From positions 108,036 through 172,035 of the forward strand of contig JBGARZ010000020.1 in assembly GCA_044229975.1 (NCBI GenBank): a DNA stretch of 64,000 nucleotides, in the 5' to 3' direction. Below, piece by piece: positions 1 through 64,000 of this stretch. The stretch comes from Polyangiales bacterium. GTDB lineage: Bacteria > Myxococcota_A > Polyangia > Polyangiales > Ga0077539. Numbering within the stretch: position 1 is the stretch's first letter; each line of letters starts with the position of its first letter. Made by a program: the position numbers and the translations under genes. The notes beneath the pieces were generated by a model, which saw only the letters and a list, made by a program, of their open reading frames with translations, did not search any database and was not told the origin of the DNA.

Positions 1-33
1 TCGGCGCGGGCGTCGGCGTGGCCGGCCAGGTGC

Positions 34-900
34 TCAACTCGCTGGTGAAGTGACCCCGGCGCGCGGCACCACGATCGCGTGCGGGTACGGCTCCCGCTCG
101 TGGAGCGCCACCTCGTAGCCCGTACCCTCCGCCAGCGCCTCGATCTCCCCCGCGCTGTACCGCTGATAGAACCCCGCCCCCGCCACAAACCCCGCCCCAT
201 CCGCCGCGCTCGTCCGACCGAGCACCCTCGCGAGCGCCTGTCGCAGCGGCACCCGCAGCGCCTCGACCCGACCGTTGGCGCGCCCGTCGTCGTCCGGCCC
301 GAGGTAGCTCAACAACACCGGCGCGTGCGGCGCGATCGTCCGCAACGCCTCCAACAAAGCCACTCGCGCGCCTGCATCTGTCACGTGCGACAGGCTCGCC
401 CAGCCCAGCACCACGCCGTCGAAGCCGCCGCCCACCGCGCCCGCGAGCGGTCCTCCGTCGCCGCGCGCCGCGCGCACCAGGTCGCCATACGAACCCTGGT
501 AAGCCGTCGCTCTCGCGTGCCCCACTGCCACCTGTCCGAGCGCTTCGGCGAGCCCCGGCGCCGGCTCGAAGGCCACCACCTCGTAGCCCAGCGCGCAGAG
601 CCCGGCGAGCTCGCGCCCACCGCCTGCACCACCGAGCAGCAATCGACCCGACGACGGAAACGGTGACGTGGCGAGCGCGGTGCGTTCCCACCCGAAGAGA
701 CCTTGCGAGAAGGCCGGGCCGCCCGGTGAGTAGGTGTCCTCCGCGGAGAAGACCGCGGCGTTGACGGCCTCGCGCTCGTCCTCCGAGAGCCCCGCGAGGA
801 GCAGCTCGGTGCGAACGAGCGCGGCGAGGCGCACCGTCGAGTGCACGGCGCGATCGGCGAGGAGGAGGGCGCGCGCCCAGGCGGGGATGGTCTTGGACAT
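34..900 (-). CDS. Class I SAM-dependent methyltransferase-like protein
   Basis: Gly-rich motif I-like LLLGGAGGGRE followed by YEVVAFEP (acidic residue at end of strand 2). Start moved to ATG at 900 (MSKTIP). Confidence 0.6.
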   Translation of the reverse strand: MSKTIPAWARALLLADRAVHSTVRLAALVRTELLLAGLSEDEREAVNAAVFSAEDTYSPGGPAFSQGLFGWERTALATSPFPSSGRLLLGGAGGGRELAGLCALGYEVVAFEPAPGLAEALGQVAVGHARATAYQGSYGDLVRAARGDGGPLAGAVGGGFDGVVLGWASLSHVTDAGARVALLEALRTIAPHAPVLLSYLGPDDDGRANGRVEALRVPLRQALARVLGRTSAADGAGFVAGAGFYQRYSAGEIEALAEGTGYEVALHEREPYPHAIVVPRAGVTSPAS

Positions 901-929
901 CGGGTCGATGGATACCCGATGCGGAGGCG

Positions 930-2222
930 CTACGGGGAGAGGCCCGTGGTGATGAGCGAGCCGTTGATCACGCACTGACCCGCGCCCTGGTTCATCGGGA
1001 GGGTCACGGCGTTGAAGGTGACGTTCATGCGGCCCTCGGCGGGCGCGAACTCGGTCGCGGTGACCGTGCCCGACACGCTGCGCCCGGTGTTGATGAACAC
1101 GCTCGGGCCGACGCCCACCTGGAGGTTCTGCTGACAGCGACGGCCGATGGCGCAGACGTCCACGGTCTGCCCCGGCGTCACGTCGCCGAGCTTCACGAAG
1201 AGGCGGTTGAGCGTCGTCCCGACGATGGCCACCACGTTGATGGCGCCCTCCGCGGGCATCACCCGGGTGACACCCTCGGGGAGCTGGAGCGCCGCGCAGT
1301 CACCCGTCAGCGTGAGCGTCGAGGTGACCAACGAACCACCACCGCCACCACCACCCGGGGCCGCCGGGACCATGCCCGGCGTCGGCGTGGCGCCCATCGG
1401 GGCGTTCATGGTCGTGGGAGGAGCGGTCGGCACGGGCGGCGGCTCGGGCGCCTTGGTGAGCTGACCCACCACGGAGAGGATCACGCCGAGCGGAGCCGCG
1501 ACGGCGCCGATGATGAACGCCTTCTTGGAGAGCCCGACGGAGCCCGCGAGCAGCTCGTCGCGCGACTTGTCCATGATGAGCAGCGAGGCCCAGCTCGGTG
1601 ACGAGATGGAGCCGTCGTCCTGGAGCTTGCCGTTGACGTAGAACGGCCCCTTTGGCTCAAGAAACTGCTCGCTCACGAAGTAGTTCGCCGTGACGGGGAC
1701 CTCGATCATGCGGCCGAGGGGGTTCTTCACCTGCACGCTCGCGGGGATGGAGAACCCGGGGGTGACTTCGAGGGGCTTCGACCCGAGCGACGCGAGCAGT
1801 CCGCGGCTGAACTTCTTCCGCTCGAAGGGCTTCGTCACGCAGAACTCACCGCCGCGCTTGGCGTCGATGGAGACCACCGCGGGCCCGCTGCCGTCGTTGA
1901 CTGCGAAGGGGACGGCCTGCGCGTCTTCCATCACGGTGTACTTGTTCTCGACGTTGTCTTCGCTCCACTCGACTTCGAGCTTCCACGAGAAGTAGACGCA
2001 CGGCGCGCCGCTCACCGGCGACGTCAGGACGTGCTGCGTCTGCACCTGTCCCTGCGTCGACAGGGCGCCCTTCGCGTTGGCGATGGAGCGCCCCTGCGCG
2101 CCCACCTGTCCCGACGGCGCGAAGGGCGTCTCACCCAGGCGCCCCGCGCGCATTTTCTGAACGACACCACCCGCCAGCGCCATCACGCCGATGAGAAGAA
2201 GAATTGCTCCGATTGCGATCAT
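930..2222 (-). CDS. Membrane protein with GIDE-like domain, Pro/Gly-rich linker and C-terminal Cys-containing beta domain
   Basis: N-terminal TM; LTSPVSGAPCVYF...VPFAVNDGSG typical of GIDE-like domains; second TM then Pro-rich linker. Confidence 0.5.
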   Translation of the reverse strand: MIAIGAILLLIGVMALAGGVVQKMRAGRLGETPFAPSGQVGAQGRSIANAKGALSTQGQVQTQHVLTSPVSGAPCVYFSWKLEVEWSEDNVENKYTVMEDAQAVPFAVNDGSGPAVVSIDAKRGGEFCVTKPFERKKFSRGLLASLGSKPLEVTPGFSIPASVQVKNPLGRMIEVPVTANYFVSEQFLEPKGPFYVNGKLQDDGSISSPSWASLLIMDKSRDELLAGSVGLSKKAFIIGAVAAPLGVILSVVGQLTKAPEPPPVPTAPPTTMNAPMGATPTPGMVPAAPGGGGGGGSLVTSTLTLTGDCAALQLPEGVTRVMPAEGAINVVAIVGTTLNRLFVKLGDVTPGQTVDVCAIGRRCQQNLQVGVGPSVFINTGRSVSGTVTATEFAPAEGRMNVTFNAVTLPMNQGAGQCVINGSLITTGLSP

Positions 2223-2386
2223 CGACCGGTCCCTCCGTCACGTGTCCACCCCGAGTGGCCACCGCCGCTCGGATTAGGTGAAGCACTCTACGGGTGTCGA
2301 GCGATTTCACGCGATTTCGTGACGGACGGCCGACACCACGCGTGCACGCGCGCTGCGTGCGGTGTCGCGAGACATGTCAGACCGAG

Positions 2387-2806
2387 CTATTTCGAGCGCA
2401 TCCGGTTGTTCTTCGCGAGGTGCTCCACCTCGGCGAGACCGAGCACCTCCAGCACCGGCGGTACATACATCCCGAAGCGCCCGCGCAGCCCCTTCTTCAA
2501 GCCGTACCAGCCGCCCACCGGGTTGCTCTCGGCGCGACCCCACGCCTCGACGGTCCCCTCGGCCGCGGGCTTCTGCTCGTCCGCGCTGCCGAGCGCCATC
2601 CAGTCGCCGTGCTTCTTCAGCATCGCGTGCAGGTCGTCGATGCAGCGAAGGTGGTACCGCAGCTGCGTCGACCCGACCTGCACCACCAGCGCGGGCGGGT
2701 CGAGCGTCTCGTCGCGGTACGCCGTGTACTCGCTCGTGCCCGGCGGCGTCTTTAGCGCCCAGGGGTTGTCCTTCGTCCCGGCCTCGCCACTCTTCTTCGT
2801 CACCAT
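2387..2806 (-). CDS. Conserved hypothetical protein (DUF6855-like)
   Basis: GTKDNPWALKTPPGTSEY...NPVGGWYGLKKGLRGRFGMY recognisable conserved family; RBS GAGGAG before ATG at 2806. Confidence 0.6.
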   Translation of the reverse strand: MVTKKSGEAGTKDNPWALKTPPGTSEYTAYRDETLDPPALVVQVGSTQLRYHLRCIDDLHAMLKKHGDWMALGSADEQKPAAEGTVEAWGRAESNPVGGWYGLKKGLRGRFGMYVPPVLEVLGLAEVEHLAKNNRMRSK

Positions 2807-2808
2807 GA

Positions 2809-2898
2809 TCAGCTCTCCTCGGCGCGCTTCATGAGGCACGCCGCGAACCCGTCGAAGGCCGGCTGAAGATCAGGGATGGCCTTCGTGAATTTCTTCAC
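2809..2898 (-). pseudogene. Possible C-terminal remnant of an SRPBCC/polyketide-cyclase gene
   Basis: Short frame VKKFTKAIPDLQPAFDGFAACLMKRAEES* resembles the terminal helix of SRPBCC proteins; no N-terminal part present. Confidence 0.3.
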
Positions 2899-2907
2899 GG
2901 TCGCGTT

Positions 2908-2925
2908 GGTAACACTTCAGTTACC
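2908..2925. promoter_or_regulatory. Palindrome GGTAAC-N6-GTTACC, putative ArsR operator copy 2
   Basis: Same half-sites and spacing as the palindrome at 3661-3678. Confidence 0.45.
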
Positions 2926-3357
2926 ACCCGCCAAGGTTCCGGCGGCTCTCGCGAGCGCCGGCAGGACGACGCCCCACGACGCCGCATAGCGCGGCGCACG
3001 CGCTTGAAACAGCGCCTCGCTGGCGGCGGTCGCCCGGTGCGTGACGGTCACGCGGGTGCCGTCGCCTTCAGCGCGGAAGGCCACCTCGACCTCCGTCGGG
3101 TGCTCGGGGTCGGTGCCCGGGTAGAAGTCGAGGAGCAGCCGCGAGGGTGGCTCCCACGCGCGCACCCGGCCGAGCTCCACCTCGCGCCCGTCCGTCGCCC
3201 GCTCGTAGAAGCGCCCCGACTCCAGCAAGAACATCTCCGCTTCCGCGTCACCCGTATGGCGCCGCTCAGGTGGCCACCAGGCGCCAACCTCCCTGGTCAA
3301 CAGGGCGAACGACCGCTCGACGGCACACGGCAGCCACACCGACTTCTCGATGGTCAC
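2917..3357 (-). CDS. SRPBCC/AHSA1-like ligand-binding protein
   Basis: TIEKSVWL...AWWP...GRVRAWEPPSRL...TEVEVAF..EGDGTRVTVTH..W pattern; overlaps the ArsR stop. Confidence 0.8.
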   Translation of the reverse strand: MTIEKSVWLPCAVERSFALLTREVGAWWPPERRHTGDAEAEMFLLESGRFYERATDGREVELGRVRAWEPPSRLLLDFYPGTDPEHPTEVEVAFRAEGDGTRVTVTHRATAASEALFQARAPRYAASWGVVLPALARAAGTLAGGN

Positions 3358-3656
3358 TTCGCCTCCTTCTCGCGCTGGGCGAGCTGTTCGAGGCGGGCGA
3401 GGGCCACGTCCCAGAAGCCGTCGAGGTAGGCCCGCACCGGCGCCAGACCTTCGAGGCGGATCGCATAGAGCGTTCGCGCCCCGCTCGACCGCGCCGTGAC
3501 GAGACCCGCCTCCTGCAACACGGCGATGTGCCGGGAGATGGCGGGGCGGCTCACCGGGAAGCGCGCGGCGATCTCGCCCACCGTCGCCGGACGGGCGCGG
3601 AGGCGGACCAGGATCTCACGTCGAACAGGGTTTCCGAGGGCGTCGAGCGCGTGCAT
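3354..3656 (-). CDS. ArsR/SmtB family transcriptional regulator
   Basis: ALGNPVRREILVRL...TVGEIAARFPVSRPAISRHIAVLQEAGLV winged HTH; start moved to ATG at 3656. Confidence 0.9.
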   Translation of the reverse strand: MHALDALGNPVRREILVRLRARPATVGEIAARFPVSRPAISRHIAVLQEAGLVTARSSGARTLYAIRLEGLAPVRAYLDGFWDVALARLEQLAQREKEAK

Positions 3657-3660
3657 GGAT

Positions 3661-3678
3661 GGTAACCGAGACGTTACG
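3661..3678. promoter_or_regulatory. Palindrome GGTAAC-N6-GTTACG just upstream of the ArsR start, putative auto-operator
   Basis: Inverted half-sites GTAAC/GTTAC a few nt upstream of the ATG. Confidence 0.55.
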
Positions 3679-4948
3679 CCTTCCGCGGCCGGTACAAAAG
3701 CATCCCCAGCGCCACCACGGCGAGCGAGAGCAGCGTCGGCCGCGGCGACCCCTTCGCGAAGCCCGCCAGCATCGCGATCGTCACCAGCAGGAAACCCCGC
3801 TCCGTCCACGGCGACCCCGGCACGCGGAACGGTCGCTCCAGCGCGGGTTCATTCCGGCGCAGCCGCAGCGTGGCCCACGCGCCCAGCGCATAGAACGGCC
3901 ACGCCCCCACCACGAACACCTGCGCGAGCTGACCGAACACCGACACCCGCGCGTACGCGAGCGCCAGGCCCACCGTCACCAGTGTTGCGACGGCCGGGAC
4001 TCCACGCGCATCGAGTCGTGAGAGCGCGCCGAGGCGAGGGGCGTCGTCGCCGAGCGCGGCGACCACGCGCGTGCCGGAGACGAGCCCGATGAGGCAACCG
4101 CCGAAGGTCGATGAGGCCACCAGCGCCACCAGCAGACGGGCGCCGCGGACGCCGTCGAGGCGAGCTCCGAGCGCGGCGGCGGGAGCGGTGGCGTGGGCGA
4201 GGCCCTCGGTGGAGAGCGCCCGGTGGAAGGCCACGACCACGAGCAGGTAGAGCGCCGTGACTGCGACGACGCCTGCGATGAGCGCGCGCGGAATGGTCCT
4301 CCCGGGAGCGCGAACCTCGGCGGCGAGGGAGGTGATGTCGATCCAGCCATCGAAGGCCCAGAGCACGGGGACGAGCGCGGCGATGAGCGCCGCCCACGAC
4401 ACGGGTGCAGTGGGAACTGGCAATGAGGGAGCGGGTGGGAGCACGAGCGCGACGACGGCGACGGCGGCGAGGGCGAGGACGCGCGCGAGGGTGACGACGG
4501 ACTGGAGGCGCGCGGCGGGCTTGAGGCCGAGGAGGTTGACCGCGCCGACGGCGACGATGACCAGCGAAGTGAGCGTGGGGACGCGCCAGGGGATGACGGC
4601 GGCGAGGTGTTCGGCGGTGACGCTCGCGAAGAACGCGACGGACGATGGGACCAGGACGAGGGTCATGGTCCAGCCGAAGGCGAAGGCGGCGCGACCGCCG
4701 AAGGCCCGGCGGAGGATGGCCGTGAGGCCACCGCGCTCGGGCAGGGCGGCGCCGGGTTCGGCGAGGGCGAAGGCTCCGAGGAGCGAGAGGGCGGCGCCGG
4801 CGGTCCAGACGGCGAGGGCGAGGTCGAGGCGGTGGACGGCGCGGGCGACGAGGGCGGGGGTCGCGAAGATGCCGCTGCCGACCATGGCACCGACGGTGAC
4901 CAGGGTGGCGTCGACGGTTCCGAGCACGCGGCGCTCGGTCGCGCTCAC
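3674..4948 (-). CDS. APC family amino acid permease
   Basis: VGAMVGSGIF, WAFDGW, RPFRVPG motifs; about 12 TM segments. Confidence 0.9.
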   Translation of the reverse strand: MSATERRVLGTVDATLVTVGAMVGSGIFATPALVARAVHRLDLALAVWTAGAALSLLGAFALAEPGAALPERGGLTAILRRAFGGRAAFAFGWTMTLVLVPSSVAFFASVTAEHLAAVIPWRVPTLTSLVIVAVGAVNLLGLKPAARLQSVVTLARVLALAAVAVVALVLPPAPSLPVPTAPVSWAALIAALVPVLWAFDGWIDITSLAAEVRAPGRTIPRALIAGVVAVTALYLLVVVAFHRALSTEGLAHATAPAAALGARLDGVRGARLLVALVASSTFGGCLIGLVSGTRVVAALGDDAPRLGALSRLDARGVPAVATLVTVGLALAYARVSVFGQLAQVFVVGAWPFYALGAWATLRLRRNEPALERPFRVPGSPWTERGFLLVTIAMLAGFAKGSPRPTLLSLAVVALGMLLYRPRKA

Positions 4949-4952
4949 GGCG

Positions 4953-5387
4953 TCAGGCGCGGACGCGGCGGACGGCGTCGCCGACGTCCTTGCCCTGCAC
5001 CACGGAGCCGGTGGTCTTGAGGTGCTTCATCGCGACGCCGGTGGCCTGGCCATCGTTGGCCGCGGCGCGGATGGCGTCGCGCACGGGCTCGAGCAGCGCC
5101 ACGATGCCGTCGACGTCGAGGGACTTCGGGAGAAGTGCTTCGAGGACGGCGATCTCCTTGCGGAGGGTCTCCTGCTGGGCCGCGTCGGTGGCGAGCGCGA
5201 GGGTGTCCTGGTTGGACTTCACCAGCTTGCGGAGAATGGCCTGCACGGGCTCGTCGCCGAGGGTCCCGCCCGCGCGCTCGACCGCCATGGAGAGCTCGCC
5301 GAGGGCCACGCGGAGGATCTCCTTGGTGACGGTGTCGTGGGCCTTCATCGCGGCCATCATCTGACGCTTGATCTCGTCGAGCAGCAT
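4953..5387 (-). CDS. GatB/YqeY domain protein
   Basis: MLLDEIKRQMMAAMKA...EIAVLEALLP...GVAMKHL..G YqeY pattern. Confidence 0.85.
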   Translation of the reverse strand: MLLDEIKRQMMAAMKAHDTVTKEILRVALGELSMAVERAGGTLGDEPVQAILRKLVKSNQDTLALATDAAQQETLRKEIAVLEALLPKSLDVDGIVALLEPVRDAIRAAANDGQATGVAMKHLKTTGSVVQGKDVGDAVRRVRA

Positions 5388-5690
5388 AGGGGTCCGTTGG
5401 GCTACGCCCCGGGGACGTGAGGCGTCAAGGCACTCATGGGCCGCCCGACGCGGCGCGGTGTCCGCTACGCCGCGCGTCACGATCGTTGACCCGTGACATT
5501 CCGCGTCACGCAATCTTGAAAGAAACGTTGCAAGCCCGAAAGGCTGTGATAACCCTCTCTCCCGTTGATCTGGCGGGCACCGGATCACTCTGCGCTTTGA
5601 CCTCGGCGTCAAAGCGTCAGACCACACCGACCCGAACGCCCCGAAAACCAGCCAACACGCCACGTCACCGGGGGAGCTTCGACACTTCAC

Positions 5691-6128
5691 ATGATGATCC
5701 AACGCAACAAGAACCTCTTCGCCCAGCGCTTCCGCGTCGTGCTCATCGGCGACGATGACCGCTTCACGCACGCCCTCGGCGAGCTCCTCCAGAGCGCCGG
5801 CTACGTCGTCGCCGTCACCACCACCGCCGACCAGTGCCTCGCCGAGCTCGACCGCCCCGGCCGCCGGGTGCTCATCGCCGACCTCGCCGCCACCCAGATG
5901 CAGGGCGTCGAGACCGTGCTCAACCTCCGCGATCGCCGCATGACGGTCCCCACCGTCGCCATCTCCTCGATGCCCAACATCGCGCAGCACTGCGCCGCCC
6001 TCGGGGTGCGCCATCACCTGGCGCAGCCGTTCCGCTTCGGGCAGCTCATCGACCTGCTCGAAGCCGTCGCGCGCCCGACGGTCTCCCCGGCCACCACCGG
6101 CGCCGTCAGCCTCGCGCTCGCCGAGTAG
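5691..6128 (+). CDS. Single-domain, atypical response regulator receiver
   Basis: LIGDDD...LIADL...VAISS...LAQPF receiver fold; conserved Lys replaced by Gln. Confidence 0.7.
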   Translation: MMIQRNKNLFAQRFRVVLIGDDDRFTHALGELLQSAGYVVAVTTTADQCLAELDRPGRRVLIADLAATQMQGVETVLNLRDRRMTVPTVAISSMPNIAQHCAALGVRHHLAQPFRFGQLIDLLEAVARPTVSPATTGAVSLALAE

Positions 6129-6221
6129 TCCCGCCCCTCCCCGTCTCCCTGCTGCACAAAATCACTGTCCACCGTCACAACGGTGTAGCCTCCCGCTCAC
6201 CAGGGAGGCTCCGTACCAGCC

Positions 6222-7262
6222 GTGGCGTCATTCCTTTCCATCCTCGGTCTGCTCGGGATGCCGGTCGGCATCTACCTCATCACCCTCTGTGCACGCGGGG
6301 CCACCACCCCGTGGGCCTGGGCCTGGATGGTGACCTACGTCCTGCTCGACCTCGGGTGCTTCTCCCTCGTCGGCAACCCCCGCCGGGGGCGCATCCTCCT
6401 CGGGCTCGGCACCGTCCTCCTCGCCGCCATCGTCGGCCTGCGTCACATGAAGAGCTACCCCACCGGGCTCGGCTCCAACGTGCGGCTGCCCGCCAACACC
6501 CCCGGCCGCTGGATCAACCGCCTCGCCGAAGAGGCCGACATCGGCCCGATGATGCTCACCGCCTTCGGTGACTTCGGCGCCTTCCCCGGCGACGACGTCA
6601 AGCGAGCCCGCCCGTACATCAAGCGCTCCTACCGAACGCTCCGCAATGACCCGGAGTTCGCCCCGGTGCCGTCCACCGTCGCCGCCAACATGCTCGGCAT
6701 GACCTCGACGGCCGCGACCGAGACCCTGGTGTTCAACCCGCCGCCCGAGGGCCGCGCCGACCGCGCCATCATCTTCCTCCACGGTGCGGGTCCGCTCTTC
6801 AAGCTGCCGTGCTGGATGCTCGCGCGGCGCATGCCCGACGCCATGATCGTCTGTCCCACCGTCGGCCTCCGCGGCGAGTGGACCCACCCCAACGCCGCGG
6901 CGACGTTCCAGAGCGTTCTCTCGTGGACGCGGCAGCGCGCCTCGGCCGTGTACGCCATCGGCTGGGGCACCGGCGGCCACGCGCTCTTGCGTCAGCTCAA
7001 CAGCAACGCCCTCGGGCACGTCTCAGGGATGGTGCTGGTCTCGGGCTACGACGAAAACTACTTCGACGACGTGCGCCGCTCGGGCCTGCCCATCCTCATC
7101 CTGCGGGGCGACGCCGATCAGCGGACGCCGGCCTTCCGCGTCGAGGGGCTCGCGGGCCTCGACCGGGTTCGCAACCTGGAGATGCCCGGCGACCACTTCG
7201 TGTTCTATGAACAGGAAGAGCTCGTGCTGGAGGAGCTGGACTCCTTCTGCGGCGCACACTGA
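6222..7262 (+). CDS. Membrane-anchored alpha/beta-hydrolase-fold protein
   Basis: Three N-terminal TMs, IIFLHGAG, AIGWGTGG at the nucleophile elbow, LRGDAD, GDHF. Confidence 0.6.
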   Translation: MASFLSILGLLGMPVGIYLITLCARGATTPWAWAWMVTYVLLDLGCFSLVGNPRRGRILLGLGTVLLAAIVGLRHMKSYPTGLGSNVRLPANTPGRWINRLAEEADIGPMMLTAFGDFGAFPGDDVKRARPYIKRSYRTLRNDPEFAPVPSTVAANMLGMTSTAATETLVFNPPPEGRADRAIIFLHGAGPLFKLPCWMLARRMPDAMIVCPTVGLRGEWTHPNAAATFQSVLSWTRQRASAVYAIGWGTGGHALLRQLNSNALGHVSGMVLVSGYDENYFDDVRRSGLPILILRGDADQRTPAFRVEGLAGLDRVRNLEMPGDHFVFYEQEELVLEELDSFCGAH

Positions 7263-7280
7263 TCCCGGAGAACGTCGACG

Positions 7281-7973
7281 ATGGCCGCGCGCAGCGAGAA
7301 CGGGTTGAATCCAGAGGCTGACGCCACGTCGAAGGCCCAGGATGCTGCCCGCGCCCGACAACGAGACCGTGACCTCATCGACCGCGCGGCGGCGGGAGAC
7401 CTCCGCGCCTTCGAAGAGCTGGTCCGCCACCACCAGCGCCGCGCCCACGCCGTGGCCTACGGCATCGTGCGCAACCCCGAAGACGCCCGCGAGGTCGCGC
7501 AGGACGCCTTTCTTCGGGTGCACCGACATCTCAAGGATTTCGAGGGCGGCGCGAGCTTCAGCACCTGGCTCTACCGCATCGTCTACAACCTCTCCATCGA
7601 CCTCCTGCGCCGCCGGTCGCCCGGCCGCGCCATCGAGCTCGAAGACCACACCGACCTCGACGGCGCGCCCGACGAGTGGCTCCCGTCGCGCGGCGAGTCC
7701 AACCCCTTCGCGGCGCTCGACCGCACCCGCCTCGTCGAGGCCATGCAGCGCTGCCTCGACGAGCTCCCCCCGCACCACCGCACGGCCATCCTGCTGCGCG
7801 AGGTCGAGGGGATGTCCTACGAGGAGATTGCGGAAGCCATGGAGGTGCCCAAGGGCACCGTCATGTCGCGCCTCTTCCACGCGCGTCGCAAGATGCAACG
7901 CATGCTGCGCGAGCACTTCGGCGAAGAGGTTCCCAAGACCGCGGACGAGCGAGACGCCGAGGAGGCACCGTGA
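7281..7973 (+). CDS. ECF-type sigma-70 factor
   Basis: DAREVAQDAFL, FSTWLYRIVYN, GMSYEEIAEAMEVPKGTVMSRLFHAR. Confidence 0.95.
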   Translation: MAARSENGLNPEADATSKAQDAARARQRDRDLIDRAAAGDLRAFEELVRHHQRRAHAVAYGIVRNPEDAREVAQDAFLRVHRHLKDFEGGASFSTWLYRIVYNLSIDLLRRRSPGRAIELEDHTDLDGAPDEWLPSRGESNPFAALDRTRLVEAMQRCLDELPPHHRTAILLREVEGMSYEEIAEAMEVPKGTVMSRLFHARRKMQRMLREHFGEEVPKTADERDAEEAP

Positions 7974-8638
7974 CCGCGCGCGATGACCACGACCCGCGGC
8001 TCACCGAGGCGATGGCGCTCTGGGCGGAGACGGCCGTGCCGGCGCTGCCCGACGACTTCACCGCACGGGTGATGGCCGACGTGGCCGCGGCGCAGGCCGT
8101 GACGGCGTGGGCGGACGAGGCCGTGCCCGAGTTGTCCGACGACTTCACCGCGCGGGTGATGGCCGACGTGGCGGTGGGGCGCGCGGTGGGCGCGTGGGAG
8201 GAGAGCGTCCCCGAACTGCCCGATGACTTCGCGGCGACGGTGGCGGCCAGGGCGGCGCGGCCGAAGCTCCAGGTGGTCGACGGCGGAGGCGGGAAGCCGG
8301 CCACGAAGACCGTCGAGGCGGCGCCGCGGTCGGGGCGGGGATGGCTGTGGCCGGTGGTGGCGGTGGCGGCCGCGGGGCTGCTGGCGCTGTGGACGTCGCG
8401 AACGCCCGCGCCCGGTGAGCACCACGACGTGGTGGCGCAACACATCAACGCCGATGTGCCGACGGTGACGCCGGTGGTGGAGCCGGTGCTGGTGGCGATG
8501 GCCGAGGTGACGCGGGTCGACGTGGTGGGGGTGCAGAGCGTCGCGGTGATGTCCGTCGCGGGGGAGGGCGGGGGCGTGGCCTCGCCGGTGGTGTGGATCA
8601 CCGACAAGGACGAAGACGACGGGACGAGGATGCAATGA
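7970..8638 (+). CDS. Putative membrane anti-sigma factor with three 29-aa repeats
   Basis: GTGA overlap with the sigma stop; PDDFTARVMA repeats; single TM; C-terminal VVWI motif. Confidence 0.7.
   Translation: MTARDDHDPRLTEAMALWAETAVPALPDDFTARVMADVAAAQAVTAWADEAVPELSDDFTARVMADVAVGRAVGAWEESVPELPDDFAATVAARAARPKLQVVDGGGGKPATKTVEAAPRSGRGWLWPVVAVAAAGLLALWTSRTPAPGEHHDVVAQHINADVPTVTPVVEPVLVAMAEVTRVDVVGVQSVAVMSVAGEGGGVASPVVWITDKDEDDGTRMQ
8021..8248 (+). repeat. 87-bp-period intragenic tandem repeat, about 2.6 copies
   Basis: Trp codons at 8021, 8108 and 8195 start W-x4/5-VP-x-L-x-DDF units. Confidence 0.8.
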
Positions 8639-9123
8639 GGGCGCGGGCTTGGTGGGGCGTAGCGTTGGCGGTGGCGATGGTTCCGGCGGTGGGCGCGGCG
8701 GTGCCGCGGAGGCATCCATCGACGGTCGCGGGTGATCAGCGCGCGGCGCAGCAGCCCGCGGTGGGCACGCAGGTCGAGGTGCTGGTCATCGACGCGGGCC
8801 CAGGGACGGGGGGCATCGATCCGGGTCTCGCGCGGCTGTCGCAGCTGCGGCGGGCGCCGTTCAACATGTTCACGGCGATGCGGCTGGTGAGCCGGTCGAC
8901 GCTCGCGCTCGGGACGACCCCGGCGCGGGCCGAGCTGCCCGACGGGTCAGCGACGGTGTCGCTCGTGTCGCGCGAAGGCGGGCGGTACACCTTCCAGGTG
9001 GCGCTGTCGCAGGGCTCGCGCGGCGGCAACATGACCTTCGTCGCCAGCGCCGGGGAGCCGGTGTTCACCGTGCGTTCCAATCGCGAAGGCCGGGCGATGA
9101 TCCTCGGGTTCATCGTCCGCTGA
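8635..9123 (+). CDS. Secreted hypothetical protein, third gene of the ECF operon
   Basis: ATGA overlap; signal-peptide-like N-terminus MRARAWWGVALAVAMVP. Confidence 0.7.
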   Translation: MRARAWWGVALAVAMVPAVGAAVPRRHPSTVAGDQRAAQQPAVGTQVEVLVIDAGPGTGGIDPGLARLSQLRRAPFNMFTAMRLVSRSTLALGTTPARAELPDGSATVSLVSREGGRYTFQVALSQGSRGGNMTFVASAGEPVFTVRSNREGRAMILGFIVR

Positions 9124-9135
9124 GGGAGCGGCGCG

Positions 9136-10800
9136 CTACCCGTTCATCGAGAAGCCCGCCCGTCGCGCCAGCATCAACATCCGCGCGTGCTCCGGCACCT
9201 TCCCGAAGAACTCCTCCCGCGCCGCCGACCGCAGCCGCGCCGCCCGCGCCAAAAGCCGCGCCCACGCCCACGCCAGCGCCGCGTCGGCCCGCGCGTCGTC
9301 GCCGCCCGCCCGCAGCGCCTCGGTGTACGCCACGCCCAGCAGCGCCTCGCCCTCCTCCACCGCACCCACCGCACCCAGCACCCGAACGCCCTCCTCCGCG
9401 GCCTCCAGCGCCTCCATCCGGTGACCGCCGCGCAGCATCGCCGTCGCCCGTATCGCCAGCCCCAGCACCCGCGCTCCCGGCTGTCCCTCCAGCGCCGGTA
9501 GCGCCTGCGCCACCGCGGTCAGCGAGCCCGGTCCGTCGCCCGCCGCCAGCAGCACCCGACCGAGGTACAGCCGCGCCATCGCCGCGAGCTGCGCGTCGCC
9601 CTGCGCCTCCGCCTCGTGGATCACCGCCCGCTCCGTCGCGATCGCCTCCGCGTGCCGACCGAGGAGCATCAGCGCCAGTCCGCGGTTGTGACGCGCCGCC
9701 GTCGCGATGCGCCCGAGGTCGCGCGTCGCAGCCTCATCAATCACCCCTTGCAGGGCACGCAGCGCCGACTCGCCGTCGCCCAGGGAGATGTGGGCGAAGC
9801 CGACGTTGTTCCAGTGGAGCAGGGCGAAGCGGGGCTCGCTCAGGGACTCGTACGAGCGCGCCGCGCGGCTGCTCTCCTCCAGGTAGCCCACCGGGTCGTT
9901 GCCGTAGAGCGCCCGTAGCGCACGCGCCGCGTACACCCGCGACGGGTATGTCGGCTCCGGGTGCTCACCCGACGCCAGGATCTCCTCCAGCCGCGCGATC
10001 ACCACCTCCGCCAGCGCGTGCTGACCCGTCTGCAACAGCGGAAACACCGCCAGGGCCAACGCCCCCGCCGCGATGCCCGGGTCGCGACGTTCGAGCGCGC
10101 GGCGGATGGCCGGGCCCAGCTCGCGAAACGGATCAGGCAAGAGCCGCCGCACTGCCAGCACCGCCAGCGACGAGGCCGCGCGGTACCACTCCATTCCCCC
10201 TTCGGGGGCGATGCGCCACGCTTCGCGGGCGCTGCGTTCGGCCTCCTCGATGGCGCCGCGCGCGTCGTGAACGCCCGTCTCGATCATCCGCATCGACGCC
10301 TCGGTGGTGGCGTCGACCCCGAGCGTCACCGCATGCGCCGCCCACGTGAGCGCCGCGTCGTAGCGACCCTCTCGCAGCGAGCGGCGAGCGGCATCCGCGC
10401 ACCACGGTCCGGCGGGTGCGGGTTCGTCGGTGGCCAATGGTGGTGGCGGTGTGATGGAGGCGCCGCGCTCGCGCTCCTCCTGAAACCACGCGGCGGCCTG
10501 GCCGTGCGCTCGCGCCCGCTCGGTGGGCGGCAGCACGGCCTCGATGGACGCAGCGGTGTCCGGGTCGGTGAAGGACCAGGTGTCTCGGCCCGCCGTCGAG
10601 CGCATCAGAACGCCATCGGTCGCAAGGCGTTGCAGGGCGGCGTCGACCGACGGCGCGTCGACGTCACGAACGGCGGCGCGCAGGCCCTCGGCGGGGAAGG
10701 TGGTTCCGAAGACGCTCGCGGCGCAGAGCACGCGCGCGGCGTCGGGGCCGAGGGAGTTGAGCCAGGCGGTGATGTCGCCGGGGGTGATGGAAGGGCGCAT
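9136..10800 (-). CDS. TPR-like helical repeat protein resembling the C-terminal part of STAND/Ser-Thr kinase fusion proteins
   Basis: ARVLCAASVFG..F...WSFTD..RARAH winged-helix segment, then TPR-like repeats (NNVGFAHI, HNRGLAL); start at ATG 10800. Confidence 0.6.
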   Translation of the reverse strand: MRPSITPGDITAWLNSLGPDAARVLCAASVFGTTFPAEGLRAAVRDVDAPSVDAALQRLATDGVLMRSTAGRDTWSFTDPDTAASIEAVLPPTERARAHGQAAAWFQEERERGASITPPPPLATDEPAPAGPWCADAARRSLREGRYDAALTWAAHAVTLGVDATTEASMRMIETGVHDARGAIEEAERSAREAWRIAPEGGMEWYRAASSLAVLAVRRLLPDPFRELGPAIRRALERRDPGIAAGALALAVFPLLQTGQHALAEVVIARLEEILASGEHPEPTYPSRVYAARALRALYGNDPVGYLEESSRAARSYESLSEPRFALLHWNNVGFAHISLGDGESALRALQGVIDEAATRDLGRIATAARHNRGLALMLLGRHAEAIATERAVIHEAEAQGDAQLAAMARLYLGRVLLAAGDGPGSLTAVAQALPALEGQPGARVLGLAIRATAMLRGGHRMEALEAAEEGVRVLGAVGAVEEGEALLGVAYTEALRAGGDDARADAALAWAWARLLARAARLRSAAREEFFGKVPEHARMLMLARRAGFSMNG

Positions 10801-10925
10801 GGAGGAAGAGCCGCGGCAGTCTACGCGGCTCGCGCGCCGGAGCGACGGTTCGTTGTTGGGCGCGCGTTGACGAAGGCGCCCGGCGCCTTCACACAGTGGA
10901 CCCGCACAGGAGTAGACGAACCCCC

Positions 10926-11378
10926 ATGAGCAACGACCGATCGGCTTCCGGCTACGACGTGGCGCGCCTCCCCCCGGCGACCATCGAGACACTGGCCCAG
11001 ACGCTCACGCCCGAAGAGCGCCGCATCGTGCTGGCGCAAGGCACCGAGCGGGCCTTCTGCGGCACGCTGCTCGATAACAAGAAGAACGGCACTTACGTCT
11101 GCCGCCTGTGCGCGCTGCCGCTGTTCAAGTCGACGGCGAAGTTCAACTCGGGCACCGGGTGGCCGAGCTTCTTCGAGCCGTACGACCCGAAGCACATCGA
11201 GGAGATCACCGACGAGAGCCACGGCATGGTGCGCGTCGAGATCCGCTGCCAGCGCTGCGGCGGCCACCTCGGGCACGTCTTCCCGGATGGGCCGCGGCCG
11301 ACGGGGCTGCGCTACTGCCTCAACTCGGCGTCGCTGGAGTTCGCCGAGGACGGTTATCCCCTCCCGCAGAAGGTGTGA
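10926..11378 (+). CDS. msrB: Peptide-methionine (R)-S-oxide reductase
   Basis: GTERAF, CxxC, KFNSGTGWPSF, GHLGHVF.DGP, RYCLNS. Confidence 0.97.
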   Translation: MSNDRSASGYDVARLPPATIETLAQTLTPEERRIVLAQGTERAFCGTLLDNKKNGTYVCRLCALPLFKSTAKFNSGTGWPSFFEPYDPKHIEEITDESHGMVRVEIRCQRCGGHLGHVFPDGPRPTGLRYCLNSASLEFAEDGYPLPQKV

Positions 11379-11623
11379 GCTTGCGGGTCGGAGTTCGCGG
11401 GACCCCATCGCAGGTGCGTGCAGTCGCTCACTCCGGGCTATTTCACGCGGTCACCTCGCTGCGCGAGGTTGCAGGGGCTCGCGACTGACGATGAGCGAGT
11501 CGATGGCTTGTTCGTTGAGACCAGTGCTGCAACCTCGCGCAGCGAGGTGACCGCGTGAAATAGCCCGGAGTGAGCGACTGCACGCACCTGCGATGGGGTC
11601 CCGCGAACTCCGGCCCGCAAGCT
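11378..11623. repeat. Long inverted repeat (97-bp arms, 52-bp spacer), REPIN/MITE-like
   Basis: 11378-11474 is the reverse complement of 11527-11623 with one mismatch seen; lies between convergent genes. Confidence 0.85.
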
Positions 11624-12465
11624 TACCCCGCCGTCCACGCCTCGCTCTTCTCCCACAGGGTCTTCGCCAGCGCGGCGTCGTCGCCCAGCTTCGCGGGCGT
11701 CTTCTCGCGGCACTTGTCGTAGTAGCGCCCGTCGTGGTCGGCGACCTCCGGCGACGTGGCGCACCAGAGCTGCGTCCGCGCCCCCTCCTCGTTCGTCAAC
11801 ATGAACAACTTCATCAGGTGCCGAACCCCCCACGGCACCTCGCGCCACACGTCCGTCGCGACCCCGCCCGGGTGCAGCGAGTACGAGCGCACGCCATCGC
11901 CCGCCTTCCCCCGCGCGAGCTCCTTGGTGAAGAGCACGTTGCACAGCTTGCTCACGCAGTACTCGGGGAAGCCCGTGGTCGTCGCGGTGGGCTTGCGCTG
12001 CGCGTCCCAGTCGATGCCCGGCGCGCGGTAGTGCCCCTGGCTCGACACGTTGACGATGCGCGCGGGCTTCGACTCCCGCAGCCGCGGCAACAGCAGCGTC
12101 GTGAACAGAAACGGCCCCAGGTGGTTGGTGCCAAACGTGATCTCGAAGCCCTGCTTCGTGAGCCCGTGCGCGCCCGCGAGGCCGGCGTTGTTCATGAGCA
12201 CGTGCAGGGGTTCGCTCGTCGCCAGAAACCTCTCGGCCGCCGCGCGCACCGAGTCGAGGTCGGCCAGGTCGAGGTGCAGAAACTCCGCGTCGCCGCCCGT
12301 CGCGCGGATGGCCTCGATCACCGGCCGCGTCTTCTCCTCCGAGCGACACGCGAGGTGCACCCGCGCGCCGCGGCGGGCGAGCTCTTCGGCGCTCACCCGG
12401 CCGATGCCCGTGTTGGCGCCTGTCACGATCATGGTCTTGCCCGCGAGGTCCCTCGTGCTGCTCAT
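11623..12465 (-). CDS. SDR family oxidoreductase (retinol dehydrogenase-like)
   Basis: TGANTGIG, NNAG, TNHLG, YCVSK, HPG motifs. Confidence 0.92.
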   Translation of the reverse strand: MSSTRDLAGKTMIVTGANTGIGRVSAEELARRGARVHLACRSEEKTRPVIEAIRATGGDAEFLHLDLADLDSVRAAAERFLATSEPLHVLMNNAGLAGAHGLTKQGFEITFGTNHLGPFLFTTLLLPRLRESKPARIVNVSSQGHYRAPGIDWDAQRKPTATTTGFPEYCVSKLCNVLFTKELARGKAGDGVRSYSLHPGGVATDVWREVPWGVRHLMKLFMLTNEEGARTQLWCATSPEVADHDGRYYDKCREKTPAKLGDDAALAKTLWEKSEAWTAG

Positions 12466-12558
12466 GGCAGGCGCGACGCTACCACGGCCGTAGCAGCGCA
12501 ACGCCCGATGGGCGGAGCGTCCCTTGTGCGTCGCGACGCACGCGGTATCGATTGATCC

Positions 12559-13708
12559 ATGAACCGATGGGTGTGGTTGGGGCTCCCGGCGGTCTGCGGG
12601 CTCGCGTGTACCGGTGATGGCGGCGGCAGCGGGCGTTGCCGGTTTCAGAGCATCGTCCAGTAGCGGGGGGCTGTGCACCCTTACGCTCAACTGCGGCGGC
12701 GGGTCCGTCGGCCTCTCGTGCGATGACACCGACTGCGTGTGCGTCGACGACGGCCGCGGGGGGACGCGCTTCGACATCGCCGGTGCCTGCGGCATGTCCA
12801 CCGAGACGTTGACGTCGGTCTACGAGGCCCGCTGCGCGCCGGCGGTCGTGGACGCGGGGGCAGGGGCCGACGCGGGACCGCACGATGGTGGAGCCCCGGA
12901 TGTTCCGCCCGTCGTGACGCCGTGCGTGAGCTCCGGGGCGGTCGACCTCCTCTTCGTGATCGACAACTCCAGCTCCATGGCGGCCAACCAGGCCACCCTG
13001 GCGCGCAGCATCTCGGGCCTCTTCAACGGGCTCGTGAACCCGATCTCCGCCCGTCACCAGCCTGCACGTCGGCATCATCTCGACCGACCTCGGAACACCC
13101 GGCGCCACCATTCCGTCGTGCGCCAACAGCGACGTCGGCGACGACGGGTTTCTCAACCCCATCCGCAACGGCGCCGCGATTCGCGCCCATCAGCCGTGGG
13201 CCACGGCTCCTTCGGGGACGCGCCCCTCCCGCTGCCAGTCCGACCCGACGCAGTACCCGAAGCTTCCTTCACGTCGGTCAAGCCGGGGCGGCCGGGCAAC
13301 GTGGTGTTCGCGGCGCTCGCAGGCGTGCCCATCCAGTTTCCGCAGACGGGGAGCGGCGACGTCGACTGGGAAGCGCTGCTCGGGAGCAACCCCGACGGCT
13401 CGGACGGCTACACCGGGATGTCGCCCGAAGGCCCCGTCTCCATGCGGCAGCGCAACATGGACCCGAGCTGCTCGACGCGGGTGGTTCCCGCCTGCCGCCA
13501 CGAGGGGAGCTCGTACGACCCGATGCGCCCGCCGTGCAGCACCGACCAGCAGTACTTCGCGCTGCCGTCGCGGCGCGTCGCCGAGGTCGCCCGCCGCTTC
13601 GCGGCCACCTACCAGACCGGAACGGTGAGCTCCATCTGCCGCAACGACTACGGTCAGGCCCTGGACGGGGTCGAGCGCCTCATCGGGTCGCGCCTCTGCG
13701 CGCGGTAA
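12559..13708 (+). pseudogene. Frameshifted, internally deleted VWA-like lipoprotein
   Basis: The lipoprotein signal MNRWVWLGLPAVCGLAC (12559), VDLLFVIDNSSSM and LHVGIISTDLG lie in different frames; the conserved middle is missing before VVFAALAGVP...SIC. Confidence 0.65.
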
Positions 13709-13786
13709 CTGAGCCGCGGTCGCCGTCGTCGCTCTCCCGATAGTTTCCATCCCCCTCGCTGAACCCCGTCGGTATCGTCACCGTCC

Positions 13787-15766
13787 ATGGCGCCACCGCT
13801 CGACCTCCTGGCCAAGAGCCCGATCTTCTCCGTCTTCACGGGCCCCCAGCTCGAACGCTTCGTCAACCACTTCACCCGCGTCGACGTCGCGCCCAACACC
13901 GAGATCATCCGCCAGGGCGACCCCTCCGACGCCCTCTACCTCATCGAGTCCGGCGCCGTCGGCGTGCACCTCCGCAACCCCGCGCACTCCGTCCCCACCA
14001 TGGTCACGGTGCTCGAAGCCCCTGAGGTCTTCGGCGAGGCCGGGGTGCTCACCAAGCAGCCGCGCAGCGCCACCTGCATCGCCCTCGAATCCACCGTCGT
14101 GCACCGCCTCTCGTCCGAGGTCGCGCGCTCCATCGCCGAGCAGATGACCCTCTTCTCCTTCGCGCTCGCGCGCCTCGTCGCCGACCGCATGCAGCGCAGC
14201 AGCGTCGAGCGCGACGTTGCCTGGGTCAGCCTCGCGGGCCGTCGCTTCGACGCGCGGCTGTGGTCCATCGCGCCCGACACCACGCTGCGCCGCGGCCGCA
14301 TGATCCCGCTCGACCTGTCGGGCAACACGCTCACCGTCGGCATGGTCGACCCGCACGACGCCGTCGCCCGCGACTCGCTCGTCCGCGCCGTCCCCGACCT
14401 CCGCCTCAAGGTCGTCGCCGTCAACCTCGACGACTGGCAGCGCCTCGTCGAGCCCACCGCCGCCACCTCGCGCTCGGGCCGCTCGTCGCTCCCGCCCGAA
14501 CCGCCCGCCACCATCTCGTACCTCGAAGACGACGAGACCCGCGCGTCGCGCATCCCGCCCGCCAACGCCACCAACTCCACCGGGCCGCAGATCGTCTCGC
14601 TCGTCGACGAGATCATCGCCAAGGGCCTCACCCTCAACGCCTCGGACATCCACGTCGAACACGACCGCCGCGGCCTGCTCGTGCGCTACCGCGTCGACGG
14701 CGCGCTCCAGAGCAGTGGCGGCTTTCTCCCCGGCGAGTACGGCAAGGCCGTGGTGAGCCGCATGAAGCTCCTCGCGCGCCTCGACATCACCGAGACCCGC
14801 AAGCCCCAGGACGGACGCATCTCGCTGCGCGTCGGCGCCCGCATGGTCGACCTGCGCCTCTCCACCATGCCCGCCAAGCTCGGCGAGAAGATCGTGCTCC
14901 GCATCCTCGACGCCGAGGCCAACATCACCGACCTGAAGACGTTGTTTCCCGTCGAGCGGATGCTCCAGGTCTTCACGCAGGTCATCGGTCGCCCGCAGGG
15001 TCTCGTGCTGGTGTCGGGGCCCACCGGGTCGGGCAAGACCACGACGCTGTACAGCGCGCTGCACGCCCGCCGCCGCCCCGAGCTCAACGTCGTCACGGTC
15101 GAAGACCCCATCGAGTACCACCTCGACGGCGTCACGCAGGTGCAGGTGCAGCACGACATCGGCGTCACCTTCGCCACCGTGCTCCGAACCCTGCTGCGGC
15201 AGGACCCCAACGTCATCATGGTGGGGGAGACCCGCGACACCGAGACGGCGCGCATGGCCGTCGAGGCGTCCATGACGGGTCACCTCGTGCTGACGTCGGT
15301 GCACACCAACGGCGCGCTCGAAGCCGTCGGGCGCCTCGTCGACCTCGGCATCGAGCCCTACGCCATCGCCAACGGGCTCATCGGCGTGCTGCACCAGCGG
15401 CTCGTGCGACGCATCTGCGCGGCCTGCGCGGAGCCCTTCGAGTACCCGCCGCAGACCGTCGAGGCGCTGCACCGCGTCGGCGCGCTGCTGCCCAACGAAA
15501 ACCCCGTGCTGCGCCGCGGCCGCGGCTGCACCACCTGCGCGAGCACCGGCTTCAAGGGCCGCATCGCCCTCTACGAGATGGTCGTCGTCAACGAGGCCAT
15601 GCGCGAGGCCATCACCAACACCAGCGACACCGCGACCCTGCGCGCCGCGGCGCGTGCGAGCGGCGCCATCATCGAGATGCCGCGCTACGCGGGTGTGCTC
15701 GTAGCCGCCGGGCTGACGGCACCCGGCGAGGTGCTGCACCTGCTCCAGCGAGCGACCGGAGCGTAG
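13787..15766 (+). CDS. PilB/GspE secretion ATPase with N-terminal cyclic-nucleotide-binding domain
   Basis: IIRQGD..DALYLIESG...FGE..L...PRSAT (cNMP domain); ASDIHVE, PQDGR, GPTGSGKTTTLY, VEDPIEY, LRQDPNVIMVGETRD, GHLVLTSVH, two CxxC. Confidence 0.92.
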   Translation: MAPPLDLLAKSPIFSVFTGPQLERFVNHFTRVDVAPNTEIIRQGDPSDALYLIESGAVGVHLRNPAHSVPTMVTVLEAPEVFGEAGVLTKQPRSATCIALESTVVHRLSSEVARSIAEQMTLFSFALARLVADRMQRSSVERDVAWVSLAGRRFDARLWSIAPDTTLRRGRMIPLDLSGNTLTVGMVDPHDAVARDSLVRAVPDLRLKVVAVNLDDWQRLVEPTAATSRSGRSSLPPEPPATISYLEDDETRASRIPPANATNSTGPQIVSLVDEIIAKGLTLNASDIHVEHDRRGLLVRYRVDGALQSSGGFLPGEYGKAVVSRMKLLARLDITETRKPQDGRISLRVGARMVDLRLSTMPAKLGEKIVLRILDAEANITDLKTLFPVERMLQVFTQVIGRPQGLVLVSGPTGSGKTTTLYSALHARRRPELNVVTVEDPIEYHLDGVTQVQVQHDIGVTFATVLRTLLRQDPNVIMVGETRDTETARMAVEASMTGHLVLTSVHTNGALEAVGRLVDLGIEPYAIANGLIGVLHQRLVRRICAACAEPFEYPPQTVEALHRVGALLPNENPVLRRGRGCTTCASTGFKGRIALYEMVVVNEAMREAITNTSDTATLRAAARASGAIIEMPRYAGVLVAAGLTAPGEVLHLLQRATGA

Positions 15767-15801
15767 GCAGGCTTCTCCCGCGGGCTCAACGCGTCCGACC
15801 T

Positions 15802-15875
15802 GCTGGCCCAACGGGTTTCTCCCGCTGGCCCAACGGGTTTCTCCCGCTGGCCCAACGGGTTTCTCCCGCTGGCCC
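15802..15875 (+). repeat. 22-bp tandem repeat GCTGGCCCAACGGGTTTCTCCC x3 plus partial
   Basis: Identical units at 15802, 15824 and 15846; partial at 15868; no spacers. Confidence 0.9.
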
Positions 15876-16087
15876 TCCGGGATCGATCCACGAGGTCGCT
15901 GGACTCGACGCGCTGACCTCCCGCGACCCACCTGTCGGGGCGCCGAAGAAAAATCGCGACGACGCGAAACAACCCCCTGACCCGCTCCCGACAAGAGCGC
16001 GCCAGTCACGAACGTCTCCATCACCGCCCCGACGTTTCGGAGCGGAGAGACGTCCGTCGACCCACTGGCGCCAGACGGGGTTTCGCC

Positions 16088-16606
16088 ATGAAGAAGTCCA
16101 TTGTTCCTATGTATTTCGCCGACCTCTCGGACGCGTCGTTCGAGGAGGCCACCGCGCGCATCGCCAGCGCGCTCACCCTCGCCGAGGGGTCCCTCACGGG
16201 CCTCCAGGTGCTCTTGACCAGCGAGCGCGGCAGCATCGACACCGTCGTCCGCGACGGCGAGCGCGAGGCCATCCTCGCGGTGCTCGGTGCTGCCGAGGCC
16301 GCCCCCACGGTCGTCGTCCCGCTGGGCGACCGCTTCTCCCCCGCGCGCCTCCGCACCCTCCTCGATCGCCGCGAGGCCCTGCTCGCGCTCGCCGCCCGCG
16401 CCGAGGCCGTCGCCCTGCGCTTCGCCGACTCCGCCCGCGTCACCGCGCGCACCGTGAAGTCGGCGACCTCCGACGCCTACGAGCTGCTCAAGCCCGTCAC
16501 CCAGTACGACCCCGAGGTCGCCAGCCGCCTCGCCCCCGCCATCGACTTCTACGCCAGCGTCTCGCGGCGCTCGAAGCCCGTGACGCCGGTCGATCCGGTC
16601 GGCTGA
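16088..16606 (+). CDS. Hypothetical helical protein
   Basis: ATG start, GC3-rich codons like neighbours; no recognised motif. Confidence 0.65.
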   Translation: MKKSIVPMYFADLSDASFEEATARIASALTLAEGSLTGLQVLLTSERGSIDTVVRDGEREAILAVLGAAEAAPTVVVPLGDRFSPARLRTLLDRREALLALAARAEAVALRFADSARVTARTVKSATSDAYELLKPVTQYDPEVASRLAPAIDFYASVSRRSKPVTPVDPVG

Positions 16607-16637
16607 CGCTCCGCCCCCTCCCTCCGCCTCCCTTGAC

Positions 16638-18149
16638 GTGACGGCCCGGCTGCCCAAGCCAGCGACGACGTCAGGACGCACTCCGGAGACCCCTTTGATC
16701 GGCCCGCCCCGCTCCATCCGTCGCCGACTCATCCTCGGGAGCCTGGTCATCCTCGGCCTCCCGCTGCTGATCTTCTTGAGCGCGACCAGCTCGCTGCTCT
16801 GGCGCTTCTACCTGCAACAGATGGAGACCAACCTCGCGTCGCAGGCGCAGCTCCTGGCCGACACCGTCGCCCCCTCGCTCGCCGATCCGTCGTCCGAGGC
16901 CGTGCGCCCGGAGACCGTCGCCCAGCGGTGGCGTCACCAGTCCATCTCGCGGGTCACCATCGCCGACGCGCGCGGCGTCGTGCGGGCCTCCTCCTCAAAC
17001 GAGGGCGTCGGCGCGCCCATCAACGACACGCGTCGCCCGGGGATGAAGGCCGCGCTCGCGGGGCGCAGCAACGCGACGGTCTGGCGCTCGCCCAACTTCG
17101 CCTACGAAGACACCATGTACGTCAACGTGCCGGTCTGGCACGACGGGCAGATCGCCGGGGTGGTGCGCGTCGCCCACACGCTCACGATGATCCAGCACAG
17201 CGCGGCGCGCGTGCGCTCGGCGCTGCTGGTGGCCGTGCTGCTCTACGCGCTCGTCATCGGGGTGCTCACCGTCGCCTTCTCCGCGACCATCGTGCGCCCC
17301 GTAGAACAGCTCCAGCGCGACGCCCGGCGCATCGCCGCGGGCGACCTCGCCCACCGGCTCGCGCTCGCCGGGCCCGACGAGATCTCGCAGCTCTCCGCGA
17401 TGCTCAACCACATGACCTCGCGGCTGGAGGTGCTCGAAGGGCTGCGCCGCCGCTACGTGTCCGACGTCTCGCACGAGCTCCGCACGCCCCTCACGGCGAT
17501 TCGCAGCATGGCCGAGACCATCCTCCAGTACGGCGACAGCGACCCCGAGCTGCGGCGGCGCTACCTCCCGCGCATCCTCACGCAGACCGACCGCCTCGCC
17601 CGCATGGTCACGCAGGTGCTCGACCTCGCGCAGATCGAGCGCGGCAGCTACGCCCCGGCGCTCACCCCGCTGCCGCTCGTCGAGGTGCTGGAGGAGGTGT
17701 CGCTCACCAACGCGGCGCGCGCCCGCGAGCTCGGCGTCGCGCTGGAGGTGAGCGTGTCCGACCGCGCGCTCTCCGTCCGCGGCGACCGCGACCGGTTGAT
17801 CCAGGTGTTCATGAACCTCGTCGACAACGCCCTGCGCCACACGCCGAAGGACGGCGCGGTGACGCTCGCAGCAATCGCGACGCGGGGTAGGGTGGAGGTG
17901 ACGGTGACGGACACGGGGCAGGGCGTCTCGGCCGAGCACCTGCCGCACCTCTTCGAGCGCTTCTACCGGGTGGAGACGGCGCGCTCGCCGCTCGCCGGTG
18001 GGACGGGGCTCGGCCTCGCGATCGTGCGGCAGATCGTGGAGGCGCACGGCGGGCACATCCGCGTGACGAGCACGCCGGGCAAGGGCACGCGCTTTCTCAT
18101 CGAGCTGCCGGCGGCCGACCCGCCGCGCGCGACCGGAGACGAACCATGA
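16638..18149 (+). CDS. HAMP-domain sensor histidine kinase
   Basis: Two TMs, HAMP, DVSHELRTPL (H box), NLVDNA, DTGQG, FERFYRV, GTGLGL. Confidence 0.95.
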   Translation: MTARLPKPATTSGRTPETPLIGPPRSIRRRLILGSLVILGLPLLIFLSATSSLLWRFYLQQMETNLASQAQLLADTVAPSLADPSSEAVRPETVAQRWRHQSISRVTIADARGVVRASSSNEGVGAPINDTRRPGMKAALAGRSNATVWRSPNFAYEDTMYVNVPVWHDGQIAGVVRVAHTLTMIQHSAARVRSALLVAVLLYALVIGVLTVAFSATIVRPVEQLQRDARRIAAGDLAHRLALAGPDEISQLSAMLNHMTSRLEVLEGLRRRYVSDVSHELRTPLTAIRSMAETILQYGDSDPELRRRYLPRILTQTDRLARMVTQVLDLAQIERGSYAPALTPLPLVEVLEEVSLTNAARARELGVALEVSVSDRALSVRGDRDRLIQVFMNLVDNALRHTPKDGAVTLAAIATRGRVEVTVTDTGQGVSAEHLPHLFERFYRVETARSPLAGGTGLGLAIVRQIVEAHGGHIRVTSTPGKGTRFLIELPAADPPRATGDEP

Positions 18150-18532
18150 CGCAAGAATCACCGACGATCCTCGTGGTGGAAGACCAGGAGGAGGTCAACG
18201 AGCTGCTCCAGTACAACCTCCAGCGGGCTGGCTACCGGACGCTCGCGGCCTACGACGGCCGCGTGGGCCTCGCGACGGCGCGAGGAGAGCGACCGGACGT
18301 GGTGCTGCTCGACGTGATGCTACCGGGCATCGACGGGTGGGAGATCTGTCGCGCGCTGGCGGACGACCCCGCGCTGCGGGACATCCCGGTGATCATCTTC
18401 ACCGCCAAGGGGTCGCGCGAGGACTTCGACCACGGCCACCGCTTCGCCAACGTGGTCGGCTACTTCGTGAAGCCGTACGCCACGTCGGACGTCATCGAGC
18501 ACCTGCGCCGCGTGCTCGCGACGCACTCATAG
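18146..18532 (+). CDS. Single-domain response regulator
   Basis: ILVVED, VLLDVMLP, FTAK, VKP; ATGA overlap with the kinase. Confidence 0.92.
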   Translation: MTQESPTILVVEDQEEVNELLQYNLQRAGYRTLAAYDGRVGLATARGERPDVVLLDVMLPGIDGWEICRALADDPALRDIPVIIFTAKGSREDFDHGHRFANVVGYFVKPYATSDVIEHLRRVLATHS

Positions 18533-18583
18533 CCCCGTCCCTTTCAAGGTCGTCGCATCCGCTCGCGACCAACCCCGGTCTGC

Positions 18584-19318
18584 CTACCCGCGCGGCTGCT
18601 TGTCGAGCTCCCGACCGACGACCACGAAGGCGGCGGCGAAGCAGAACGCCACCCACAGACTGGCCACCGTCGGCCAGTACGCGCCGAGGTCGGGGATGCG
18701 CAGCGCCATCAGCACGATGGGGAAGTTGCACGCCCAGTGGGCCGCCATCGCCGCGAGCACGCCGACCGCGAAGCCGTTGTCCCAACGCCGCAGCGCGAAG
18801 GACGTGAACGCGCCGTGGAGGAAGCCCACCAGCACCCGCTCGCCGATGAAGCCGCCGAACATCCAGAACGGGAGCGAGCGGTACGGCGGGTGTTGATGGA
18901 TGAGCGCGGCGAGGCCCCACACCTCGCTGAGCCCGAAGCCGAGCCCGAGCGCCAGTCCCACACGCACCAGATTGGTGTCCTTCAAGCGCGCGCGAAACAT
19001 CGGGAGCAGCAGCGGCCAGAGCTTGGCGGGCTCCTCCACGAGCGGCGCTTCGAGGGACTTGGGGAGCAGGTACGCCGCCGTCGCGCGGAGCTGCGCGAGC
19101 GGAAGGTCGGGGTGGAAGAGGCGCGCGAGGCGGACGATGAGCGCGTCGGTGAAGGGCAGCCGCACGCCCCACAGCGCCACGGCGAACATCGGCAGCGTGA
19201 GGGCGCCCGCGACGAGCAGGAAGCGGCGCTGCGCGGGCGGGGTCGCGTTGCGGATGAGCCCGCCCCAGAGCAGGAGCACGAGCGCGCTGGTGATGGCGGC
19301 GGCGATGTAGATGCCCAT
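18584..19318 (-). CDS. PrsW/YhfC-like glutamic intramembrane protease
   Basis: APLVEEPAK, GLGFGLSE, FLHGAFT, AAHWACN motifs in a multi-TM protein. Confidence 0.75.
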   Translation of the reverse strand: MGIYIAAAITSALVLLLWGGLIRNATPPAQRRFLLVAGALTLPMFAVALWGVRLPFTDALIVRLARLFHPDLPLAQLRATAAYLLPKSLEAPLVEEPAKLWPLLLPMFRARLKDTNLVRVGLALGLGFGLSEVWGLAALIHQHPPYRSLPFWMFGGFIGERVLVGFLHGAFTSFALRRWDNGFAVGVLAAMAAHWACNFPIVLMALRIPDLGAYWPTVASLWVAFCFAAAFVVVGRELDKQPRG

Positions 19319-19322
19319 CGGG

Positions 19323-19997
19323 TTACTCCGTTCGGTAGACGCCGAGCGCGGCCATGGAGCGGTCGTGCGCGCGGCCCAGCAGCGGCAGCGCGACGGCGGC
19401 GCCCACCAGCGCCAGGAACATGTCCCACTGCGCGTCCCACACATCGCCCTGCGAGCCGAGGAAGGCGGTGCCCGTGTCGCCCGCCACGACGAGCGTGGTC
19501 CACCACTCGACGAGCTCCCAGAAGGCCCCGATGGCGAGCACCACCGACAGCACGAGGAAGGTGAGCCAGCCGCCGCGCTGGAGCGGCGTCTTGCGCAGCA
19601 GCACCTCGCGGATGGTCAGCGCCGGGAAGAACCCGAGCGCGAAGTGACCGATACGGTCGTAGTGGTTGCGGTGGAGGTGAAACGCTTCCTTGGCCCAGTT
19701 GCCGAGCGGCGTGAGGGCGTACGTGTAGATGCCGCCGTAGATGAGGATGAGCACGTGGACGAAGATGCCGACGGCCACGAGGCGCGAGATGGGGAAGCGC
19801 CTCCAGCCGGCCGCGAGCACGGCGATGTACGCGAGGCCGGGGACGACTTCGAGGCACCAGCTGGTGCGACCGGCGGGCGGGTTCCAGACGGTGGCGATGC
19901 AGATGAGGGTGAGCGCGGCGATGAGCGCGAGGTGCGTGCGACCGAGCGCGGCGGTGCCCTGGACGGGCTGCGGGTGGGTCCAGTCGACGGCGTTCAT
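19323..19997 (-). CDS. DUF2238 (YjdF-like) inner membrane protein
   Basis: GGIYTYA..P, RNHYDRIGHF, FLGSQGDVWDAQWDM. Confidence 0.85.
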   Translation of the reverse strand: MNAVDWTHPQPVQGTAALGRTHLALIAALTLICIATVWNPPAGRTSWCLEVVPGLAYIAVLAAGWRRFPISRLVAVGIFVHVLILIYGGIYTYALTPLGNWAKEAFHLHRNHYDRIGHFALGFFPALTIREVLLRKTPLQRGGWLTFLVLSVVLAIGAFWELVEWWTTLVVAGDTGTAFLGSQGDVWDAQWDMFLALVGAAVALPLLGRAHDRSMAALGVYRTE

Positions 19998-20016
19998 CGG
20001 CCGCGACGAGAACACA

Positions 20017-20862
20017 TCACAGTGCGGTGCGCACGTCCCACAGCTCGGGGAAGAGCCTGGTCTGGAGCATCGACTGGAGGTAGCCGACCCCTTGGGTTCC
20101 GCCGGTGCCGCGCTTGAAGCCGATGATGCGCTCGACGGTAGTGACGTGGCGGAAGCGCCAGACACGGAAGCTGTCCTCCATGTCGACGAGCTTCTCCGCG
20201 AGCTCGTAGAGGTCCCAGTAGGACTTGGGGTCGCGGTAGACGGCCATCCACGCGCGCTCGACGGCCTCGCTCTTCGCGTAGGGGAGGCTCCAGTCGCGCG
20301 TGACGTGATCGGTCGGGAGATCGAAGCCGCGCCGCGCGAGCAGGCGGAGCGCCTCGTCGTAGAGGGACGGAGCGACGAGCTCGGCCTGCACGGCGGGCCC
20401 GCGCACGGGGTGGTGGGCGTGCGGGCGCACCATCACGGGGTTCTTGTTGCCGAGGATGAACTCGATCATCCGGTACTGGTGGCTCTGGAAGCCCGACGAC
20501 TTCCCGAGCTTGTCGCGGAAGGTCAGGTACTCCGACGGGGTGAGCGTCGCGAGCACGTCCCACGCGTGCACCTGGAGCCCGAAGATGCGCGACACCCGCG
20601 CGAGCATCTTGAAGGCCGGGGACAGCTCGTCGCGCGCGATGGAGGCCCGCGCGGCGCGCAGCTCATGGAGCATGAGCTTCATCCACAGCTCCGTCGTCTG
20701 GTGCTGGATCACGAAGAGCATCTCGTCGTGCTCGTCGGAGATCGGGTGCTGCGCGGAGAGCAGCTCGTCGAGCCGGAGGTACTCGCCGTAGGACATCTCG
20801 CCGGCGAGGTCGAGGTGCGCGCCCTCCGGGGCCCGCGGCGCTGGCTGCTTGGGGTCGGTCAC
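20017..20862 (-). CDS. kynA: Tryptophan 2,3-dioxygenase
   Basis: [51 protein letters not shown]. Confidence 0.96.
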
Positions 20863-20872
20863 GGCGGCGATG

Positions 20873-22159
20873 CTACTTCACCGCGAGCAGCAGGTCGGCC
20901 GCCACCGCGAGGAAGAACACCACCCACAGCCCGATGGCGATGCGCCAGCGCGTGGTGTGCTTGCGCTTGAGCTCCTCCATCTCCTGCGAGCGCTTGTGGT
21001 CCTGCGAGCGCCACATCTGCTCCTGCTGGGCCATCATCCCGCGGGTCTGCTCCTGCTGGCCCCACGCCTCCTGCTGCATGCGCTCGACGTCCGCCGCGTG
21101 CGCCCGCCGCGCGTCGTCCACCGCCTGCTGCATCGCCTGCTGGCTCTGCGTCGCGCGCGACTGCGTGTCGGCGAGCGTGCGCTGCGTCTGTTCGAGCTGC
21201 GCCTGCGTGTCCTTGAGCTGCTGCGCGGTCTCCTTCGCGGTGCGCTCCAGCCGCTCGCGGTCGGCCTTCTCCCGTGCGGCCTTCTCCTGCTTGCTGCGGT
21301 CGGCCGCCTCGCGCTCGGCCTGCGCCTGCTGAAGCCTCGCCTCACGCTCCAGGCGCTCGCGCTCCTGGAGGTTCCACGCCTCCCAGGCGGCGCGCTCGGC
21401 GGCGTCTTTATCGGCCTGCTCCTTCTGCGACTGAACGAGCGCCCGCAGCGTCGACGGACCCTCCATCAGCAGCCACCACGGCTCGATGCGACCCTGCGCC
21501 GCGGCCGTGTCGGGCGCGAACCCGATGAGCGCTCGCACCGCCGGCACGCGCCCCACCAACGACATCGGAACCGCGAAGGCCTCGCGGTCGCCGCACTGCG
21601 GGCACTCGGTGGTCTGCCGCCCCTGGGTGAGCACCCGCACGATGACGGGTGTCCCGCAGCGCAGGCACGGCGGCGCGCCGGGGCCGACGCGCAGGCGCAG
21701 CGGCGATTGCAGCGGGACGCGCTCGTCGGGCAGGTTGGCGAAGGGCTGCGAGAGGCCCACGTCGGCGAAGGGGTTGAACGCACCGAGGTGGGCGTTTTGA
21801 TGGTGGAAGTCGGGGTGCGCGAGGTCGACGACGGCGTGCGCCATGTGGACGGCCTCGTCCCACCATGCGGGGTCGACGGCGGTGTGCTGCTGGCAGCTCG
21901 GGCACTGCGCGGAGGACTCCAGCGCGTCGGTGCGCGGAGGAAACTCGACGCCGCAGTGGGGGCACGGGAGCACGAGCTCCAAGCGGGCCCACGGACGCCC
22001 CGGGAGGAGGCACTGCACGTTGTGCCCGCGCACCCCCATGGGCTCGTTGCAGATGACGCAGCGGGCCTGTCCGTTGAGCGCCATGATGCCGCAGCGCACG
22101 CAGACGCGGAGCTCGTTGCCCGACGCCTGAGCGCCGCCCTGGACCGCTGATTGGACCAT
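20873..22159 (-). CDS. Multi-CxxC zinc-ribbon protein with coiled coil and C-terminal TM anchor
   Basis: Six CxxC motifs, Q/E/A-rich coiled coil, terminal hydrophobic helix; start uncertain. Confidence 0.6.
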
Positions 22160-22266
22160 CGACGGCGCGACGCTAGCCCCCCACGGGCGCGGACGGCAAC
22201 CTCCTGCACCTTCCGCGGCCGCGACCCGATATAGTCCGCCGCCCCGCTCCGCTCGCACGGCCCACG

Positions 22267-25200
22267 ATGAAGTACGGCGTCCGCCTCCACGACGATCCTC
22301 GCGACCTCGCCACGCTGCGCACGCTCGCGGACACCCTCCCCGCGCTCCGCAGCACCTCGTGGACCGAGCTGCGCCCCGGCGACCCCACCACGCGCGGAAC
22401 CGTCCTCCACGCGCCCCTCGACGTCCACCAGGCGCAGCAGCTCCGCGCCCGCGGCCTCGACGTCGTTCGCATCACCGAGGACGACGACGGCACCCTCGTC
22501 CTGCACCCCTACCGACCCGCGCGCATCGAGGCGCCCGCCCGCTGGAGCGCACCGCGCACCCGCGTCGCGCCCACGCTCTGGGAGGCCGTTCGGCCGCGCG
22601 CGATCGGGGGCGATCCGCCCGCCGACGAGGTCTGTTTCTGGGCGCCCCGCGAAGGTGACGGCGCCCACCGAACCGTCGAACGACTGCTCGCCCTGGGGCG
22701 CGACGACGTCACCGTCACCGAGCTCCGCGAGCCCGACGGCGACGCGCTGCTCTTCCAGCTCCCCAACGCCCCGCGCTACCTCCTCATGCGCGCCCACGAG
22801 GAGCCCGCCGAAGGAGTCCGCGCCTATGTCCGCGCGGGCGATGGCGACCTCTGGGTGGCGTTCGGATACGCGCACCCGCTCGCTACGCTGGCCGCTCGCG
22901 CGCTGCGCGAGCACCGCCGCCGGGTCTTCGTCGACGCCGACGGAACGTGGCGCTTCGTCGACCCCGACGCCCCCGCGCGCAGCATCTACGACGTGCTGGA
23001 GACCCGCTTCGAGGCGCGCGCCGCGGAGTGGTCGGCCTCACCCGGCGGGGAGCGCTTCCGCATCACGCTGCGCCTCGCCCCGGCGCCCACCGTCGACCCC
23101 GAGCTGTGGCTGCTCGACCCCGATCAGCTCCTCGCGATGGAGCCCCTCGTCGAGTCCATGACCGACGCCGAGCTCGCGCGCTTTACCATCTCGCGTAACC
23201 GCTCCCCTGGCGGCGCCCGCTACGTGCTCCAGGAGCTGGTTCGGCCCAACGCCTCGCGCCTCGGCGTGCGGGTCTCCGACCTCCTCGGCCTGGCGGGGTA
23301 CGCGCGCGCGCCGGGCGTCGACAACCTCTACCTGCCGGTGGGTCGTCGGCTCGCGCCCGCGATGCGCCGCGACGAGCTGCGCGCGCTGCTCCTGACCGAG
23401 TCCGCGCGGGCGGTGGTGGTCACCGAGGACGGCGACGGGCCGTGTCTCGTGTCGCTCACCAACCCCGAGGAGTCCACGCTGCGGAGCTGGGTGGAGTACG
23501 TCGCGACCGACCGCCGCGTGGAGCTCGACCGCTTCGTGGACGCCAGCGTGTTCGACTGGCCCGAGCTCGCCGTCGAGCGCGCGCCCGTCGCGGCCGAGAC
23601 CCGCCGCCGCGCCGAGGAGCCCGACGACCAGGAGGCCCAGCGTCCGCCCACGGCGCGTCGCCGCGCGGAGCCGAAGCAACCCGTGGCGGAAGCGCAGACG
23701 ACGTCCGGCGACGAGGCCGAGCGGCTCGCGGCGCTGCGGGAGGCGATGCGCCCCTTCGAGGCGACGCTCGCGGAGGGCGGCTGCGAAGACCCGGCGCCGT
23801 GGCGAAGCCTCGCCGCGCTGAAGCAGCAGGCGGGGGACACCGACGACGCGTGCGCCTGCCTGGAGGCTGCGCTCTTCCATGGCGTGATGGACGTCGACCT
23901 GTCGGCGCAGCTCGCGTCGCAGCGGGCGCGCATCAGCGGGCGCAGCGGAAGCGCCGAGGAGCTGCTCACGCTGGCGACGGCGCCAGTGCTGGCGCCCGGC
24001 GAGGCGGCGTACCTCGGGGCGCGGGTGTTGGAGCACCTCGCGCGCGGCGATGCGCTGGAGATGAAGCTGACCGAGGGGTTCTTCCAGGAGGTGGCGCGGT
24101 GCTTCGCGTCGCCGTCGACGCCGTCGTCGCGGCGGCTCGCGTGGACGGTGCTGCGCGCGGTGCACGGCCGGGCGGGCGACGCGCTGGAGCTCACCCGCGC
24201 GAAGGAGCGCGTGCTGGGCGGCATCAACGATCGCGGGCTGTCGGAGTCGGTCGACCTGCCGCGCTTCGTTCGATACGCGCTGGCGCTGACGGTGGAGGGC
24301 CCGGAGGGGCAGCAGGCGCGCTCGCGGGCTGAGCAGCTCCGCGCGATGGAGGACCTCTGGCGCGACGCTTCGGCCACGCTGAAGGAGCTCGATCCGCGCA
24401 GCGCGTACGTGCGGTCGGCGTTTGGGGTGGGGTTCATGCGGCTGGGGGCGGCGGCGATGGCGCGCGACGTGGTGGCGCCCGTCGAGGCCGAGCTGCCCGT
24501 GCACGAGGCGCCCAACCGGGTGCTGTTGCAGCTCTACCAGGCGCGCATGACCCACGAGGCGACGGGCGGCGACGCGCCGGCGTGGGCGCGCGAGGTGGAC
24601 ACTGCCCTCGGCGCCATCAAAGACCCCCGCGTGAAGGACCGCGTGGAGTTTCTCCGCAAGCGCAGCGAGTGGCTGCGCTCGAAGGATCCGACCAGCGCCG
24701 ACTCGCAGCTCCGCCCGGTGCTGGAGCGCGGCGTGGCCGAGGCCGAGACGTACACCGACGGCCCGCTCATCGCGGTGCGCCTCTCCGAGCTGCTCGACCA
24801 GCGGGTCGATCAGCGCGACCTCTTCGACTACGAGATCGCACGGGTGATCGAGCGCCTCCTGCGGGCCGCGCTGCGGGGTGGGAGCGACGAAGGGATCGCG
24901 GCGGTGCTGGCGGTGGCGATGCCGAAGGCGACGACGCGGGTGCGCGCGGCGGGCCGACGCGTGGCGGTGCTGGGCGAGTGCATCACGGTGGCGGCGGCGA
25001 TCGGGGACATGGACGCGGTCGACCGGCTGCTCGACGAGGTGGCCGCGCTCACCAACGCGGTGCAGTCGCCGCGCGAGCTGCTGGTGGCGCTTCAGCCGGC
25101 GCTCGCGGCGCTGCGGCGACTCGGGGCATCGGGGTCGGGGCGGAGGTTTCTGGAGGCGCTGGAGCCCGTGTCGGAGCGGAAGGTTCCGGGGAGCCTCGAA

Positions 25201-25608
25201 GTGCGCGCGTCGCTGGCGGAGGGGTACCTGTTGTTGAAGGACGAGTCGCGGGCGGCGGCGCTCATGGAGTCGACGGTGGACGACGCGCTGGGCGAGTCGC
25301 TGGCGCACGCCGAGCGCTACGACGCTGGGGCGGCGGCGCTGGTGGCGCTCAAGCACTGGCCGATGGAGATGCGGGCCCGGCAGGCGAACCTGATGTTGCA
25401 GCGGCTCGACCGCTTCACGGACGCGTTCACGGCGAGCGCGCAGAAGCTCTACGAGACCTTCAAGGTGTTGCTGTTGGAGCGGGTGATCGACGCGGTGGCC
25501 GACGACGTGACCTTCGAGAACGACAAGGTGCGCGGGTACCTGGACGAGGACGAGCAGGCGATCCGTCGCAGGATCATCGCGGACTGGAGGACGGCATGTG
25601 GACGTTGA
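22267..25608 (+). CDS. Large (1113 aa) hypothetical protein coupled to a MoxR ATPase
   Basis: Long GC3-rich ORF; alpha/beta N-half and helical C-half; overlaps the ATPase start. Confidence 0.75.
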   Translation: MKYGVRLHDDPRDLATLRTLADTLPALRSTSWTELRPGDPTTRGTVLHAPLDVHQAQQLRARGLDVVRITEDDDGTLVLHPYRPARIEAPARWSAPRTRVAPTLWEAVRPRAIGGDPPADEVCFWAPREGDGAHRTVERLLALGRDDVTVTELREPDGDALLFQLPNAPRYLLMRAHEEPAEGVRAYVRAGDGDLWVAFGYAHPLATLAARALREHRRRVFVDADGTWRFVDPDAPARSIYDVLETRFEARAAEWSASPGGERFRITLRLAPAPTVDPELWLLDPDQLLAMEPLVESMTDAELARFTISRNRSPGGARYVLQELVRPNASRLGVRVSDLLGLAGYARAPGVDNLYLPVGRRLAPAMRRDELRALLLTESARAVVVTEDGDGPCLVSLTNPEESTLRSWVEYVATDRRVELDRFVDASVFDWPELAVERAPVAAETRRRAEEPDDQEAQRPPTARRRAEPKQPVAEAQTTSGDEAERLAALREAMRPFEATLAEGGCEDPAPWRSLAALKQQAGDTDDACACLEAALFHGVMDVDLSAQLASQRARISGRSGSAEELLTLATAPVLAPGEAAYLGARVLEHLARGDALEMKLTEGFFQEVARCFASPSTPSSRRLAWTVLRAVHGRAGDALELTRAKERVLGGINDRGLSESVDLPRFVRYALALTVEGPEGQQARSRAEQLRAMEDLWRDASATLKELDPRSAYVRSAFGVGFMRLGAAAMARDVVAPVEAELPVHEAPNRVLLQLYQARMTHEATGGDAPAWAREVDTALGAIKDPRVKDRVEFLRKRSEWLRSKDPTSADSQLRPVLERGVAEAETYTDGPLIAVRLSELLDQRVDQRDLFDYEIARVIERLLRAALRGGSDEGIAAVLAVAMPKATTRVRAAGRRVAVLGECITVAAAIGDMDAVDRLLDEVAALTNAVQSPRELLVALQPALAALRRLGASGSGRRFLEALEPVSERKVPGSLEVRASLAEGYLLLKDESRAAALMESTVDDALGESLAHAERYDAGAAALVALKHWPMEMRARQANLMLQRLDRFTDAFTASAQKLYETFKVLLLERVIDAVADDVTFENDKVRGYLDEDEQAIRRRIIADWRTACGR

Positions 25609-26579
25609 GGGAGCTGGAGCCGGAGATCGACGCGATCCGCGAGCGCATCAACCGGCACCGGCGCGCGCTGGGCGAGTATTTCGTGAAGCGCACCGAGGAG
25701 ATCGACCTCGCGACGGTGTGCGCGTGCGCGCAGGAGCCGCTGCTCTTCGTGGGCCCGCCGGGCACGGCGAAGAGCGACCTGGTGGTGAAGTTCGTCGAGA
25801 GCCTCGGGCTCGGTGAGGCCGACTACTTCGAGTACATGCTCACGAAGTTCACGGAGCCGAGCGAGATCCTCGGTCCCATCGACATCGACCTGCTGAAGCA
25901 GGGGCGCTTCATGCGGCGCACCAAGGGGAAGCTCCCGGAGGCGAAGGTCGCGTTCCTCGACGAGATCTTCAAGAGCAACAGCGCGATCCTCAACACGCTG
26001 CTCACCATCGTCAACGAGCGGAAGTTCTACCAGGATGGTGAGGCGCTGCCGGTGGCGCTGCGGATGCTCTTCGCGGCGACCAACGACATCCCCGAGCAGA
26101 GCGAGCTCGACGCGCTGGCCGATCGCTTCATCGTGAAGGTGGAGACGAAGCCGGTGAAGGACGACGCGTTCACCGAGCTCATCGACGCGGGCGTGATGAA
26201 CGAGGTCTACAAGGCCACCGAGCAGAAGCCGTGGGCGAGGGGGAGCGCGAGCTTCGAGGACTTCTTGAAGTTCAAGCGCTTCATGGACCTCACCTTCGGC
26301 GAAGGCGGCAGCGGCAGCGCCGACCGCGAGCGGTGGTTTCCGCGGGAGACCTTCGCGGAGTTTCGGCGGGTGGTTCGCACGCTGGAGACGGAGGACAAGG
26401 TCTTCGTCAGCGACCGCAAGCTGGTGAAGCTGTACCGGGTGATCCGCACACGGGCGTTTCTCTTCCACGGCGGCGCGGTGCGGACGGACGACCTGTCGCT
26501 GCTGGGCTACTCGGGCAACCGTCGGCAGGAGCTCGGCGTCGTACAGGAGAAGGTGAAGGCGCTGCTGGGCCTGGGGTGA
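25596..26579 (+). CDS. MoxR/RavA family AAA+ ATPase
   Basis: GPPGTAKS, YFEYMLTKFTEPSEILGP, FLDEIFKSNSAILNTLL, ALADRF; RBS GGAGG before ATG 25596. Confidence 0.9.
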   Translation: MWTLRELEPEIDAIRERINRHRRALGEYFVKRTEEIDLATVCACAQEPLLFVGPPGTAKSDLVVKFVESLGLGEADYFEYMLTKFTEPSEILGPIDIDLLKQGRFMRRTKGKLPEAKVAFLDEIFKSNSAILNTLLTIVNERKFYQDGEALPVALRMLFAATNDIPEQSELDALADRFIVKVETKPVKDDAFTELIDAGVMNEVYKATEQKPWARGSASFEDFLKFKRFMDLTFGEGGSGSADRERWFPRETFAEFRRVVRTLETEDKVFVSDRKLVKLYRVIRTRAFLFHGGAVRTDDLSLLGYSGNRRQELGVVQEKVKALLGLG

Positions 26580-26652
26580 CGGCGCCCGGGTCGGCGAGAA
26601 GACCCACCGCCCGATCGGGCGTATAGGTGCAGTCCCAGCACAGGAGGACCCA

Positions 26653-27198
26653 ATGCCCGCTCGCTCCTACGCCCCGTGGATCGCAGGTGCCTCGCTCGTC
26701 GCCCTCTCGTTGGCGCTGGCGGGTGGTTGGGCGCTGTCGTCGCGCGCCATCGACCCGTCCGCGCTGCTCGGCTCCATCTCCGGCCTCAACGGATCACGCC
26801 CGACCGTCGCGGTCGGCGCGGTGGCCAATGGCGCGGGCGTCGGTGGCGACGCCGTCGTAGCCGCAGCGCGTGCGGGCCTCGACGATGGGCTCGCAGGCCG
26901 GACGACCGCCACCTCGCAGGCGCCCGCGGCGGCGCGGGGTGCGCGGGTGTTGCGAACGCGCGGCGGTCACGTCATCGACGCCAACGTGGTGCGTGTGGCG
27001 CGCGCTCCGGGGCGGGTGACGGTCGAGGCCTCGGTGGTGGTCTCGTCGATGCCGGCGCGGGCGTACGAGTTCTCGTCGTCGTCGACCATCACGCTGGCGG
27101 GCGACGTGGCCGACACCGACGATGGGCTCCGCGACGCCGTTCGTCGTGCGACGCGCTCCGCGGCCGCCCACGCTGTCGACCAGATGGGCGGGCGGTAG
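26653..27198 (+). CDS. Secreted/membrane hypothetical protein
   Basis: RBS AGGAGG, hydrophobic N-terminus. Confidence 0.6.
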   Translation: MPARSYAPWIAGASLVALSLALAGGWALSSRAIDPSALLGSISGLNGSRPTVAVGAVANGAGVGGDAVVAAARAGLDDGLAGRTTATSQAPAAARGARVLRTRGGHVIDANVVRVARAPGRVTVEASVVVSSMPARAYEFSSSSTITLAGDVADTDDGLRDAVRRATRSAAAHAVDQMGGR

Positions 27199-27205
27199 AC
27201 GCCTC

Positions 27206-28213
27206 TCAGACCTTCTCGCGGGTGACCTTCCCGAGCAGGCCCTGCGGTCGCACCAGCAGCACCACGACCAGGATCGAGAACACGATCGCGGGCGCGAACG
27301 AGCTCGACAGGTAGGCGCCCGCGAGCTGTTCAACCAACCCGATGAGCAGCCCGCCGAGCATGGCGCCCGGGATGTTGCCGATGCCGCCGAGCACGGCCGC
27401 GACGAAGGCCTTGAGCCCCAGCTGAACGCCCGTCAGCGGCGTGATGCTCGGCTCGTCGATGCCGAAGAGAACGCCGCCCGCGCCCGCGAGCGCCGAGCCC
27501 AGCCCGAAGGTGACGGCGATGATGCGGTTGGTGTTGACGCCCATGAGCCGCGCGGCGTCGATGTTGACGCTGAGCGCGCGCATCGCCCGGCCCACGCGCG
27601 TGCGCTGCACCAGCAGCGTGAGGCCGATCATCAGGACCACCGCGACGGCGAGGTTGATGAGCTTCACGTTGGCGACCGTCACGGGACCGAGCGCGACAGA
27701 GACCTTCCGCACCACCGGCGGAAAGCCCCGCGGCGTGGCCTTGAACACCAGGATCGCGACGTTCTGGAGGAGCATCGACACGCCGATGGCGGTGACGAGC
27801 GGCGTGAGCTTCGGCGCGTGGCGTACGGGGCGGTACGCGAGGCGCTCGATGACCATGCCGAGCGCCGCGCAGGCGACCATGGCGGCGACGAACACCGCGG
27901 CGGCGACGCCGGGCGAGGCGCCGTGGCTGGAGGTCGCCACGAGCCCGAAGAACGCCGCCGTGAAGATGCCGACGTACGCGCCGATCATGAACACGTCGCT
28001 GTGGGCGAAGTTGATGAGCCCCAGCACGCCATACACCATGGTGTAACCGAGGGCGATGAGCGCGTAGATGCCGCCGTGGGAGACGCCCTCCACGACGTTG
28101 GTGAGGAAGGCCGTCGGGCGCTCGACCGCGCCCTTGAGGATGAGAAGCGTCGGGTACGCCGCGACGGCCGCGACCCCCGCCTGGAGCGCGCGCTTCGAGG
28201 AGTCGGCGCTCAC
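27206..28213 (-). CDS. livH: Branched-chain amino acid ABC transporter permease (LivH-like)
   Basis: YALIALGYTMVYGVLGLINFAH, GRAMRA, KAFVAAVLGGIG. Confidence 0.9.
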   Translation of the reverse strand: MSADSSKRALQAGVAAVAAYPTLLILKGAVERPTAFLTNVVEGVSHGGIYALIALGYTMVYGVLGLINFAHSDVFMIGAYVGIFTAAFFGLVATSSHGASPGVAAAVFVAAMVACAALGMVIERLAYRPVRHAPKLTPLVTAIGVSMLLQNVAILVFKATPRGFPPVVRKVSVALGPVTVANVKLINLAVAVVLMIGLTLLVQRTRVGRAMRALSVNIDAARLMGVNTNRIIAVTFGLGSALAGAGGVLFGIDEPSITPLTGVQLGLKAFVAAVLGGIGNIPGAMLGGLLIGLVEQLAGAYLSSSFAPAIVFSILVVVLLVRPQGLLGKVTREKV

Positions 28214-29370
28214 GGGTTCACCGTGCTGCGGTAGTCGGCGGAGTTTTCGTGGACCTCGAGGATGACGGCGCTCTTCACGGCGTCGCGGTGATCGTTGAGG
28301 GAGATGAGCCCGGTGGCGCCGTCGAGGTTGCGGGTGCGCGCGAGCTCGGCGCGGATGCGCTCGGGCACGGCGGAGCCTGCGCGGGTGATGGCGGCGGTCA
28401 TGGCGAGCACCGAGTCGTAGGCGAGGGCCGCGAGGTCGTTGGGGGCGAAGCCGTAGCGCCGCTGGAAGTTGCGCGAGAAGTTGCGCGCGACGTCGCTGGT
28501 GGCGCCGTCGGGGGCGAAGCCGACGGAGTAGAAGTCGCCCACGAGCTGGTTGTCGTCGTTTTGCACGAGCGAGGGTGAGCTCCAGCCGTCGCCGCCCATG
28601 AAGCGCCCGCGGAAGCCCTGCGCCCGCGCCTCGCGCGCGATGAGGGCGGCCTCGGTGTAGTAGCCGGGCGAGAAGATGCCTTCGGGGTTTTGCGCGAGGA
28701 TGGTGCCGAGCTGCGCGGAGAAGTGGGTGTCGCCGGAGCGGTAGGACTGCTCGGTGGGGATGGTTCCGCCGATGCGGGTGAAGGCGGTGCGGAACGCGTC
28801 GGCGAGCCCCACGGCGTACGCGGAGCCCTGCTCCTTGAAGATGGCGACGCGGGTGAAGCCGAGGGTGTTGCGCGCGAAGCGGGCCATCACGTCGCCCTGG
28901 AAGGGGTCGATGAAGCACACCCGGAAGATGCAGTCGCCGAGCGAGGTGACGGCGGGGTTGGTGCTGGCCGACGACACCATCGGGATGCGGTAGCGCTGGC
29001 AGACGCGGCCGCCGGCGAGGGAGAGGGAGCTGGCGATCTCGCCGAGGATGCCGACGGCGCCTTCGAGGTGGATGAGTCGCAGCACCGCGGTGGCTGCTTC
29101 GGCGGAGTCACCGCGGGTGTCTTCGATGGCGATGTAGAGCTGCTTGCCGAGAACGCCCCCGCGGGCGTTGATCTCCTCGGTGGCGAGCATGACGCCGTTG
29201 CGCGCGGCGGCGCCGAAGTCGGCCATGGAGCCGGTGAGGGCGGCGTAGAGGCCGAGGGTGATGGCGTCGCGGTGCTTGCGGCAGCCGGTGCCGGTGAGCG
29301 CCGTGGTGGCGAGTGCGCCGGCGGAGCCGACGAGCAGGTTGCGTCGTGAGAGGGGTGCCCCGTTCGCCAT
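28210..29370 (-). CDS. Branched-chain amino acid ABC substrate-binding protein with Tat/lipoprotein signal
   Basis: SRRNLL Tat motif, INARGGVLG, FRVCFIDPFQG, GGDGW. Confidence 0.9.
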   Translation of the reverse strand: MANGAPLSRRNLLVGSAGALATTALTGTGCRKHRDAITLGLYAALTGSMADFGAAARNGVMLATEEINARGGVLGKQLYIAIEDTRGDSAEAATAVLRLIHLEGAVGILGEIASSLSLAGGRVCQRYRIPMVSSASTNPAVTSLGDCIFRVCFIDPFQGDVMARFARNTLGFTRVAIFKEQGSAYAVGLADAFRTAFTRIGGTIPTEQSYRSGDTHFSAQLGTILAQNPEGIFSPGYYTEAALIAREARAQGFRGRFMGGDGWSSPSLVQNDDNQLVGDFYSVGFAPDGATSDVARNFSRNFQRRYGFAPNDLAALAYDSVLAMTAAITRAGSAVPERIRAELARTRNLDGATGLISLNDHRDAVKSAVILEVHENSADYRSTVNP

Positions 29371-29399
29371 GGCGATGGCCACGGGTTGTATCAGGGAAC

Positions 29400-30179
29400 T
29401 CAGCGCGAGGGCAGCGCGCTGAAGTGGTACCCGAGGCCTTCGAGGCGGGTGAGGATCGCGTCGAGGTTGTTGGCGGTGACGCTCTGGATGTCGTGGAAGA
29501 GCAGCACGCCGCCGCCGGTGCGCGTGGTCTCGGAGACGACCCAGCCGACGAAGTCGCGGCGGTAGGCCGTGGGGACGCGGTCGCAGTAGGCGTCGGGGCC
29601 GTAGCACCAGTCGAGGGTGTCGACGTTCCAGCCGATGCCGCCGTCGGGGTAGCCGGCGGCGCGGACGGTGGCCTCCTTGGCGGTGGTTCCGTTGCCGTAG
29701 GGGTAGCGGAAGAGGCGCGGGTGGGGGGCGCCGAGCGCGCGGTCGAGGGCGTCGCGCTCGCGGGTCAGAAACCCACCAAACTGCGCGCTGGTGGCGACGA
29801 CGTGGCTCCACTGGTGGTTGGCGACGAGGTAGCCGTTGGCGCGCTCTTCGCGAAGGAGGGCTTCGTTGCCGGCGATGTTGGCGCCGGTGACGAAGAAGGT
29901 GGCGGGCGCCGAGTGCCGCGCGAGCACGGCCATGATGGGGCGCGTGTAGCGGGCGGAGGGGCCGTCGTCGAAGGTGAGGTAGACGTCGCGGCTGCGCGCG
30001 AGGTTGAGCGAAGCGGGGACGCGCACGCCGGGGCCGGCGGCGGCTTCGTCGATGCCAAACTGGCTGTCGCCCTCTTCGGCGTCGTCTTCGTGAACGACGT
30101 CCTCCTCGACATCGGCGGAGCAGCCGAGGCCGGTGACGAGGGCGAGCGCGAGGAGGCGGAGGGAGGTGTTGGGGCGCAT
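29400..30179 (-). CDS. Polysaccharide deacetylase (NodB-like) lipoprotein
   Basis: Lipobox GLGC; LTFDDGP, NHQWSH, FRYPYG, DTLDW, LFHD. Confidence 0.9.
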   Translation of the reverse strand: MRPNTSLRLLALALVTGLGCSADVEEDVVHEDDAEEGDSQFGIDEAAAGPGVRVPASLNLARSRDVYLTFDDGPSARYTRPIMAVLARHSAPATFFVTGANIAGNEALLREERANGYLVANHQWSHVVATSAQFGGFLTRERDALDRALGAPHPRLFRYPYGNGTTAKEATVRAAGYPDGGIGWNVDTLDWCYGPDAYCDRVPTAYRRDFVGWVVSETTRTGGGVLLFHDIQSVTANNLDAILTRLEGLGYHFSALPSR

Positions 30180-30188
30180 GGTGTGCCT

Positions 30189-30941
30189 TCAGCCGTTGGA
30201 GAGGCGGGCGAGGTCTTCGTCGGAGAGGTCGAAGTTGGACCAGATGTTCTGCACGTCGTCGTGGTCGTCGAGGTTCTCCATGAGCCGGGTGACGACGTCG
30301 ACGTCGCGGCCGGTGATGGTGACGACGTTCTTGGCGACCATGGCGAGCTGCGCGCTCTTGACGGTGATCTTGGCGGCTTCGAGGGCCTTGCGAACGACGT
30401 CGACGTCGACGTCCGGCGTGATGACGAGCCACTCCTCGCCTTCGTCGGAGATGTCGTCTGCGCCGGCGCCGAGAGCGACGTCGAAGAGCTGCTCTTCGGA
30501 CGCGGCGGTCTTGGCGAGCTTGATGTGTCCCTTGCGCTCGTAGGCCCACGCGGCGGTGCCGCTGGCGCCCATGGTGGCGCCGGCCTTCTCGAAGATCTTG
30601 CGCAGCTCGGCGACGGAGCGGTTGCGGTTGTCGGTGAGGGCATCGACGAGGAAGAGGGTTCCGCCGGGGCCGGTGCCTTCGTAGGTGATCTCCTCGTAGG
30701 AGACGCCTTCGATCTCGCCGGTGCCGCGCTTGATGGCCTTGGTGATGTTGTCACCGGGCATGTTTTCGGCGCGTGCGGCGTCGACGGCGGTGCGAAGCCG
30801 GGGGTTGGCGTTGGGGTCACCGCCACCCATGCGGGCGGCGACGGTGACCTCCTTGATGAGCTTGGTCCAGACCTTCCCGCGGCGCGCGTCGGCCGCGCCC
30901 TTCTTGTGCTTGATGGTTGCCCACCGCGAATGCCCGCTCAT
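30189..30941 (-). CDS. yebC: YebC/PmpR family protein
   Basis: MSGHSRWATIKHKK, YEGTGPGG, LTDNRNR, DHDDVQNIWSN. Confidence 0.96.
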   Translation of the reverse strand: MSGHSRWATIKHKKGAADARRGKVWTKLIKEVTVAARMGGGDPNANPRLRTAVDAARAENMPGDNITKAIKRGTGEIEGVSYEEITYEGTGPGGTLFLVDALTDNRNRSVAELRKIFEKAGATMGASGTAAWAYERKGHIKLAKTAASEEQLFDVALGAGADDISDEGEEWLVITPDVDVDVVRKALEAAKITVKSAQLAMVAKNVVTITGRDVDVVTRLMENLDDHDDVQNIWSNFDLSDEDLARLSNG

Positions 30942-31091
30942 GTCGATCGTCTCCCAGCGTCGCCCGTCGGTGTTGTGAGGGCGCGAATTGTCGTCGGTCG
31001 GGCCCACGCGAGCCCGCGCGAAGGCGACGGAAACTACCCGAGCCGGGCGTCGGCTGACAAGCGACGGGCGGAAGAGGGCGCGAGAAAGTCG

Positions 31092-31120
31092 TTGACAGGT
31101 TGAGACAAGGCGGGCATACA
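31092..31120 (+). promoter_or_regulatory. Putative sigma70 promoter of tRNA-Leu
   Basis: TTGACA at 31092, 17-bp spacer, weak -10 CATACA, shortly upstream of the tRNA. Confidence 0.5.
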
Positions 31121-31133
31121 CCGCGTCCCCGTC

Positions 31134-31215
31134 GCGAGGATGGCGGAATTGGCAGACGCACTAGCTTGAGGTGCTAGCGAGTAACATCGTGGGGGTTCAA
31201 GTCCCCCTCCTCGCA
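31134..31215 (+). tRNA. tRNA-Leu (anticodon GAG); CCA not encoded
   Basis: Acceptor GCGAGGA/TCCTCGC plus discriminator A, D loop GGAATTGGCAGAC, anticodon arm CTAGC-TTGAGGT-GCTAG, long variable arm, T arm GGGGG-TTCAAGT-CCCCC. Confidence 0.97.
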
Positions 31216-31220
31216 CTCTA

Positions 31221-31255
31221 GAAGGCCTCGAAACTCCAAAGGTTTCGGGGCCTTC
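31221..31255 (+). terminator. Hairpin after the tRNA, possibly bidirectional
   Basis: GAAGGCCTCGAAAC / GTTTCGGGGCCTTC 14-bp stem (one G-U), followed by a T-rich tract. Confidence 0.7.
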
Positions 31256-31263
31256 GTCATTTT

Positions 31264-31288
31264 GTTCACCCAAACGGTTCACCCAAAC
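31264..31288 (+). repeat. Direct repeat GTTCACCCAAAC x2, putative integrase arm-type sites
   Basis: Exact 12-mers at 31264 and 31277 near the tRNA end, overlapping the integrase stop. Confidence 0.6.
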
Positions 31289-32591
31289 CTCTGGGCAGGG
31301 GCAGCCGGAACCGCCTCGGGATGAGCTTGAGCTTCCGCATCTCGGCGCACTGCCGCTCCCAGCTCGGGACCGCGTACAGGTGCCGGGCGGTCTGGCTCGA
31401 CGGGGCGTGCGTCCACCGGGCGGCGACGTTCTCCTCCATGCCGGCGTCCGCGCAGAGCGACGCGAGGGTGTGACGGAGGTCATGGATGCGGTGACCCTTG
31501 ATCCCGCACGCCTCCAGGTCGCGCTGGAGGGCGTCCCACACCGCCTGCTGCCAGAGGGGGCCGCCAGCGCCCACGCGCGTCCCGCGCCGTCGCCCTGTTC
31601 CCGCGCGCACGGGCACGAGGAAGTCGGTGGGCGTCGGCGCGGCCCCGTACTCGGCCAGCCACCCCTCGCCCGCCCACCAGTCGAGCACCACGCGCAGGAG
31701 CGGGTGCTCGGGGACCTCGCGGCAGTTCTCCGTCTTCAACGGCGTGACCTCCCGCGTCCGGTGGTGGATCTGGCGGGCGATGGACACGCGCCGGAGCAGC
31801 GGCGTCTCTTCGTCGAGCAGGTCACACCATCGGAGCGCGACGGACTCGGACACACGCGCGCCGGTGAGCAGCAACAAGAACCACATCACCATCCAGCGCG
31901 GTTCGATCGACGGCTCGCCGAGCAACACCTCCACATCGCAGCGCGGCATCCGATAGTCGCGGCGAGCGATGGGGTCCGCGTCGATTGCCTGCGGGCGGAT
32001 GTCGCTCGGGAGCACGGCCGTCGGGTCCTGCACGAGCAGCTTGTGGAACACAGCGCCACGGAGGGCGCGCGCCACGGGGTCGAGGGTGTTGCGGACGGTG
32101 CGCGGCGCGGGTGCGCTCTTGGCGCGTGCCGTCTTGCGCCCGCGCACCAGTTCGAGCCACCGCGCGATGTGCTGCGGGTCCACCTTCGCCACGGACAACG
32201 TTCCGAGGCTCCACCCGTCGGGCGCGGCCAGGGCGAGCGCCGCAACGGTGCGACGACGGTCCTTCGCGGCCTCGGGGTAGGTCTGCTTCGAGAGCCAGTC
32301 GTCGCACCAGCTCGCGACGGTCATCTCTGCCGAAGGCGGCGGAGCAACGGGTTCGCGTGCATCGGGTGCCCAGCTCCCTTCGTCGTACCGCTCCTGGAGG
32401 CGGTGGGCGTACCGCTTCGCGTAGCCCTCGTCGGCGCGCGTGGTGCCGGTGACCGGCTCACCCTCGCGGGTGACCGGATGCTCCAGGCGGGGCGACCGAC
32501 GATCAAGCCCCTTGGGCTCGCGGGAGAGAGTGATGCGCGCGTACCACCGGCCCTTACGGTGGACGGCGCTGCCAGTGCGTGGGCGGGCCAT
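31266..32591 (-). CDS. Tyrosine recombinase/integrase
   Basis: TGARVSE (R), PLKT (K), HDLRH, WTH, HLY catalytic pattern; N-terminal arm-binding-like GRWYARI. Confidence 0.92.
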   Translation of the reverse strand: MARPRTGSAVHRKGRWYARITLSREPKGLDRRSPRLEHPVTREGEPVTGTTRADEGYAKRYAHRLQERYDEGSWAPDAREPVAPPPSAEMTVASWCDDWLSKQTYPEAAKDRRRTVAALALAAPDGWSLGTLSVAKVDPQHIARWLELVRGRKTARAKSAPAPRTVRNTLDPVARALRGAVFHKLLVQDPTAVLPSDIRPQAIDADPIARRDYRMPRCDVEVLLGEPSIEPRWMVMWFLLLLTGARVSESVALRWCDLLDEETPLLRRVSIARQIHHRTREVTPLKTENCREVPEHPLLRVVLDWWAGEGWLAEYGAAPTPTDFLVPVRAGTGRRRGTRVGAGGPLWQQAVWDALQRDLEACGIKGHRIHDLRHTLASLCADAGMEENVAARWTHAPSSQTARHLYAVPSWERQCAEMRKLKLIPRRFRLPLPRGLGEPFG

Positions 32592-32602
32592 CGGGCGGCA
32601 CC

Positions 32603-32938
32603 TTAGCGGACGGAACGGCCAGACGCCGGTCGGTTGTCGATCTCTTCGTCGAGGTCCAGTTGATTGGCGGCACGCGCGCGGCGGACTCCGACGGTGGGCA
32701 TGCGCTCGACCGCAGCGTCAACCGCAGCGGGCTCGACCCAAGTGTCACGGTGGTTGTCCTCGCGAAGGGAGACCGCTCGGGCAAGACACCACGCGCGAAA
32801 GGCACGGGTCGAACTGAAGCCACGACGGCTCGCCTCCGCCTCGATCCGTCGCCAGCGCGGAGCCTCCTGTAGCGGTGCCAGATCCCTGATGATGATGGCC
32901 ACCGCGTCGCGTAGCGGGTCAGCCACGGTCGCCTTCAA
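32603..32938 (-). CDS. Small basic protein, possible excisionase/HTH
   Basis: Immediately upstream of the integrase; EASRRGFSSTRAFRAWC...TWVEPAAVDA resembles MerR-like xis folds. Confidence 0.45.
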   Translation of the reverse strand: MKATVADPLRDAVAIIIRDLAPLQEAPRWRRIEAEASRRGFSSTRAFRAWCLARAVSLREDNHRDTWVEPAAVDAAVERMPTVGVRRARAANQLDLDEEIDNRPASGRSVR

Positions 32939-33100
32939 CGGGTGATCGGTCGCGGATCACAGAAGCCGCTGCGTCACTCGCGAACATGGAGGGCAGAGCA
33001 CCACGAGGCCCTCCTTGGATGGCTCGCGGTTCCTTGGCGCGGCTTGCTTGAAATGGGGTCACGAGACCTTTACGCCCTCAGCGCGGGTGGGCCAGACGAT

Positions 33101-36100
33101 TTACGACGCGAGGGTGACCGCGACGGGAGAGGTGGCGTCGAGGACCGCTTCCAATTGCGCCATGGCCTCATCGGTCAGGTCAGAGAATGCCTTCGGTCGT
33201 CCCTCACGATCGGGGTGAAGAATGTGTTGTGTCCGATGTTCCGACCACCGGAGGGCATGGTCGGCCTGGGCTCCAGCCACGTAGAACCGTCGTTGCCCAC
33301 CGACCTTCGACTCCCGAAGCTCGACTCCGAAATGCTCCAGTGTGACCCGCACCAACCGGATCTGATCCCGATCGATGTCTGCCCGGACGACGATTCCCAA
33401 GGTCTCCAAGATCCGACGGTGGCGCTTGGCGTATGCGGCCACGCGGCCATCCGTGTGAACTTCCGTCGCGGCCCCCCATATTGTCGGGTCACGCGGGAGA
33501 CCTGCCGCATTGAGGATGTCCCCCCATGCGACGCAGTGAAGGTAGGAGAAGCTCGCGTGCGACGCGGGCACCCCTTGGCTCCGTTCTCGCCGGTCCATAG
33601 CCTTGACCGCGTCGGGATCGGTCACGAAGGCCCGGTACTTTGCGAACGCCCGCACCCGCGACGCGAGCTTGGTGTCTGCCACCTCGTTGACGGTCACACC
33701 AGGACCCAACAACTCCCGTGCTCGGTATTTCCGAATGGCGTCGGCGTCCTCCGGCGAGAGGTCGGTGCCGTCCAGCGCGTCGGCCTCGGTGTGCATCAGA
33801 TCACGGGCGGACCAGATCCGACGGGCCTCGGCCTCGCGTACCCGTGCCGCGGTGTCCTTGTGGAACTTCGTGACCTCTCGGCGTTGGCTCTGATCCAGGA
33901 CGCCCGAGGCCTCCAGCGTGGCGGCGTCCTCGGTCTCGGTAACGCCCGCTCCCTGACCTCGCAGATACGCCAGCAGCGCCCATCGACGGTCGCCGCCCGG
34001 GCCGCCGGTGCGACGCTCATAGGACAACACTTCCGCGTAGAGCCGGTTGTGGTCCGTACGCCAAGGATCACGGACGGCTGCCCCGTCGTGATAGACGATC
34101 TCGTCCACCACATGCTGTTGCACCGTGACCACCCCATCGGGGGAAAGCACGCGAACCGTCGTGTCCCCGGCGGCCAACAGCCCGTCGTAGATCCGCTGGG
34201 GGTCCGTCTCACGGGTCCCGCGTTGGCCTGGGGGGCAGTGAATCCGCACTTCGGTCGAACGAGGATGACGGACGCGGTGAGCTGCCTGGAGAAGGTCGTG
34301 GACGGTGCCGACGCCCTCGGCGGAGTAGACGTAGATCTGGTCGTAGTGGTCACGAACCGTGATGCTGAATCCCGAGCCCAACGTGGCCGTGTAGATGAGG
34401 GCGTCGTACGGGATCAACGGGTCGTTGAGGAACGCCTTGACCCTCGGGTCGGCGCGGACGGTCGTCGAGTTGATGAGCAACACGGAGGCTTCGGGGCGAA
34501 CCCGGAGGAGTTCATCCCGGAGCCACCCGACATCCATCGGCGGATCTTTCAGTTGCGTGCCCTTCACCGTGCTCTGGCGTTTCGACTGGCAATGAACGAC
34601 GAGGCGCTTCCCCGCGGCCCAATCGAGAAGAAGATCCCGGTCGGTCAAGGCCCGTACGGAGTCCACCCGATACGTGAACATCGGGATCGCAGGCAAGCAT
34701 CGCAATTCTTGATCGCGAGCGTCGTCGGGGTCGATTCCGAGAAGCTCCCGTGCAAGGCGGAAGGACCACGGATCGAGGTCGGCGTCCGCGATCACCACCT
34801 GTTCTGCGTTCTCGCAGAGACCTCGCAGTTGCCGGTGAACAGCCTCCGACTGAGGTCCTGAGAGCGTGGCACTGAAAAGGTGTCTGAGCGCCTGGGTGAA
34901 CTCGTCCAACACCACGAGGGCCGGGCGGATCGGCACCACGGTCCCGTCGGGTGTGGTGGTGCATGAGACGATCCGAAGCACCGAGTCCAGGCAGACGGCG
35001 AGGTCGCCCTCGACCCGGCGGGGTACACCGGGGTCCAGATAGCAGATCACCTGAAACCTCTGTGCCGCCTGCTGGGCGATGGTCTGGCGGTGGCTGATCA
35101 CCAGCACCGAGCCGGTGGCTCCCGAGGCACGGACCGCGTCGATGGCCCTTCGAATGACCTCGGTCTTCCCGGTGCCCTTGTCCGCGTGGAACCCGGTGAG
35201 GCGTGCCCGCAGTGGCTCGTACGGCAGATACCGACCCTCCACGAGCTCGTCGGCCCGATACACCCGCAGTCCCCCGACGGCTTCGAGGTCCCGCATGAGG
35301 GAGTTCCGAGAGGTGTTTTCGACGCCCGAGGGGGGGGTCGCACAATGGTCTCTTCTATTATTGTTGACACCATTTGTGCGACCCCCCCTAACTCCTTTGA
35401 GTGACACAGCATTTTCGGCTTCCGCCGCTTCTGTGCGCCCCCCCTTGGTCGCCGCCGCCGAGGGGCACCTCGAAGATCCCGGTGGCCGTCTCTCGAATCC
35501 CTCTGGGAACCCGTCGCGGTGCCAGAAACTCGTGTTGAGCTTCCACGACCGAAGCCACACGCGGCCATCGGCGTCGTGCCGAAGGACGCACGAACTCCCA
35601 TCGAGGTAGGTTTCGCCAGCCCGGCGCGGTTCCACTTGCCACGGGTTGCCGATGGGGCTGAACTCCGACCCCACAGGCACGTTCCCACGGGTCCACGTCA
35701 GGAGGTCAACGCCCGCCGTCGGGTGGAGCACCTGCGAGAAGTCCACGGTCACGTTCGCCCAAGAAGCAGCGCCGCTCCCCTTGCCCGTCGTGGTGTCCCG
35801 GACCTTCGACGCCCGTCGCATCTTCGCAGCGATGTCGCCGGGCACGGGCAGCGACGGCCATCGGGCCCGGTGAGACGGCTTGTCCACGGCCATGACCGTC
35901 TCTGCTTCGGACAGAATCGGCGCGAGGTCGAGGAGGGTGTCCGCAGCCTCGCCGCACCCACGAGCAGGCGGAACCCCGCCCCAATCACCTTCGCCCGCGA
36001 TTCGGGATGCGGGGTGCGACGGCAGGTAGAAGAGCCGCCCGTCCATCGCACGGGAGTCACAGGAGGGTTCCCCTGGTTTCACGGAGTCGAGGGGCAGACC

Positions 36101-36682
36101 CGCATCGATCAACTTCCGCCGCCCCCACCACCACGCCCGACAGGCGTCCTCGAAGGTAGTCGGTGCGGCGAGCAAGAGCACCACTCGAACGGATGCGTAC
36201 CCGTCTTTGCACGACCACGTCGTCCAAACCAGACGGCGGAGGCCGATGAAGGCCCTGTTGATGATATCCGACACGTCCTGGACAGAGAGCCCAACTGCGT
36301 CGAGATCGAAGGGGAGCATCACCCAGAGAGCCTGCTGGCATGAGACACCCCGTTTGGCACCGTTCGGGAGGCGATATGGTAGAACGCCCCGGGCGCACTC
36401 CTTCATCTTCAGGGGGTTCTTCTTCGTATGGGCTTTGTCTGCCCATGTGAACCTGTCCTTCTTGTTCGCGATAGCCTGTGGGAACAGAAGGGCTCGTACC
36501 GAGAGCCCCCAACCCTGCGGGGAAACGTCGATCACGACGTGATCCACTCGCCGCGGACACTCCATTCTTGGTGCGATATCGAGGACGACTTCGACGGCTT
36601 CGTTCGCATTGGAAGGACTATCGTTTGTGGTATTGTGAGTTGTCACGTCGTTGGTCCTTGCGAGCCCCGCCCTTGTCGCCAA
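33101..36682 (-). CDS. Replication protein: primase-polymerase-like N-terminus plus UL9/CyRepA1-type SF2 helicase
   Basis: FDLD...WTTWS...VRVVLLL...RLFYLP (AEP-like); HADKGTGKT, VISHRQTIA, VLDEF, ADADL, IYTATLGSGFSI, QAAHRVR (SF2). Start uncertain. Confidence 0.75.
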   Translation of the reverse strand: MATRAGLARTNDVTTHNTTNDSPSNANEAVEVVLDIAPRMECPRRVDHVVIDVSPQGWGLSVRALLFPQAIANKKDRFTWADKAHTKKNPLKMKECARGVLPYRLPNGAKRGVSCQQALWVMLPFDLDAVGLSVQDVSDIINRAFIGLRRLVWTTWSCKDGYASVRVVLLLAAPTTFEDACRAWWWGRRKLIDAGLPLDSVKPGEPSCDSRAMDGRLFYLPSHPASRIAGEGDWGGVPPARGCGEAADTLLDLAPILSEAETVMAVDKPSHRARWPSLPVPGDIAAKMRRASKVRDTTTGKGSGAASWANVTVDFSQVLHPTAGVDLLTWTRGNVPVGSEFSPIGNPWQVEPRRAGETYLDGSSCVLRHDADGRVWLRSWKLNTSFWHRDGFPEGFERRPPGSSRCPSAAATKGGRTEAAEAENAVSLKGVRGGRTNGVNNNRRDHCATPPSGVENTSRNSLMRDLEAVGGLRVYRADELVEGRYLPYEPLRARLTGFHADKGTGKTEVIRRAIDAVRASGATGSVLVISHRQTIAQQAAQRFQVICYLDPGVPRRVEGDLAVCLDSVLRIVSCTTTPDGTVVPIRPALVVLDEFTQALRHLFSATLSGPQSEAVHRQLRGLCENAEQVVIADADLDPWSFRLARELLGIDPDDARDQELRCLPAIPMFTYRVDSVRALTDRDLLLDWAAGKRLVVHCQSKRQSTVKGTQLKDPPMDVGWLRDELLRVRPEASVLLINSTTVRADPRVKAFLNDPLIPYDALIYTATLGSGFSITVRDHYDQIYVYSAEGVGTVHDLLQAAHRVRHPRSTEVRIHCPPGQRGTRETDPQRIYDGLLAAGDTTVRVLSPDGVVTVQQHVVDEIVYHDGAAVRDPWRTDHNRLYAEVLSYERRTGGPGGDRRWALLAYLRGQGAGVTETEDAATLEASGVLDQSQRREVTKFHKDTAARVREAEARRIWSARDLMHTEADALDGTDLSPEDADAIRKYRARELLGPGVTVNEVADTKLASRVRAFAKYRAFVTDPDAVKAMDRRERSQGVPASHASFSYLHCVAWGDILNAAGLPRDPTIWGAATEVHTDGRVAAYAKRHRRILETLGIVVRADIDRDQIRLVRVTLEHFGVELRESKVGGQRRFYVAGAQADHALRWSEHRTQHILHPDREGRPKAFSDLTDEAMAQLEAVLDATSPVAVTLAS
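35331..35445. other. Candidate replication origin inside the rep gene
   Basis: Perfect 15-bp inverted repeat (35331-35345 / 35374-35388) around a 28-bp AT-rich spacer; third degenerate box at 35432-35445. Confidence 0.55.
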
Positions 36683-36777
36683 ACAAGGGGGCGGGGCATC
36701 GCCTTTTGGGGGTTATGGGTTCATCTGGATGAGCGTTCGGTTGTCCGCGAGAGGGCACCGCCACCGCGCCACACGCC

Positions 36778-36996
36778 TCATGGCGTCCCCTCGATGAGCC
36801 TCTCGACCGCGAGCACATCCACCCTCACGGCCCGACCCAGACGGAGCGGGGCGATGCCCAGCCGACGAAGGGTTCTCTCGACCGTTCGCGGGCTGCACTT
36901 CCACCTCGCGGATGCCTGCTCGACCGTCATCCACAGGCGGTCGGTGTTCGGGGCCTGGGAGGGGGACGAGGGGGGTGTCGGGACGGGTGTGGTCAT
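36778..36996 (-). CDS. HTH_17/excisionase-like DNA-binding protein
   Basis: WMTVEQASARWKCSPRTVER...LRLGRAVRV; RBS GGAGG before ATG 36996. Confidence 0.75.
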   Translation of the reverse strand: MTTPVPTPPSSPSQAPNTDRLWMTVEQASARWKCSPRTVERTLRRLGIAPLRLGRAVRVDVLAVERLIEGTP

Positions 36997-37493
36997 CGGC
37001 TTGCTCCTCCAAGGGCGCGCCGATAGGCCAAGTACCGAGGGGACGGCCCCGGACGGCGCGCGGTGCCGTGCGTTCGTCGCGGGTGCGTCGGGTGAAGGGG
37101 AGTCGGTGCGGGTCATGAACCCTTTACGCACTCGACGTGGGGGGACGGTCGAATTCGTCCTCCATCTGAACCGACATCGACTCGGTGGTCTTGAAACGTG
37201 ATTTCGTCCCGCCGGGACTACTCGGGGGACGTCGGGGGGACGACAGACGCCCTGGGGGCATCAGGCAAAAGGGGGGTTTGCAGGGGTTTAGTGACCTTTT
37301 CGAGGTGGCTCCCCCCGGTTCATAAGAACCGCAAAGATAAGTTCCGACCCCCCCGGTCCTACCCCCAAAAGGCTCTATCGATCCGGCAAGGATTTTCTGA
37401 GGGCCTTGGCTTCAATGGGGTTCGGCCTGCCTTCACCGCAGCCTGCCCCGCGCCCGGCCTCGGGGAGGTTCCGTGGGAATCGGCAGGGCGGCA

Positions 37494-37559
37494 GTCGATC
37501 TCGCTAAACACCGCCCCGCGAGAGTTGTGAGGAGGTGGGAGGGGAACGGCTCGCTGACC
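37494..37559 (+). promoter_or_regulatory. Conserved motif copy 1: TCGCTAAACACC-N8-AGAGTTG...GGGGAACGG
   Basis: Three copies with identical spacing; this copy is upstream of the AAA ATPase. Confidence 0.65.
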
Positions 37560-37609
37560 CATTGTGGGCAGGAGTGTCGTCGCCTCATCCCCACCGAAAA
37601 CAACGACCT

Positions 37610-38752
37610 ATGACCACGACCCTCACATCCAACGGCACGCTCGGCCCCACCCTCGACGCGACCAACCTCGCCACCGTGCTGGGCCACGTCCTTGAGGCGA
37701 ACGCCCTGGCGACCGCCTACTGTGAGCTCCCGACGCCCGTGTGCATCTGGGGCCCGCACGGCATCGGCAAGACCGCCCTCGTGAGGGAGCTCGCTCGCAC
37801 CCGGGGTTGGGGCTTCGTCGTCGTAGCACCGGCACAGATCGAGGAGCTCGGGGACCTCCATGGTCTGCCCACGCGCATCGACGGCGGGACCGGCGAAGCC
37901 AAGGACGGGCGCACGGGCTTCCTGCCGCCCACCTGGGTCCCGACCCAGAAGGGCCCCGGCATCCTCCTGTTGGACGATTTGAACCGCGGGGACGTTCGCG
38001 TGTTGTCCGCCCTCATGCAGCTCCTCCAGACGCACCGCCTGTACTCCTGGTCGTTGCCTCCCGGATGGCAGATCGTCTGCACCGCGAACCCGGACAGCGG
38101 GTCGTACGCCGTGACGCCGATGGACGACGCGATGCTCACCCGGATGGTGCACTTCACGATGACCTTCGACGCGAGGGTCTGGGCGCGGTGGGCCCACGAC
38201 GCCGGGATCGACCCCCGCTGCATCGAGTTCGTGACGACGTACCCCGAGGCTGTTCTTGGTCGGCGTACGACGCCCCGCACGCTGGTGCAGTTGTTCCGCC
38301 TCGTCGCCCCGATCCGCGACTTCAACAGCGCCCGCGAGCTCGTCTCCAGGCTCGCGCATTCGACCCTCGACGTTGGTACCGCGGCGTCGTTCGTGAGCTT
38401 TGTCTGTGTCGAACAACACCAGCTCGCCACCGCCAAGGACATCCTCGACGCCGCCACCCCTGCGGACGCGCGCAAGCACATCATCAACGCCGCGACCGAC
38501 CACACTCAGGGAGGGCGGCTTCGCATCGACCGTGTGGGGCTGGTGATCGCTCGCATCGAAGAGGTGATCGAGGCCGACGACTACACCCCCGGCCCCCGGC
38601 ACCCGGCCAATCTCTCGGCCCTACTCGCGAGCGCGGAGGTGCCGCGGGACATGGCGATGCGCCTGCACCGCGCCCTCGCACGACGGGGCCTCGGGCATCT
38701 CGTGCGAGACCGCGCCGTTGCGAAGCGCCTCCTCAACGAGGGGGCGTCGTGA
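37610..38752 (+). CDS. AAA+ ATPase (MoxR-related, partner of DUF2201-VWA)
   Basis: CIWGPHGIGKT, PPTW, ILLLDDLNRGD, IVCTANP, MDDAMLTR, TPRT. Confidence 0.85.
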   Translation: MTTTLTSNGTLGPTLDATNLATVLGHVLEANALATAYCELPTPVCIWGPHGIGKTALVRELARTRGWGFVVVAPAQIEELGDLHGLPTRIDGGTGEAKDGRTGFLPPTWVPTQKGPGILLLDDLNRGDVRVLSALMQLLQTHRLYSWSLPPGWQIVCTANPDSGSYAVTPMDDAMLTRMVHFTMTFDARVWARWAHDAGIDPRCIEFVTTYPEAVLGRRTTPRTLVQLFRLVAPIRDFNSARELVSRLAHSTLDVGTAASFVSFVCVEQHQLATAKDILDAATPADARKHIINAATDHTQGGRLRIDRVGLVIARIEEVIEADDYTPGPRHPANLSALLASAEVPRDMAMRLHRALARRGLGHLVRDRAVAKRLLNEGAS

Positions 38753-39963
38753 TGGTGGCCCGTGAGCCCGTCACCATCACCGACGATGAGTGCTGCGAGC
38801 TCCTCGCGACCGCGTCGTGGGACCTCGGCCGCAAGCTCCCCTTCTACGGGCACGTCCTCGCCGCGTTCGACCGCGTCGTTGGTGTCTCCGTTCCCACCGC
38901 CGCCGTGGGTGCGGGTCACGAAGGGCAGCCCACGCTCTTCCTCAACCCAACGTTCTTCGGGGCCACGCTGCGACGCGACGAGCACCGCATCGCGGTCCTC
39001 GAACACGAGGTCCTTCACGTGGTCTGCGGCCACTTGCGGTTGAACACCGCCGAGATGCCCGACGCCCGGCGAAGGGCCATCTCGATGGACATCGTGGTCA
39101 ACCAGTACGTTTCGCACCCGCTCCCACGCGGCGCGGTCACCCTCGCGGCGTTCAAGGACTTCCCCGCCGGGCTCACCGTCGAGAGCTACTACCGCCTGTT
39201 GTCCAAGATCCCCGACGAGGAGCTCGCGAGGTTCGGGCGGGACCTTTCCCGCGGGCACAACCGCTGGAGCGACCCTCAAACAGACGAGAGCGGGCAACGG
39301 CTCGTGGACACGCTCGACGAGATCGTCACCGAGGCCCTGCGTCGGGCTGAACGCGATGGGAGCTTCGACTCCCTCGCCAAGCCGCTGCGGCTGTCGCTCT
39401 TGCGGGGTCGTCTCTCTCCCGTGGGTGCCACCGACTGGCGGCGTGCCCTGCGGCTCTTCAGTGCCCGCGCCCTCCGTGCTGGTGTGCGCGCCACCAACCA
39501 ACGGGAGTCCCGCCGCTACGGAGCCTCCACGGGCGACTGGCGGGGTCCAATCGTGCCGGGCCTCCGTCGCGGTCGCAGACCCTCCTTGGCGGTGGCCATC
39601 GACACGTCGGGTTCGATCCCGATCGACACTGTCGGGAGGTTCTACGAGGAGGTCGGGCGCATCGTCGCCGCCGGAGCCACCGTCCACATCATCGAGTGCG
39701 ACCTCGCGGTGCAGCGCACCTACCCGTGGACAGGGGTGCCGCCCACGCACTCCACGGGCGGCGGTGGGACGAACTTCGACCCCGTCTTCCGGTGGCTCAT
39801 CAACGAGGGCCGCCGGTTGAACCTCTCGGGCTGCGTGTACCTCACCGACGGTCACGCCCCGCGCCCTCTTGTACGCCCGCCGGTCCCGGTGCTCTGGGCG
39901 GTCACCGCCAACGGGACGAACGCCAACACGGCCTTCGGGCCGAGCATCTCCCTGCCCGCGTAG
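38752..39963 (+). CDS. DUF2201-type metallopeptidase (HEXXH) plus VWA domain protein
   Basis: VLEHEVLHVV, MDIVVNQ, AVAIDTSGSI, GGGGTNFDPVF, YLTDG; TGATG overlap with the ATPase. Confidence 0.85.
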   Translation: MVAREPVTITDDECCELLATASWDLGRKLPFYGHVLAAFDRVVGVSVPTAAVGAGHEGQPTLFLNPTFFGATLRRDEHRIAVLEHEVLHVVCGHLRLNTAEMPDARRRAISMDIVVNQYVSHPLPRGAVTLAAFKDFPAGLTVESYYRLLSKIPDEELARFGRDLSRGHNRWSDPQTDESGQRLVDTLDEIVTEALRRAERDGSFDSLAKPLRLSLLRGRLSPVGATDWRRALRLFSARALRAGVRATNQRESRRYGASTGDWRGPIVPGLRRGRRPSLAVAIDTSGSIPIDTVGRFYEEVGRIVAAGATVHIIECDLAVQRTYPWTGVPPTHSTGGGGTNFDPVFRWLINEGRRLNLSGCVYLTDGHAPRPLVRPPVPVLWAVTANGTNANTAFGPSISLPA

Positions 39964-39966
39964 TTT

Positions 39967-40025
39967 TCGCTAAACACCCCCCTCGCAGAGTTGTTAGGGG
40001 TTGGAAGGGGAACGGTTCAGACCGA
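39967..40025 (+). promoter_or_regulatory. Conserved motif copy 2
   Basis: TCGCTAAACACC-CCCCTCGC-AGAGTTG-TTAGGGGTTGGAAGGGGAACGG. Confidence 0.65.
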
Positions 40026-40093
40026 CGCGGGCACCGGGTGGTGCTCGTCGTCGCGACGACCATCCCGCGCCCGCCATGGTCGAACGCTCGCGT

Positions 40094-40157
40094 GTCGATC
40101 TCGCTAAACACCCACATCCCAGAGTTGATAGGGGGGAAGGGGGACGGAACGCTGACC
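40094..40157 (+). promoter_or_regulatory. Conserved motif copy 3
   Basis: GTCGATC-TCGCTAAACACC-CACATCCC-AGAGTTG-ATAGGGGGGAAGGGGGACGG, upstream of the DUF932-like gene. Confidence 0.65.
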
Positions 40158-40286
40158 GATACGACGCACGGGCGGTCGTCACGGAGAGCCCCGCAACACC
40201 CGCTTCGAGAACCCCCGACCATTCACCGAGAGCACGCGCCCTTGCGCTCTCTCACCCCTCTCTATTCACCGAAAGGAACCGTCTCC

Positions 40287-41366
40287 ATGAACCACGCCGT
40301 CGTCCCCGCCAACATCACCACGCTCGCCCGAACGTCCATCGCCGCCAACACCTCCTCGCCGCCGCCTACCCGGATGCTCAAGGGCCGCTCGTTCGCCAAC
40401 GTGTTCGAGTCCGTGATGACTCGCGCTGGCGAGATGGTCCCCGACCGTGTCGTCCACGTCGCCGACCTGCGTATGACGCCCGAGGGCCACGTCGAGCTCC
40501 CCGGCGGCACGCGCTACCGCCTCAACGACTGGGCTCGCAAGGGCCTCGCCTCGATGCTCGGTCTCCGCTGGGAGACGTGGTTCAAGTCGGCCTCGGGTGA
40601 GGAGCGCGCCGAGGAGGTCAACCGCCGCTTCAGCAGGATTCCGGGCGAGAAGAAGATCCGTGCGTGGCGCGACGACGACGGTGTGGCCGATGGCATCGCC
40701 AGGGCCTTCCTCGCCCCGGGCTTCACGCCCATCGACGACGCCCGGATCTTCGAGCGCATGAACACCATGCTCAAGGGGCTCGTCAGCGAGTACGTGTGGA
40801 CCGCCACGGAGTTCACCGACTCGACGAGCAACTTCACGGCGGTCCACACCGAGGCGTTCGACCTGGACGGCGACCGGCTGCACCCCGGGTTCCATCTCAG
40901 GAACTCAGAGGTGGGTGGGGCGGCGCTGTCCCTCGATGACTACGCCATGAGGCTCGTCTGCATGAACGGGCTCATGGTGCGGGTCGGCGGCAAGCGCTCC
41001 CTCTACCGCACGCACCGCAGCATCGAGGACGACCAGCTCGCGGCTGCCCTCGTGATTGCCGTGGGTCGCCTTCCCCAGCGGTGGCAGGTCTCCTTGGAGT
41101 GGATGCGCGCTGCCAAGGGCCTCGCCGTCGCCCACCCCGACGACGCGGTGGCCGCGATCCTCGGTGATTCCACCGAGGTGCCGAAGGCCCTCATCGAAGA
41201 GGCGCAGCGCGTGGTGCTCCGCGACGGGGATGCGACGCGCTTCGGCGTCGTGCAGGCCATCACACTCACGGCGCATCAGTCGAACCGTAACCCCGACGTG
41301 CGGTTCGCCATGGAGCGCCTCGCGGGCGACTACCTCGCGGCCACGCCCGTCCTCACGGCAGCGTGA
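40287..41366 (+). CDS. DUF932-like phage/plasmid protein
   Basis: RAFL...FTPIDD, GFHLRNSEVG, RLVCMNGL; RBS AAAGGA. Confidence 0.7.
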   Translation: MNHAVVPANITTLARTSIAANTSSPPPTRMLKGRSFANVFESVMTRAGEMVPDRVVHVADLRMTPEGHVELPGGTRYRLNDWARKGLASMLGLRWETWFKSASGEERAEEVNRRFSRIPGEKKIRAWRDDDGVADGIARAFLAPGFTPIDDARIFERMNTMLKGLVSEYVWTATEFTDSTSNFTAVHTEAFDLDGDRLHPGFHLRNSEVGGAALSLDDYAMRLVCMNGLMVRVGGKRSLYRTHRSIEDDQLAAALVIAVGRLPQRWQVSLEWMRAAKGLAVAHPDDAVAAILGDSTEVPKALIEEAQRVVLRDGDATRFGVVQAITLTAHQSNRNPDVRFAMERLAGDYLAATPVLTAA

Positions 41367-42235
41367 CCACGCACCCGGTCGGGCCCCTCATGGACATCAT
41401 CCATGAGGGGCTCGCGGGACCCCCATCGAGGACCGCCGTGATCCTCCCCGACAACTACTCCGTCCGCGGCGCTCGTGGGCGCTTCGATCCGCAGGCGTGG
41501 ATCCGCCATCTCGCGGACCATCCCGCCGACGTTGCTCACCAGATCGAGCTCCTATCCCTCCTCGACGACGAGGTGGTTGAGACCCTGCTGGCCGGCGTGG
41601 ATGTCGGCCCGAGGTACCCGGTGAGGGCGTCGGGCTCGTCCCTGCGTTGGGTGCTTCCGCGGGTGTTCCGTCGGCCCCGTCCGGTGACTGTGCTCGACGT
41701 GAGGTTCTCGACGCACCTCGCGGCCGTACTTGGTCTCGCGGCGTGGGGCGAAGGGCCCGCTGCACGGCGAGTCCGGTCGGGACTCCGCGAGTTGCACCTC
41801 CCGCAGCGGGCTCAGTGGTGGCTGAACGACAGCCTGGAGAGCTTGAACAACCTCGTGCAGTTCACCGCGCCCGGTACCCTTTGGCACCCGGCCGCGACGT
41901 TGCCGCGACGGTTCTTCGTGATGCCGAAGATGAACGAGCTCGACCTCAACGGGGCGGGGCTTGGTGACTTCCGAGTCGCAACCACCGAGTGGAACCTCCC
42001 CGTCGTGACGCGCCTCTCCCTCTCGGGCAACAGCCTCACGAGGGTGCCTGACGCGGTGCTGCGGCTCGACACCCTGGAGGTCCTGAACCTCATGTGCAAC
42101 CCCATGAGGGAGGTGCCCGAGGCCCTCGCGGCCCTCCCGAGGCTGCGCTACCTCGACCTGCGGCAAACCGGCGTCATGTCGCTCCCGGCAGCCTTCGCCG
42201 CCCGCCCCGGACTCCATGTCCAGCGCGGGGACTGA
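41363..42235 (+). CDS. Leucine-rich repeat protein
   Basis: LSLSGNSLTRVP, LEVLNLMCNPMREVP, LRYLDLRQTGVMSLP; GTGA overlap with the DUF932-like gene. Confidence 0.75.
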   Translation: MTTHPVGPLMDIIHEGLAGPPSRTAVILPDNYSVRGARGRFDPQAWIRHLADHPADVAHQIELLSLLDDEVVETLLAGVDVGPRYPVRASGSSLRWVLPRVFRRPRPVTVLDVRFSTHLAAVLGLAAWGEGPAARRVRSGLRELHLPQRAQWWLNDSLESLNNLVQFTAPGTLWHPAATLPRRFFVMPKMNELDLNGAGLGDFRVATTEWNLPVVTRLSLSGNSLTRVPDAVLRLDTLEVLNLMCNPMREVPEALAALPRLRYLDLRQTGVMSLPAAFAARPGLHVQRGD

Positions 42236-42379
42236 CGCCCCCAGACACACGCTCCGACTCGGGTGCCCCGCCACCACGAGTCCGTCCCGATCACGAACGC
42301 CAACCACCTGGGCGGGTCGCCGTCCTTCACGACGGCGCAGCCGCCGCTCCATGTCCGAACGAAATGAGACACGTCCGTC

Positions 42380-42937
42380 ATGAACAACAAGCCACTCTCA
42401 TCTGTTCCGTTCCCGAACTCCACCCCGGAAGGGAGGTTCTCCCTCGACGACTCCGACGTGCTGCCCATCAAGTACGCCGGGCACGCGGTGGTGGGCGTCC
42501 TGGTGGGGTGCCGTCCTCAGTGGGTCTCTGTCGCCGTGCGAGACGGGACGTGTGGCGGGTACCACCTCGCACCCCGGCAACCGCGCGACCGCCGCGGCAT
42601 GATGGTCGCCCTCGCGGGCCACGTCGCCCTGTCGATCTACGCCGAGAGGGCAGTCATGGCTGCGGACCTCGCCACATGGGCCGAGGTCACCGACCTCGCC
42701 AGCTTCGCAGACCTGTTCACCCCGGAGGTGCGTGACGACGATCGACAGTTTCGCGACCTCTACGAGCGCCTCTGCGCCGAAGTCCGGGAATTGCTCCTGG
42801 CGCACTGGGCGAGCGTCCTCGTCCTCGCCACCGAGCTCGCAGACTGCGGGCGACTCGAAGGCCCCGAGCTCACCCGGATCGTGCGGGGGGTCACGTCCGC
42901 CCGCCGTCGTCCCGAACTGACGACGCCCGCCGGATGA
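42380..42937 (+). CDS. Stand-alone M41/FtsH-peptidase-like protein with degenerate Zn motif (paralog A)
   Basis: IKYAGHAVVG in place of HEAGHA; MVALAG; VRELLLAHWASVLVLATEL..CGRLEGPEL like the FtsH C-terminus. Confidence 0.6.
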   Translation: MNNKPLSSVPFPNSTPEGRFSLDDSDVLPIKYAGHAVVGVLVGCRPQWVSVAVRDGTCGGYHLAPRQPRDRRGMMVALAGHVALSIYAERAVMAADLATWAEVTDLASFADLFTPEVRDDDRQFRDLYERLCAEVRELLLAHWASVLVLATELADCGRLEGPELTRIVRGVTSARRRPELTTPAG

Positions 42938-43078
42938 AGCGTCTCCAGTGCCCTTCCCACCCACACCAACGAGTCGCCCTCAACCACCCATGACCATCAA
43001 CACTCCCGTTCGATCCCTCTGTTGCGCCTTCGAAACGGCCCTGAAGCCACTCTCTTCAGGAATCCAGGAGCCCCGATC

Positions 43079-44317
43079 ATGACCACCCATCAAGCCTCCC
43101 CCGTCCCGTCGTCCATCCCGACTGAGATCGACGTGAAGATCGACGACCTCAAGTTCGACCCCAAGCTCCAGACGCGGGCGAAGCCCCACGACCGGCAGTA
43201 CGTCATGGGCCTCTGCGAGGTGATCCGGGAGCGAGGGTTCCAGGATTCCATCGTGGTCTTCCGTGATCCCACCGACGGGAGCCAATGGGTGGCGGACGGC
43301 CACGCCCGGGCGGATGCCGCGAGGTCGGCCGGATGCGCCACGATCCGGGCCCGCGTCCACGAAGGTGGACTTCGAGAGGCCTTCGAGTTCGCCCTGGGAG
43401 CCAACGCCACGCACGGTGTCCGCCGGACCAACGCGGACCTTCGCCACACGGTACTGACGGCTCTCGCAGACCCCGGTACGAAGACGTACACGAACGAGAA
43501 GATCGCTGATCTGTGTCACTGCTCCGACCACTACGTCGGCGTTCTCCGCAACAAGCTGGCGGCGACGAGTGGCAACCCGGCGGAAGCTCGCCGCACGGGC
43601 AAGGATGGGAAGTCCTACCCGGCGAGGCGTCCCCGCAAGGCGGCAGTGCCGACCAGATCGAAACCGGCCAGAAGTTCCTCGGTCGCGGTGTCCCCTCCGC
43701 AGACCAGGACCGACTCGCTCGCATCGACGGACGGGGCAGCGGGGTCCAGCATCGCCATCACCAAGGGAGTGCCCACGGAGGCGAGCCACGATGGTCTGAG
43801 CGCCGAGGTGACGACGCCGACCAACTCGACGCACGTCATCCACGAGGTCGTCGGGGTCATCCCGGTTGAGCCGCCCGCGGCCCTCCTGGGAGAAGGCCCC
43901 CACGTGGTCGCCACCCCGAGTGAGGGTGAGCCCACGGCGATGCCGACCGACGCCACGGTGGTCTCCACCCCGGAGGACGTGATCCCGTCCATCACGATTC
44001 CCTCGGCGCTGGGCGAGGACGAGGAAGCTCTGTTGGGACAGCTCCTCAGCATCTGCGCGAAGATTCACGCCCGTCGCCAGCGCCAACCGGAGGTGACCGT
44101 CCGGGAGGACCTCGTTCGGGCGGCCCGCGAGAAGGTCGCGCGATGCCTGGACGAGTGCTACCCGGATACGCGGGACACCGTTCACGGGAAGCTCACCAAC
44201 GCCCCGGCCCGGTTCTACGAGATGATGGGTTACAACCCCCGTCCCGGTCACGGGAGTGACGAGGCAATTCTGGGCGTGCTCTCGGCGGAGATCGACCAGG
44301 AGCGCCTGACCACCTGA
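43079..44317 (+). CDS. ParB/Srx-like N-terminal domain plus HTH and low-complexity tail
   Basis: LQTR, IVVF, WVADGHAR, ANATHG.RRT.AD, NEKIADLCHCSDHYV; RBS AGGAG. Confidence 0.75.
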   Translation: MTTHQASPVPSSIPTEIDVKIDDLKFDPKLQTRAKPHDRQYVMGLCEVIRERGFQDSIVVFRDPTDGSQWVADGHARADAARSAGCATIRARVHEGGLREAFEFALGANATHGVRRTNADLRHTVLTALADPGTKTYTNEKIADLCHCSDHYVGVLRNKLAATSGNPAEARRTGKDGKSYPARRPRKAAVPTRSKPARSSSVAVSPPQTRTDSLASTDGAAGSSIAITKGVPTEASHDGLSAEVTTPTNSTHVIHEVVGVIPVEPPAALLGEGPHVVATPSEGEPTAMPTDATVVSTPEDVIPSITIPSALGEDEEALLGQLLSICAKIHARRQRQPEVTVREDLVRAAREKVARCLDECYPDTRDTVHGKLTNAPARFYEMMGYNPRPGHGSDEAILGVLSAEIDQERLTT

Positions 44318-44594
44318 CCGCAGGTAGATGCGCGCCTGACCCACTACGGGGCTCCTCGGTGTTGACCGAGGAGCCCCGGCCCGTCGTCCTCGCTGCGAGG
44401 GCGGGGCCGGGGAGCGCCGTGGTCGTCCGCGACCGTCCAGTACCTCAACGAGGACGGGGACACGGGTGAGCGCCGAGGGGCCAACGACGCGGAGAACCGG
44501 AGGGTGATGGTCGCGAGAAAAAATCTCGGGAGGGGGCTCATGCGGGCGTAACGCGCAGTGCAGGACACCAGACCCCCTGCAGAAGGTAAAGCAA

Positions 44595-45455
44595 ATGACG
44601 ACCAACGACGCTATCTCGAATCCGGTCTCGGCCACGCTCCCTGTGCCGGAGGTACCCTCGCTCCTTCTCTTCCGTTCCACACTGGCAATCAAGATGGCCG
44701 GACACGCGGTGGTCGGAGAGGCCATGGGCCGTCGCCCGAGGTCGGTGTGGTTGAATCCCCGTGACGGGATGTACGGAATTTACCGCATCGATAGGCCCAA
44801 AGCGGACGCTGAACTCAGCGCGATGGTCGCCCTCGGTGGGTACGCCGCCCTGAGCATCGCGGATCTGATGGACGAGCCCACGTCCAAGGGCTTCAGGGAG
44901 TCTGCTCTGTGCACCGACGCACACCACGCCTCCATGTACTTTCCCACGGAGGAGAACAACCGCCCTGCACTGGCGCTGCGGCTCCTCCCCTTCGTTCACG
45001 ACTTGCTGCTTCGGCGATGGAACAGGGTGAAGATCGTCGCCGCGTACCTCGATGAACACGGAATGATCGACGGTCCGACCCTGGGACGTCTCGTCTCTGC
45101 GGCCGACAACATCGAAGTGCCGGGCCCTCAGATCGAGGATGCTCAAGTGTTTCCGATCGCCAGTCCCGCGGTCCCCATGAAGGCCGTCGATGCGCATGAG
45201 AGTGCCGTGGTCCGAGACGCAGAGAGCACGCAGGTCAACCCCGCCAAGCCCCAACGGATCGCAAGCGAGTACGATGTGGATCTCCTCCGTGAGGTTCTCG
45301 AAGGCATCGCATCCAAGGAGGTGTCCGTCGAGGAAGCGGTGGCCTTCCTGAAGCCCACGCCGATGCAAGAGATCGCCCTTCGTTCTTTCGCCCGTGAGGG
45401 TTCCACCCTCGCCAAGGCCCTCGACGCCTTCACCTACACCCCGTCGCAGAAGTAG
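44595..45455 (+). CDS. Stand-alone M41/FtsH-peptidase-like protein with degenerate Zn motif (paralog B)
   Basis: IKMAGHAVVG, MVALGG.AALSI, VHDLLLRRWNRV..VAAYL.EHGMIDGPTL; extra C-terminal VLEGIASKEVSVEEA segment. Confidence 0.6.
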   Translation: MTTNDAISNPVSATLPVPEVPSLLLFRSTLAIKMAGHAVVGEAMGRRPRSVWLNPRDGMYGIYRIDRPKADAELSAMVALGGYAALSIADLMDEPTSKGFRESALCTDAHHASMYFPTEENNRPALALRLLPFVHDLLLRRWNRVKIVAAYLDEHGMIDGPTLGRLVSAADNIEVPGPQIEDAQVFPIASPAVPMKAVDAHESAVVRDAESTQVNPAKPQRIASEYDVDLLREVLEGIASKEVSVEEAVAFLKPTPMQEIALRSFAREGSTLAKALDAFTYTPSQK

Positions 45456-45898
45456 GCCCGAGCCTCCTCCGTCGTTCCCACGAACACGGAGAGATCGAGC
45501 GACGGCCCTCCACTCGACTCCACCTATTCGACTGTCTCGTTCCGGGGCCGGTGTGGCCGTACTCACCGCGGCTCTGGACCGCCCCGGACCGCTATCCGGT
45601 GCTCCTCCTCGACGGCCCCAACCAGGCCAAGCGGTCTACCCACCCGGTGCTCTACGACGCCATGAAGTTGTTGCGACGCTGGCGCTGGAAGGTGGTGGGG
45701 CAGTGGCTCGTCGGGACTCGTACGGGAACGTGATCATGACAGCCAGCGCGGCGTCGGACTGCCGTTCCCCGCCGACGTGGCCCGCATTCTGGACACCTGT
45801 TCGCTCAGCACATCGTGACCGGCTGAGGTCTCGGGTCCCTCGTTGGCTGGATGCAGCCCGGAGCGGACCGCGACCACCCCAGGTCGGGGAGGGTGTCG

Positions 45899-46453
45899 CT
45901 ACAGCCCCTTCAGAAACGATCTGAAGGTCAGGGCAACGCCCGTTGGGAGCGCCGAGACAGTTCCAATCCCAGGAGCCGAGGAAGTTCCAGTCCCAGGGAT
46001 CTGCCCTGTCGGAACCAGTTGGCGCTCTGGAACGGCTTGCCCCTCTCGGATAAGCGCTTCGACGAACCCCTCCAATTCAGGGTCCACGTCCAAGGCGAAC
46101 CGTAGTTCATGCTCAGCAACGTGCGGGAACCAGGACACCCCGAACTTCTTCCGAAGACTTCCCCCGACTTGGGCAGCACGCTCGATCTGCCCACCATGTT
46201 GAAGGTAGAGCGCCGCGACAAACGCAACAACTCGCCGCTGTTCCTCCTCACTCTTCCGGATGCACAACTGACAGGCCTTTTCGATAGCCTTCTGCTGTGA
46301 GTCGAGATTGACTCGGCCTTTTAGCACTTGCTGGCGATCGCTCCAGGCTTGCCAGCCGCTCTGAATCCTATTCGCTGCCCCTTGAACCATATTGGGGTGC
46401 TTGAGGGCGTAGTCCATTACCTTCACGGCGATAGAAACGAGGTCGGCCACCAT
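45899..46453 (-). CDS. Hypothetical protein (lower GC)
   Basis: RBS AAGGA before ATG 46453; no recognised motif. Confidence 0.5.
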   Translation of the reverse strand: MVADLVSIAVKVMDYALKHPNMVQGAANRIQSGWQAWSDRQQVLKGRVNLDSQQKAIEKACQLCIRKSEEEQRRVVAFVAALYLQHGGQIERAAQVGGSLRKKFGVSWFPHVAEHELRFALDVDPELEGFVEALIREGQAVPERQLVPTGQIPGTGTSSAPGIGTVSALPTGVALTFRSFLKGL

Positions 46454-47119
46454 GGTCCTTCGTACCAACCTCTTCTCCGCGCCGCAAGAGCCCGTCCGCA
46501 GGTCGGAGAAGCCACGAGGTCGTCCGCTGACGGGTGGGGAGTCGCACTGGGATGGGACCATGCTCGCCTCGGGTTGAACCACGGCGACCTCGCGCGAGGT
46601 TCGATCGGATCGGACCTGCCACGACAGGGCCTTCTGGCCCGACCCTCAGCAGCCTCGTGACCAGCAAGGGCGTTCGCCTCCCGGATCACCCGCTGGTCGC
46701 CCCCCACACGCCGACCCTGACCGCGCCGCCGAGCTCCTCGACCGGGTCCTGGTCGTGCGCGTCGGGCGGGTCGCCGCTCAGGGTCGAACCGTTTGAGCCT
46801 GCCGCCCTACGAGTTGCCCCTCGCGCCGTCCTCACCGACACGCGAGCCTACACCGCCGACGACGCCTACACCGACGGCCTCGGTGCTCGACCTCGAAGGG
46901 CTCCCGCGGGCCTCACCGCGGCGTCCCGCGGGGCGTGTAGGGGCGGCGACGGCCTCACGGCCGAGAGGTCTCGGGGAACGCCCTGGCGGGGCCAGGGAGG
47001 CCCGCCTGGGGCGGTAGGAATCCTCGGACTCCACTTGGGGCCCTCCGTTCGTTGGGCGTCGGTTGCCGTGGCCACCAGTTGTTCCCTACGATCAGGCACG
47101 GAACGAAGGAGAGGTCGAG

Positions 47120-47308
47120 ATGAACGGAACCGAGTACGGGCACTGCGCCAAGGGCGGCCACACGAAGGACCCCGACCAGAACTACGTGTGCGGCAAACAC
47201 CTCAGCCCCGAGGTCCCCAGTCTCTACACCCACTGCGCCAAGTGCGGCATCAGCTTGGATGAGGAGTCACGCCGTTACGTGTGCGATGCGTGCCTCGTCC
47301 CACGATAG
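47120..47308 (+). CDS. 62-aa Cys/His-rich micro-protein with duplicated Zn-ribbon-like unit
   Basis: Strong RBS AAGGAGAGG; HCAKGGH...YVCGKHL / HCAKCG...YVCDACL. Confidence 0.6.
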   Translation: MNGTEYGHCAKGGHTKDPDQNYVCGKHLSPEVPSLYTHCAKCGISLDEESRRYVCDACLVPR

Positions 47309-47339
47309 TAGCCGCCCGTCCCTCCAGGAACGCCCCGGC

Positions 47340-48104
47340 ATGATCCAGCCCTTCGCCCAAAACACGCTCGACCGGCTCTGGGCGACCTACACTCCCGCGG
47401 ACACCACGAAGGGCTCGCTCCTCCAACCCGAGTACCTCCTCGCGGCCGAGGGGCCGTACAAGGTGTACTTCGCCCCGCTCGGTGTCGTCCCGGAGGCGAC
47501 CGCCCGCGTAGTCCTCCTGGGCCTGACCCCAGGCCTCGCCCAGACCCAACTCGCAGCCAAGACCTTCCTCAACGCCTCCCCTGAGGTGCGGGCCGACACG
47601 ATCGAGTTCGGACGACGGCTCCGTCGGGAGGTGGCGTTCGGGGGGTCGATGCGTGACCTCCTGTGCAGGATGCTGGACGAGATTGACCTCCCCAGGTTGC
47701 TTGGCCTCTCGCGGAGCCAAGAGATCTTCGCGGCTGACGGGGACGACGTCGCCACGACTTCCGCGTTGGTCTACCCAGTATTCACCGGCCCGACGCTGAA
47801 GAATTTCGGCGGCTCTGCCGACCTCGCCCGCGTGGAGCTGTTCCGCGAGATGCTGACGACACTCCTGGCCCCGCGGCTGGCCGCCGCCCCGCGGGCGCTG
47901 ATCATCCCGTTCGGGAAGGCCGCAAGCACCGGGGTGCGCTTCCTGGTTGAGCAGAACGCCGTGGACGAAGCGCAGGTGCTCTGGGAGTTCCCGCACCCCT
48001 CGGGGGCCAACGGCCACCGTGTCCGGCAGTTCGCCCAGGCCAAGGCGGGGCTCCGCAGCCGCGCCGTTGCGTGGGCGATGGCATCGTGGCCGAAGGGCCG
48101 GTAG
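47340..48104 (+). CDS. Uracil-DNA glycosylase superfamily protein
   Basis: VVLLGLTPG (motif A), IIPFGK, FPHPSGANGHR (motif B). Confidence 0.7.
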   Translation: MIQPFAQNTLDRLWATYTPADTTKGSLLQPEYLLAAEGPYKVYFAPLGVVPEATARVVLLGLTPGLAQTQLAAKTFLNASPEVRADTIEFGRRLRREVAFGGSMRDLLCRMLDEIDLPRLLGLSRSQEIFAADGDDVATTSALVYPVFTGPTLKNFGGSADLARVELFREMLTTLLAPRLAAAPRALIIPFGKAASTGVRFLVEQNAVDEAQVLWEFPHPSGANGHRVRQFAQAKAGLRSRAVAWAMASWPKGR

Positions 48105-48112
48105 GTCGGCGC

Positions 48113-48247
48113 GGTGAGAACGAGACGCTCGTCCGCGCCCTGGACGACCTCCAGAGGGAGGGGCGGATCGCGAAGGTCAGCCGGGGCTGGAACCTCGTGG
48201 CGGGTGAGGCCGACGACGAGGAGACCGCCAGCACGGTGTCGGACTGA
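48113..48247 (+). pseudogene. Possible 3' remnant of an AAA/winged-helix gene
   Basis: Frame NETLVRALDDLQREGRIAKVSRGW...* resembles a wHTH tail; no start. Confidence 0.25.
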
Positions 48248-48527
48248 CCTCTCCCCGTTCCGTTCCCTGCGACACCATGCGCGCCCAGAACCGGAACAGA
48301 GTGCGGCCCGTCCCTCGGGAGAGACCGACGGTCGAGGGCTCTGTTCCGCGTACTCGGCTGCACCCTCGCCGGGTGCGGCCGCAGCCGGTGCACGGGAGGA
48401 CGGGCAGAGGCTTTCATCGGGCGGAAACACTCCCGCTGCGTGCCGCACCTGAGGTAGCTTCGCGCCCGGGGAAGCGTCGGAACCTTCGCCACCAGCACCA
48501 ACGACGCGCCGTGGAGATGATCGCCGC

Positions 48528-51500
48528 ATGATCCAGCTCGAACAGCTCCAACCCCGCGCCGCGATCCGGGGCATCGTCCCGGACGCGCTGGTCGTCGTGG
48601 TCAGCGTCCAGTGGTTCGGCTCCGAGGCGCTCGAACTCACGTACAAGACCTCCACCGGGAAGGTCGCCAACGAGCTGCTGTACCGCGACGACGAGGCCCG
48701 CCTGGACGTCGTCGAACAGGGCCGCCCCTGGAGCTTCGACGGCGACGGTGCCCTCTTCCGCCTCGTCTCCGAGGCGCAGCGCATCCGCCTCGCGCACCTC
48801 TTCGACCCCGTGCTCGCCGTGCATACCTCCGTGGTCGATCCGCTCCCGCACCAGATCACGGCGGTCTACGAGGCCATGCTGCCCCGGCAGCCGCTGCGCT
48901 TCCTGCTGGCCGACGACCCGGGTGCGGGCAAGACCATCATGGCGGGCCTGCTCATCAAGGAGCTCATCGCCCGCGGCGACCTGCAACGCTGCCTCATCGT
49001 GTGCCCCGGCAGCCTCGCCGAGCAGTGGCAGGACGAGCTCTACCGGCGCTTCCACCTGCCGTTCGAGATCCTCACCAACGACAAGGTCGAGGCCGCCCGC
49101 ACCGGCAACTGGTTCCTTGAGACCAACTTGGTGATCGCCCGCCTCGACAAGCTCTCACGCAACGAGGACATCCAGCAGAAGCTCCAGGCCCCCGACTGCC
49201 GGTGGGATCTCGTGGTCTGCGACGAGGCCCACAAGATGTCCGCCACGGTCTTCGGCGGCGAGACCAAGTACACCAAGCGCTACCGCCTCGGGCAGCTCCT
49301 CTCGACGCTCACGCGGCACTTCCTCCTGATGACGGCGACGCCGCACAACGGCAAGGAGGAGGACTTCCAGCTCTTCATGGCGCTCCTCGACGGGGACCGC
49401 TTCGAGGGCCGCTTCCGCGACGGCGTGCACGTCGCCGACGCCTCCGACCTCATGCGCCGGATGGTGAAGGAGAACCTGCTCAAGTTCGACGGCACGCCCC
49501 TGTTCCCCGAGCGCATCGCGTACACGGTCCCCTACAAGCTCTCGGACGCCGAGGCGCACCTGTACAAGGCCGTCACGACCTACGTCCGCGAGGAGTTCAA
49601 CCGCGCCGACGCCCTGGAGAACGACAAGCGCGCGGGCACCGTCGGCTTCGCCCTCACCGTGCTCCAACGCCGTCTGGCCTCGTCGCCCGAGGCGATCTAC
49701 CAGTCGCTCCACCGACGACGCGAACGCCTGGAGAGCCGCCTCCGTGAGCTGGAGGTGCTCCAGCGCAGCGGTCAGACCGCCCCCGTCCTGGCGGCGTCGG
49801 TGCCCGCCCTCGACGCGGACGCGGTGGAGGACCTCGACGAGGCCCCGGACACCGAGGTCGAGGCGATCGAAGAGGAGGTCCTCGACCAAGCCACCGCGGC
49901 GCGGTCGATGGCGGAGTTGAAGATCGAGATCGAGACGCTGAAGGCGCTGGAGTCGCTCGCCCTCACGGTCCGCCGCAGCGGCAACGACACCAAGTGGCGC
50001 GAGCTCGCCAGCCTCCTCGGCGAGATCTTCACGGACTCGTCCATCACGAACCGTCTCGCGGAACCGAAGGTTCAGTACGGCCACGCGATCCCGCCCCCCA
50101 AGGCGTCGCCCCACCAGAAGCTGGTGATCTTCACCGAGCACCGCGACACGCTGAACTACCTCCAGAACCGCATCACGACGCTCCTCGGGCGCAAGGACGC
50201 GGTGGTGATGATCCACGGCGGGGTGGGACGTGAGGACCGGCTGAAGGTCCAGGAGGCGTTCCGGCACGACCCCGAGGTGCAGGTTCTCCTGGCCACCGAC
50301 GCCGCGGGGGAGGGCATCAACCTCCAGCGCGCCCACCTGATGGTGAACTACGACCTCCCGTGGAACCCCAACCGCCTGGAGCAACGCTTCGGGCGCATCC
50401 ACCGCATCGGCCAGACCGAGGTGTGCCACCTCTGGAACCTCGTGGCCGAGGAGACCCGCGAGGGCGATGTCTACCGGAAGCTCCTCGACAAGCTCGAACA
50501 GGCCCGCAAGGCGCTCGGCGGGCAGGTGTTCGACGTACTGGGCAAGCTCCAGTTCGAGGGGGAGTCGCTGCGGGAGCTGCTCATCAAGGCCATCCGCTAC
50601 GGGGACCAGCCCGATGTCCGGGCACGCCTCACGGTGGCGGTGGAGAACGCGCTCGACCGCACCCAGATCCAGAACCTTCTGGAAGACCACGCGCTCGCCC
50701 ACGACGTGATGGATGTCGGACGGGTCCAACGAATCCGCGAAGACATGGAGCGCGCGGAGGCCCGTCGTCTCCAGCCCCATTACATCGAGTCGTTCTTCGC
50801 GCAGGCGTTCAAGGGCCTCGGGGGCACGGTCAAGCAGCGTGAGCCTCGCCGCTACGAGATCACCCACGTCCCCGCCCCGGTTCGCAACCGAGACCGCCTC
50901 ATCGGCATTCGCGAGCCCGTGCTCCCACGGTACGAGCGCATCGCGTTCGAGAAGGCCCTCATCGCTCCCCCAGGGCAGCCCCTGGCGGCCTTCGTGTGCC
51001 CTGGGCACCCGCTCCTCGACGCGGTGCTCGACCTCACGCTCGAACGCCACCGCGACCTCCTCAAGCGCGGCGCGGTGCTCGTGGACGAGCGCGACCCTGG
51101 CACGCAGCCCCGGGTGCTCTTCTACCTCGAACACGCGATCCAGGACGCAAGCCTCACCCGCACCGGGGAGCGCCGCGTCGTCTCGAAGAAGATGCTCTAC
51201 GTCGAACTCGACGGAGAGGGCCACGCCCGCCATGTCCACTACGCGCCGTACCTCGACTACCGGCCCCTCGCCGCGGGCGAGCCCGGCGTGGACGCCCTCC
51301 TCGACCGGCCCGAGTGTGCCTGGATCGAGCGCGAGATCGAGTCGAAGGCCATGGGCCACGCCATCGCCCACGTCGTCCCCGAGCACTTGAAGGAGGTGCG
51401 GGACGCGAAGCTCGCGCTCCTCGCCAAGACCGAGGCGGCGGTGAAGGACCGGCTGACCAAGGAGATCACCTACTGGGACCACCGGGCCGAACAGCTCAAG

Positions 51501-52106
51501 ATGCAGGAGCAGGCGGGCAAGCCCAACGCCAAGCTGAACTCGGACGAGGCCCGCAAGCGCGCCGACGGCCTCCAGGGAAGGCTCCAGAAGCGCCTGGAAG
51601 ACCTCAAGCTCGAAGGGAAGATCTCCCCGCTCCCCCCCGTAGCACTCGGGGGCCTCCTGGTGATCCCGGCGGGCCTCCTCGCCGCGATGAGCGGACGGGC
51701 ACCGCTGACGACGGGCAAACCCGTGGACACCCAGGTGAGCGCGGCCCGAGCTCGCGCCGTGATCATGGACATCGAGCGTCGTCTCGGGTTCGAGCCCACG
51801 GACCGGGAGTTCGAGAAGCTCGGCTACGACATCGAGAGTCGTGTGCCGGGTACCGGCAAGCTGCGCTTCGTCGAGGTCAAGGGGCGGGTCGCGGGCGCGG
51901 ACACCATCACGGTGACCCGCAACGAGATCCTCTACTCTCTCAACAAGCCCGGCGACTTCATCCTTGCGATCGTCGAGTTCACGGGCGAGGACACGCACCG
52001 GGCCTACTACCTCCGCCAGCCCTTCCAACGGGAGCCGGACTTTGGGGTAACCAGCGTGAACTACGACTTTGCGGATCTGCTCAAGAGGTCGAGAGAGCCG
52101 TCATGA
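48528..52106 (+). CDS. SNF2-family helicase with C-terminal DUF3883 (NOV-C) nuclease-like domain
   Basis: PLPHQ, LLADDPGAGKT, DEAH, MTATPH, ATDAAGEGINLQ, EQRFGRIHRIGQ, GYDIES...VEVKG. Confidence 0.92.
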   Translation: MIQLEQLQPRAAIRGIVPDALVVVVSVQWFGSEALELTYKTSTGKVANELLYRDDEARLDVVEQGRPWSFDGDGALFRLVSEAQRIRLAHLFDPVLAVHTSVVDPLPHQITAVYEAMLPRQPLRFLLADDPGAGKTIMAGLLIKELIARGDLQRCLIVCPGSLAEQWQDELYRRFHLPFEILTNDKVEAARTGNWFLETNLVIARLDKLSRNEDIQQKLQAPDCRWDLVVCDEAHKMSATVFGGETKYTKRYRLGQLLSTLTRHFLLMTATPHNGKEEDFQLFMALLDGDRFEGRFRDGVHVADASDLMRRMVKENLLKFDGTPLFPERIAYTVPYKLSDAEAHLYKAVTTYVREEFNRADALENDKRAGTVGFALTVLQRRLASSPEAIYQSLHRRRERLESRLRELEVLQRSGQTAPVLAASVPALDADAVEDLDEAPDTEVEAIEEEVLDQATAARSMAELKIEIETLKALESLALTVRRSGNDTKWRELASLLGEIFTDSSITNRLAEPKVQYGHAIPPPKASPHQKLVIFTEHRDTLNYLQNRITTLLGRKDAVVMIHGGVGREDRLKVQEAFRHDPEVQVLLATDAAGEGINLQRAHLMVNYDLPWNPNRLEQRFGRIHRIGQTEVCHLWNLVAEETREGDVYRKLLDKLEQARKALGGQVFDVLGKLQFEGESLRELLIKAIRYGDQPDVRARLTVAVENALDRTQIQNLLEDHALAHDVMDVGRVQRIREDMERAEARRLQPHYIESFFAQAFKGLGGTVKQREPRRYEITHVPAPVRNRDRLIGIREPVLPRYERIAFEKALIAPPGQPLAAFVCPGHPLLDAVLDLTLERHRDLLKRGAVLVDERDPGTQPRVLFYLEHAIQDASLTRTGERRVVSKKMLYVELDGEGHARHVHYAPYLDYRPLAAGEPGVDALLDRPECAWIEREIESKAMGHAIAHVVPEHLKEVRDAKLALLAKTEAAVKDRLTKEITYWDHRAEQLKMQEQAGKPNAKLNSDEARKRADGLQGRLQKRLEDLKLEGKISPLPPVALGGLLVIPAGLLAAMSGRAPLTTGKPVDTQVSAARARAVIMDIERRLGFEPTDREFEKLGYDIESRVPGTGKLRFVEVKGRVAGADTITVTRNEILYSLNKPGDFILAIVEFTGEDTHRAYYLRQPFQREPDFGVTSVNYDFADLLKRSREPS

Positions 52107-52150
52107 GGGCAGCCAACGGCTCGCGGACGGGGGAACACGAGACACCATGA
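52103..52150 (+). other. 15-codon coupling ORF (MRAANGSRTGEHETP)
   Basis: ATGA overlap with the helicase stop and ATGA overlap with the methyltransferase start. Confidence 0.4.
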
Positions 52151-55044
52151 TCACGAAGAAGAAGCTCATCGAGGTCGCCCTCCCGCTCGAAGCCATCAAC
52201 ACCGAATCGGCCCTTCGAAAGCGAAAGGCGCCTGCCGGTTACCCCACCACGCTCCACAAGTGGTGGGCTCAGCGACCACTCGCGGCCGCGCGCGCAGTAA
52301 TTTTCGCACAGATGATCGACGATCCCTCCGCGCACGCCGACATCTTCAAGACTGAAAAGGCGCAGGAGACTGAGCGGCAGCGGCTGTTCCGCATCATCGA
52401 GGACCTCGTGTTGTGGGAAAATACTACAAACGAAGCAGTCATCCAGAAAGCTCGCGACGAGATCTGGCAGAGTTGGCGCCGCACTTGTGCGGAAAACGCC
52501 GACCATCCGAAAGCTAAGGAACTATTCGATCGCTTCAAACTGCCGGCATTCCACGACCCGTTCGCCGGCGGTGGCACGCTCCCGATGGAGGCGCAGCGGC
52601 TTGGTCTTGAGAGCCATGCCACCGACCTGAACCCAGTGGCTGTGCTGATAAACAAGGCGATGATCGAGATCCCGCCCAAGTTCGCAGGCACGCCGCCAGT
52701 GAACCCCGCGTCGAGGAAGGACAAAGACCTATTTAAGCATGAGTGGCAGGGCGCTGAGGGGCTCGCTGAGGATGTCCGCTATTACGGACGATGGATGCGT
52801 GACCAAGCCGCGAAGCGGATCGGTCATCTCTATCCGAACATCGAAATCACCGCAGCGATGGCGGCCGAGAGGGCGGATCTGAAGCCCCTTGTCGGGAAGA
52901 GGCTCGCGGTAGTTGCGTGCCTATGGGCGCGGACGGTGAGGAGTCCGAATCCCGCATTCGCTCACCTGGATGTCCCACTTGCGTCAACTTTTACTCTGTC
53001 CACCACGGCAGGACGAGAGGCGCATGTCCATCCAATCGTCGATAGCGATGGGTACCGCTTCGTAGTTCGGGCCGGGAAAAGCCCGGCTAAAAAGAGTGGC
53101 GGGAGCGGCACCAAGCTCGCTCAGGCTAACTTTACCTGCCTCATGTCAGGAGCCCCAATCGCCGGGGACTATATCAAAGACGAGGCCAGGGCGGGACGAA
53201 TGGGATGTCGCATGATGGCCATTGTGGCGGAGGGCGTGCGGGGCCGACTCTATCTTTCCCCATCCGCGGAACTAGAGTCGATCGCGCGTCAGGCGATGCC
53301 CGAATGGCGACCGGACGTCGAATTTTTTCAGCAGGCGCTCGGATTCAGGGTCGGCAACTACGGAATGACAAGGTGGAGCGACCTTTTCACACCCCGTCAG
53401 CTCGTGACGCTTACCACGCTTTCTGACCTTGTGGCAGAGGTTCGTGAGCAGGTGGTAATGGATGCGTTGGACGCTGGTATCGAACGCGATGGGAAGCGTC
53501 TGTCGGATGCTGGAAGTTCCGGCGGCGCGGCTTACGCTGATGCGGTCGGCGTCTATCTGGCGATGGCAATTAGTCGGGTTGCGGATTACGGGTCGTCGCT
53601 GGCCACGTGGCGTCCGAAGGACAACGCCATGCGATCGAGCCTGCCGAAGCAGGCCTTGCAAATGACCTGGGACTTTGCGGAGGGATCGCCCTTCGGACAG
53701 TCGAGTTCTGGATTCATGGAAAGCGTGAACATTGTTGCAAAGTGCTTTTCAATAATGGGAGGCGGCTCTGTCGGCGACGCTCGACAACACTCGGCTGTGG
53801 CTCCGGCAGCTGAGGGAGAGAGCGCCCGGGTGATCAGCACAGATCCCCCGTACTATGACAATATTGGCTACGCAGATCTTTCGGACTTTTTCTATGTCTG
53901 GTTGCGACGATCATTGAAGCCAGTCTTCCCAAATTTGTTCGCTACATTGACAGTTCCTAAGGCCGAGGAGCTCGTGGCAACGCCGGCCCGACACGGTGGC
54001 AAGGAGAAGGCGGAGACATTTTTCCTTACCGGCATGACCGCAGCGATGCAACGACTTGCTCAACAGGCTCATCCGGCATTTCCTGTTACGATCTACTACG
54101 CATTCAAACAGTCAGAGACTGACGCCATCGACGGGACGTCGAGCACTGGGTGGGACACGTTTCTCGATGCGGTTGTCCGCGCGGGATTCGCGATCAGTGG
54201 CACTTGGCCGATGCGGACCGAGGGTGACAATCGGCAGCGTGGAGTTGGGACAAATGCTCTGGCGTCCAGCATCGTTCTTGTTTGTCGTCGGCGCTCAGCC
54301 GACGCGCCTTCCGCGACGCGACGCGAGTTCGTCACCGCCCTGAAGGCTGAGCTTCCCCAGGCGCTCGCCCATCTGCAGGCAGGTAACATCGCGCCCGTGG
54401 ACCTCGCCCAGGCAGCCATCGGTCCGGGCATGGCGGTTTACACCCGATACGCCAAGGTGCTCGACGCACAGGGCAAGCCGCTCTCCGTGCGTGAGGCGCT
54501 GACCCTCATCAACCAGACCCTCGACGAAGCCCTCGCCGAGCAAGAGGGAGACTTCGACCCGGACACTCGCTGGGCGCTGGCGTGGTTCGAGCAGTCGGGC
54601 TTCGCCGAGGGTGAGTACGGAGTGGCCGAGACGCTCTCCAAGGCCAAGAACACCGCGGTCTCCGGGCTCGTCGAAGCAGGGATCCTCGCCTCGGGTCGGA
54701 GCAAGGTGAGGCTCCTGAAGCCAAAAGAGCTTCTCGCCGACTGGGACCCGCGAACCGATACCCGCCTGACGACGTGGGAGATCGTCCATCACCTGATCCG
54801 CGTGTTGGAGAGTGGTGGCGAGCTCGCGGCAGCGGCGATTGTGGCCAAGCTGGGCACCCACGCCGAGTCCGCCCGTGAGCTCTGCTACCGGCTCTACGCC
54901 CTCTGCGAGCGCAAGAAGCGGGCAGCGGAGGCGCTCTCCTACAACGCCCTGGTGCAGAGCTGGCCGGAGATCACCCGCCTCGCCCAGGAGGGCGGGAAAC
55001 CACGTCTGGTGCAGGGTGGTCTGTTCGACGGAGGCGAGGAGTAA
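52147..55044 (+). CDS. DUF1156 adenine-specific DNA methyltransferase
   Basis: KKLIEVALPL, LHKWWAQRPLA, DPFAGGG (motif I), TDPPYYDNI (motif IV), NALASS. Confidence 0.92.
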   Translation: MITKKKLIEVALPLEAINTESALRKRKAPAGYPTTLHKWWAQRPLAAARAVIFAQMIDDPSAHADIFKTEKAQETERQRLFRIIEDLVLWENTTNEAVIQKARDEIWQSWRRTCAENADHPKAKELFDRFKLPAFHDPFAGGGTLPMEAQRLGLESHATDLNPVAVLINKAMIEIPPKFAGTPPVNPASRKDKDLFKHEWQGAEGLAEDVRYYGRWMRDQAAKRIGHLYPNIEITAAMAAERADLKPLVGKRLAVVACLWARTVRSPNPAFAHLDVPLASTFTLSTTAGREAHVHPIVDSDGYRFVVRAGKSPAKKSGGSGTKLAQANFTCLMSGAPIAGDYIKDEARAGRMGCRMMAIVAEGVRGRLYLSPSAELESIARQAMPEWRPDVEFFQQALGFRVGNYGMTRWSDLFTPRQLVTLTTLSDLVAEVREQVVMDALDAGIERDGKRLSDAGSSGGAAYADAVGVYLAMAISRVADYGSSLATWRPKDNAMRSSLPKQALQMTWDFAEGSPFGQSSSGFMESVNIVAKCFSIMGGGSVGDARQHSAVAPAAEGESARVISTDPPYYDNIGYADLSDFFYVWLRRSLKPVFPNLFATLTVPKAEELVATPARHGGKEKAETFFLTGMTAAMQRLAQQAHPAFPVTIYYAFKQSETDAIDGTSSTGWDTFLDAVVRAGFAISGTWPMRTEGDNRQRGVGTNALASSIVLVCRRRSADAPSATRREFVTALKAELPQALAHLQAGNIAPVDLAQAAIGPGMAVYTRYAKVLDAQGKPLSVREALTLINQTLDEALAEQEGDFDPDTRWALAWFEQSGFAEGEYGVAETLSKAKNTAVSGLVEAGILASGRSKVRLLKPKELLADWDPRTDTRLTTWEIVHHLIRVLESGGELAAAAIVAKLGTHAESARELCYRLYALCERKKRAAEALSYNALVQSWPEITRLAQEGGKPRLVQGGLFDGGEE

Positions 55045-55047
55045 CCC

Positions 55048-58422
<3,375 letters not shown>

Positions 58423-58447
58423 GGGTGGCGCGCAACAGGAGGACTCC

Positions 58448-59077
58448 ATGCCCGAGAGCCATGTTCACGTTGGTGATCTGACTGAGCTGAAAGTCGTACT
58501 TGGTAAGTGGCGGGACCTCATGGACGCGGCACAAACGTGGGACACCGAGAGCTACCGAGATGCCCCCTGGTGGTATAACGAGCGCGCCTCGGTGAGCTTG
58601 TTGGTCGGATGCGTGCACTCCGCGGGTGGCTTCGCCATGGAGGAGTTCGTTTCCCCCAAGAAGGGCTTGGCCTTGAACGGTCGCAACGACCTCTGGTTCG
58701 AGACCGCTGGGAAACAGAAATTCGCCGCCGAAGCCAAGCAGTGCTGGCCCTCGCTCCTGAGGGTGAACGAGGGCATTGAGAGACTGAAGCAGTATCGGCT
58801 CGCTGCGATCGCAGACGCGGAGCGTCTGCACCTTGAGACAGACACGACTTGTCTCGCGATTACCTTCGCGGCTCCATACCTGAAGGTGAGTGCTGCCGCA
58901 TCGGTGGAAGACAAGGTCGAGGCCTTCGTTACTCAACTCGAAGGACTGATCGCTGATGCCTGGAAGGACGACGGCGTCGTGTGGGCGTTTCCTCCGTCGC
59001 ACCGGACTTTGACCTCTTCTCGCACCGATGATCTCTATCCAGGGTCGGTACTGATCGTCACCAGGGTAGAGGCGTAG
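58448..59077 (+). CDS. Putative PD-(D/E)XK nuclease-fold protein
   Basis: WYNERA...EEF...GRNDLW...AEAKQ pattern; RBS AGGAGG; lower GC. Confidence 0.5.
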   Translation: MPESHVHVGDLTELKVVLGKWRDLMDAAQTWDTESYRDAPWWYNERASVSLLVGCVHSAGGFAMEEFVSPKKGLALNGRNDLWFETAGKQKFAAEAKQCWPSLLRVNEGIERLKQYRLAAIADAERLHLETDTTCLAITFAAPYLKVSAAASVEDKVEAFVTQLEGLIADAWKDDGVVWAFPPSHRTLTSSRTDDLYPGSVLIVTRVEA

Positions 59078-59143
59078 TGCGAACTCACCAATCGCTGCGA
59101 GTCGCAGCACCGTTCGCGACCGCTGAGTTTGGGGAGTAGCTCG

Positions 59144-61255
59144 ATGACCCAGGATCGCGACGGCATCGACTGGTTTCCTCCGAGCGTGAAGTTCGCCTTC
59201 GTACCGGCGCGGGACCTCGCCGCCGCCGTGAACAGTGAGACCCCGCAGCTCGCCCTGCCCTCGTTCCAGCGCGACGCGGTCTGGGACGAGCGCCACGTCG
59301 AACTCCTCTGGGACTCGATGCTCCGCGGTTTCCCCATCGGAGCCATCCTCCTGGCGCGCGGGTGGTCGGCCGACACGCGCCAGATGCAACGATCGCGGAT
59401 GGACGCCGTAACGGGGACCCATCGCCCGGGCGGAGGTCTGGTGCTGATCGACGGCCAGCAACGCAGCATCGCCATCGCCATCGGGTTCCGGCGGTGGTCC
59501 GAGGGCGACCCGTGCCGCCTGTGGCTCGATCTCGCGCCCGTTGATGGTCCGCGGGACGGCGTTCAGTTTCGCTTCGTGCTGTGCTCCGTCCGCTACCCCT
59601 GGGGCCAGGGTGCGACGGAGGCCCAGAAGCGGGAGGCGGTGGCGCTCTCGAAGGCCGCAGCGGTCGAGATCGACGCGGACGCCCCCTCGCTGGCCCTCAC
59701 ATGGCCCCTACGGGCCAAGCTGCCCGTGCCGTTCGCCGAGTTCGTCCAGCTCCTCTCCGAGGGGAGAGAGGGGGACTGGGCCTCGTTGGTCGCGAGGGCT
59801 CGACGAGCTCCACCGACCGGCGCGGGGAGCGGCCCGTCCATCGCTGACGACCTCGTTGCCGCGGTTGGCGACGCCGTGCGCAACTACGGAGTCCCCGCGG
59901 TGCTCCTGAATGACATGGACCCGACGGACCTCGGCACCGCCTTTCAGCGCCTCAACCGCCAGGGCGTCGAGATGAGCCACGAGGACCTCTTCTTCTCGGG
60001 CCTCAAGATGCGCTGGCCGCAGGCGCACGACCTCGTCTGGCAGATCCACGCCGATCGGCTCGTCGGCAAGTTCCTCCGACCGCCACAGATCGTCCACATG
60101 GCCACACGGCTGACGACGCGGCGGATGGGGGGCGAGTCGGATCTACCGAAGCTCAGCGTCGAGAGGTTCCGCAAGCTCGCGGACAAGAAGGGGCCCGAGG
60201 GCGGCGAGCCGTTCCTCGATGGGATGAAACACTACCTCGACGCCCCCAGCTCCCCCGCGGGGGTCGGTCGCCTGCACGGGTACCTCCGGTTGGCCCGGCA
60301 ACAACTGGCGTACCGCATGGACGCCGACGGATCGGACCCCGGACTGCCAGCGCCCATGTTGGCCGAGCTCGACTGGCGGGTGTGGCACACCGTGGTCGCA
60401 TGGCTGGACCGCGGCGACCGGATGGAGGTCTCCGACGAGGACCGCCGCGACATCATCCGGTTCGCGCTGGCGGATCTGTTCACGGTGAGGCGCACGTCGG
60501 ACAAGCTCATCAGAGATCTGTTCGACACCGCGGCCAACGCGAGTGGGCCGTTTCCCGGGAAGTCCCTCGAGGTCGTTCTCCGTGGGACTACGGAGACGCC
60601 AGAACAGAGCGCGTTGCCTCGCCCTGAGCACTTCACCCAACAGGTTCTCGACGAGGCGAAGGGGCCTCGGTGGGACCTGCTGGCCAACGAGCGGCTGCTC
60701 GCCATGTGGGCGCAGCGACGCTACTTGGCCCGATGGTTTCCGACGTACGACCCGACCCTCTTCGTACGCCAGGAGGACCTCCCCTTCGACGTGGACCACA
60801 TCCTGCCGTCCGCCCACACGTTGCGACAGGGGAGACGGGGCACGGTCCCGAAGGAGTTCTGGGACTGGCGCGCCGTCCTCAACAACAACGTCGGCAACTT
60901 CCGCTACTGGCCGAAGGGACAGAACCGCGCGGACGGCGACCGGAGCCCGCGGGAGAAGCTGTTCCTGGCTCCCGGCACAGATGTCCTGCCCGAGACATCG
61001 ACCTTGCGGGGTCTCCCGTTCGGGTTCGTGACACCGGCCGAGGTGAGAGCCGCGAGCTGCATCCCGGAGGCGGACTGCGGATACTGGTCCGAGGCGGCGG
61101 CCGGGGACGGTGGGCCCCACGACTGGAGCAACCGCAGCCGTCTCGTGGCGTGGCGTCGGGCGGTCATGCGTCGAAGGGCTGCGATGTACGCCGAGATGTT
61201 TGAGGCGGCGAGACTCGGGGAGTGGATACCGGCAGTATCCGGAGAGGTGGGGTGA
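59144..61255 (+). CDS. GmrSD-like protein (DUF262 plus HNH/DUF1524-like)
   Basis: LPSFQRDAVW, DSMLRGFPIG, LIDGQQR, FQRLNRQG; C-terminal DVDHILP...GNF...N. Confidence 0.8.
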   Translation: MTQDRDGIDWFPPSVKFAFVPARDLAAAVNSETPQLALPSFQRDAVWDERHVELLWDSMLRGFPIGAILLARGWSADTRQMQRSRMDAVTGTHRPGGGLVLIDGQQRSIAIAIGFRRWSEGDPCRLWLDLAPVDGPRDGVQFRFVLCSVRYPWGQGATEAQKREAVALSKAAAVEIDADAPSLALTWPLRAKLPVPFAEFVQLLSEGREGDWASLVARARRAPPTGAGSGPSIADDLVAAVGDAVRNYGVPAVLLNDMDPTDLGTAFQRLNRQGVEMSHEDLFFSGLKMRWPQAHDLVWQIHADRLVGKFLRPPQIVHMATRLTTRRMGGESDLPKLSVERFRKLADKKGPEGGEPFLDGMKHYLDAPSSPAGVGRLHGYLRLARQQLAYRMDADGSDPGLPAPMLAELDWRVWHTVVAWLDRGDRMEVSDEDRRDIIRFALADLFTVRRTSDKLIRDLFDTAANASGPFPGKSLEVVLRGTTETPEQSALPRPEHFTQQVLDEAKGPRWDLLANERLLAMWAQRRYLARWFPTYDPTLFVRQEDLPFDVDHILPSAHTLRQGRRGTVPKEFWDWRAVLNNNVGNFRYWPKGQNRADGDRSPREKLFLAPGTDVLPETSTLRGLPFGFVTPAEVRAASCIPEADCGYWSEAAAGDGGPHDWSNRSRLVAWRRAVMRRRAAMYAEMFEAARLGEWIPAVSGEVG

Positions 61256-61317
61256 CGCAGCGGGAGTAAAGCCGTGGGTGAAGCCCACCACAAACGCACT
61301 CGCTCTGCGCTGACGGC

Positions 61318-62838
61318 CTACTTCTCTACCGGCTCTGCCCCTCGAATCATTGCCTGAAAAGCACTACCCGGGGACCCGGCCTCGAACCTCTGCAAAGCCT
61401 CAGTACGGACATTCGGATCAAGACGCCAGCCGTCCAGCGACAAAGCCTCCGGGCTCCCGTGCTCGTCCAGAGTCCATCCGAGGACAGGGCCAGCATAGCC
61501 CACCGCCAGTGCGACAAGCGCGACCATCATCGATCGGACTTTGGCAATCCGCTCCAGGTCGCGGTCTATGTTGCGCTCGCGCTCGTCCTTGACCATGAGC
61601 GCCGTGTGCGCGACCACATCCCGGTACCGAATCTCCTCTTTTAGATCTCTTGAGAGCTTCACATCGAACCCATCAAACGCCTGCTTGACGATACTCGCGG
61701 TGGCATGCTCAGGCGCGCTGTTGAGCTTGTTTATCAGCCTGTCAACCTGTGCGGGGTTGAATGCGTGGCTTTCAATCTCGCCTCGCTTTGAGGCAACCCA
61801 TGTCTTCCACTCTGAGATACTCTTTACGAGAGGGTCATTGCCGACAGCGCGTGTACTGACGACTCTCTCTGCGAACGCCTCCAGACCGACGTGAAGCTTC
61901 AGGTACGCCCCGTCGAGGTGTTCGTCCAACACATCGACGTACAGCGCCAACGGGATATAGAGCCGCAACTCTGGCGCGTCTCGCAACTTTTGGCTGAGAC
62001 GGGTGAAGAAGGCTGCCTGCCACGCCTCGCGGACCGATGTCGGAACGAGCGGGCACCCGTGGGCGTCCTCCATACGACCCATTCCAAGGTGCATCCCGAC
62101 CACCGCTTCGACGTCCCCGTTCTCAGAAATACCGATGAACGTATCGGGACGGAGTCGCTCGCCCAGAACGAACTGCAGGGCCAAGAAATCGTCACGAACA
62201 GCATCCAGGGCGTCCGGCCCCTCTGGATCCCGCTCAATCACGAGAAAGCGCTCCCGTGCGTGGGGAGGCGATGTGTTGACCAGATAGTAGGTAGCGGCCC
62301 CGCGTAGGCGCAGGTTTCCGGAACTAAACCCGCCAGATCCGAGCTCGATCATCAGATTCCGACTCATGCTGGCAGCGTGAAGAGGGGTGATCCGCGTGAT
62401 CCAGAAACGCGGTTGCCGTCCCGAGGTCGCTCTCCAATGGTACGCCTTGAGCGCTCCCGCGACTGTGGTCGTGTCGTCGCGCGTGCTGATTCGAGGCCCA
62501 TCTCGAAGCGTCTCCACGGTCGTGAAGCTCCACCCCTGCTTCAAGTCACCCTTGATGGGCAGCCGGTTTGGACTGTTCTGAACGTCGATCAGCGGCATGG
62601 CAACGTCACGATCCACGTCGGCGGTCGAGAAGCTGTAGTTCAGGAGCAGCCAGCCGTTCTCAAGAGTGACGACGGACGGTACAGCGGAGAGATCATGCCC
62701 TCCCCATTCAACTTTGCTGGGGCTCCCGAGTTCGGGAAGTTCTGGGACCCATCCATTCACTATCCGCCGGAGCAGTCCAGCAACCTCGGGAGAAAGGGAC
62801 GTCGGCGTTGAAGGTGGCGAGCTTTCCGAGGTCGTCAT
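61318..62838 (-). CDS. ApeA-like HEPN domain protein
   Basis: YLKLHVGLEA and RDVVAH (R-x4-H) in the C-half; beta-rich N-half; lower GC. Confidence 0.55.
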   Translation of the reverse strand: MTTSESSPPSTPTSLSPEVAGLLRRIVNGWVPELPELGSPSKVEWGGHDLSAVPSVVTLENGWLLLNYSFSTADVDRDVAMPLIDVQNSPNRLPIKGDLKQGWSFTTVETLRDGPRISTRDDTTTVAGALKAYHWRATSGRQPRFWITRITPLHAASMSRNLMIELGSGGFSSGNLRLRGAATYYLVNTSPPHARERFLVIERDPEGPDALDAVRDDFLALQFVLGERLRPDTFIGISENGDVEAVVGMHLGMGRMEDAHGCPLVPTSVREAWQAAFFTRLSQKLRDAPELRLYIPLALYVDVLDEHLDGAYLKLHVGLEAFAERVVSTRAVGNDPLVKSISEWKTWVASKRGEIESHAFNPAQVDRLINKLNSAPEHATASIVKQAFDGFDVKLSRDLKEEIRYRDVVAHTALMVKDERERNIDRDLERIAKVRSMMVALVALAVGYAGPVLGWTLDEHGSPEALSLDGWRLDPNVRTEALQRFEAGSPGSAFQAMIRGAEPVEK

Positions 62839-62987
62839 GACAATCGTGGTCTCCCTGAACCGTCGCAGAATCTGAGGATGCCCCCGTCCTTCGCGCGCCG
62901 GTCTAGTGAGGTGAGGGCGTAGCGGTCCAACACGGCGATGAGCTCGTCGCGGGTGAGGTGCGGAAGAACGTCGCGTGCGGTGGGCAC
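62835..62987 (-). pseudogene. Short N-terminal gene fragment (VPTARDVLPHLTRDEL...DRRAKD)
   Basis: Resembles N-terminal helical segments recalled from myxobacterial methyltransferase/restriction proteins; ends after about 50 codons, overlapping the HEPN gene start. Confidence 0.25.
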
Positions 62988-63558
62988 GGGTGGGACGGTA
63001 TCGAACGGACGGGGCGGGTGGAAGGGCTTCGTCGAGCCGTTCGTGGGGTCCCGGCCCCTCACGGCCGGGGCTCAGCGGCCCGCGGCGATGGACGCGCACA
63101 AATTCAAGCATCTTTGGCACCGCCGGCACGGTCGCTGTCCTGGGGTCGAACCCAGCGACCCCTTCGGCCCCGTGGAGCCGGTGGTTCCTCCGTACAGTCG
63201 CCCGCCGCAGGGGTGCCCCAGCCCGACTGCGGGGCCATGGGGGGGCCGTAGACGCCGCCCCCGTGACCGTGGCGTGGCCGCGGGCGGGAGCCGACCTCAC
63301 GGGCGACGGCGGGGCTCCTGACGCCGCCGCGCACGGGTGGCGAGCGCCTCGATGAGCGGCACCCGCACCGCGTCACCTAGCGACACGGGCGGGGCCTCCC
63401 TTCGCCTCCCCCAGACGTGGCCCGCGAGCTTGTCGTCGGAGAGGTGCTTGCGGGTCCGCCGGGGGATCGACGCGGGGATGCTGGGCTTACCCGGCGGACG
63501 GGATTCGCCGGTCTCCGAGGAGTCTTAGTTTCGCCCTCAACAGCCAGGGCTTGACGTT

Positions 63559-63984
63559 CTAATCGCAGGGCGGCGGCGCGAAGTGAGCGGGCCAACGCGT
63601 CGCAGTGTCGCAGGTCACATCCACGAAGCGCGCACCTGTGAGGTCTGCGCCTCTGAGGTCTGCACCCGTCAGAATCGCGCCACCAAGGTTGGCGTTTGTG
63701 AGGTTCGCGTTTGTGAGGTTTGCATGTCTGAAGTCCGTGCGCCCCAGCTCCGCATTCGTCAGGTTTGCACGAGTGAAGATTGCACGAGAAAAGTCTGCGC
63801 CGTTGAAGTCTGCCCCGGTAAAGTTCGCCCGTGTGAAGTTGACGGCCACGAAGCTCGAACGTAACCGTTCAGGGGGTTGCGGGGAGCTCCGGGTTCGTCT
63901 AGCGATCGCCGTGTGACGTCGTGGCGCGACCGACTGCCGCCGGTGAGCGAGGCCGATCTGGCGGTCACGCCGCCGTCGGTTCAC
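63559..63984 (-). CDS. Pentapeptide repeat protein; start uncertain, possibly frameshifted or truncated
   Basis: A(N/D)(F/L)xx repeats and terminal CD..TRWP..F motif; N-terminal part of the ORF looks non-coding. Confidence 0.65.
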   Translation of the reverse strand: MNRRRRDRQIGLAHRRQSVAPRRHTAIARRTRSSPQPPERLRSSFVAVNFTRANFTGADFNGADFSRAIFTRANLTNAELGRTDFRHANLTNANLTNANLGGAILTGADLRGADLTGARFVDVTCDTATRWPAHFAPPPCD

Positions 63985-64000
63985 GCCCGCTACACCGCAT

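What the first reader, a model, noticed from the sequence alone, without database searches (positions are those of the whole stretch)
35331..35445. oriS-like candidate origin embedded in the primase-UL9-like replicase gene
Seen: GGGGGGGTCGCACAA (35331-35345) and its exact reverse complement (35374-35388) flank a 28-bp spacer with 18 A/T, unusual in this GC-rich DNA. A third degenerate box TGTGCGCCCCCCCT lies at 35432-35445 and a partial CGACCCCCCC at 37345 upstream of the rep operon. The site falls in the linker between the primase-like and helicase parts. Known: UL9-type origin-binding helicases recognise inverted boxes flanking an AT-rich spacer (HSV oriS), and lambdoid origins lie inside the initiator gene. 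Inference: this is the element's origin.
Basis: partly seen in the sequence, partly recalled or inferred. Interest (0 to 1): 0.7.

Follow-up and report, generated by a model that had tools for sequence, protein, structure and literature searches.

The report
Herpes-like origin inside bacterial replicase gene
A bacterial genomic island carries, inside the floppy-linker part of its primase-helicase gene, two inverted DNA boxes around an A/T-rich patch; the same layout recurs in many distant relatives of the gene (phage N15, cyanobacterial plasmids), so it is likely the island's replication origin, built like the herpesvirus origin.

Summary
Observation confirmed: perfect 15-bp inverted repeat (35331-35388), 28-bp spacer with 18 A/T, third box at 35432. 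It encodes residues 432-451, in the predicted disordered linker of a 1193-aa AEP-primase/UL9-type helicase (best structural match HSV-1 OBP) on a tRNA-Leu-integrated island. None of 1000 synonymous shuffles reach its score, and its spacer is the least stable 30-mer of the island part in the window. In rep homologs an inverted repeat with an A/T-rich 20-35-bp spacer is significant in 21 of 57 clusters, against 1 of 57 and 3 of 60 control genes. It mostly lies at the 3' end, as in N15, PY54 and VP882, where an origin inside repA is known; two other homologs have it in the linker. Contigs from two other studies show compensating frameshifts that rewrite 19 linker residues while lengthening the repeat and perfecting box 3, so the constraint is on DNA. 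Best reading: Rep-bound origin (0.8); binding and replication are untested. Closer precedent than lambda: N15/PY54 repA. New: linker position, AEP primase, integrative host, and a predicted origin motif for CyRepA plasmids. The scan noted a loosely similar linker palindrome on other DNA, in another Rep type.

The parts
35331..35345 (.). Arm 1 of the inverted repeat (putative Rep box; 17-bp arm from 35329 in the X1/X3 allele)
35346..35373 (.). 28-bp spacer, 64% A/T, A-rich on the coding strand; least stable 30-mer of the island part in the window; putative unwinding element
35374..35388 (.). Arm 2 of the inverted repeat
35432..35445 (.). Third box, direct repeat of arm 2, 57 bp away; matches the arm's 12-mer exactly in the X1/X3 allele
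33101..36682 (-). rep gene, 1193 aa from the first possible start codon (database call 1072 aa): primase-like domain, linker, UL9-type SF2 helicase and C-terminal domain
   Evidence: (NF042913 187 bits, cut-off 200)
35513..36595 (-). N-terminal domain, likely a divergent AEP primase (invariant D126, D128, D209)
   Evidence: profile to S-2L PrimPol E 2.5e-5; top hits nearly all AEPs, none at E<=0.001
35306..35512 (-). Predicted disordered linker aa 391-459 holding all three boxes; GC3 falls to 0.40 at aa 421-450, the lowest of the 30-codon blocks
33203..35305 (-). SF2 helicase plus C-terminal region aligning to HSV-1 OBP 28-834
31134..31216 (+). tRNA-Leu(GAG), integration site; its 3' part plus about 55 bp is repeated on contig C37:1798-1875 (other end of the island)
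31266..32591 (-). Tyrosine integrase
   Evidence: PF00589 above cut-off
32603..32938 (-). Small ORF between rep and integrase; excisionase-like by position only
   Evidence: no Pfam or NCBIfam hit
37308..37358 (.). Upstream CCCCCCGG direct repeats around an A/T-rich 25-mer, containing the partial box at 37345; possible operator or promoter, unproven

Best explanation
The inverted repeat with its A/T-rich spacer is likely the replication origin of the integrative island, written into the disordered linker of its own primase-helicase gene. Inferred mechanism: after integrase-driven excision to a circle, Rep binds the two inverted boxes through its UL9-like C-terminal region, on one face of the helix (32 bp between the TCGCAC and GTGCGA cores, about three turns). 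It bends and melts the spacer, its SF2 helicase extends the bubble, and its AEP domain would prime synthesis for the host polymerase. Box 3 would be an auxiliary binding site. Across the family the origin sits in stretches of rep where the protein tolerates arbitrary sequence (3' tail, C-terminal insertions, linker), so origin and initiator would move as one gene. Shown: the sequence, its rarity, its recurrence in homologs, and the protein's fold resemblance. Inferred: binding, melting, priming, excision and replication.
For: Non-chance. Rep homologs 21 of 57 clusters at p<=0.049, against 1 of 57 neighbouring ORFs and 3 of 60 long host genes. The best hit lies in the last 500 nt or the first 120 nt past the stop in 31 of 57 clusters, 11.7 expected. 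The same layout is the best-scoring site in the 3' part of N15, PY54, phiKO2 and VP882 repA, and N15 replication starts within repA (PMC2847241). Linker cases: L004 (0 of 60 shuffles) and L217 (1 of 60). A DNA motif after the last conserved domain of cyanobacterial CyRepA genes (25 of 33; LL 109 against 58-61 shuffled; 11 of 25 span or lie past the stop) ranks the window's repeat first on the rep coding strand and L004's first of 3781. Contigs of runs X1 and X3 (two studies) carry +1/-1 indels that change 19 residues, keep the frame, lengthen the repeat to 17 bp and make box 3 exact. The structure is closest to HSV OBP, whose origin has inverted boxes around an A/T spacer.
Against: No binding, excision or replication data; no circle or empty-site joint among the joints listed (low-depth contigs, uninformative). 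No DNA was obtained for the closest full-length homologs P0007, P0008 and P0010; the best-matching viral contig L037 lacks the linker; and the segment is an insertion relative to these proteins. 36 of 57 clusters are not significant, including pSYSA (36 of 40 shuffles as good) and pUH24 (37 of 40). N15 (3/40), PY54 (2/40) and phiKO2 (12/40) do not pass alone. Spacer range and A/T weight were chosen after looking at the data. One host control gene scored 36.3, as high as the window. The motif score at the window is modest (4.0) and several other island sites score higher. The X1/X3 allele rests on contigs of depth 3.4-3.7, and homopolymer errors in the window's own assembly cannot be excluded. 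PY54 origin coordinates could not be read.
Confidence: 0.8

Rival explanations
1. The repeat works as a single-strand hairpin (primase initiation signal or cruciform, as for RepB'/ssiA or pRN1; both recalled), not as a pair of duplex boxes around a melting element.
For: The window's stem extends to about 22 bp with a 13-nt loop. The N-terminal domain resembles AEP primases including RepB'. L207, sharing only the primase domain, has a 23-bp-arm hairpin.
Against: In most homologs the 20-35-nt spacer is not self-complementary. Many cyanobacterial sites keep one half-box plus an A/T tract with a weak second arm. It would still be a replication signal.
Confidence: 0.08
2. An intragenic operator or antisense promoter controlling rep expression.
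For: A perfect TTGACA lies in the spacer on the + strand (35364-35369). CyRepA1 control involves an antisense RNA (PMC9978351, passages).
Against: The promoter scan found no promoter here. Homolog sites often straddle or lie past the stop codon, a poor place for an operator.
Confidence: 0.05
3. A partition centromere for the island's ParB-N protein (43022-44317).
For: N15 and phiKO2 centromere sites lie inside repA. The island encodes a weak ParB-N match.
Against: The annotated phiKO2 partition site is an 18-bp feature near the 5' end of repA, distinct from the 3' repeat. The box is not repeated elsewhere in the genome. The recurrence follows rep genes.
Confidence: 0.03
4. A neutral quasi-palindrome or in-frame miniature insertion tolerated in a floppy linker.
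For: The segment is an insertion relative to the closest proteins. One host control gene scores as high.
Against: No second copy in the genome. The same layout is enriched in rep homologs. The allele in other samples is more, not less, symmetric.
Confidence: 0.04

Closest known systems
Origin inside repA of telomere phage-plasmids N15, PY54, phiKO2
   Same: Homologous primase-SF2 helicase Rep (tblastn E about 1e-4 to N15, 5e-11 to VP882). Replication initiates within repA (PMC2847241 legend). Inverted repeat with a 25-27-bp, about 70% A/T spacer in repA of N15, PY54 and VP882.
   Different: Their primase is DnaG-type (PMC4889955 passage) and here likely AEP. Their repeat is 240-320 nt before the stop, here in the primase-helicase linker. 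They are linear plasmid prophages; this is a tRNA-integrated island. The 212-bp PY54 origin in the 3' part of repA (Ziegelin 2005) is recalled; the paper was not held.
HSV-1 oriS and origin-binding protein UL9 (OBP)
   Same: Best structural and profile match. Two inverted boxes around an A/T spacer plus a third box. The oriS oligo printed in PMC12543377 has the same TCGCAC...GTGCGA cores 33 nt apart (counted by hand), 32 here.
   Different: HSV Box 3 is inverted to its neighbour and forms a hairpin; here box 3 is a direct repeat 57 bp away. oriS lies in the repeats flanking US, not in UL9. OBP has no fused primase. 15-17% identity. The hexamer match is post hoc, and the pattern occurs 4 times in this genome.
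CyRepA1/CyRepA2 plasmid Reps (pSYSA Slr7037, pCC5.2 ORF B; NF042913)
   Same: Helicase and C-terminal region score 187 bits. The replicon fragments that work contain the whole rep gene (PMC9978351 section 18; PMC6066503 passages). A related motif lies 30 nt before their stops.
   Different: Below the 200-bit cut-off. Their primase is DUF3854/Toprim-related. The passages read propose an upstream RNA-based or rolling-circle origin, not this site.
Lambdoid origin inside gene O (recalled)
   Same: Origin inside the initiator gene, next to an A/T-rich tract.
   Different: Four direct iterons and an unrelated non-enzymatic initiator (recalled); not tested for homology.

Membership tests
N15/PY54-type intragenic repA origin | Rep is a primase fused to a UL9-type SF2 helicase | tested here: met
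   the primase assignment is weak (no hit at E<=0.001)
N15/PY54-type intragenic repA origin | Primase is DnaG/Toprim type | tested here: not met
   Top fold hits are AEPs and the DxD...D triad is invariant
N15/PY54-type intragenic repA origin | Inverted repeat with A/T-rich spacer inside the rep gene | tested here: met
N15/PY54-type intragenic repA origin | Located in the 3' part of the gene | tested here: not met
   2287 nt before the stop, aa 432-451
N15/PY54-type intragenic repA origin | Supports replication in cis with Rep supplied in trans | not testable with these tools
   needs an experiment
HSV oriS/UL9 system | Initiator with SF2 helicase plus C-terminal origin-binding domain | tested here: inconclusive
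   Helicase homology is clear (E 1e-25). The structural alignment spans OBP 28-834 but at rmsd 14.8; the C-terminal domain was not folded alone
HSV oriS/UL9 system | Two inverted boxes flanking an A/T-rich spacer | tested here: met
HSV oriS/UL9 system | Box 3 inverted next to Box 1, forming the oriS* hairpin | tested here: not met
   Box 3 is a direct repeat of the neighbouring arm, 57 bp away
HSV oriS/UL9 system | RVKNL recognition motif | not tested
   no residue-level alignment of the C-terminal domain was obtained
CyRepA1 (NF042913) | Score above the curated cut-off of 200 bits | tested here: not met
   187.1 bits
CyRepA1 (NF042913) | N-terminal DUF3854 domain | tested here: not met
   No DUF3854 hit at E<=0.1
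Rho-independent terminator | Short-loop GC hairpin followed by a T run | tested here: not met
   The loop is 13-28 nt and no T run follows; the scan's one hit here is a different G-T-rich pairing with 4 GC pairs
In-frame miniature mobile palindrome | Multiple copies in the genome | tested here: not met
   Single locus

The most novel reading that the evidence does not exclude
Bacterial UL9-family Reps (N15 RepA, CyRepA1/2 and these AEP-fused island Reps) and herpesvirus UL9 share one ancestral origin design: inverted CAC-core boxes about three helical turns apart around an A/T tract, read by a homologous C-terminal domain. In bacteria this origin is a movable cassette that relocates within its own rep gene (3' tail, C-terminal insertion, primase-helicase linker, upstream). 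This would place the origins of pSYSA and pCC5.2 about 30 nt before the rep stop codon, and make herpesvirus oriS a relative of a phage/plasmid replicon.
Probability: 0.4. Interest if true: 0.8.

Novelty: new variant of a known kind. Interest (0 to 1): 0.62.

Why it matters
It gives a precise, testable origin for an unstudied AEP-UL9 replicase on integrative islands. Through the family comparison it also gives a candidate origin for the cyanobacterial CyRepA plasmids used as shuttle vectors; the papers read do not place an origin at this site. It suggests that the herpesvirus initiator and its origin layout have bacterial counterparts that are easy to dissect genetically, and it is a clean case of a protein linker whose sequence is dictated by an overlapping DNA signal.

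Tried and rejected
Single-protein searches found few close relatives: 5 other proteins, 0 of 300 other genomes of the class, nothing in viral contigs. Locus scans with the closest-homolog alignment gave 4 metagenome loci, 3 viral loci and no genome locus, so DNA for P0007, P0008 and P0010 was not obtained. Two unconstrained motif searches found only protein-coded motifs; the DNA motif appeared only after anchoring behind the last conserved domain. CAC is the commonest paired trimer in arms (12 of 26), but its orientation bias is not significant (11 against 4, p = 0.12). Rfam found only the tRNA in 31000-48000. Read laying showed no attP or attB joint among the joints listed; the contigs are short and shallow, so this says nothing. 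Runs with small word shares were not used for habitat. The primary N15, PY54 and pKO2 papers were not held. The wide VIA search for the primase domain was not run. Literature searches listed no paper describing this origin layout in CyRepA or AEP-UL9 Reps; subscription journals and supplements were not seen.

Full report
Observation. All coordinates are right: perfect 15-bp arms at 35331-35345 and 35374-35388, a 28-nt spacer with 18 A/T, a third box at 35432 and a 10-mer partial at 37345. The stem extends inward imperfectly to about 22 bp (z = -5.3). With a score of twice the arm score plus the log-odds of spacer A/T richness (spacer 20-35 nt), the site scores 36.6 and none of 1000 synonymous-codon shuffles reaches it (max 28.2). 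Its spacer is the least stable 30-mer of 32,754 in the island part of the window. Genome-wide, 3 of 75 comparable repeats have an A/T-rich spacer. The 37345 match is weak evidence (20 copies in 10 Mb).

Setting. The repeat lies in a 1193-aa ORF (33101-36682, minus strand). Downstream of it are a small ORF, a tyrosine integrase and tRNA-Leu. The tRNA 3' end is repeated on contig C37:1798-1875, so the island is at least about 35 kb. Of 19 ORFs scanned against Pfam, the cargo includes AAA+/VWA, DUF932, ParB-N, SNF2-DUF1156-DUF499 and GmrSD-type proteins; no virion or conjugation family turned up among those 19.

Protein. Residues 494-1123 score 187 bits on NF042913 CyRepA1 (cut-off 200). tblastn finds cyanobacterial plasmid Reps and RepA of N15, VP882 and phiHAP-1. 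The AlphaFold model (mean pLDDT 75.8) has pLDDT<50 at 391-459; the repeat encodes 432-451, where GC3 falls to 0.40. The best solved match is HSV-1 OBP bound to oriS (E 3e-17, next entry 1e-8; Z 18.2, 531 aligned, rmsd 14.8, spanning OBP 28-834). The N-terminal domain has invariant D126, D128 and D209. The family profile hits S-2L PrimPol (E 2.5e-5), and the domain model's top hits are nearly all AEPs though none at E<=0.001, so AEP is likely, not proven.

Family test. Of 172 loci, 149 held a rep ORF. With two more loci these reduced to 85 at 70% identity, and 13 annotated records were added. Each gene plus 120 nt downstream was compared with 40 synonymous shuffles. Among 94 genes with a complete 3' end (window excluded) 25 passed at <=1 of 40; taking one per 50% cluster, 21 of 57 passed, 17 of them in the last 500 nt or just past the stop. 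Controls: 1 of 57 neighbouring ORFs (shorter, mean 1.17 kb) and 3 of 60 long host ORFs, one scoring 36.3. The score's settings were chosen after inspecting the data, and a few passes (L038, L066, L142, L173) are probably terminators or chance. Of 20 further regions (17 from the same phylum, partly re-fetched), 10 passed at <=1 of 60. The repeat is in the linker in L004 (=L201) and L217, in the C-terminal part in L007, L008, L125, L204 and L205, and L033 has one upstream of the gene. Many cyanobacterial genes, pSYSA and pUH24 among them, do not pass.

Known relatives. In N15, PY54, phiKO2 and VP882 the best site is a repeat 237-320 nt before the stop, with a 25-27-nt spacer of about 70% A/T in N15, PY54 and VP882; only VP882 passes alone (0/40). 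That N15 replication starts within repA I read in a figure legend (PMC2847241). That the PY54 origin is a 212-bp stretch in the 3' part of repA is recalled; the paper was not held, so co-location is consistent, not shown.

DNA-level constraint. Behind the last conserved domain of 33 cyanobacterial-type genes (14 clusters), EM finds caCACCCC-N3-TA(A/T)(A/T)AA in 25 (LL 109; 58-61 in four shuffles); 11 of 25 span or follow the stop codon, and pSYSA and pCC5.2 have it 30-31 nt before the stop. Trained without the window, it ranks the repeat first on the window's rep coding strand (score 4.0, modest and helped by A/T richness; several other island sites score higher) and first in L004. Contigs of runs X1 and X3, from two studies, show one C added in arm 2, T>C at 35402, C>A at 35438 and one base lost at 35439 (X2 shows the C>A near a contig end). 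These keep the frame, replace 19 linker residues, extend the repeat to 17 bp and make box 3 an exact 12-mer copy. Depth is 3.4-3.7, and errors in the window's own homopolymers cannot be excluded; either way the boxes hold while the peptide is free.

Mechanism (inferred). By analogy with OBP, where two dimers bind inverted boxes and destabilise the A/T spacer (PMC12543377 passages), Rep would bind both arms, melt the spacer, unwind and prime. The oriS oligo in that paper has TCGCAC and GTGCGA 33 nt apart; the window has the same cores 32 nt apart. This is striking but post hoc, and the pattern occurs 4 times in the genome. CAC is the commonest paired trimer in family arms (12 of 26), with 29-43-nt gaps mostly; the orientation bias has p = 0.12. 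Box 3 geometry differs from HSV.

Published replicon data. For pSYSA, the upstream ssr7036/asRNA1 locus alone hardly replicated, while the fragment to the end of slr7037 did (PMC9978351 section 18). For pCC5.2, ORF B with 257 bp upstream and 69 bp downstream sufficed (PMC6066503 passages). Both fit a 3'-end origin but do not single it out; the authors favour RNA-primed and rolling-circle models.

Papers seen: passages of PMC10079941, PMC10899382, PMC2847241, PMC4889955, PMC10612081, PMC4488713, PMC12543377 and PMC6066503; passages and section 18 of PMC9978351; no supplements, which may bear on origin mapping.

Verdict. A real feature, most likely the island's Rep-bound origin (0.8). It works like the N15/PY54 intragenic origin and like oriS, but fails membership features of each (AEP primase, linker position, box-3 geometry): a new variant of a known kind. 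Interest 0.62, mainly for the family-wide, testable origin prediction.

Noticed in passing
window 37494-37552, 39960-40018, 40094-40152: Three copies of a 59-nt element (66-78% identical) upstream of cargo genes; found only here in the genome; possibly promoters, recombination sites or small RNAs. No Rfam match.
   Followed up: partly
window 37369-37407; L041:1225-1265: Short inverted repeat enclosing GATCCGGCAAG upstream of the rep region, with the same 11-mer inside a similar repeat upstream of the L041 rep gene; also once in pUH24 without the repeat.
   Followed up: partly
window 48528-61255: SNF2 helicase, DUF1156 methylase, HEPN-DUF499 ATPase and GmrSD-N genes: a likely anti-phage cargo cluster (NCBIfam scores below cut-offs).
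   Followed up: no
L207 (G864, same genus), aa 682 of a 916-aa ORF: A protein sharing only the primase-like domain carries a 23-bp-arm hairpin in its gene (0 of 60 shuffles); this primase family is fused to other C-terminal parts.
   Followed up: partly
L212, L213: Two other rep homologs from the phylum lie within a few kb of a tRNA-Leu gene, suggesting related integrated elements.
   Followed up: no
proteins P0037, P0038, P0013: Their primase-helicase linkers read by eye like translations of an inverted repeat around a Lys/Asn-rich patch; no DNA available, untested.
   Followed up: no
window 11389-11612; G000 C27:83250-83450: Very long intergenic-type palindromes (86-bp perfect arms in the window) sharing sequence; probably a host repeat family.
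   Followed up: no
L004 (G472) rep gene: The peptide encoded by its linker repeat recurs in degenerate form about 130 residues earlier, suggesting a second origin-like copy.
   Followed up: no
window 36657-36711: 9-bp inverted repeat with a 16-nt spacer overlapping the first possible rep start codon.
   Followed up: no

What the first reader, a model, noticed from the sequence alone, without database searches (positions are those of the whole stretch)
37494..45455. Candidate undescribed module: AAA ATPase + DUF2201-VWA + DUF932 + LRR + two pseudo-M41 peptidases around a ParB-like gene, with a triplicated promoter-like motif
Seen: seven co-oriented genes transcribed away from the rep/xis/int block, with two overlapping pairs (TGATG, GTGA) and a bespoke repeated upstream motif. 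Known: AAA + DUF2201-VWA pairs, DUF932 and ParB-like genes occur in phage early and plasmid leading regions, which are enriched for anti-defence and host-manipulation functions. Inference: this may be an early-expressed protein-remodelling or anti-defence unit, in which the ATPase/VWA-metallopeptidase acts on targets recruited by the LRR and pseudo-peptidase adaptors. I do not know this combination as a named system.
Basis: partly seen in the sequence, partly recalled or inferred. Interest (0 to 1): 0.8.

Follow-up and report, generated by a model that had tools for sequence, protein, structure and literature searches.

The report
LRR-ATPase-protease triad on mobile island
The seven genes are a patchwork on a mobile DNA element, but three of them (an ATP-driven motor, a predicted zinc protease with an adhesion domain, and a leucine-rich-repeat protein) travel together across many bacterial groups and likely form an untested sensor-and-cut machine against foreign proteins.

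Summary
The genes and the three-copy motif are real, but they are not one module. They form the accessory arm of an integrative element at tRNA-Leu that also carries an Hma defence system. The conserved unit is AAA + metallopeptidase-vWA + LRR. In the 80 closest genomic AAA loci, vWA is nearby in 69 and an LRR/cap gene in 48, across six phyla. DUF932, ParB and M41-like genes were found in 0 of 80. Phage relatives keep vWA (78 of 80) but rarely an LRR (2 of 80). The LRR partners share an N-terminal helical cap absent from Pfam, and the cap co-occurs with this ATPase at genome level (9 of 10 versus 0 of 51; in one other genus the same 2 of 221 genomes have both). The protease motif HExxH is intact. 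DUF932, ParB-like and pseudo-M41 (M41 fold, HExxH lost) are element passengers. The six-family order recurs only in one close sister element. The motif is a conserved, probably promoter-like element, also found in a phage contig. Binding and function are untested, and a defence-island signal is weak. The scan noted similar triads before in gut Clostridia, there with a dead peptidase. Verdict: new variant of MoxR-vWA ternary systems.

The parts
31134..31216 (+). tRNA-Leu(GAG), left attachment site of the integrative element that carries the cluster (context)
   Evidence: 68-bp 90% copy on contig C37 read as right end; same site in G006
31266..37131 (-). Element backbone (context): tyrosine integrase 31266-32591, xis-like 32603-32938, CyRepA1-like replication helicase 33101-36682, HTH_17 36778-37131
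   Evidence: CyRepA1 187 bits, below its cut-off of 200
37494..37552 (+). Motif copy 1, likely promoter/operator, 57 bp upstream of AAA
   Evidence: same position in L252 and L279
37610..38752 (+). MoxR-like AAA+ ATPase, 380 aa (core of the triad): Walker A GPHGIGKT, Walker B with two aspartates, sensor-1 N160, arginine finger R178
38752..39963 (+). Metallopeptidase-vWA (DUF2201_N + DUF2201), 403 aa (core of the triad): intact HEVLH, D113, and MIDAS D284/S286/S288/T340/D366
39960..40018 (+). Motif copy 2, upstream of DUF932, shared with sister element L279
40094..40152 (+). Motif copy 3, an extra copy absent from L279 and from contigs in runs X1 and X4
40287..41366 (+). DUF932-like protein, 359 aa: element passenger, inferred to be inserted between vWA and LRR
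41438..42235 (+). Short cytoplasmic LRR protein, 265 aa from the corrected start (third member of the triad): N-terminal helical cap plus about 7 LRR strands
   Evidence: no 19-residue hydrophobic stretch above 1.4
42380..42937 (+). Pseudo-M41 paralogue a, 185 aa: passenger, absent from L279
43079..44317 (+). ParB_N-like protein, 412 aa: element passenger
44347..44378 (.). Perfect hairpin between the ParB-like and M41b genes; kept in L279 with the loop inverted
44595..45455 (+). Pseudo-M41 paralogue b, 286 aa: element passenger, linked to the ParB-like gene in L279, L280 and L037

Best explanation
The stretch is a mosaic arm of a tRNA-Leu-integrated element in which only the AAA ATPase, the metallopeptidase-vWA protein and the capped LRR protein form a widely conserved unit, and that unit likely works as a surveillance machine: the LRR would bind a foreign protein, its cap would dock it on the ATPase-vWA core, and ATP-driven remodelling would unleash the predicted zinc protease. 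Shown: gene linkage, genome co-occurrence, intact catalytic motifs, the cap family, and the passenger status of DUF932, ParB-like and pseudo-M41. From established knowledge (MoxR-vWA pairs such as NorQ-NorD): a hexameric ring that remodels a vWA partner, whose metal site captures a peptide. Inferred and untested: cap docking, protease activity and its activation, the target, and a defensive role. About 0.85 for the mosaic-plus-triad anatomy and about 0.45 for the surveillance mechanism as against a chaperone role.
For: Closest AAA/vWA relatives (G007, G008, G023; 67%/55%) read longLRR-AAA-vWA-shortLRR with no DUF932. In the best 80 of 405 confirmed genomic loci: vWA 69 of 80, LRR/cap gene within 3 kb 48 of 80 (29 of 45 with full flanks), adjacent and co-oriented 41 of 80, DUF932/M41/ParB/int/rep 0 of 80. 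Pfam independently found LRRs in 25 of 53 hand-picked neighbours from 23 loci. LRR-linked loci come from six phyla. Control with phage relatives: vWA 78 of 80, LRR/cap 2 of 80. Background: 4 LRR frames in the 10-Mb own genome. The window's cap is homologous to the distant caps (hhalign 94%, E 1e-7), matches no Pfam family in 46 of 46 members, and has 568 clusters at 50% identity. Cap and AAA clade co-occur in 9 of 10 genomes versus 0 of 51 without the clade, and in the same 2 of 221 genomes of another genus whose caps were not in the seed. HExxH is intact in 64 of 67. Purifying selection against L279: dN/dS 0.20 AAA, 0.26 vWA, 0.32 LRR, versus 0.73 ParB-like and 0.70 M41. Defence-type context: Hma cargo in this element; WYL, NERD-helicase and UvrD genes beside the closest loci; STAND-TPR, TIR and retron-type RT genes at some loci.
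Against: 32 of 80 AAA loci show no LRR/cap gene within 3 kb. Some of those are short contigs, and in G304 and G324 cap-LRR genes lie elsewhere. G314 has a cap-LRR gene but only a weak AAA match (E 1e-18), and G006 has the AAA but no cap found (contig ends inside AAA). The cap and LRR profiles were seeded from some of the loci then counted, so those counts are partly circular. PADLOC hit only 9 of 172 neighbours scanned (of 186) at E 1e-25; four are the RT of one Bacteroidota group and the other five look like paralogue matches to common enzymes (my reading); no control set was run. No enzymatic effector domain is fused to 40 long cap proteins, only LRR, DUF285, BRCT and MORN. The LRR repeats are not clearly more variable than the cap (77% versus 73% against L279). 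The six-family gene order is conserved in sister element L279 at 54-87% identity, so a lineage-specific joint role for DUF932 is not excluded. The quick tree does not establish the LRR-linked ATPases as one clade (support 51).
Confidence: 0.55

Rival explanations
1. The AAA-vWA pair is a dedicated chaperone and processing peptidase for the capped LRR proteins, which are its clients (for example binders used in predation or host contact), and the cap is a recognition tag or a folding cap rather than a sensor's docking site.
For: Characterised MoxR-vWA pairs are remodelling chaperones (PMC7159879 section 8; PMC13036017 abstract). The phage MoxR + metallopeptidase-vWA pair was proposed to act in virion assembly and processing (PMC7824862 passage). 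One AAA-vWA locus accompanies several dispersed cap-LRR genes in G011, G304 and G324. The cap often recurs twice, each time ahead of an LRR block. The defence-island signal is weak.
Against: The window's proteins lack a hydrophobic export or membrane segment. Patchy occurrence (2 of 221 genomes) and carriage on an element beside Hma fit conflict systems better than housekeeping.
Confidence: 0.25
2. One reading: all seven genes form one early-expressed anti-defence or host-remodelling unit with pseudo-peptidase adaptors.
For: The six families keep their order in sister element L279. Close relatives of the genes occur in several metagenome runs. The motif also lies upstream of small genes and a thymidine kinase gene in a phage contig, as an early promoter would. 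M41-like look-alikes are common in phage clusters.
Against: 0 of 80 AAA-clade loci carry DUF932, ParB-like or M41-like matches. 0 of 20 extended DUF932 loci carry AAA, vWA or LRR. ParB-like + M41 occur without the triad. The second M41 copy is missing from L279. The long gaps and the hairpin split the block. Selection on ParB-like and M41 is weak.
Confidence: 0.08
3. LRR genes and the AAA-vWA pair merely share variable islands and do not interact.
For: 32 of 80 loci lack a nearby LRR. Gene order and orientation vary. G314 has a cap gene without the AAA clade.
Against: 41 of 80 loci have the LRR directly adjacent and co-oriented. A specific cap domain tracks this ATPase clade at genome level even when encoded far away.
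Confidence: 0.08

Closest known systems
vWA-MoxR ternary conflict systems (VMAP, iSTAND, FtsH, beta-propeller; PMC7159879; iSTAND2 and TERNS3, PMC8195603)
   Same: MoxR-type ATPase + vWA protein + a system-specific third component with a repeat-type binding surface; patchy distribution; proposed sensing role.
   Different: The third component is a capped LRR protein. The vWA carries an N-terminal metallopeptidase with intact HExxH, not C-terminal variable and often inactive effectors. The system also occurs in small planktonic genomes (about 2 Mb). No LRR or DUF2201 subtype was found in the passages I read.
Phage MoxR AAA+ / metallopeptidase-vWA pair (PHROG 1297 + 1314; jumbo phages, PMC7824862)
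   Same: Same two families; same two-aspartate Walker B (80 of 80 in both sets), intact HExxH and MIDAS.
   Different: About 30-35% identity. LRR/cap neighbour in 2 of 80 versus 48 of 80. Alignment reaches the ATPase C-terminal region in 7 of 80 versus 79 of 80 (could reflect divergence).
NorQ-NorD and other MoxR-vWA chaperone pairs (PMC13036017)
   Same: ATPase ring plus vWA adaptor with a MIDAS site; model for the mechanical step.
   Different: No peptidase and no LRR partner; dedicated metabolic client; canonical glutamate in Walker B (recalled).
P. aeruginosa Arc2 (PMC8926400) and actinobacterial Esr (PMC13622651)
   Same: Experimentally supported defence or threat-sensing clusters that contain a MoxR ATPase and a vWA protein.
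   Different: Partners named in the passages read differ (beta-propeller sensors, kinase and FHA proteins for Esr); no LRR is mentioned there. Homology to this clade was not tested.
FtsH/YME1 peptidase M41 domain
   Same: Fold of the predicted model of M41b.
   Different: Stand-alone domain without AAA or membrane part; HExxH lost.

Membership tests
MoxR-clade AAA+ ATPase | P-loop, Walker B, sensor-1, arginine finger before strand 5 | tested here: met
   G48/G53/K54/T55, D122/D123/N125, N160, R178 invariant in 40 of 40. Walker B has aspartate where most AAA+ have glutamate (recalled norm), in 80 of 80.
MoxR-clade AAA+ ATPase | Helix-2 insert and sequence affinity to the dynein-midasin/MoxR clade | tested here: met
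   Pfam AAA_5 above cut-off; best PDB sequence matches are midasin (E 2e-13); DLxG-loop insert seen in the alignment (motif reading recalled). No structure of the ATPase was modelled.
MoxR-clade AAA+ ATPase | Hexameric ring and ATPase activity | not tested
MoxR-vWA chaperone pair | Adjacent vWA gene with intact MIDAS | tested here: met
   Overlapping genes; D284, S286, S288, T340, D366 invariant in 36 of 36; vWA in 69 of 80 loci.
DUF2201 metallopeptidase-vWA | DUF2201_N with HExxH plus C-terminal DUF2201 | tested here: met
   Both Pfam families above cut-off; HExxH intact in 64 of 67.
DUF2201 metallopeptidase-vWA | Proteolytic activity | not testable with these tools
   Motifs only.
vWA-MoxR ternary conflict systems (PMC7159879) | Conserved third component linked to the pair | tested here: met
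   LRR/cap gene in 48 of 80 loci; genome co-occurrence.
vWA-MoxR ternary conflict systems (PMC7159879) | Third component is VMAP, iSTAND, FtsH-type, beta-propeller, iSTAND2 or TERNS3 | tested here: not met
   The third gene is an LRR protein. The published profiles themselves were not run.
vWA-MoxR ternary conflict systems (PMC7159879) | Variable effector domains fused C-terminal to vWA | tested here: not met
   The vWA domain ends the protein (residues 279-400 of 403); aligned relatives end likewise.
vWA-MoxR ternary conflict systems (PMC7159879) | Enrichment in multicellular bacteria | tested here: inconclusive
   Present in Myxococcota but also in Bacteroidota, Pseudomonadota and others; no statistical test.
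Known anti-phage systems (PADLOC 2.0) | Profile match of the components | tested here: not met
   0 families for all seven proteins.
Peptidase M41 | M41 fold | tested here: met
   Foldseek top hits YME1/FtsH, E 5e-5, TM 0.55-0.62, for M41b only; no Pfam match.
Peptidase M41 | HExxH zinc motif | tested here: not met
   KxAGH in 9 of 9.
ParABS partition system | ParB with a ParA partner and curated ParB score | tested here: not met
   ParB_N 15.9 bits (cut-off 26.3) and TIGR00180 20.4 bits (cut-off 58); no ParA among the element proteins scanned.

The most novel reading that the evidence does not exclude
A widespread, undescribed class of bacterial intracellular LRR-receptor immunity: interchangeable LRR sensors, encoded next to the core or elsewhere in the genome, plug through a dedicated helical cap into a MoxR ring that switches on a zinc metalloprotease. 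This would be an NLR-like logic built without a STAND NTPase, here caught being carried by an integrative element together with Hma.
Probability: 0.3. Interest if true: 0.85.

Novelty: new variant of a known kind. Interest (0 to 1): 0.58.

Why it matters
It replaces a seven-gene guess with a compact three-gene unit (about 1,050 residues, all apparently soluble) that can be tested directly. DUF2201 proteins and their ATPases are common in phages and bacteria yet almost absent from the literature searched (8 papers with passing mentions). If the cap is a docking tag, it gives a handle on what hundreds of orphan cytoplasmic bacterial LRR proteins do. It would also add an LRR-based, protease-armed branch to MoxR-vWA conflict systems. 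The window's LRR is among the shortest members, which makes it a convenient model.

Tried and rejected
ESM Atlas for the cap gave only hits under 0.9, a lead at most. Structure searches with the LRR model returned generic LRR proteins dominated by the repeats; the cap was not folded alone, so nothing is claimed about its fold being new. PDB sequence searches gave nothing for M41-like, vWA or DUF932. The motif has no Rfam match, no stable RNA fold (z -1.1 to +0.5) and is not flagged by the sigma-70 scan; by-eye look-alikes in L056 (E 0.21) and L037 (E 2) are not significant; L282 (E 0.0014 over 27 nt, 56% GC contig) was set aside as probable chance. Joints from copy 1 to copy 3 in read-laying have sides of only 33-56 nt, the motif itself, so they do not show deletion of AAA-vWA. 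No run held more than 12% of the words, and contigs cannot show expression. No M41-family locus was found in viral contigs. A strict regex for LRRs under-counted (30 of 80) and was replaced by profiles. The class-level cap search hit 5 of 301 genomes, with only up to 16 candidates scored per genome. The careful tree did not finish; only the quick tree was read. A multidomain clustering (family F1) chained LRR with TPR/STAND proteins and was not used for counts.
Full report
Setting. The window lies in a 10.0-Mb, about 71% GC genome, probably a myxobacterium (inferred from size, GC and the titles of related records). An integrative element starts at tRNA-Leu(GAG) 31134-31216. Its left arm on the minus strand holds a tyrosine integrase, an xis-like gene, a CyRepA1-like replication helicase and an HTH_17 gene. 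An HmaABC defence system follows at 48528-58422. A 68-bp copy of the tRNA 3' end on contig C37 is read as the right end; joining C26 and C37 across an insertion-sequence-like end is my inference. I saw no capsid or conjugation family among the proteins scanned.

Observation. The seven genes, the AAA/vWA overlap and the three motif copies are real. The GTGA overlap is probably not the LRR start: a sister element has a one-base difference that puts that codon out of frame, while GTG 41438 with its GAGGA site is kept. Gaps of 71-323 bp and a strong hairpin at 44347-44378 argue against one tight operon.

What travels together. Among 61 related genomes, the closest AAA/vWA pairs (G007, G008, G023) read long LRR, AAA, vWA, short LRR, the short one 34-45% identical to the window's LRR, with no DUF932. 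vWA lies nearby in 69 of 80. An LRR or cap gene lies within 3 kb in 48 of 80 (29 of 45 with full flanks), adjacent and co-oriented in 41 of 80. Matches to the window's DUF932, ParB-like, M41-like, integrase or Rep proteins were found in 0 of 80 (tblastn E 1e-4, so distant members could be missed). Pfam found LRRs in 25 of 53 hand-picked neighbours from 23 loci. LRR-linked loci come from Myxococcota, Bacteroidota, Pseudomonadota, Cyanobacteriota, Thermodesulfobacteriota and Verrucomicrobiota (labels). In the best 80 of 489 viral loci, vWA is present in 78 but LRR/cap in only 2. The own genome has 4 LRR frames in 10 Mb by the same profile.

The cap. The LRR partners begin, often twice per protein, with a helical segment of about 100 residues. 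The window's version is homologous by profile comparison with a seed that excluded its close relatives (94%, E 1e-7). It matches no Pfam family (0 of 46), is confidently modelled ahead of the repeats (pLDDT 93), and defines 568 clusters at 50% identity. In 40 long members Pfam finds only LRR, DUF285, BRCT and MORN. At genome level the cap occurs in 9 of the 10 genomes that have this ATPase clade and in 0 of the other 51; this is partly circular, since several seeds came from these genomes. In 221 genomes of the genus of locus L132, whose caps were not in the seed, the same 2 genomes have both and 219 have neither. In G304 and G324 the AAA-vWA locus has no adjacent LRR, but five or six cap matches lie elsewhere. 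Exceptions: G314 (cap, weak ATPase match only) and G006 (ATPase cut by a contig end, no cap found).

Catalytic anatomy. The ATPase keeps the P-loop, sensor-1 and arginine finger; its Walker B has two aspartates in 80 of 80 genomic and 80 of 80 viral relatives, so this is a family trait. The vWA partner keeps HExxH (64 of 67), D113 and the full MIDAS set. None of the seven proteins has a strong hydrophobic segment.

The passengers. DUF932 has close relatives in 11 of 30 genomes of the family. In 20 extended loci (2-20 kb) none has AAA, vWA or LRR; those I annotated carry integrases, coupling-protein-like, sigma-54-activator-like, clamp-like or polymerase genes. M41b has the M41 fold but KxAGH in place of HExxH; only 7 other proteins were found, and look-alikes are frequent in phage-rich clusters. 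ParB-like and M41-like genes are neighbours in L279, L280 and L037, the last two without the triad. One metagenome locus, L279, repeats the order HTH | motif-AAA-vWA-motif-DUF932-LRR-ParB-M41 at 87, 86, 87, 75, 62 and 54% identity, without the first M41 copy and with one motif copy fewer. G006 has integrase, xis, motif and AAA (84%) at the same tRNA. So the long array is a feature of one element lineage. dN/dS against L279 is 0.20 (AAA), 0.26 (vWA), 0.32 (LRR), 0.40 (DUF932), 0.73 (ParB-like) and 0.70 (M41); this is one pair, and GC-rich codon bias inflates the ratios.

The motif. It sits upstream of AAA in three elements and upstream of DUF932 in two, and a single-copy form at the second site occurs in L279 and in contigs of two runs of one study. 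A 50-nt match (E 1e-13) lies in phage contig L281, facing small genes and a thymidine kinase. It is not a structured RNA. A promoter or operator is the likely reading, untested; the sigma-70 scan does not flag it. The simplest history is that DUF932 with its own copy of this element was inserted between vWA and LRR (inference).

Mechanism. In characterised MoxR-vWA pairs the vWA metal site captures a peptide and the ATPase ring remodels the complex (PMC7159879 section 8, read; PMC13036017, abstract only). Here the third subunit is a capped LRR and the vWA carries an apparently active zinc peptidase. I favour: the LRR binds a foreign protein, the cap docks on the core, and ATP-driven remodelling exposes the peptidase. 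For it: accessory, patchy distribution; carriage beside Hma; WYL, NERD-helicase and UvrD neighbours at the closest loci; STAND-TPR, TIR and retron-type RT neighbours at some loci; and tested defence roles for other MoxR-vWA clusters (PMC8926400 and PMC13622651, passages). Against it: PADLOC hit only 9 of 172 neighbours scanned, five of them apparently paralogue matches, with no control set; no fused effectors; repeats not clearly hypervariable. The chaperone-for-LRR-clients reading remains a serious rival.

Literature. Searches for DUF2201/MoxR/vWA, DUF932, and MoxR with LRR, immunity or anti-defence terms found no description of this triad in the open-access library. The two papers holding MoxR, metallopeptidase, vWA and LRR together use LRR in other contexts in the passages shown. 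PMC7824862 (passage) describes the MoxR + metallopeptidase-vWA pair in jumbo phages without LRR. PMC5512222 (term search) has no MoxR, vWA or DUF932. The preprint 10.1101/2023.09.22.558884 and PMC12839542 were seen as passages only. Supplements were not read and may list such neighbourhoods; subscription journals are not covered. The scan's own notes report LRR-vWA-MoxR triads with a helical tag in gut Clostridia, several with a dead peptidase. I did not test whether their tag is homologous to this cap, and these notes are not counted as support.

Verdict. The seven-gene module is not supported; an embedded three-gene LRR / MoxR-like ATPase / metallopeptidase-vWA system is. It works like a MoxR-vWA ternary system but fails membership of the described subtypes. 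New variant of a known kind, interest 0.58.

Noticed in passing
L122:2404-6711, L127:2461-6702, L130:2479-6732, L141:2351-6709 (and same family L139:2363-6709): A 1,410-1,450 aa protein with a retron-type reverse transcriptase domain (PADLOC RT_III-A/Ec107-like, E about 1e-70; Pfam RVT_1 + DUF4116 in L122) lies directly upstream of, and co-oriented with, LRR-AAA-vWA in freshwater-type Bacteroidota records. No search for a retron RNA was made.
   Followed up: partly
L104:6104-13013, L080:9147-14970: DUF4062-STAND(-TPR) NLR-like genes and a TIR gene are co-oriented with the AAA-vWA core.
   Followed up: no
L080, L096, L115, L116 (family F2): In Verrucomicrobiota/Planctomycetota loci the partner genes encode a different short repeat with no Pfam match, some with weak cap matches.
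   Followed up: no
window 48528-58422: Complete HmaABC defence system.
   Followed up: partly
window 47259-48104, 58448-59077, 59129-61255, 61318-63300: Further element cargo: a UDG-superfamily-like protein, an unknown 209-aa protein, a 708-aa protein with weak PADLOC matches at its N-terminus, and an unknown minus-strand protein.
   Followed up: no
window 44347-44378 and L279:9749-9780: The same perfect hairpin has its 6-nt loop in opposite orientations in the two elements, a micro-inversion.
   Followed up: partly
L281:2987-3036: The element's motif occurs in a 21-kb viral contig with thymidine kinase and homing-endonuclease genes, possibly a phage of the same host group.
   Followed up: partly
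G000:C20:520768-523232 and G000:C31:120254-122058: A second, distant AAA + DUF2201-like pair (about 31%, Walker B with glutamates) without an LRR hit, and a second xis + integrase pair related to this element.
   Followed up: no
window 63853-64000: The contig ends in an insertion-sequence-like end that interrupts a pentapeptide-repeat-like gene; C37 appears to continue it.
   Followed up: partly
window 37603/40080 in run X3: One contig joins sequence near motif copy 1 and near copy 3 on opposite strands (side 104 nt), hinting at an inverted arrangement in a related element.
   Followed up: no

Follow-up and report, generated by a model that had tools for sequence, protein, structure and literature searches.

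A 64,000-nt stretch of a Polyangiales bacterium contig (hereafter the window) contains three copies of a bipartite motif placed before the genes of an integrated island, which raises the question of what these elements are and what reads them. The answer that we consider probable is that the three copies are sigma70-family promoters read by a sigma factor that a phage supplies, and that the island genes behind them are phage-induced. Several observations underlie this reading, namely the identity between the island and phage motifs, the absence of the motif elsewhere in the host, its position before genes, its lineage-specific variants and the sigma-like genes of the phages.

The sequence-only reading had described an exact TCGCTAAACACC-N8-AGAGTTG at 37501, 39967 and 40101, and all three copies are indeed present on the plus strand (Table 1). 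So are the purine-rich tails, the GTCGATC upstream and GCTGACC downstream that copies 1 and 3 have in common, and the TAAA-N15-GTTGTGAG/GTTGTTAG/GTTGATAG spacing, which can be read directly from the three copies. The conserved unit is longer than first noted. Specifically, 27 distinct homologous copies define a 41-bp unit, CGATTYYR-CTAAA-N16-TTGTTAGGGG(T), in which CTAAA and A-GTTG are invariant in all 27. Among seven island copies CTAAACACC and A-GTTG are invariant and the 8-nt spacer varies; this set includes a copy from a genome (G072) where the integrase is only 47% identical. Copy 1 lies 74 nt upstream of the AAA+ start, copy 2 overlaps the vWA stop codon, and copy 3 follows 134 bp downstream of copy 2.

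Table 1. Island features and motif copies in the window (-35 and -10 elements are predicted).
Feature	Position	Strand	Details
tRNA-Leu(gag), island attL	31134..31216	+	
Tyrosine integrase of island	31266..32591	-	Pfam PF00589
CyRepA1-like replication protein	33101..36682	-	NCBIfam NF042913 E 7e-55, 187 bits, below cut-off of 200
HTH_17 (excisionase-like) gene, divergent from copy 1	36778..37131	-	Pfam
Promoter copy 1	37496..37536	+	CGATCTCG anchor; predicted -35 CTAAA 37504-37508; predicted -10 TTGTGAG 37525-37531
AAA_5 (MoxR-like) ATPase, next gene after copy 1	37610..38752	+	Pfam AAA_5 E 2.5e-6
Metallopeptidase-vWA protein (DUF2201_N + DUF2201)	38752..39963	+	Pfam
Promoter copy 2	39962..40002	+	CTAAA 39970-39974; TTGTTAG 39991-39997
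Promoter copy 3	40096..40136	+	CTAAA 40104-40108; TTGATAG 40125-40131
DUF932-like gene behind copies 2 and 3	40287..41366	+	Pfam DUF932 E 0.0012, below curated cut-off
Leucine-rich-repeat protein, same operon as DUF932-like gene	41363..42235	+	Pfam LRR_8 E 3e-10
ParB-like protein	43022..44317	+	TIGR00180 E 4e-4

The phage-type motif of the three copies is unique in the 10-Mb host genome. When up to three mismatches are allowed, the window has 3 matches versus 0.01 expected from 100 shuffles, and the whole host assembly (G000; 10.0 Mb, 39 contigs) has the three island copies plus one three-mismatch match on contig C33. Host word counts predict 0.001 chance occurrences of CTAAA-N12-AGAGTTG per genome. 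In addition, a matrix built from 25 phage copies and no island copy finds three host matches above 8 bits, and these are exactly the three island copies at 31-47 bits (43.1, 46.7 and 31.0 bits for copies 1, 2 and 3). The same matrix gives 37-59 bits to copies from G072, L055 and L064. Note that an exact match occurs in just one of 300 other genomes, G072, where it lies between the int-xis genes and an AAA gene.

The island that carries the copies begins at the tRNA-Leu(gag) gene and spans a contig gap, with the 3' end of the tRNA repeated as attR on contig C37 near 1800-1830. It has a satellite-type gene set (integrase, excisionase-like and replication genes between the att repeats), and its leftward genes also include a 111-aa ORF listed between the integrase and CyRepA1-like genes. 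A Pfam scan recognised no capsid-hijacking or packaging genes among 23 ORFs, several of which received no assignment. Further along the island, past the ParB-like gene, PADLOC detected an HmaABC defence system; it matched none of eight proteins encoded behind the motif (seven window proteins at 37610-45455 and one LRR protein from the related genome G043). The ParB-like protein has an 80-residue stretch in common with phage gene L050:5141 (phmmer E 2.5e-14), which itself lies directly behind a motif copy. Relatives of the DUF932-like gene occur in records titled Myxococcaceae/Myxococcota. The motif is absent at the homologues in G145, L020 and L021, and those in G145 and L020 sit after a sigma54-activator-like gene. 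The island integrase had no match in IMG/VR.

We also located the motif outside the host genome. A metagenome scan matched 23 loci, nine of which contain the full 41-bp unit: a sister island (L064), three vWA junctions (L055, L059, L066) and five phage loci (L049, the overlapping L050/L054, L056 and L063). The sister island uses the same tRNA and has two motif copies, with a DUF932 gene after the vWA-adjacent copy as in the window. The three vWA junctions are near-identical and continue into xis-like and integrase genes. At the phage loci there are up to 9 tandem copies, 73-90 bp apart and in some cases back to back, and these arrays stand ahead of either an AAA/vWA pair or short genes; in several cases a Shine-Dalgarno sequence and ATG follow directly. 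Four IMG/VR contigs that carry the motif are also phage DNA, with genes for a UvsX-like recombinase, clamp, SbcC, RNR and endolysin. Their CheckV completeness is 9-12% at 39-53 kb, which implies that the motif-bearing phage genomes are probably near 0.4 Mb. Thus, the motif behaves as expected of promoters for a phage sigma factor: it recurs in front of phage genes and, outside the island, the host chromosome lacks it. With such a distribution the island copies are likely promoters that would be on only during infection by such a phage.

Several other matches were set aside as they lack the extended 41-bp unit: exact matches in viral loci L007/L008 (36% GC), one-mismatch matches in G184/G196, 14 of the 23 metagenome loci, and likewise seven of the 10 loci from a further motif scan. 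A match at the end of contig C2, considered as an rRNA promoter, had no 16S start and is a set of short palindromes. A class-wide motif scan (0/401) is uninformative, since the pattern used also missed the window's own copies. The motif array gave no blastn match in isolate phages. The matched sequencing runs contain only 7-15% of the words, and no habitat is claimed. A literature search that covered few subscription papers found no account of the motif, the phage family or the island.

Related phage lineages have motifs of the same general design. LR745208.1, a 485-kb genome that is the closest complete relative (its recombinase is 68% identical), lacks the island's variant. When gapped word pairs were counted de novo in this genome, the leading family was CTAAA-N16-CCGAT, with 48 exact CTAAA-N16-CCGATA(G) sites that have the same CGATTTCN 5' anchor as the island motif. 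A Shine-Dalgarno sequence and ATG follow within 40 nt at 41 of these 48 sites, as compared to 18% of random positions, and it is this sister motif, CTAAA-N16-CCGATAG, that bears out the earlier prediction of a promoter with sigma28-like geometry. Additional motifs are CTAA(T/G)-N15-CCGGTTAG in G640 (11 sites), GTTAC-N15-TCCGT in G641 (25 sites) and TGTAA-N16-GTGCA in G305 (14 sites); the de novo search gave no motif in G309. The CGATT anchor is kept in G640 and in many of the G641 sites. Regarding relatedness, six of ten marker proteins tested from G640 have 64-76% identity, its recombinase 69%, and the others 53%, 48% and 30%. None of the three near-complete phage relatives has an RNAP beta subunit. 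Sigma54-like TGGCAC-N5-TGC sites that lie back-to-back with the arrays in L054/L063 were rejected as enhancers, as this arrangement is absent from the island copies and from LR745208.1.

We predicted that kin of the host would carry the variants of other phage lineages. Of 31 family genomes, two from the host's genus, G043 and G169, carry the G640 variant. A reversed control pattern likewise had 3 matches in this genome set, and taken by itself the raw count is thus no higher than the control. However, the G043/G169 sites score 36-49 bits on a matrix made from G640 only, on which nothing in G000 exceeds 15 bits, and they therefore resemble the phage sites beyond the pattern itself. In G043 the variant heads an LRR-AAA-vWA-(..)-LRR operon whose proteins match those of the window at 67%, 55% and 48% identity. 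The two G043 copies are one repeated 110-bp stretch at contig ends, and G043 and G169 are about 90% identical in this region, so together they represent a single independent event. There was no integrase alongside, and the G641 variant occurs in none of the 31 family genomes. Within one genus there are two distinct variants, and each fits its own phage lineage.

One rival reader is an alternative sigma factor of the host, FliA-like or ECF, that phage and island would both exploit. The consensus for sigma28/sigmaD factors such as FliA and WhiG is CTAAA, a 16-bp spacer and CCGATAG. All 27 copies have the TAAA/CTAAA -35 element with a 15-16 bp spacer at fixed spacing. The -10 element, in contrast, is not GCCGATAA/CCGATAT (GTTGTTAG is 5/8 identical to the sister GCCGATAG), and only the LR745208.1 sister motif has a sigma28-type -10. 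The island motif thus differs from sigma28 promoters by its -10 TTGTTAG, its fixed 5' anchor CGATTYYR and the lack of a host regulon of its type. In favor of a host sigma, the LR745208.1 motif is a canonical sigma28-type site in a phage that has no FliA-like gene, and a full FliA-like gene is absent from all five related phage records. The host, whose assembly is 93% complete with at least 56 sigma-like ORFs, does have a FliA-like gene (165 bits, below the 189.6 cut-off) with intact DELR and ESRVSQIH recognition residues, as well as four CTCAA-N15-RCCGATA sites, one of them two genes behind it. Nevertheless, the host has no site like the TTGTTAG variant: its best non-island two-box score is 16 bits versus 34-38 bits for the island copies, and none exceeds 8 bits with the phage-only matrix. 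Matches with fewer than three mismatches are confined, within the 31 family genomes, to G000 and G072, and the presence of two variants in one genus, each fitting a different phage lineage, also counts against a host sigma. We consider a host reader unlikely. The FliA/WhiG reader envisaged by the sequence-only reading is consequently not supported despite the FliA-like gene in the host, and neither is an island-encoded reader, as no sigma-like match lies in the island part of the window. The scan of the genome and related elements that it had proposed did locate the motif elsewhere, on phage DNA and islands, without a host regulon; likewise its search for FliA/WhiG-like genes succeeded in the host and not in the window's island part.

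As for phage-encoded readers, the phages encode three sigma-related families: tandem-sigma4, ECF-like A1 and p282. The tandem-sigma4 genes are present in all five related records searched. They could serve a different scheme in which the copies are MotA-like, activator-dependent sigmaA promoters that would still be phage-inducible. In this scheme TG-N-TAGGGG/TAGGGT would serve host sigmaA as an extended -10, while CGATT..CTAAA would be bound, in place of TTGACA, by a phage protein such as tandem-sigma4. This is congruent with the sigmaA promoters of host tRNA genes, TTGACA-N17-TA with a loose -10, and with the TA found 33 nt after CGATT both in the island motif and in the sigmaA-like promoters before p282. 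Against this, neither the G641 nor the G305 variant has a TA at that position, and the tandem-sigma4 recognition helices are identical (VSQPTVCYRLQR) across three lineages with different motifs. We regard the activator scheme as improbable.

Reading by a phage sigma factor, the explanation that we prefer, directs attention to the two other families. A1 sits behind a TTGACA promoter and was rejected as the reader, given that the G640 and G641 proteins are 78% identical and nearly the same in region 2, yet the motifs of these lineages are unlike. Among 20 contigs, none contains both the island variant and the second sigma-like family. The p282 gene directly follows motif arrays in L056, L049, G301/G302 and G303, and has its own sigmaA-like promoter. 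Against a host sigma factor profile p282 gives E 0.001 in L056 and E 0.04-0.4 in three other copies. Its atlas neighbours are Sigma70_ECF/r2 at 0.95-0.96, and the Foldseek matches shown are all sigma70-family chains except the last (best E 0.043, TM about 0.2; none at E<=0.001). With an hhalign probability of 35% and no match to PDB sequences, these comparisons weakly point to p282 as a sigma factor. Its identity is 69-81% among motif-bearing phages, 48-52% to G640, 33-36% to LR745208.1 and 28-34% to G305, and so p282 appears, judging from these alignments, to diverge in step with the motif. We take p282 as the candidate reader of the island-type motif. Two observations count against it, as LR745208.1 keeps the CTAAA box though the C-terminal helix of its p282 differs, and its own motif is absent before its p282 gene. 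In G640, an extra sigma32-like gene could be the reader of the G640 motif. Dependence on a phage, which holds for both phage-sigma reading and the activator scheme, has firmer support than the choice of any particular reader protein.

Alternatively, the module could be a relic that was captured from a phage together with its promoters, which are now without a role or act as short homologies for gene shuffling as in PeSL. The gene after the vWA-adjacent copy does vary (DUF932 in the window and L064; xis-like and integrase genes in L055/L059/L066), as does copy number, and copies 1 and 3 depart from the phage consensus in the -10. However, the island AAA, vWA, DUF932 and LRR proteins lack homologues (E<=1e-3) in the phage sequence compared (one complete genome plus fragments), the boxes are invariant while the spacers drift in the seven island copies, and the homologous G043 operon carries the variant of a different phage, all of which make a relic very unlikely. 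Least probable is that the copies form a structured RNA element or a recombination site of attC/att/lox type. Although a variable 8-nt centre lies between conserved arms, with GTTAG/CTAA words and an adjoining integrase, the arms are not inverted repeats, the spacers differ between copies, the folding z-scores of the three copies (-1.6 to +1.3) are not significant, the sister motif of LR745208.1 tracks gene starts, and the RYYYAAC..GTTRRRY inverted arms, foldable hairpin and constant core of attC are missing.

Under phage-sigma reading, the promoter type would consist of a -35 CTAAA, 16 bp and a -10 TTGTTAG, and the AAA+/vWA and DUF932-LRR genes would be silent until the matching phage lineage infects. 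The cascade would run from host sigmaA to an early phage sigma and from there to the island and phage motif promoters. Its most likely output would be a MoxR-like/metallopeptidase-vWA chaperone pair and LRR proteins that interfere with or exploit phage development. RNA-library contigs span the divergent intergenic region, with starts not visible in contigs. On this reading the module would be phage-inducible, with a defence or satellite function. A more specific and tentative proposal, which we rate somewhat below even chances, is that myxobacteria sense infection via the jumbo-phage sigma promoter, with the AAA+/metallopeptidase-vWA/LRR operon being an undescribed anti-phage system whose promoter is swapped to follow the phage lineage met, and with phages escaping by changing sigma and promoter together.

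Known systems share some of these features. Chen and Schneider are said to have described, in 2006, T7 islands in enterobacteria that are integrated and carry tandem lytic-phage promoters without the reading enzyme. Here too an island has copies of a phage's promoter and no reader of its own. The T7 islands, however, carry promoters for the single-subunit T7-type RNAP, while ours are predicted bipartite sigma70-type promoters that match jumbo phages without RNAP, occur as lineage-specific variants and have a likely myxobacterial host. The late promoters of satellite P4, which has its own delta, are activated by P2 Ogr acting on the sigma70 holoenzyme. A helper-phage transcription factor would similarly switch on the satellite promoters here; the differences are that the likely reader is a phage sigma, that the helper is a lytic-type jumbo phage, and that no capsid or packaging genes were recognised on the island.

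Like PLE and SaPI satellites (PMC13595925), this is a chromosomal island with an integrase and replication gene and a predicted response to a specific phage. For those satellites activation by relief of repression (H-NS, anti-repressor) is discussed there, whereas the window's island would mimic phage promoters. A MoxR AAA+/metallopeptidase-vWA pair is found in group 2.2 jumbo phages, and a role in virion assembly has been proposed for it by Iyer et al. (PMC7824862). The same domain pair on the island is host-side behind a phage-type promoter, has no close homologue in the compared phage sequence and, if phage-induced, would be placed to disturb or exploit virion assembly. The PeSL of T4-type phages, mobile promoter cassettes (PMC2839356, PMC4122927), are likewise repeated conserved promoter units before variable genes; in contrast to these, no stem-loop was found here and the motif is common to phage and host island.

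These results connect an uncultured family of phages, with genomes of about 0.4-0.5 Mb, to a host genus that is likely myxobacterial, and provide the promoter code of these phages and a candidate new sigma family. The phage's transcription factor would itself trigger expression of the host module, a sensing logic that is invisible to protein-based defence scans. A phage promoter in host DNA can therefore serve as a search rule for more phage-inducible operons, and the four or five sigma/promoter variants could be used as orthogonal parts and as a test set for sigma-DNA recognition.

Finally, in regards to the tandem copies 2 and 3, the earlier suggestion that they mark a deleted cassette does not hold, as the sister island L064 has one copy at the vWA/DUF932 junction and there is no sign of a lost gene. 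The pair is a one-versus-two copy difference whose direction is not polarised. Between copies 2 and 3, contigs from two of four sequencing runs jump over 132-133 nt, and those from a third run go back 129 nt. The tandem difference is a case of copy number varying through short homology, as it does in the phage arrays.

The jumbo-phage loci L054, L063 and L050, which carry arrays of the CTAAA-N16 motif, also have sigma54-like sites back to back with these arrays, and genes for sigma-related proteins are present in the related phages (see table). Specifically, a protein with two sigma region-4-like helices is conserved in all five of the related phage records searched (5/5). The related jumbo phage G640 has a Sigma32/RpoD-like gene, for which no counterpart was found in the complete relative LR745208.1 or in the motif-bearing phage fragments searched.

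Coordinates of features in the window, the host assembly and the phage loci
Feature	Location	Remark
HmaABC defence system, complete	window 48528-58422	
GmrSD-N protein	window 59129-61255	next after HmaABC
CTCAA-N15-RCCGATA sites, host assembly	C17:135886 -; C20:158451 +; C23:95247 +; C25:50929 -	
sigma54-like TGGCAC-N5-TGC sites, phage loci	L054:13600-13950; L063:7830-8080; L050:3000-3020	back to back with motif arrays
Phage proteins carrying a pair of sigma region-4-like helices	L141:1183-1776; L147:1129-1662	adjoin NusG-like gene
Sigma32/RpoD-like gene, G640	L255:16508-17323	near G640 promoter cluster

In regard to the host assembly, the four CTCAA-N15-RCCGATA sites are predicted to form a possible small sigma28-type regulon. 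One of the four lies two genes behind a FliA-like gene and before a GGDEF gene. Short palindromes, ATTAG(G/A)CAGCGGC..CTAAT, occur at C2:354500-354700, and near them are both -10 variants, GTTGTTAGGGG and TACCGATAGGGT, with CTAAA missing. A weaker copy of the G640-type motif (20 bits) was observed at L288:7037 (contig C120 of the family member G043) ahead of the neighbouring gene at 7131.

Two stretches of the window that resemble each other, 33056-33090 and 37110-37144, both contain GCGTAAAGG on the minus strand, 5-6 nt upstream of GTG/ATG, and are predicted to be, possibly, leaderless promoters of xis-like genes. A similar word is at a like position before a start codon in G072, another genome of the host's family.

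The DUF932 homologues of the other elements L009, L013 (G145) and L020 (78% for the latter) are placed behind a sigma54-activator-like gene, and the motif is absent there. Finally, window ORFs 42380-42937 and 44595-45455 are paralogues without a Pfam match that both contain AGHAVVG, which we take to recall the FtsH/M41 HEAGHA minus HE; the sister island L064 has a single ORF of this type.

Follow-up and report, generated by a model that had tools for sequence, protein, structure and literature searches.

The window, the whole 64,000-nucleotide stretch of DNA that we analysed, carries two genes, K1 and K2, for stand-alone proteins with the predicted fold of M41 peptidases. The HE of the HEAGH motif is replaced by K-x in both: Lys stands in the place of the first zinc ligand, while the second His and the Asp at the third ligand position are kept. 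We think it likely, with moderate confidence, that K1 and K2 are zinc-free pseudo-peptidases whose cleft binds rather than cuts a protein partner, to the advantage of the island that carries them.

Two genes on a tRNA-integrated island

The features of the island are as follows (positions in the window):

31134..31216, forward strand: tRNA-Leu, left end of the island
31266..37131, reverse strand: integrase, small ORF, CyRepA1-like replication helicase and HTH_17 excisionase-like gene
37535..42235, forward strand: MoxR-type ATPase, DUF2201 metallopeptidase-vWA, DUF932 and LRR protein, directly upstream of K1
42380..42937, forward strand: K1, 185 aa, stand-alone M41-fold protein, deepest branch of the K-x-A-G-H clade
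42470..42484, forward strand: K1 motif K31-Y-A-G-H35, replacing H-E-A-G-H
42692..42694, forward strand: K1 Asp105, at the third zinc ligand position (FtsH G-A-x-x-D)
43079..44317, forward strand: ParB-like gene separating K1 and K2
44347..44378, no strand: inverted repeat with perfect 14-bp arms around a 4-nt loop, following the ParB-like gene
44511..44562, forward strand: non-coding block upstream of K2
44595..45455, forward strand: K2, 286 aa
44691..44705, forward strand: K2 motif K33-M-A-G-H37
44916..44918, forward strand: K2 Asp108, third-ligand position, invariant across the clade
45267..45437, forward strand: optional helical domain at the C-terminus of K2 (residues about 225-281)
48528..58422, forward strand: defence cargo that the island also carries (HmaA/HmaB/HmaC)

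Both open reading frames were found where the original prediction had placed their outer ends, and the conserved blocks that it listed as common to both proteins are present in the sequences (K1 contains ...LPIKYAGHAVVG..., with the motif IKYAGH; K2 contains ...LAIKMAGHAVVG..., with the motif IKMAGH). It had overlooked the ParB-like gene between them, and the likeness of the pair holds for the shared core but not for the 110-residue C-terminal extension of K2, which K1 lacks. K2 consists of an M41-fold core (residues about 20-172), a disordered linker (172-224) and a small helical tail; this C-terminal domain is missing from 179-aa forms. One of 22 rows showed a faint SHOCT-like signal in this tail (E 0.09).

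The two proteins are 37% identical across 150 columns (E 5e-16), and tblastn of the 10.0-Mb genome revealed no further copy. A recent tandem duplication is ruled out by this identity and by the position of K1 as the deepest branch. K1 and K2 are old, diverged versions, and their targets may differ. Codon bias is of the coding type in both (GC3 0.84 in K1 and 0.78 in K2). The motif Lys is encoded by AAG in each gene, and near-identical contigs from all four of four runs cover the K2 stretch without a change recorded at the motif; the K motif is therefore not an assembly error.

In three of three loci (the window, L004 and L005), the K gene follows a ParB-like gene or what remains of one. Obligate pairing with the ParB-like protein is ruled out because L004 has only a remnant of about 50 C-terminal residues and the ParB-like C-termini differ between the window and L005 proteins. 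The inverted repeat is largely kept in L004, and the non-coding block upstream of K2 is nearly identical in L004 and L005. This block, in which no sigma-70 match was found, is a possible promoter or operator of K2's own. No MoxR/vWA match was found in L004 or L005, both of which end at contig ends. An obligate role in the island is ruled out, as no M41-like gene turned up in the 20 kb examined in each of 10 related DUF932 islands.

The K genes are rare and belong to the accessory content of tRNA-integrated islands. K-type matches were obtained in 2 of 31 genomes of the family, 2 of 61 relatives and 2 of 401 genomes of the order. A phylum sample gave a match of any motif state in 3 of 401 genomes, two of them weak (E 5e-7 and 7e-4), and one K-type relative sits in a contig labelled Myxococcaceae. 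A word search with K1 as a single sequence returned K1 alone (1 of 1302 candidates); word-index searches covered proteins of 94-501 aa, and a length-free profile search of 1.84 billion proteins found no long K-type protein. There was no K-type gene in the viral contigs, phage or plasmid records searched and none in a first scan of genome contigs, and only the G020 locus appeared again among the matches listed from a second scan. K1 and K2 matched no family in Pfam, PHROGs, PADLOC or NCBIfam, and a search of mostly open-access literature found no paper on K-x-A-G-H or on a bacterial stand-alone inactive M41 family.

Fold, residue pattern and selection

Predicted models of both proteins gave FtsH/YME1/AFG3L2 protease domains as first matches (Foldseek, VIA-align), in agreement with the M41-like assignment made originally. 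The match to FtsH 7tdo covered 142 residues at Z 14.5 and rmsd 2.6 A, and 7tdo, 4ww0 and 2di4 fell within Z 14-14.5 and rmsd 2.6-2.7 A; sequence identity to FtsH chains was 12-22%. The second of these models, for which 22 K-type rows were the sole input, recovered the M41 protease-domain fold even from K-type sequences alone. Site-2 protease/M50 structures (RseP/SpoIVFB/S2P) scored Z 4.9-6.2 as compared to 14-17 for M41, which is clearly the nearer fold, and the fold searches returned M41/M50-type matches only.

Direct sequence searches were weak. None of the 22 K rows matched PF01434 at E<=0.3, phmmer of K1 against PDB sequences gave chance matches only (HIV protease, E 0.45), and a K-only profile reached FtsH only at E 7.8 (hhalign probability 23%). 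The M41 link therefore rests on the folds and on intermediate HEAGH proteins; 44 of the 62 rows of a mixed alignment matched PF01434 at E<=0.01. Neither K1 (185 aa) nor K2 (286 aa) has an AAA+ domain or a membrane anchor, and they lack some 36-40 residues that in FtsH connect the Asp helix to the C-terminal helices, a segment that lines the centre of the FtsH hexamer.

A profile built from K1 and K2 alone and searched against 1.84 billion proteins retrieved 73: five of K type, 66 stand-alone M41-like proteins with a full HExxH, and two unrelated repeat or giant proteins, which were dropped. The 66 HExxH rows were aligned with 24 K-type rows, mostly close relatives from about five deep lineages. 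Across these 90 rows, the column of the first His reads K in 24 and H in 66, and that of the catalytic Glu reads M in 23, Y in one and E in 66. The second His is kept in 90 of 90 rows. The third-ligand Asp, which aligns with FtsH GAxxD, is present in 24 of 24 K rows. K-x-A-G-H can therefore be regarded as family-defining: every clade row carries the Lys, so K1 and K2 are not isolated mutants among close homologs with HEAGH, and HExxH is intact in all 66 of the more distant relatives.

The original prediction also took the same Lys in two diverged proteins as a sign of selection. Its retention is borne out, but not its recurrence. The K rows form one clade (support 95/83 in a tree with the two motif columns removed), which rules out two independent Lys substitutions. 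On this tree the Lys arose once, from stand-alone HEAGH peptidases; because there was one ancestral change, it is the retention of the Lys that counts as evidence. The invariance of the second His and the Asp was absent from the earlier account; because these residues are invariant too, the zinc site has been remodelled, not erased.

An alignment of 22 K rows (tree length 7.3 changes per site) has 18 invariant columns out of 179. Only four of its 68 polar columns are invariant (K33, H37, R47 and D108), as are none of the seven Glu columns and no further His, Cys, Glu or Asp column. The chance of finding all three ligand positions among the 18 invariant columns is 0.0009. In simulations a column was invariant in 0.1% of cases at the average rate and in 7-10% once rates were allowed to vary. 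A35, G36 and G41 are also invariant, and part of the motif invariance may be structural given the tight packing of the motif helix. Arg47-Pro48 is invariant in the K clade but not in its HEAGH relatives.

All 24 K rows are open frames and dN/dS is 0.44-0.66. The genes are under purifying selection, consistent with the proposal of selection rather than decay. This selection is weak for K2-type pairs, in which dN/dS is near 0.5 and the second-position to four-fold distance is about 0.5, as compared to 0.17 for the neighbouring DUF932 gene.

Possible roles of the lysine site

In the pseudo-peptidase that we favour, peptide hydrolysis would be absent, since Met or Tyr stands in place of the general-base Glu and there is no other invariant acidic column. 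The ammonium group of the Lys would occupy the place of Zn2+ and pair with the Asp and His that are kept, and this would account for the invariance of all three. The cleft might hold, one-to-one, an extended peptide of its target and so act as a competitor or substrate trap, in the manner proposed for Ebp1 and other pseudo-peptidases. The target could be a regulator or a protein involved in conflict, whether from the island, from a rival element or from the host. The adaptor suggested in the original prediction, or a binder more generally, would be compatible with the data.

Another possibility is that the M41 scaffold has acquired a new catalytic site made up of the invariant Lys-His-Asp plus Arg47. 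Such a site would work without metal, or with a modified Lys as its ligand, and would attack a non-peptide bond or use a non-zincin mechanism. The sole invariant polar residues are located at the old active site, and the Arg-Pro pair sets the clade apart from its HEAGH relatives. Two of the three ligands are kept, and a changed catalytic site is just as compatible with this, since the FtsHi pseudo-proteases lose all of them in the sequences tabulated in PMC11266112. However, no replacement general base is conserved among the Glu columns, the fold searches point to no scaffold beyond M41/M50, and there is no conserved enzymatic or substrate-like neighbour but ParB, itself a remnant in L004. It is possible but unlikely, in our estimate, that zinc has been swapped for a (modified) Lys in an active site that carries out another reaction for a myxobacterial mobile element.

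It could also be speculated that the fold is a structural relic with a surface function or in slow drift, in which core packing alone fixes K, H and D. The dN/dS near 0.5 in K2-type pairs, the presence in only 2 of 31 family genomes and 0 of 10 related DUF932 islands, and the equal invariance of hydrophobic neighbours in the motif helix are consistent with this. On the other hand, the frames are open in 24 of 24 rows, the non-coding block upstream of K2 is conserved, and K, H and D persist in both proteins although two thirds of the positions differ between them (K1 and K2); a buried charged Lys would also be an improbable neutral filler. We regard the relic as improbable.

The suggestion that came with the original prediction, a decoy subunit or inhibitor of host FtsH in which the dead domain joins or caps the protease ring, fared poorly. 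In its favour, the proteins share homology with the protease domain of FtsH, three full-length FtsH genes are present in the host, and the protease domain alone is described as a stable hexamer (PMC12067869). Yet nothing found points to FtsH: both the K proteins and their HEAGH parents lack the 36-40 residues before the last helices (about 40 residues of the protease domain), the AAA+ and membrane parts are absent, identity to FtsH chains is just 12-22%, and other stand-alone proteins are closer relatives than host FtsH. Such a role is very improbable. Least probable of all is a persisting zinc peptidase with unusual Lys/His/Asp ligands and a different general base: two of three ligands are kept in 24 of 24 rows, but Lys is a poor Zn ligand, the Glu has become Met or Tyr, and there is no other invariant His, Cys, Glu or Asp column.

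Comparison with known systems

The K proteins have the fold of the FtsH/YME1/AFG3L2 protease domain (MEROPS M41, PF01434), and the motif helix, the LAG/LGG helix, the second His and the third-ligand Asp align between them. Unlike FtsH, they have Lys for the first His and Met or Tyr for Glu, and they lack the AAA+ domain, the membrane anchor and about 40 internal residues. They are closer to the stand-alone HEAGH M41-like proteins (140-280 aa), such as the phage entry A0A6J5RJ76 and V. cholerae 5IQJ, which have the same short architecture without the FtsH insert and in Atlas clusters match PF01434 in 14-17% of members. The K clade nests among these proteins, which keep HExxH (66 of 66), and differs from them by a conserved proline-rich N-terminal extension and the Arg-Pro after the motif helix.

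MoxR and vWA genes lie near K1. The MoxR-vWA ternary systems described by Kaur et al. 2020 (PMC7159879) include a third component that carries two FtsH-type AAA+ domains, whereas an AAA+ domain is absent from K1 and K2. Ebp1/PA2G4, an M24 pseudo-peptidase, likewise has a Lys at a metal-ligand position (Lys320), and binding is the proposed use of its pseudo-active site (PMC11266112). Unlike the K clade, it has an unrelated fold and is a eukaryotic ribosome factor; it is an analogy and not a relative.

Plastid FtsHi1-5, which are among the top structural matches of the K models, share with the K clade an M41 domain with a degenerate HExxH. They are described as non-proteolytic, retaining the AAA+ motor as part of a protein-import complex (PMC9020784, PMC11266112). 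Their motifs (TEVGV, NEAAM, REAAV and WAAGR) have lost both His and the Asp (PMC11266112, Table 2). In contrast, the K clade has no motor, keeps the second His and the Asp, and is found on a bacterial island rather than in the plastid envelope.

The clade is tiny and its hosts are uncultured. Within this limit, it is a compact natural test of whether Lys can take over from the catalytic zinc in a zincin and of what use a protease domain has once cutting stops, and it could offer a natural substrate trap for the large stand-alone HEAGH family on phages and islands. The K clade is the reverse of the plastid FtsHi proteins: without a motor, its zinc site was remodelled in one precise way and then fixed.

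K1 and K2 as proteins with an M41-type fold

As the original prediction stated, the window encodes two M41-like proteins in which K-x-A-G-H replaces H-E-A-G-H:

42380-42937 (+), K1, 185 aa, motif IKYAGH
44595-45455 (+), K2, 286 aa, motif IKMAGH

Both genes show coding-type codon bias, are the sole copies genome-wide and are separated by a ParB-like gene. The proteins are 37% identical over 150 aligned columns (E = 5e-16). In the predicted model of K2, a linker and small helical tail follow the core; these are optional, since an allele about 96% identical encodes a protein of only 179 aa.

Neither protein had a match in Pfam, PHROGs, PADLOC or NCBIfam, and K1 as a single query matched no PDB sequence. 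To search 1.84 billion proteins we used a profile built from K1 and K2 alone. It returned 73 matches: five K-type proteins (Lys for the first His of HExxH), 66 small proteins with HExxH, the best at E = 1e-9, and two unrelated long proteins, which were left out of further analysis. Pfam Peptidase_M41 was matched by 44 of the 62 rows of a mixed alignment, whose profile matched FtsH chains at E = 1e-20. The K1 model made from this alignment (pLDDT 85) matched FtsH protease domains (7tdo: Z 14.5, rmsd 2.6 Å, 142 residues). Because the mixed alignment is dominated by HEAGH proteins, K2 was folded from 22 K-type rows only, and FtsH, YME1 and FtsHi were again the best matches. A language-model search placed K1 beside M41-type clusters with a score of 0.97; 14% of the cluster members carry PF01434. 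On these models the predicted fold of both proteins is M41, in agreement with the original prediction. No AAA+ or membrane part is present in K1 or K2. A solved stand-alone relative of the M41-type fold is PDB 5IQJ, an uncharacterised 134-aa structural-genomics protein from Vibrio cholerae.

Origin and conservation of the lysine

We found 24 K-type rows, with different cores in 22, and aligned them with the 66 HExxH rows. Across these 90 rows the first-His column holds H in 66 and K in 24, the Glu column holds E in 66, M in 23 and Y in one, and no row carries just one of the two changes. In a quick tree of all rows the K rows occupy one side of a branch with SH-aLRT 91, a value unchanged after removal of the two motif columns; a more careful tree without these columns (13 K rows plus the top 30 HEAGH rows) gave 95/83. 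Since the K rows fall on one side of this branch, the Lys arose once. The Lys shared by two diverged paralogs stands, while its reading as parallel substitutions gives way to a single clade, with all HExxH rows outside, so that K-x-A-G-H does mark a family. K1 is the deepest branch of this clade, which rules it out as a recent duplicate of K2.

The second His and the third-ligand Asp are kept in 24/24 K rows. Of the 179 columns of the 22-row K alignment, whose tree is 7.3 changes per site long, 18 are invariant, including four of 68 polar columns (K33, H37, R47 and D108) and none of seven Glu columns. A chance of 0.0009 was computed for all three ligand positions being in this set of 18. In simulations, 0.1% of columns remained unchanged at the mean rate, and 7-10% did once rates were allowed to vary. 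This invariance rests on about five deep lineages sampled, and packing of the motif helix is tight, with its Ala and Gly invariant as well. The conservation of K33, H37 and D108 across 22 different cores argues, as originally proposed, for selection rather than decay: the zinc site is remodelled and held.

Over the whole gene, purifying selection is modest (dN/dS 0.44-0.66, versus 0.40 for the neighboring DUF932 gene). A composition-aware measure gave about 0.5 for K2-type pairs, 0.17 for DUF932, and 0.17-0.39, near saturation, for pairs including K1. The close K2 allele occurred in contigs of 4/4 wastewater and activated-sludge runs. It differs at 17 codons (7 silent, 10 non-silent); eight of the non-silent changes lie at residues 84-109, just before the Asp, and none of the listed differences alters the K, H or D positions. 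Positions 44837-44921 (85 bases, residues 81-109) hold 14 of the 21 listed differences, either a patch of recombination or, beside the old active site, a surface that diversifies.

The island and other K-gene loci

Both genes belong to an island truncated at the contig end:

31134-31216, tRNA-Leu, start of the island
37535-39963, MoxR ATPase and DUF2201 peptidase-vWA pair
40287-41366, DUF932 gene
41363-42235, LRR protein
43079-44317 (+), ParB-like gene
44347-44378, perfect 14-bp inverted repeat
44511-44562, non-coding block of about 50 bases
48528-58422 and 59129-61255, complete HmaA/HmaB/HmaC system, with a UDG-superfamily gene before and a GmrSD-type gene after

The order is integrase, CyRepA1-like replication helicase, excisionase-like HTH, MoxR, DUF2201, DUF932, LRR protein, K1, ParB-like, K2 and the HmaABC defence cargo, in which HmaC has an N-terminal Swt1-like HEPN domain. 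No capsid or conjugation genes were found among the ORFs scanned on the truncated island. The 3' end of tRNA-Leu, with the next 55 bases, has a 90% copy on a different contig of the same genome (G000 C37:1798-1875), and this copy is likely the right attachment site of the island. The MoxR-DUF2201 pair has a distant second copy (G000 C20, ~520800-523200; ~30% identity). The LRR protein, directly upstream of K1, has a long N-terminal part without domain assignment; islands of this kind seldom carry LRR proteins.

Of the two other K-gene loci, L004, on a contig of genome G020 that is labelled uncultured Myxococcaceae, is a tRNA-Gly island carrying an integrase, DUF932 and a replication-initiator-like HTH, and L005 is a 4.9-kb metagenome contig. 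A ParB-like gene precedes the K gene in 3/3 loci, as a mere remnant in L004. The inverted repeat, directly behind the ParB-like gene, is largely kept in L004 (~1420-1450) despite that remnant; it may act as a binding site for ParB or form an RNA hairpin. Upstream of K2, the non-coding block has almost the same sequence in all three loci, against just 53% identity between their proteins; no sigma-70 match lies in it.

Within the host family, 11 of 31 genomes carry DUF932 genes, in up to five copies, and 8 of 10 fetched DUF932 regions (L071-L080) have an integrase-like match within 20 kb; these genes mark a recurring integrase-island family. None of the ten regions has an M41-like gene, and K genes are present in 2/31 genomes. 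K genes are rare accessory genes with their own conserved upstream block.

Possible function and comparison with known systems

In M41 peptidases zinc is bound by HExxH and a downstream Asp, with the Glu acting as general base (PMC11266112). As the first His and the Glu are gone and no invariant residue substitutes for them, peptide hydrolysis by K proteins is unlikely. Since K, H and D are fixed together, the simplest account is that the Lys ammonium would take the place of Zn2+ and maintain the cleft shape. Retention of the cleft without cutting suggests that it binds a peptide or protein partner one-to-one, much as has been put forward for Ebp1, in which a Lys also stands at a metal-ligand position (PMC11266112). 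We lean towards such binding as the role of K proteins.

The same invariant residues could instead form a new catalytic set, which we consider unlikely. A structural relic fits less well and is improbable. An FtsH decoy, one of the roles suggested in the original prediction, is a still more doubtful fit: identity to FtsH chains is just 12-22%, the K clade descends from stand-alone proteins, and K proteins miss ~36-40 residues that in FtsH separate the Asp helix from the last helices, a segment which we take to line the hexamer centre. A still-active peptidase fits least well and is the least probable.

The K clade is real, small and previously unnoted; our literature search found no published description of the K form. 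K-type proteins could appear in the supplements of two papers from the Aravind group. The clade belongs to neither active M41, FtsH nor FtsHi, and most likely works like a pseudo-peptidase. In plant FtsHi the Asp and both His are lost (Table 2 of PMC11266112), whereas the K clade keeps the second His and the Asp. With Ebp1 it shares the Lys at a metal-ligand position. The stand-alone HEAGH proteins, which are common but unstudied, differ in keeping HExxH, and lack the same ~36-40-residue FtsH segment.
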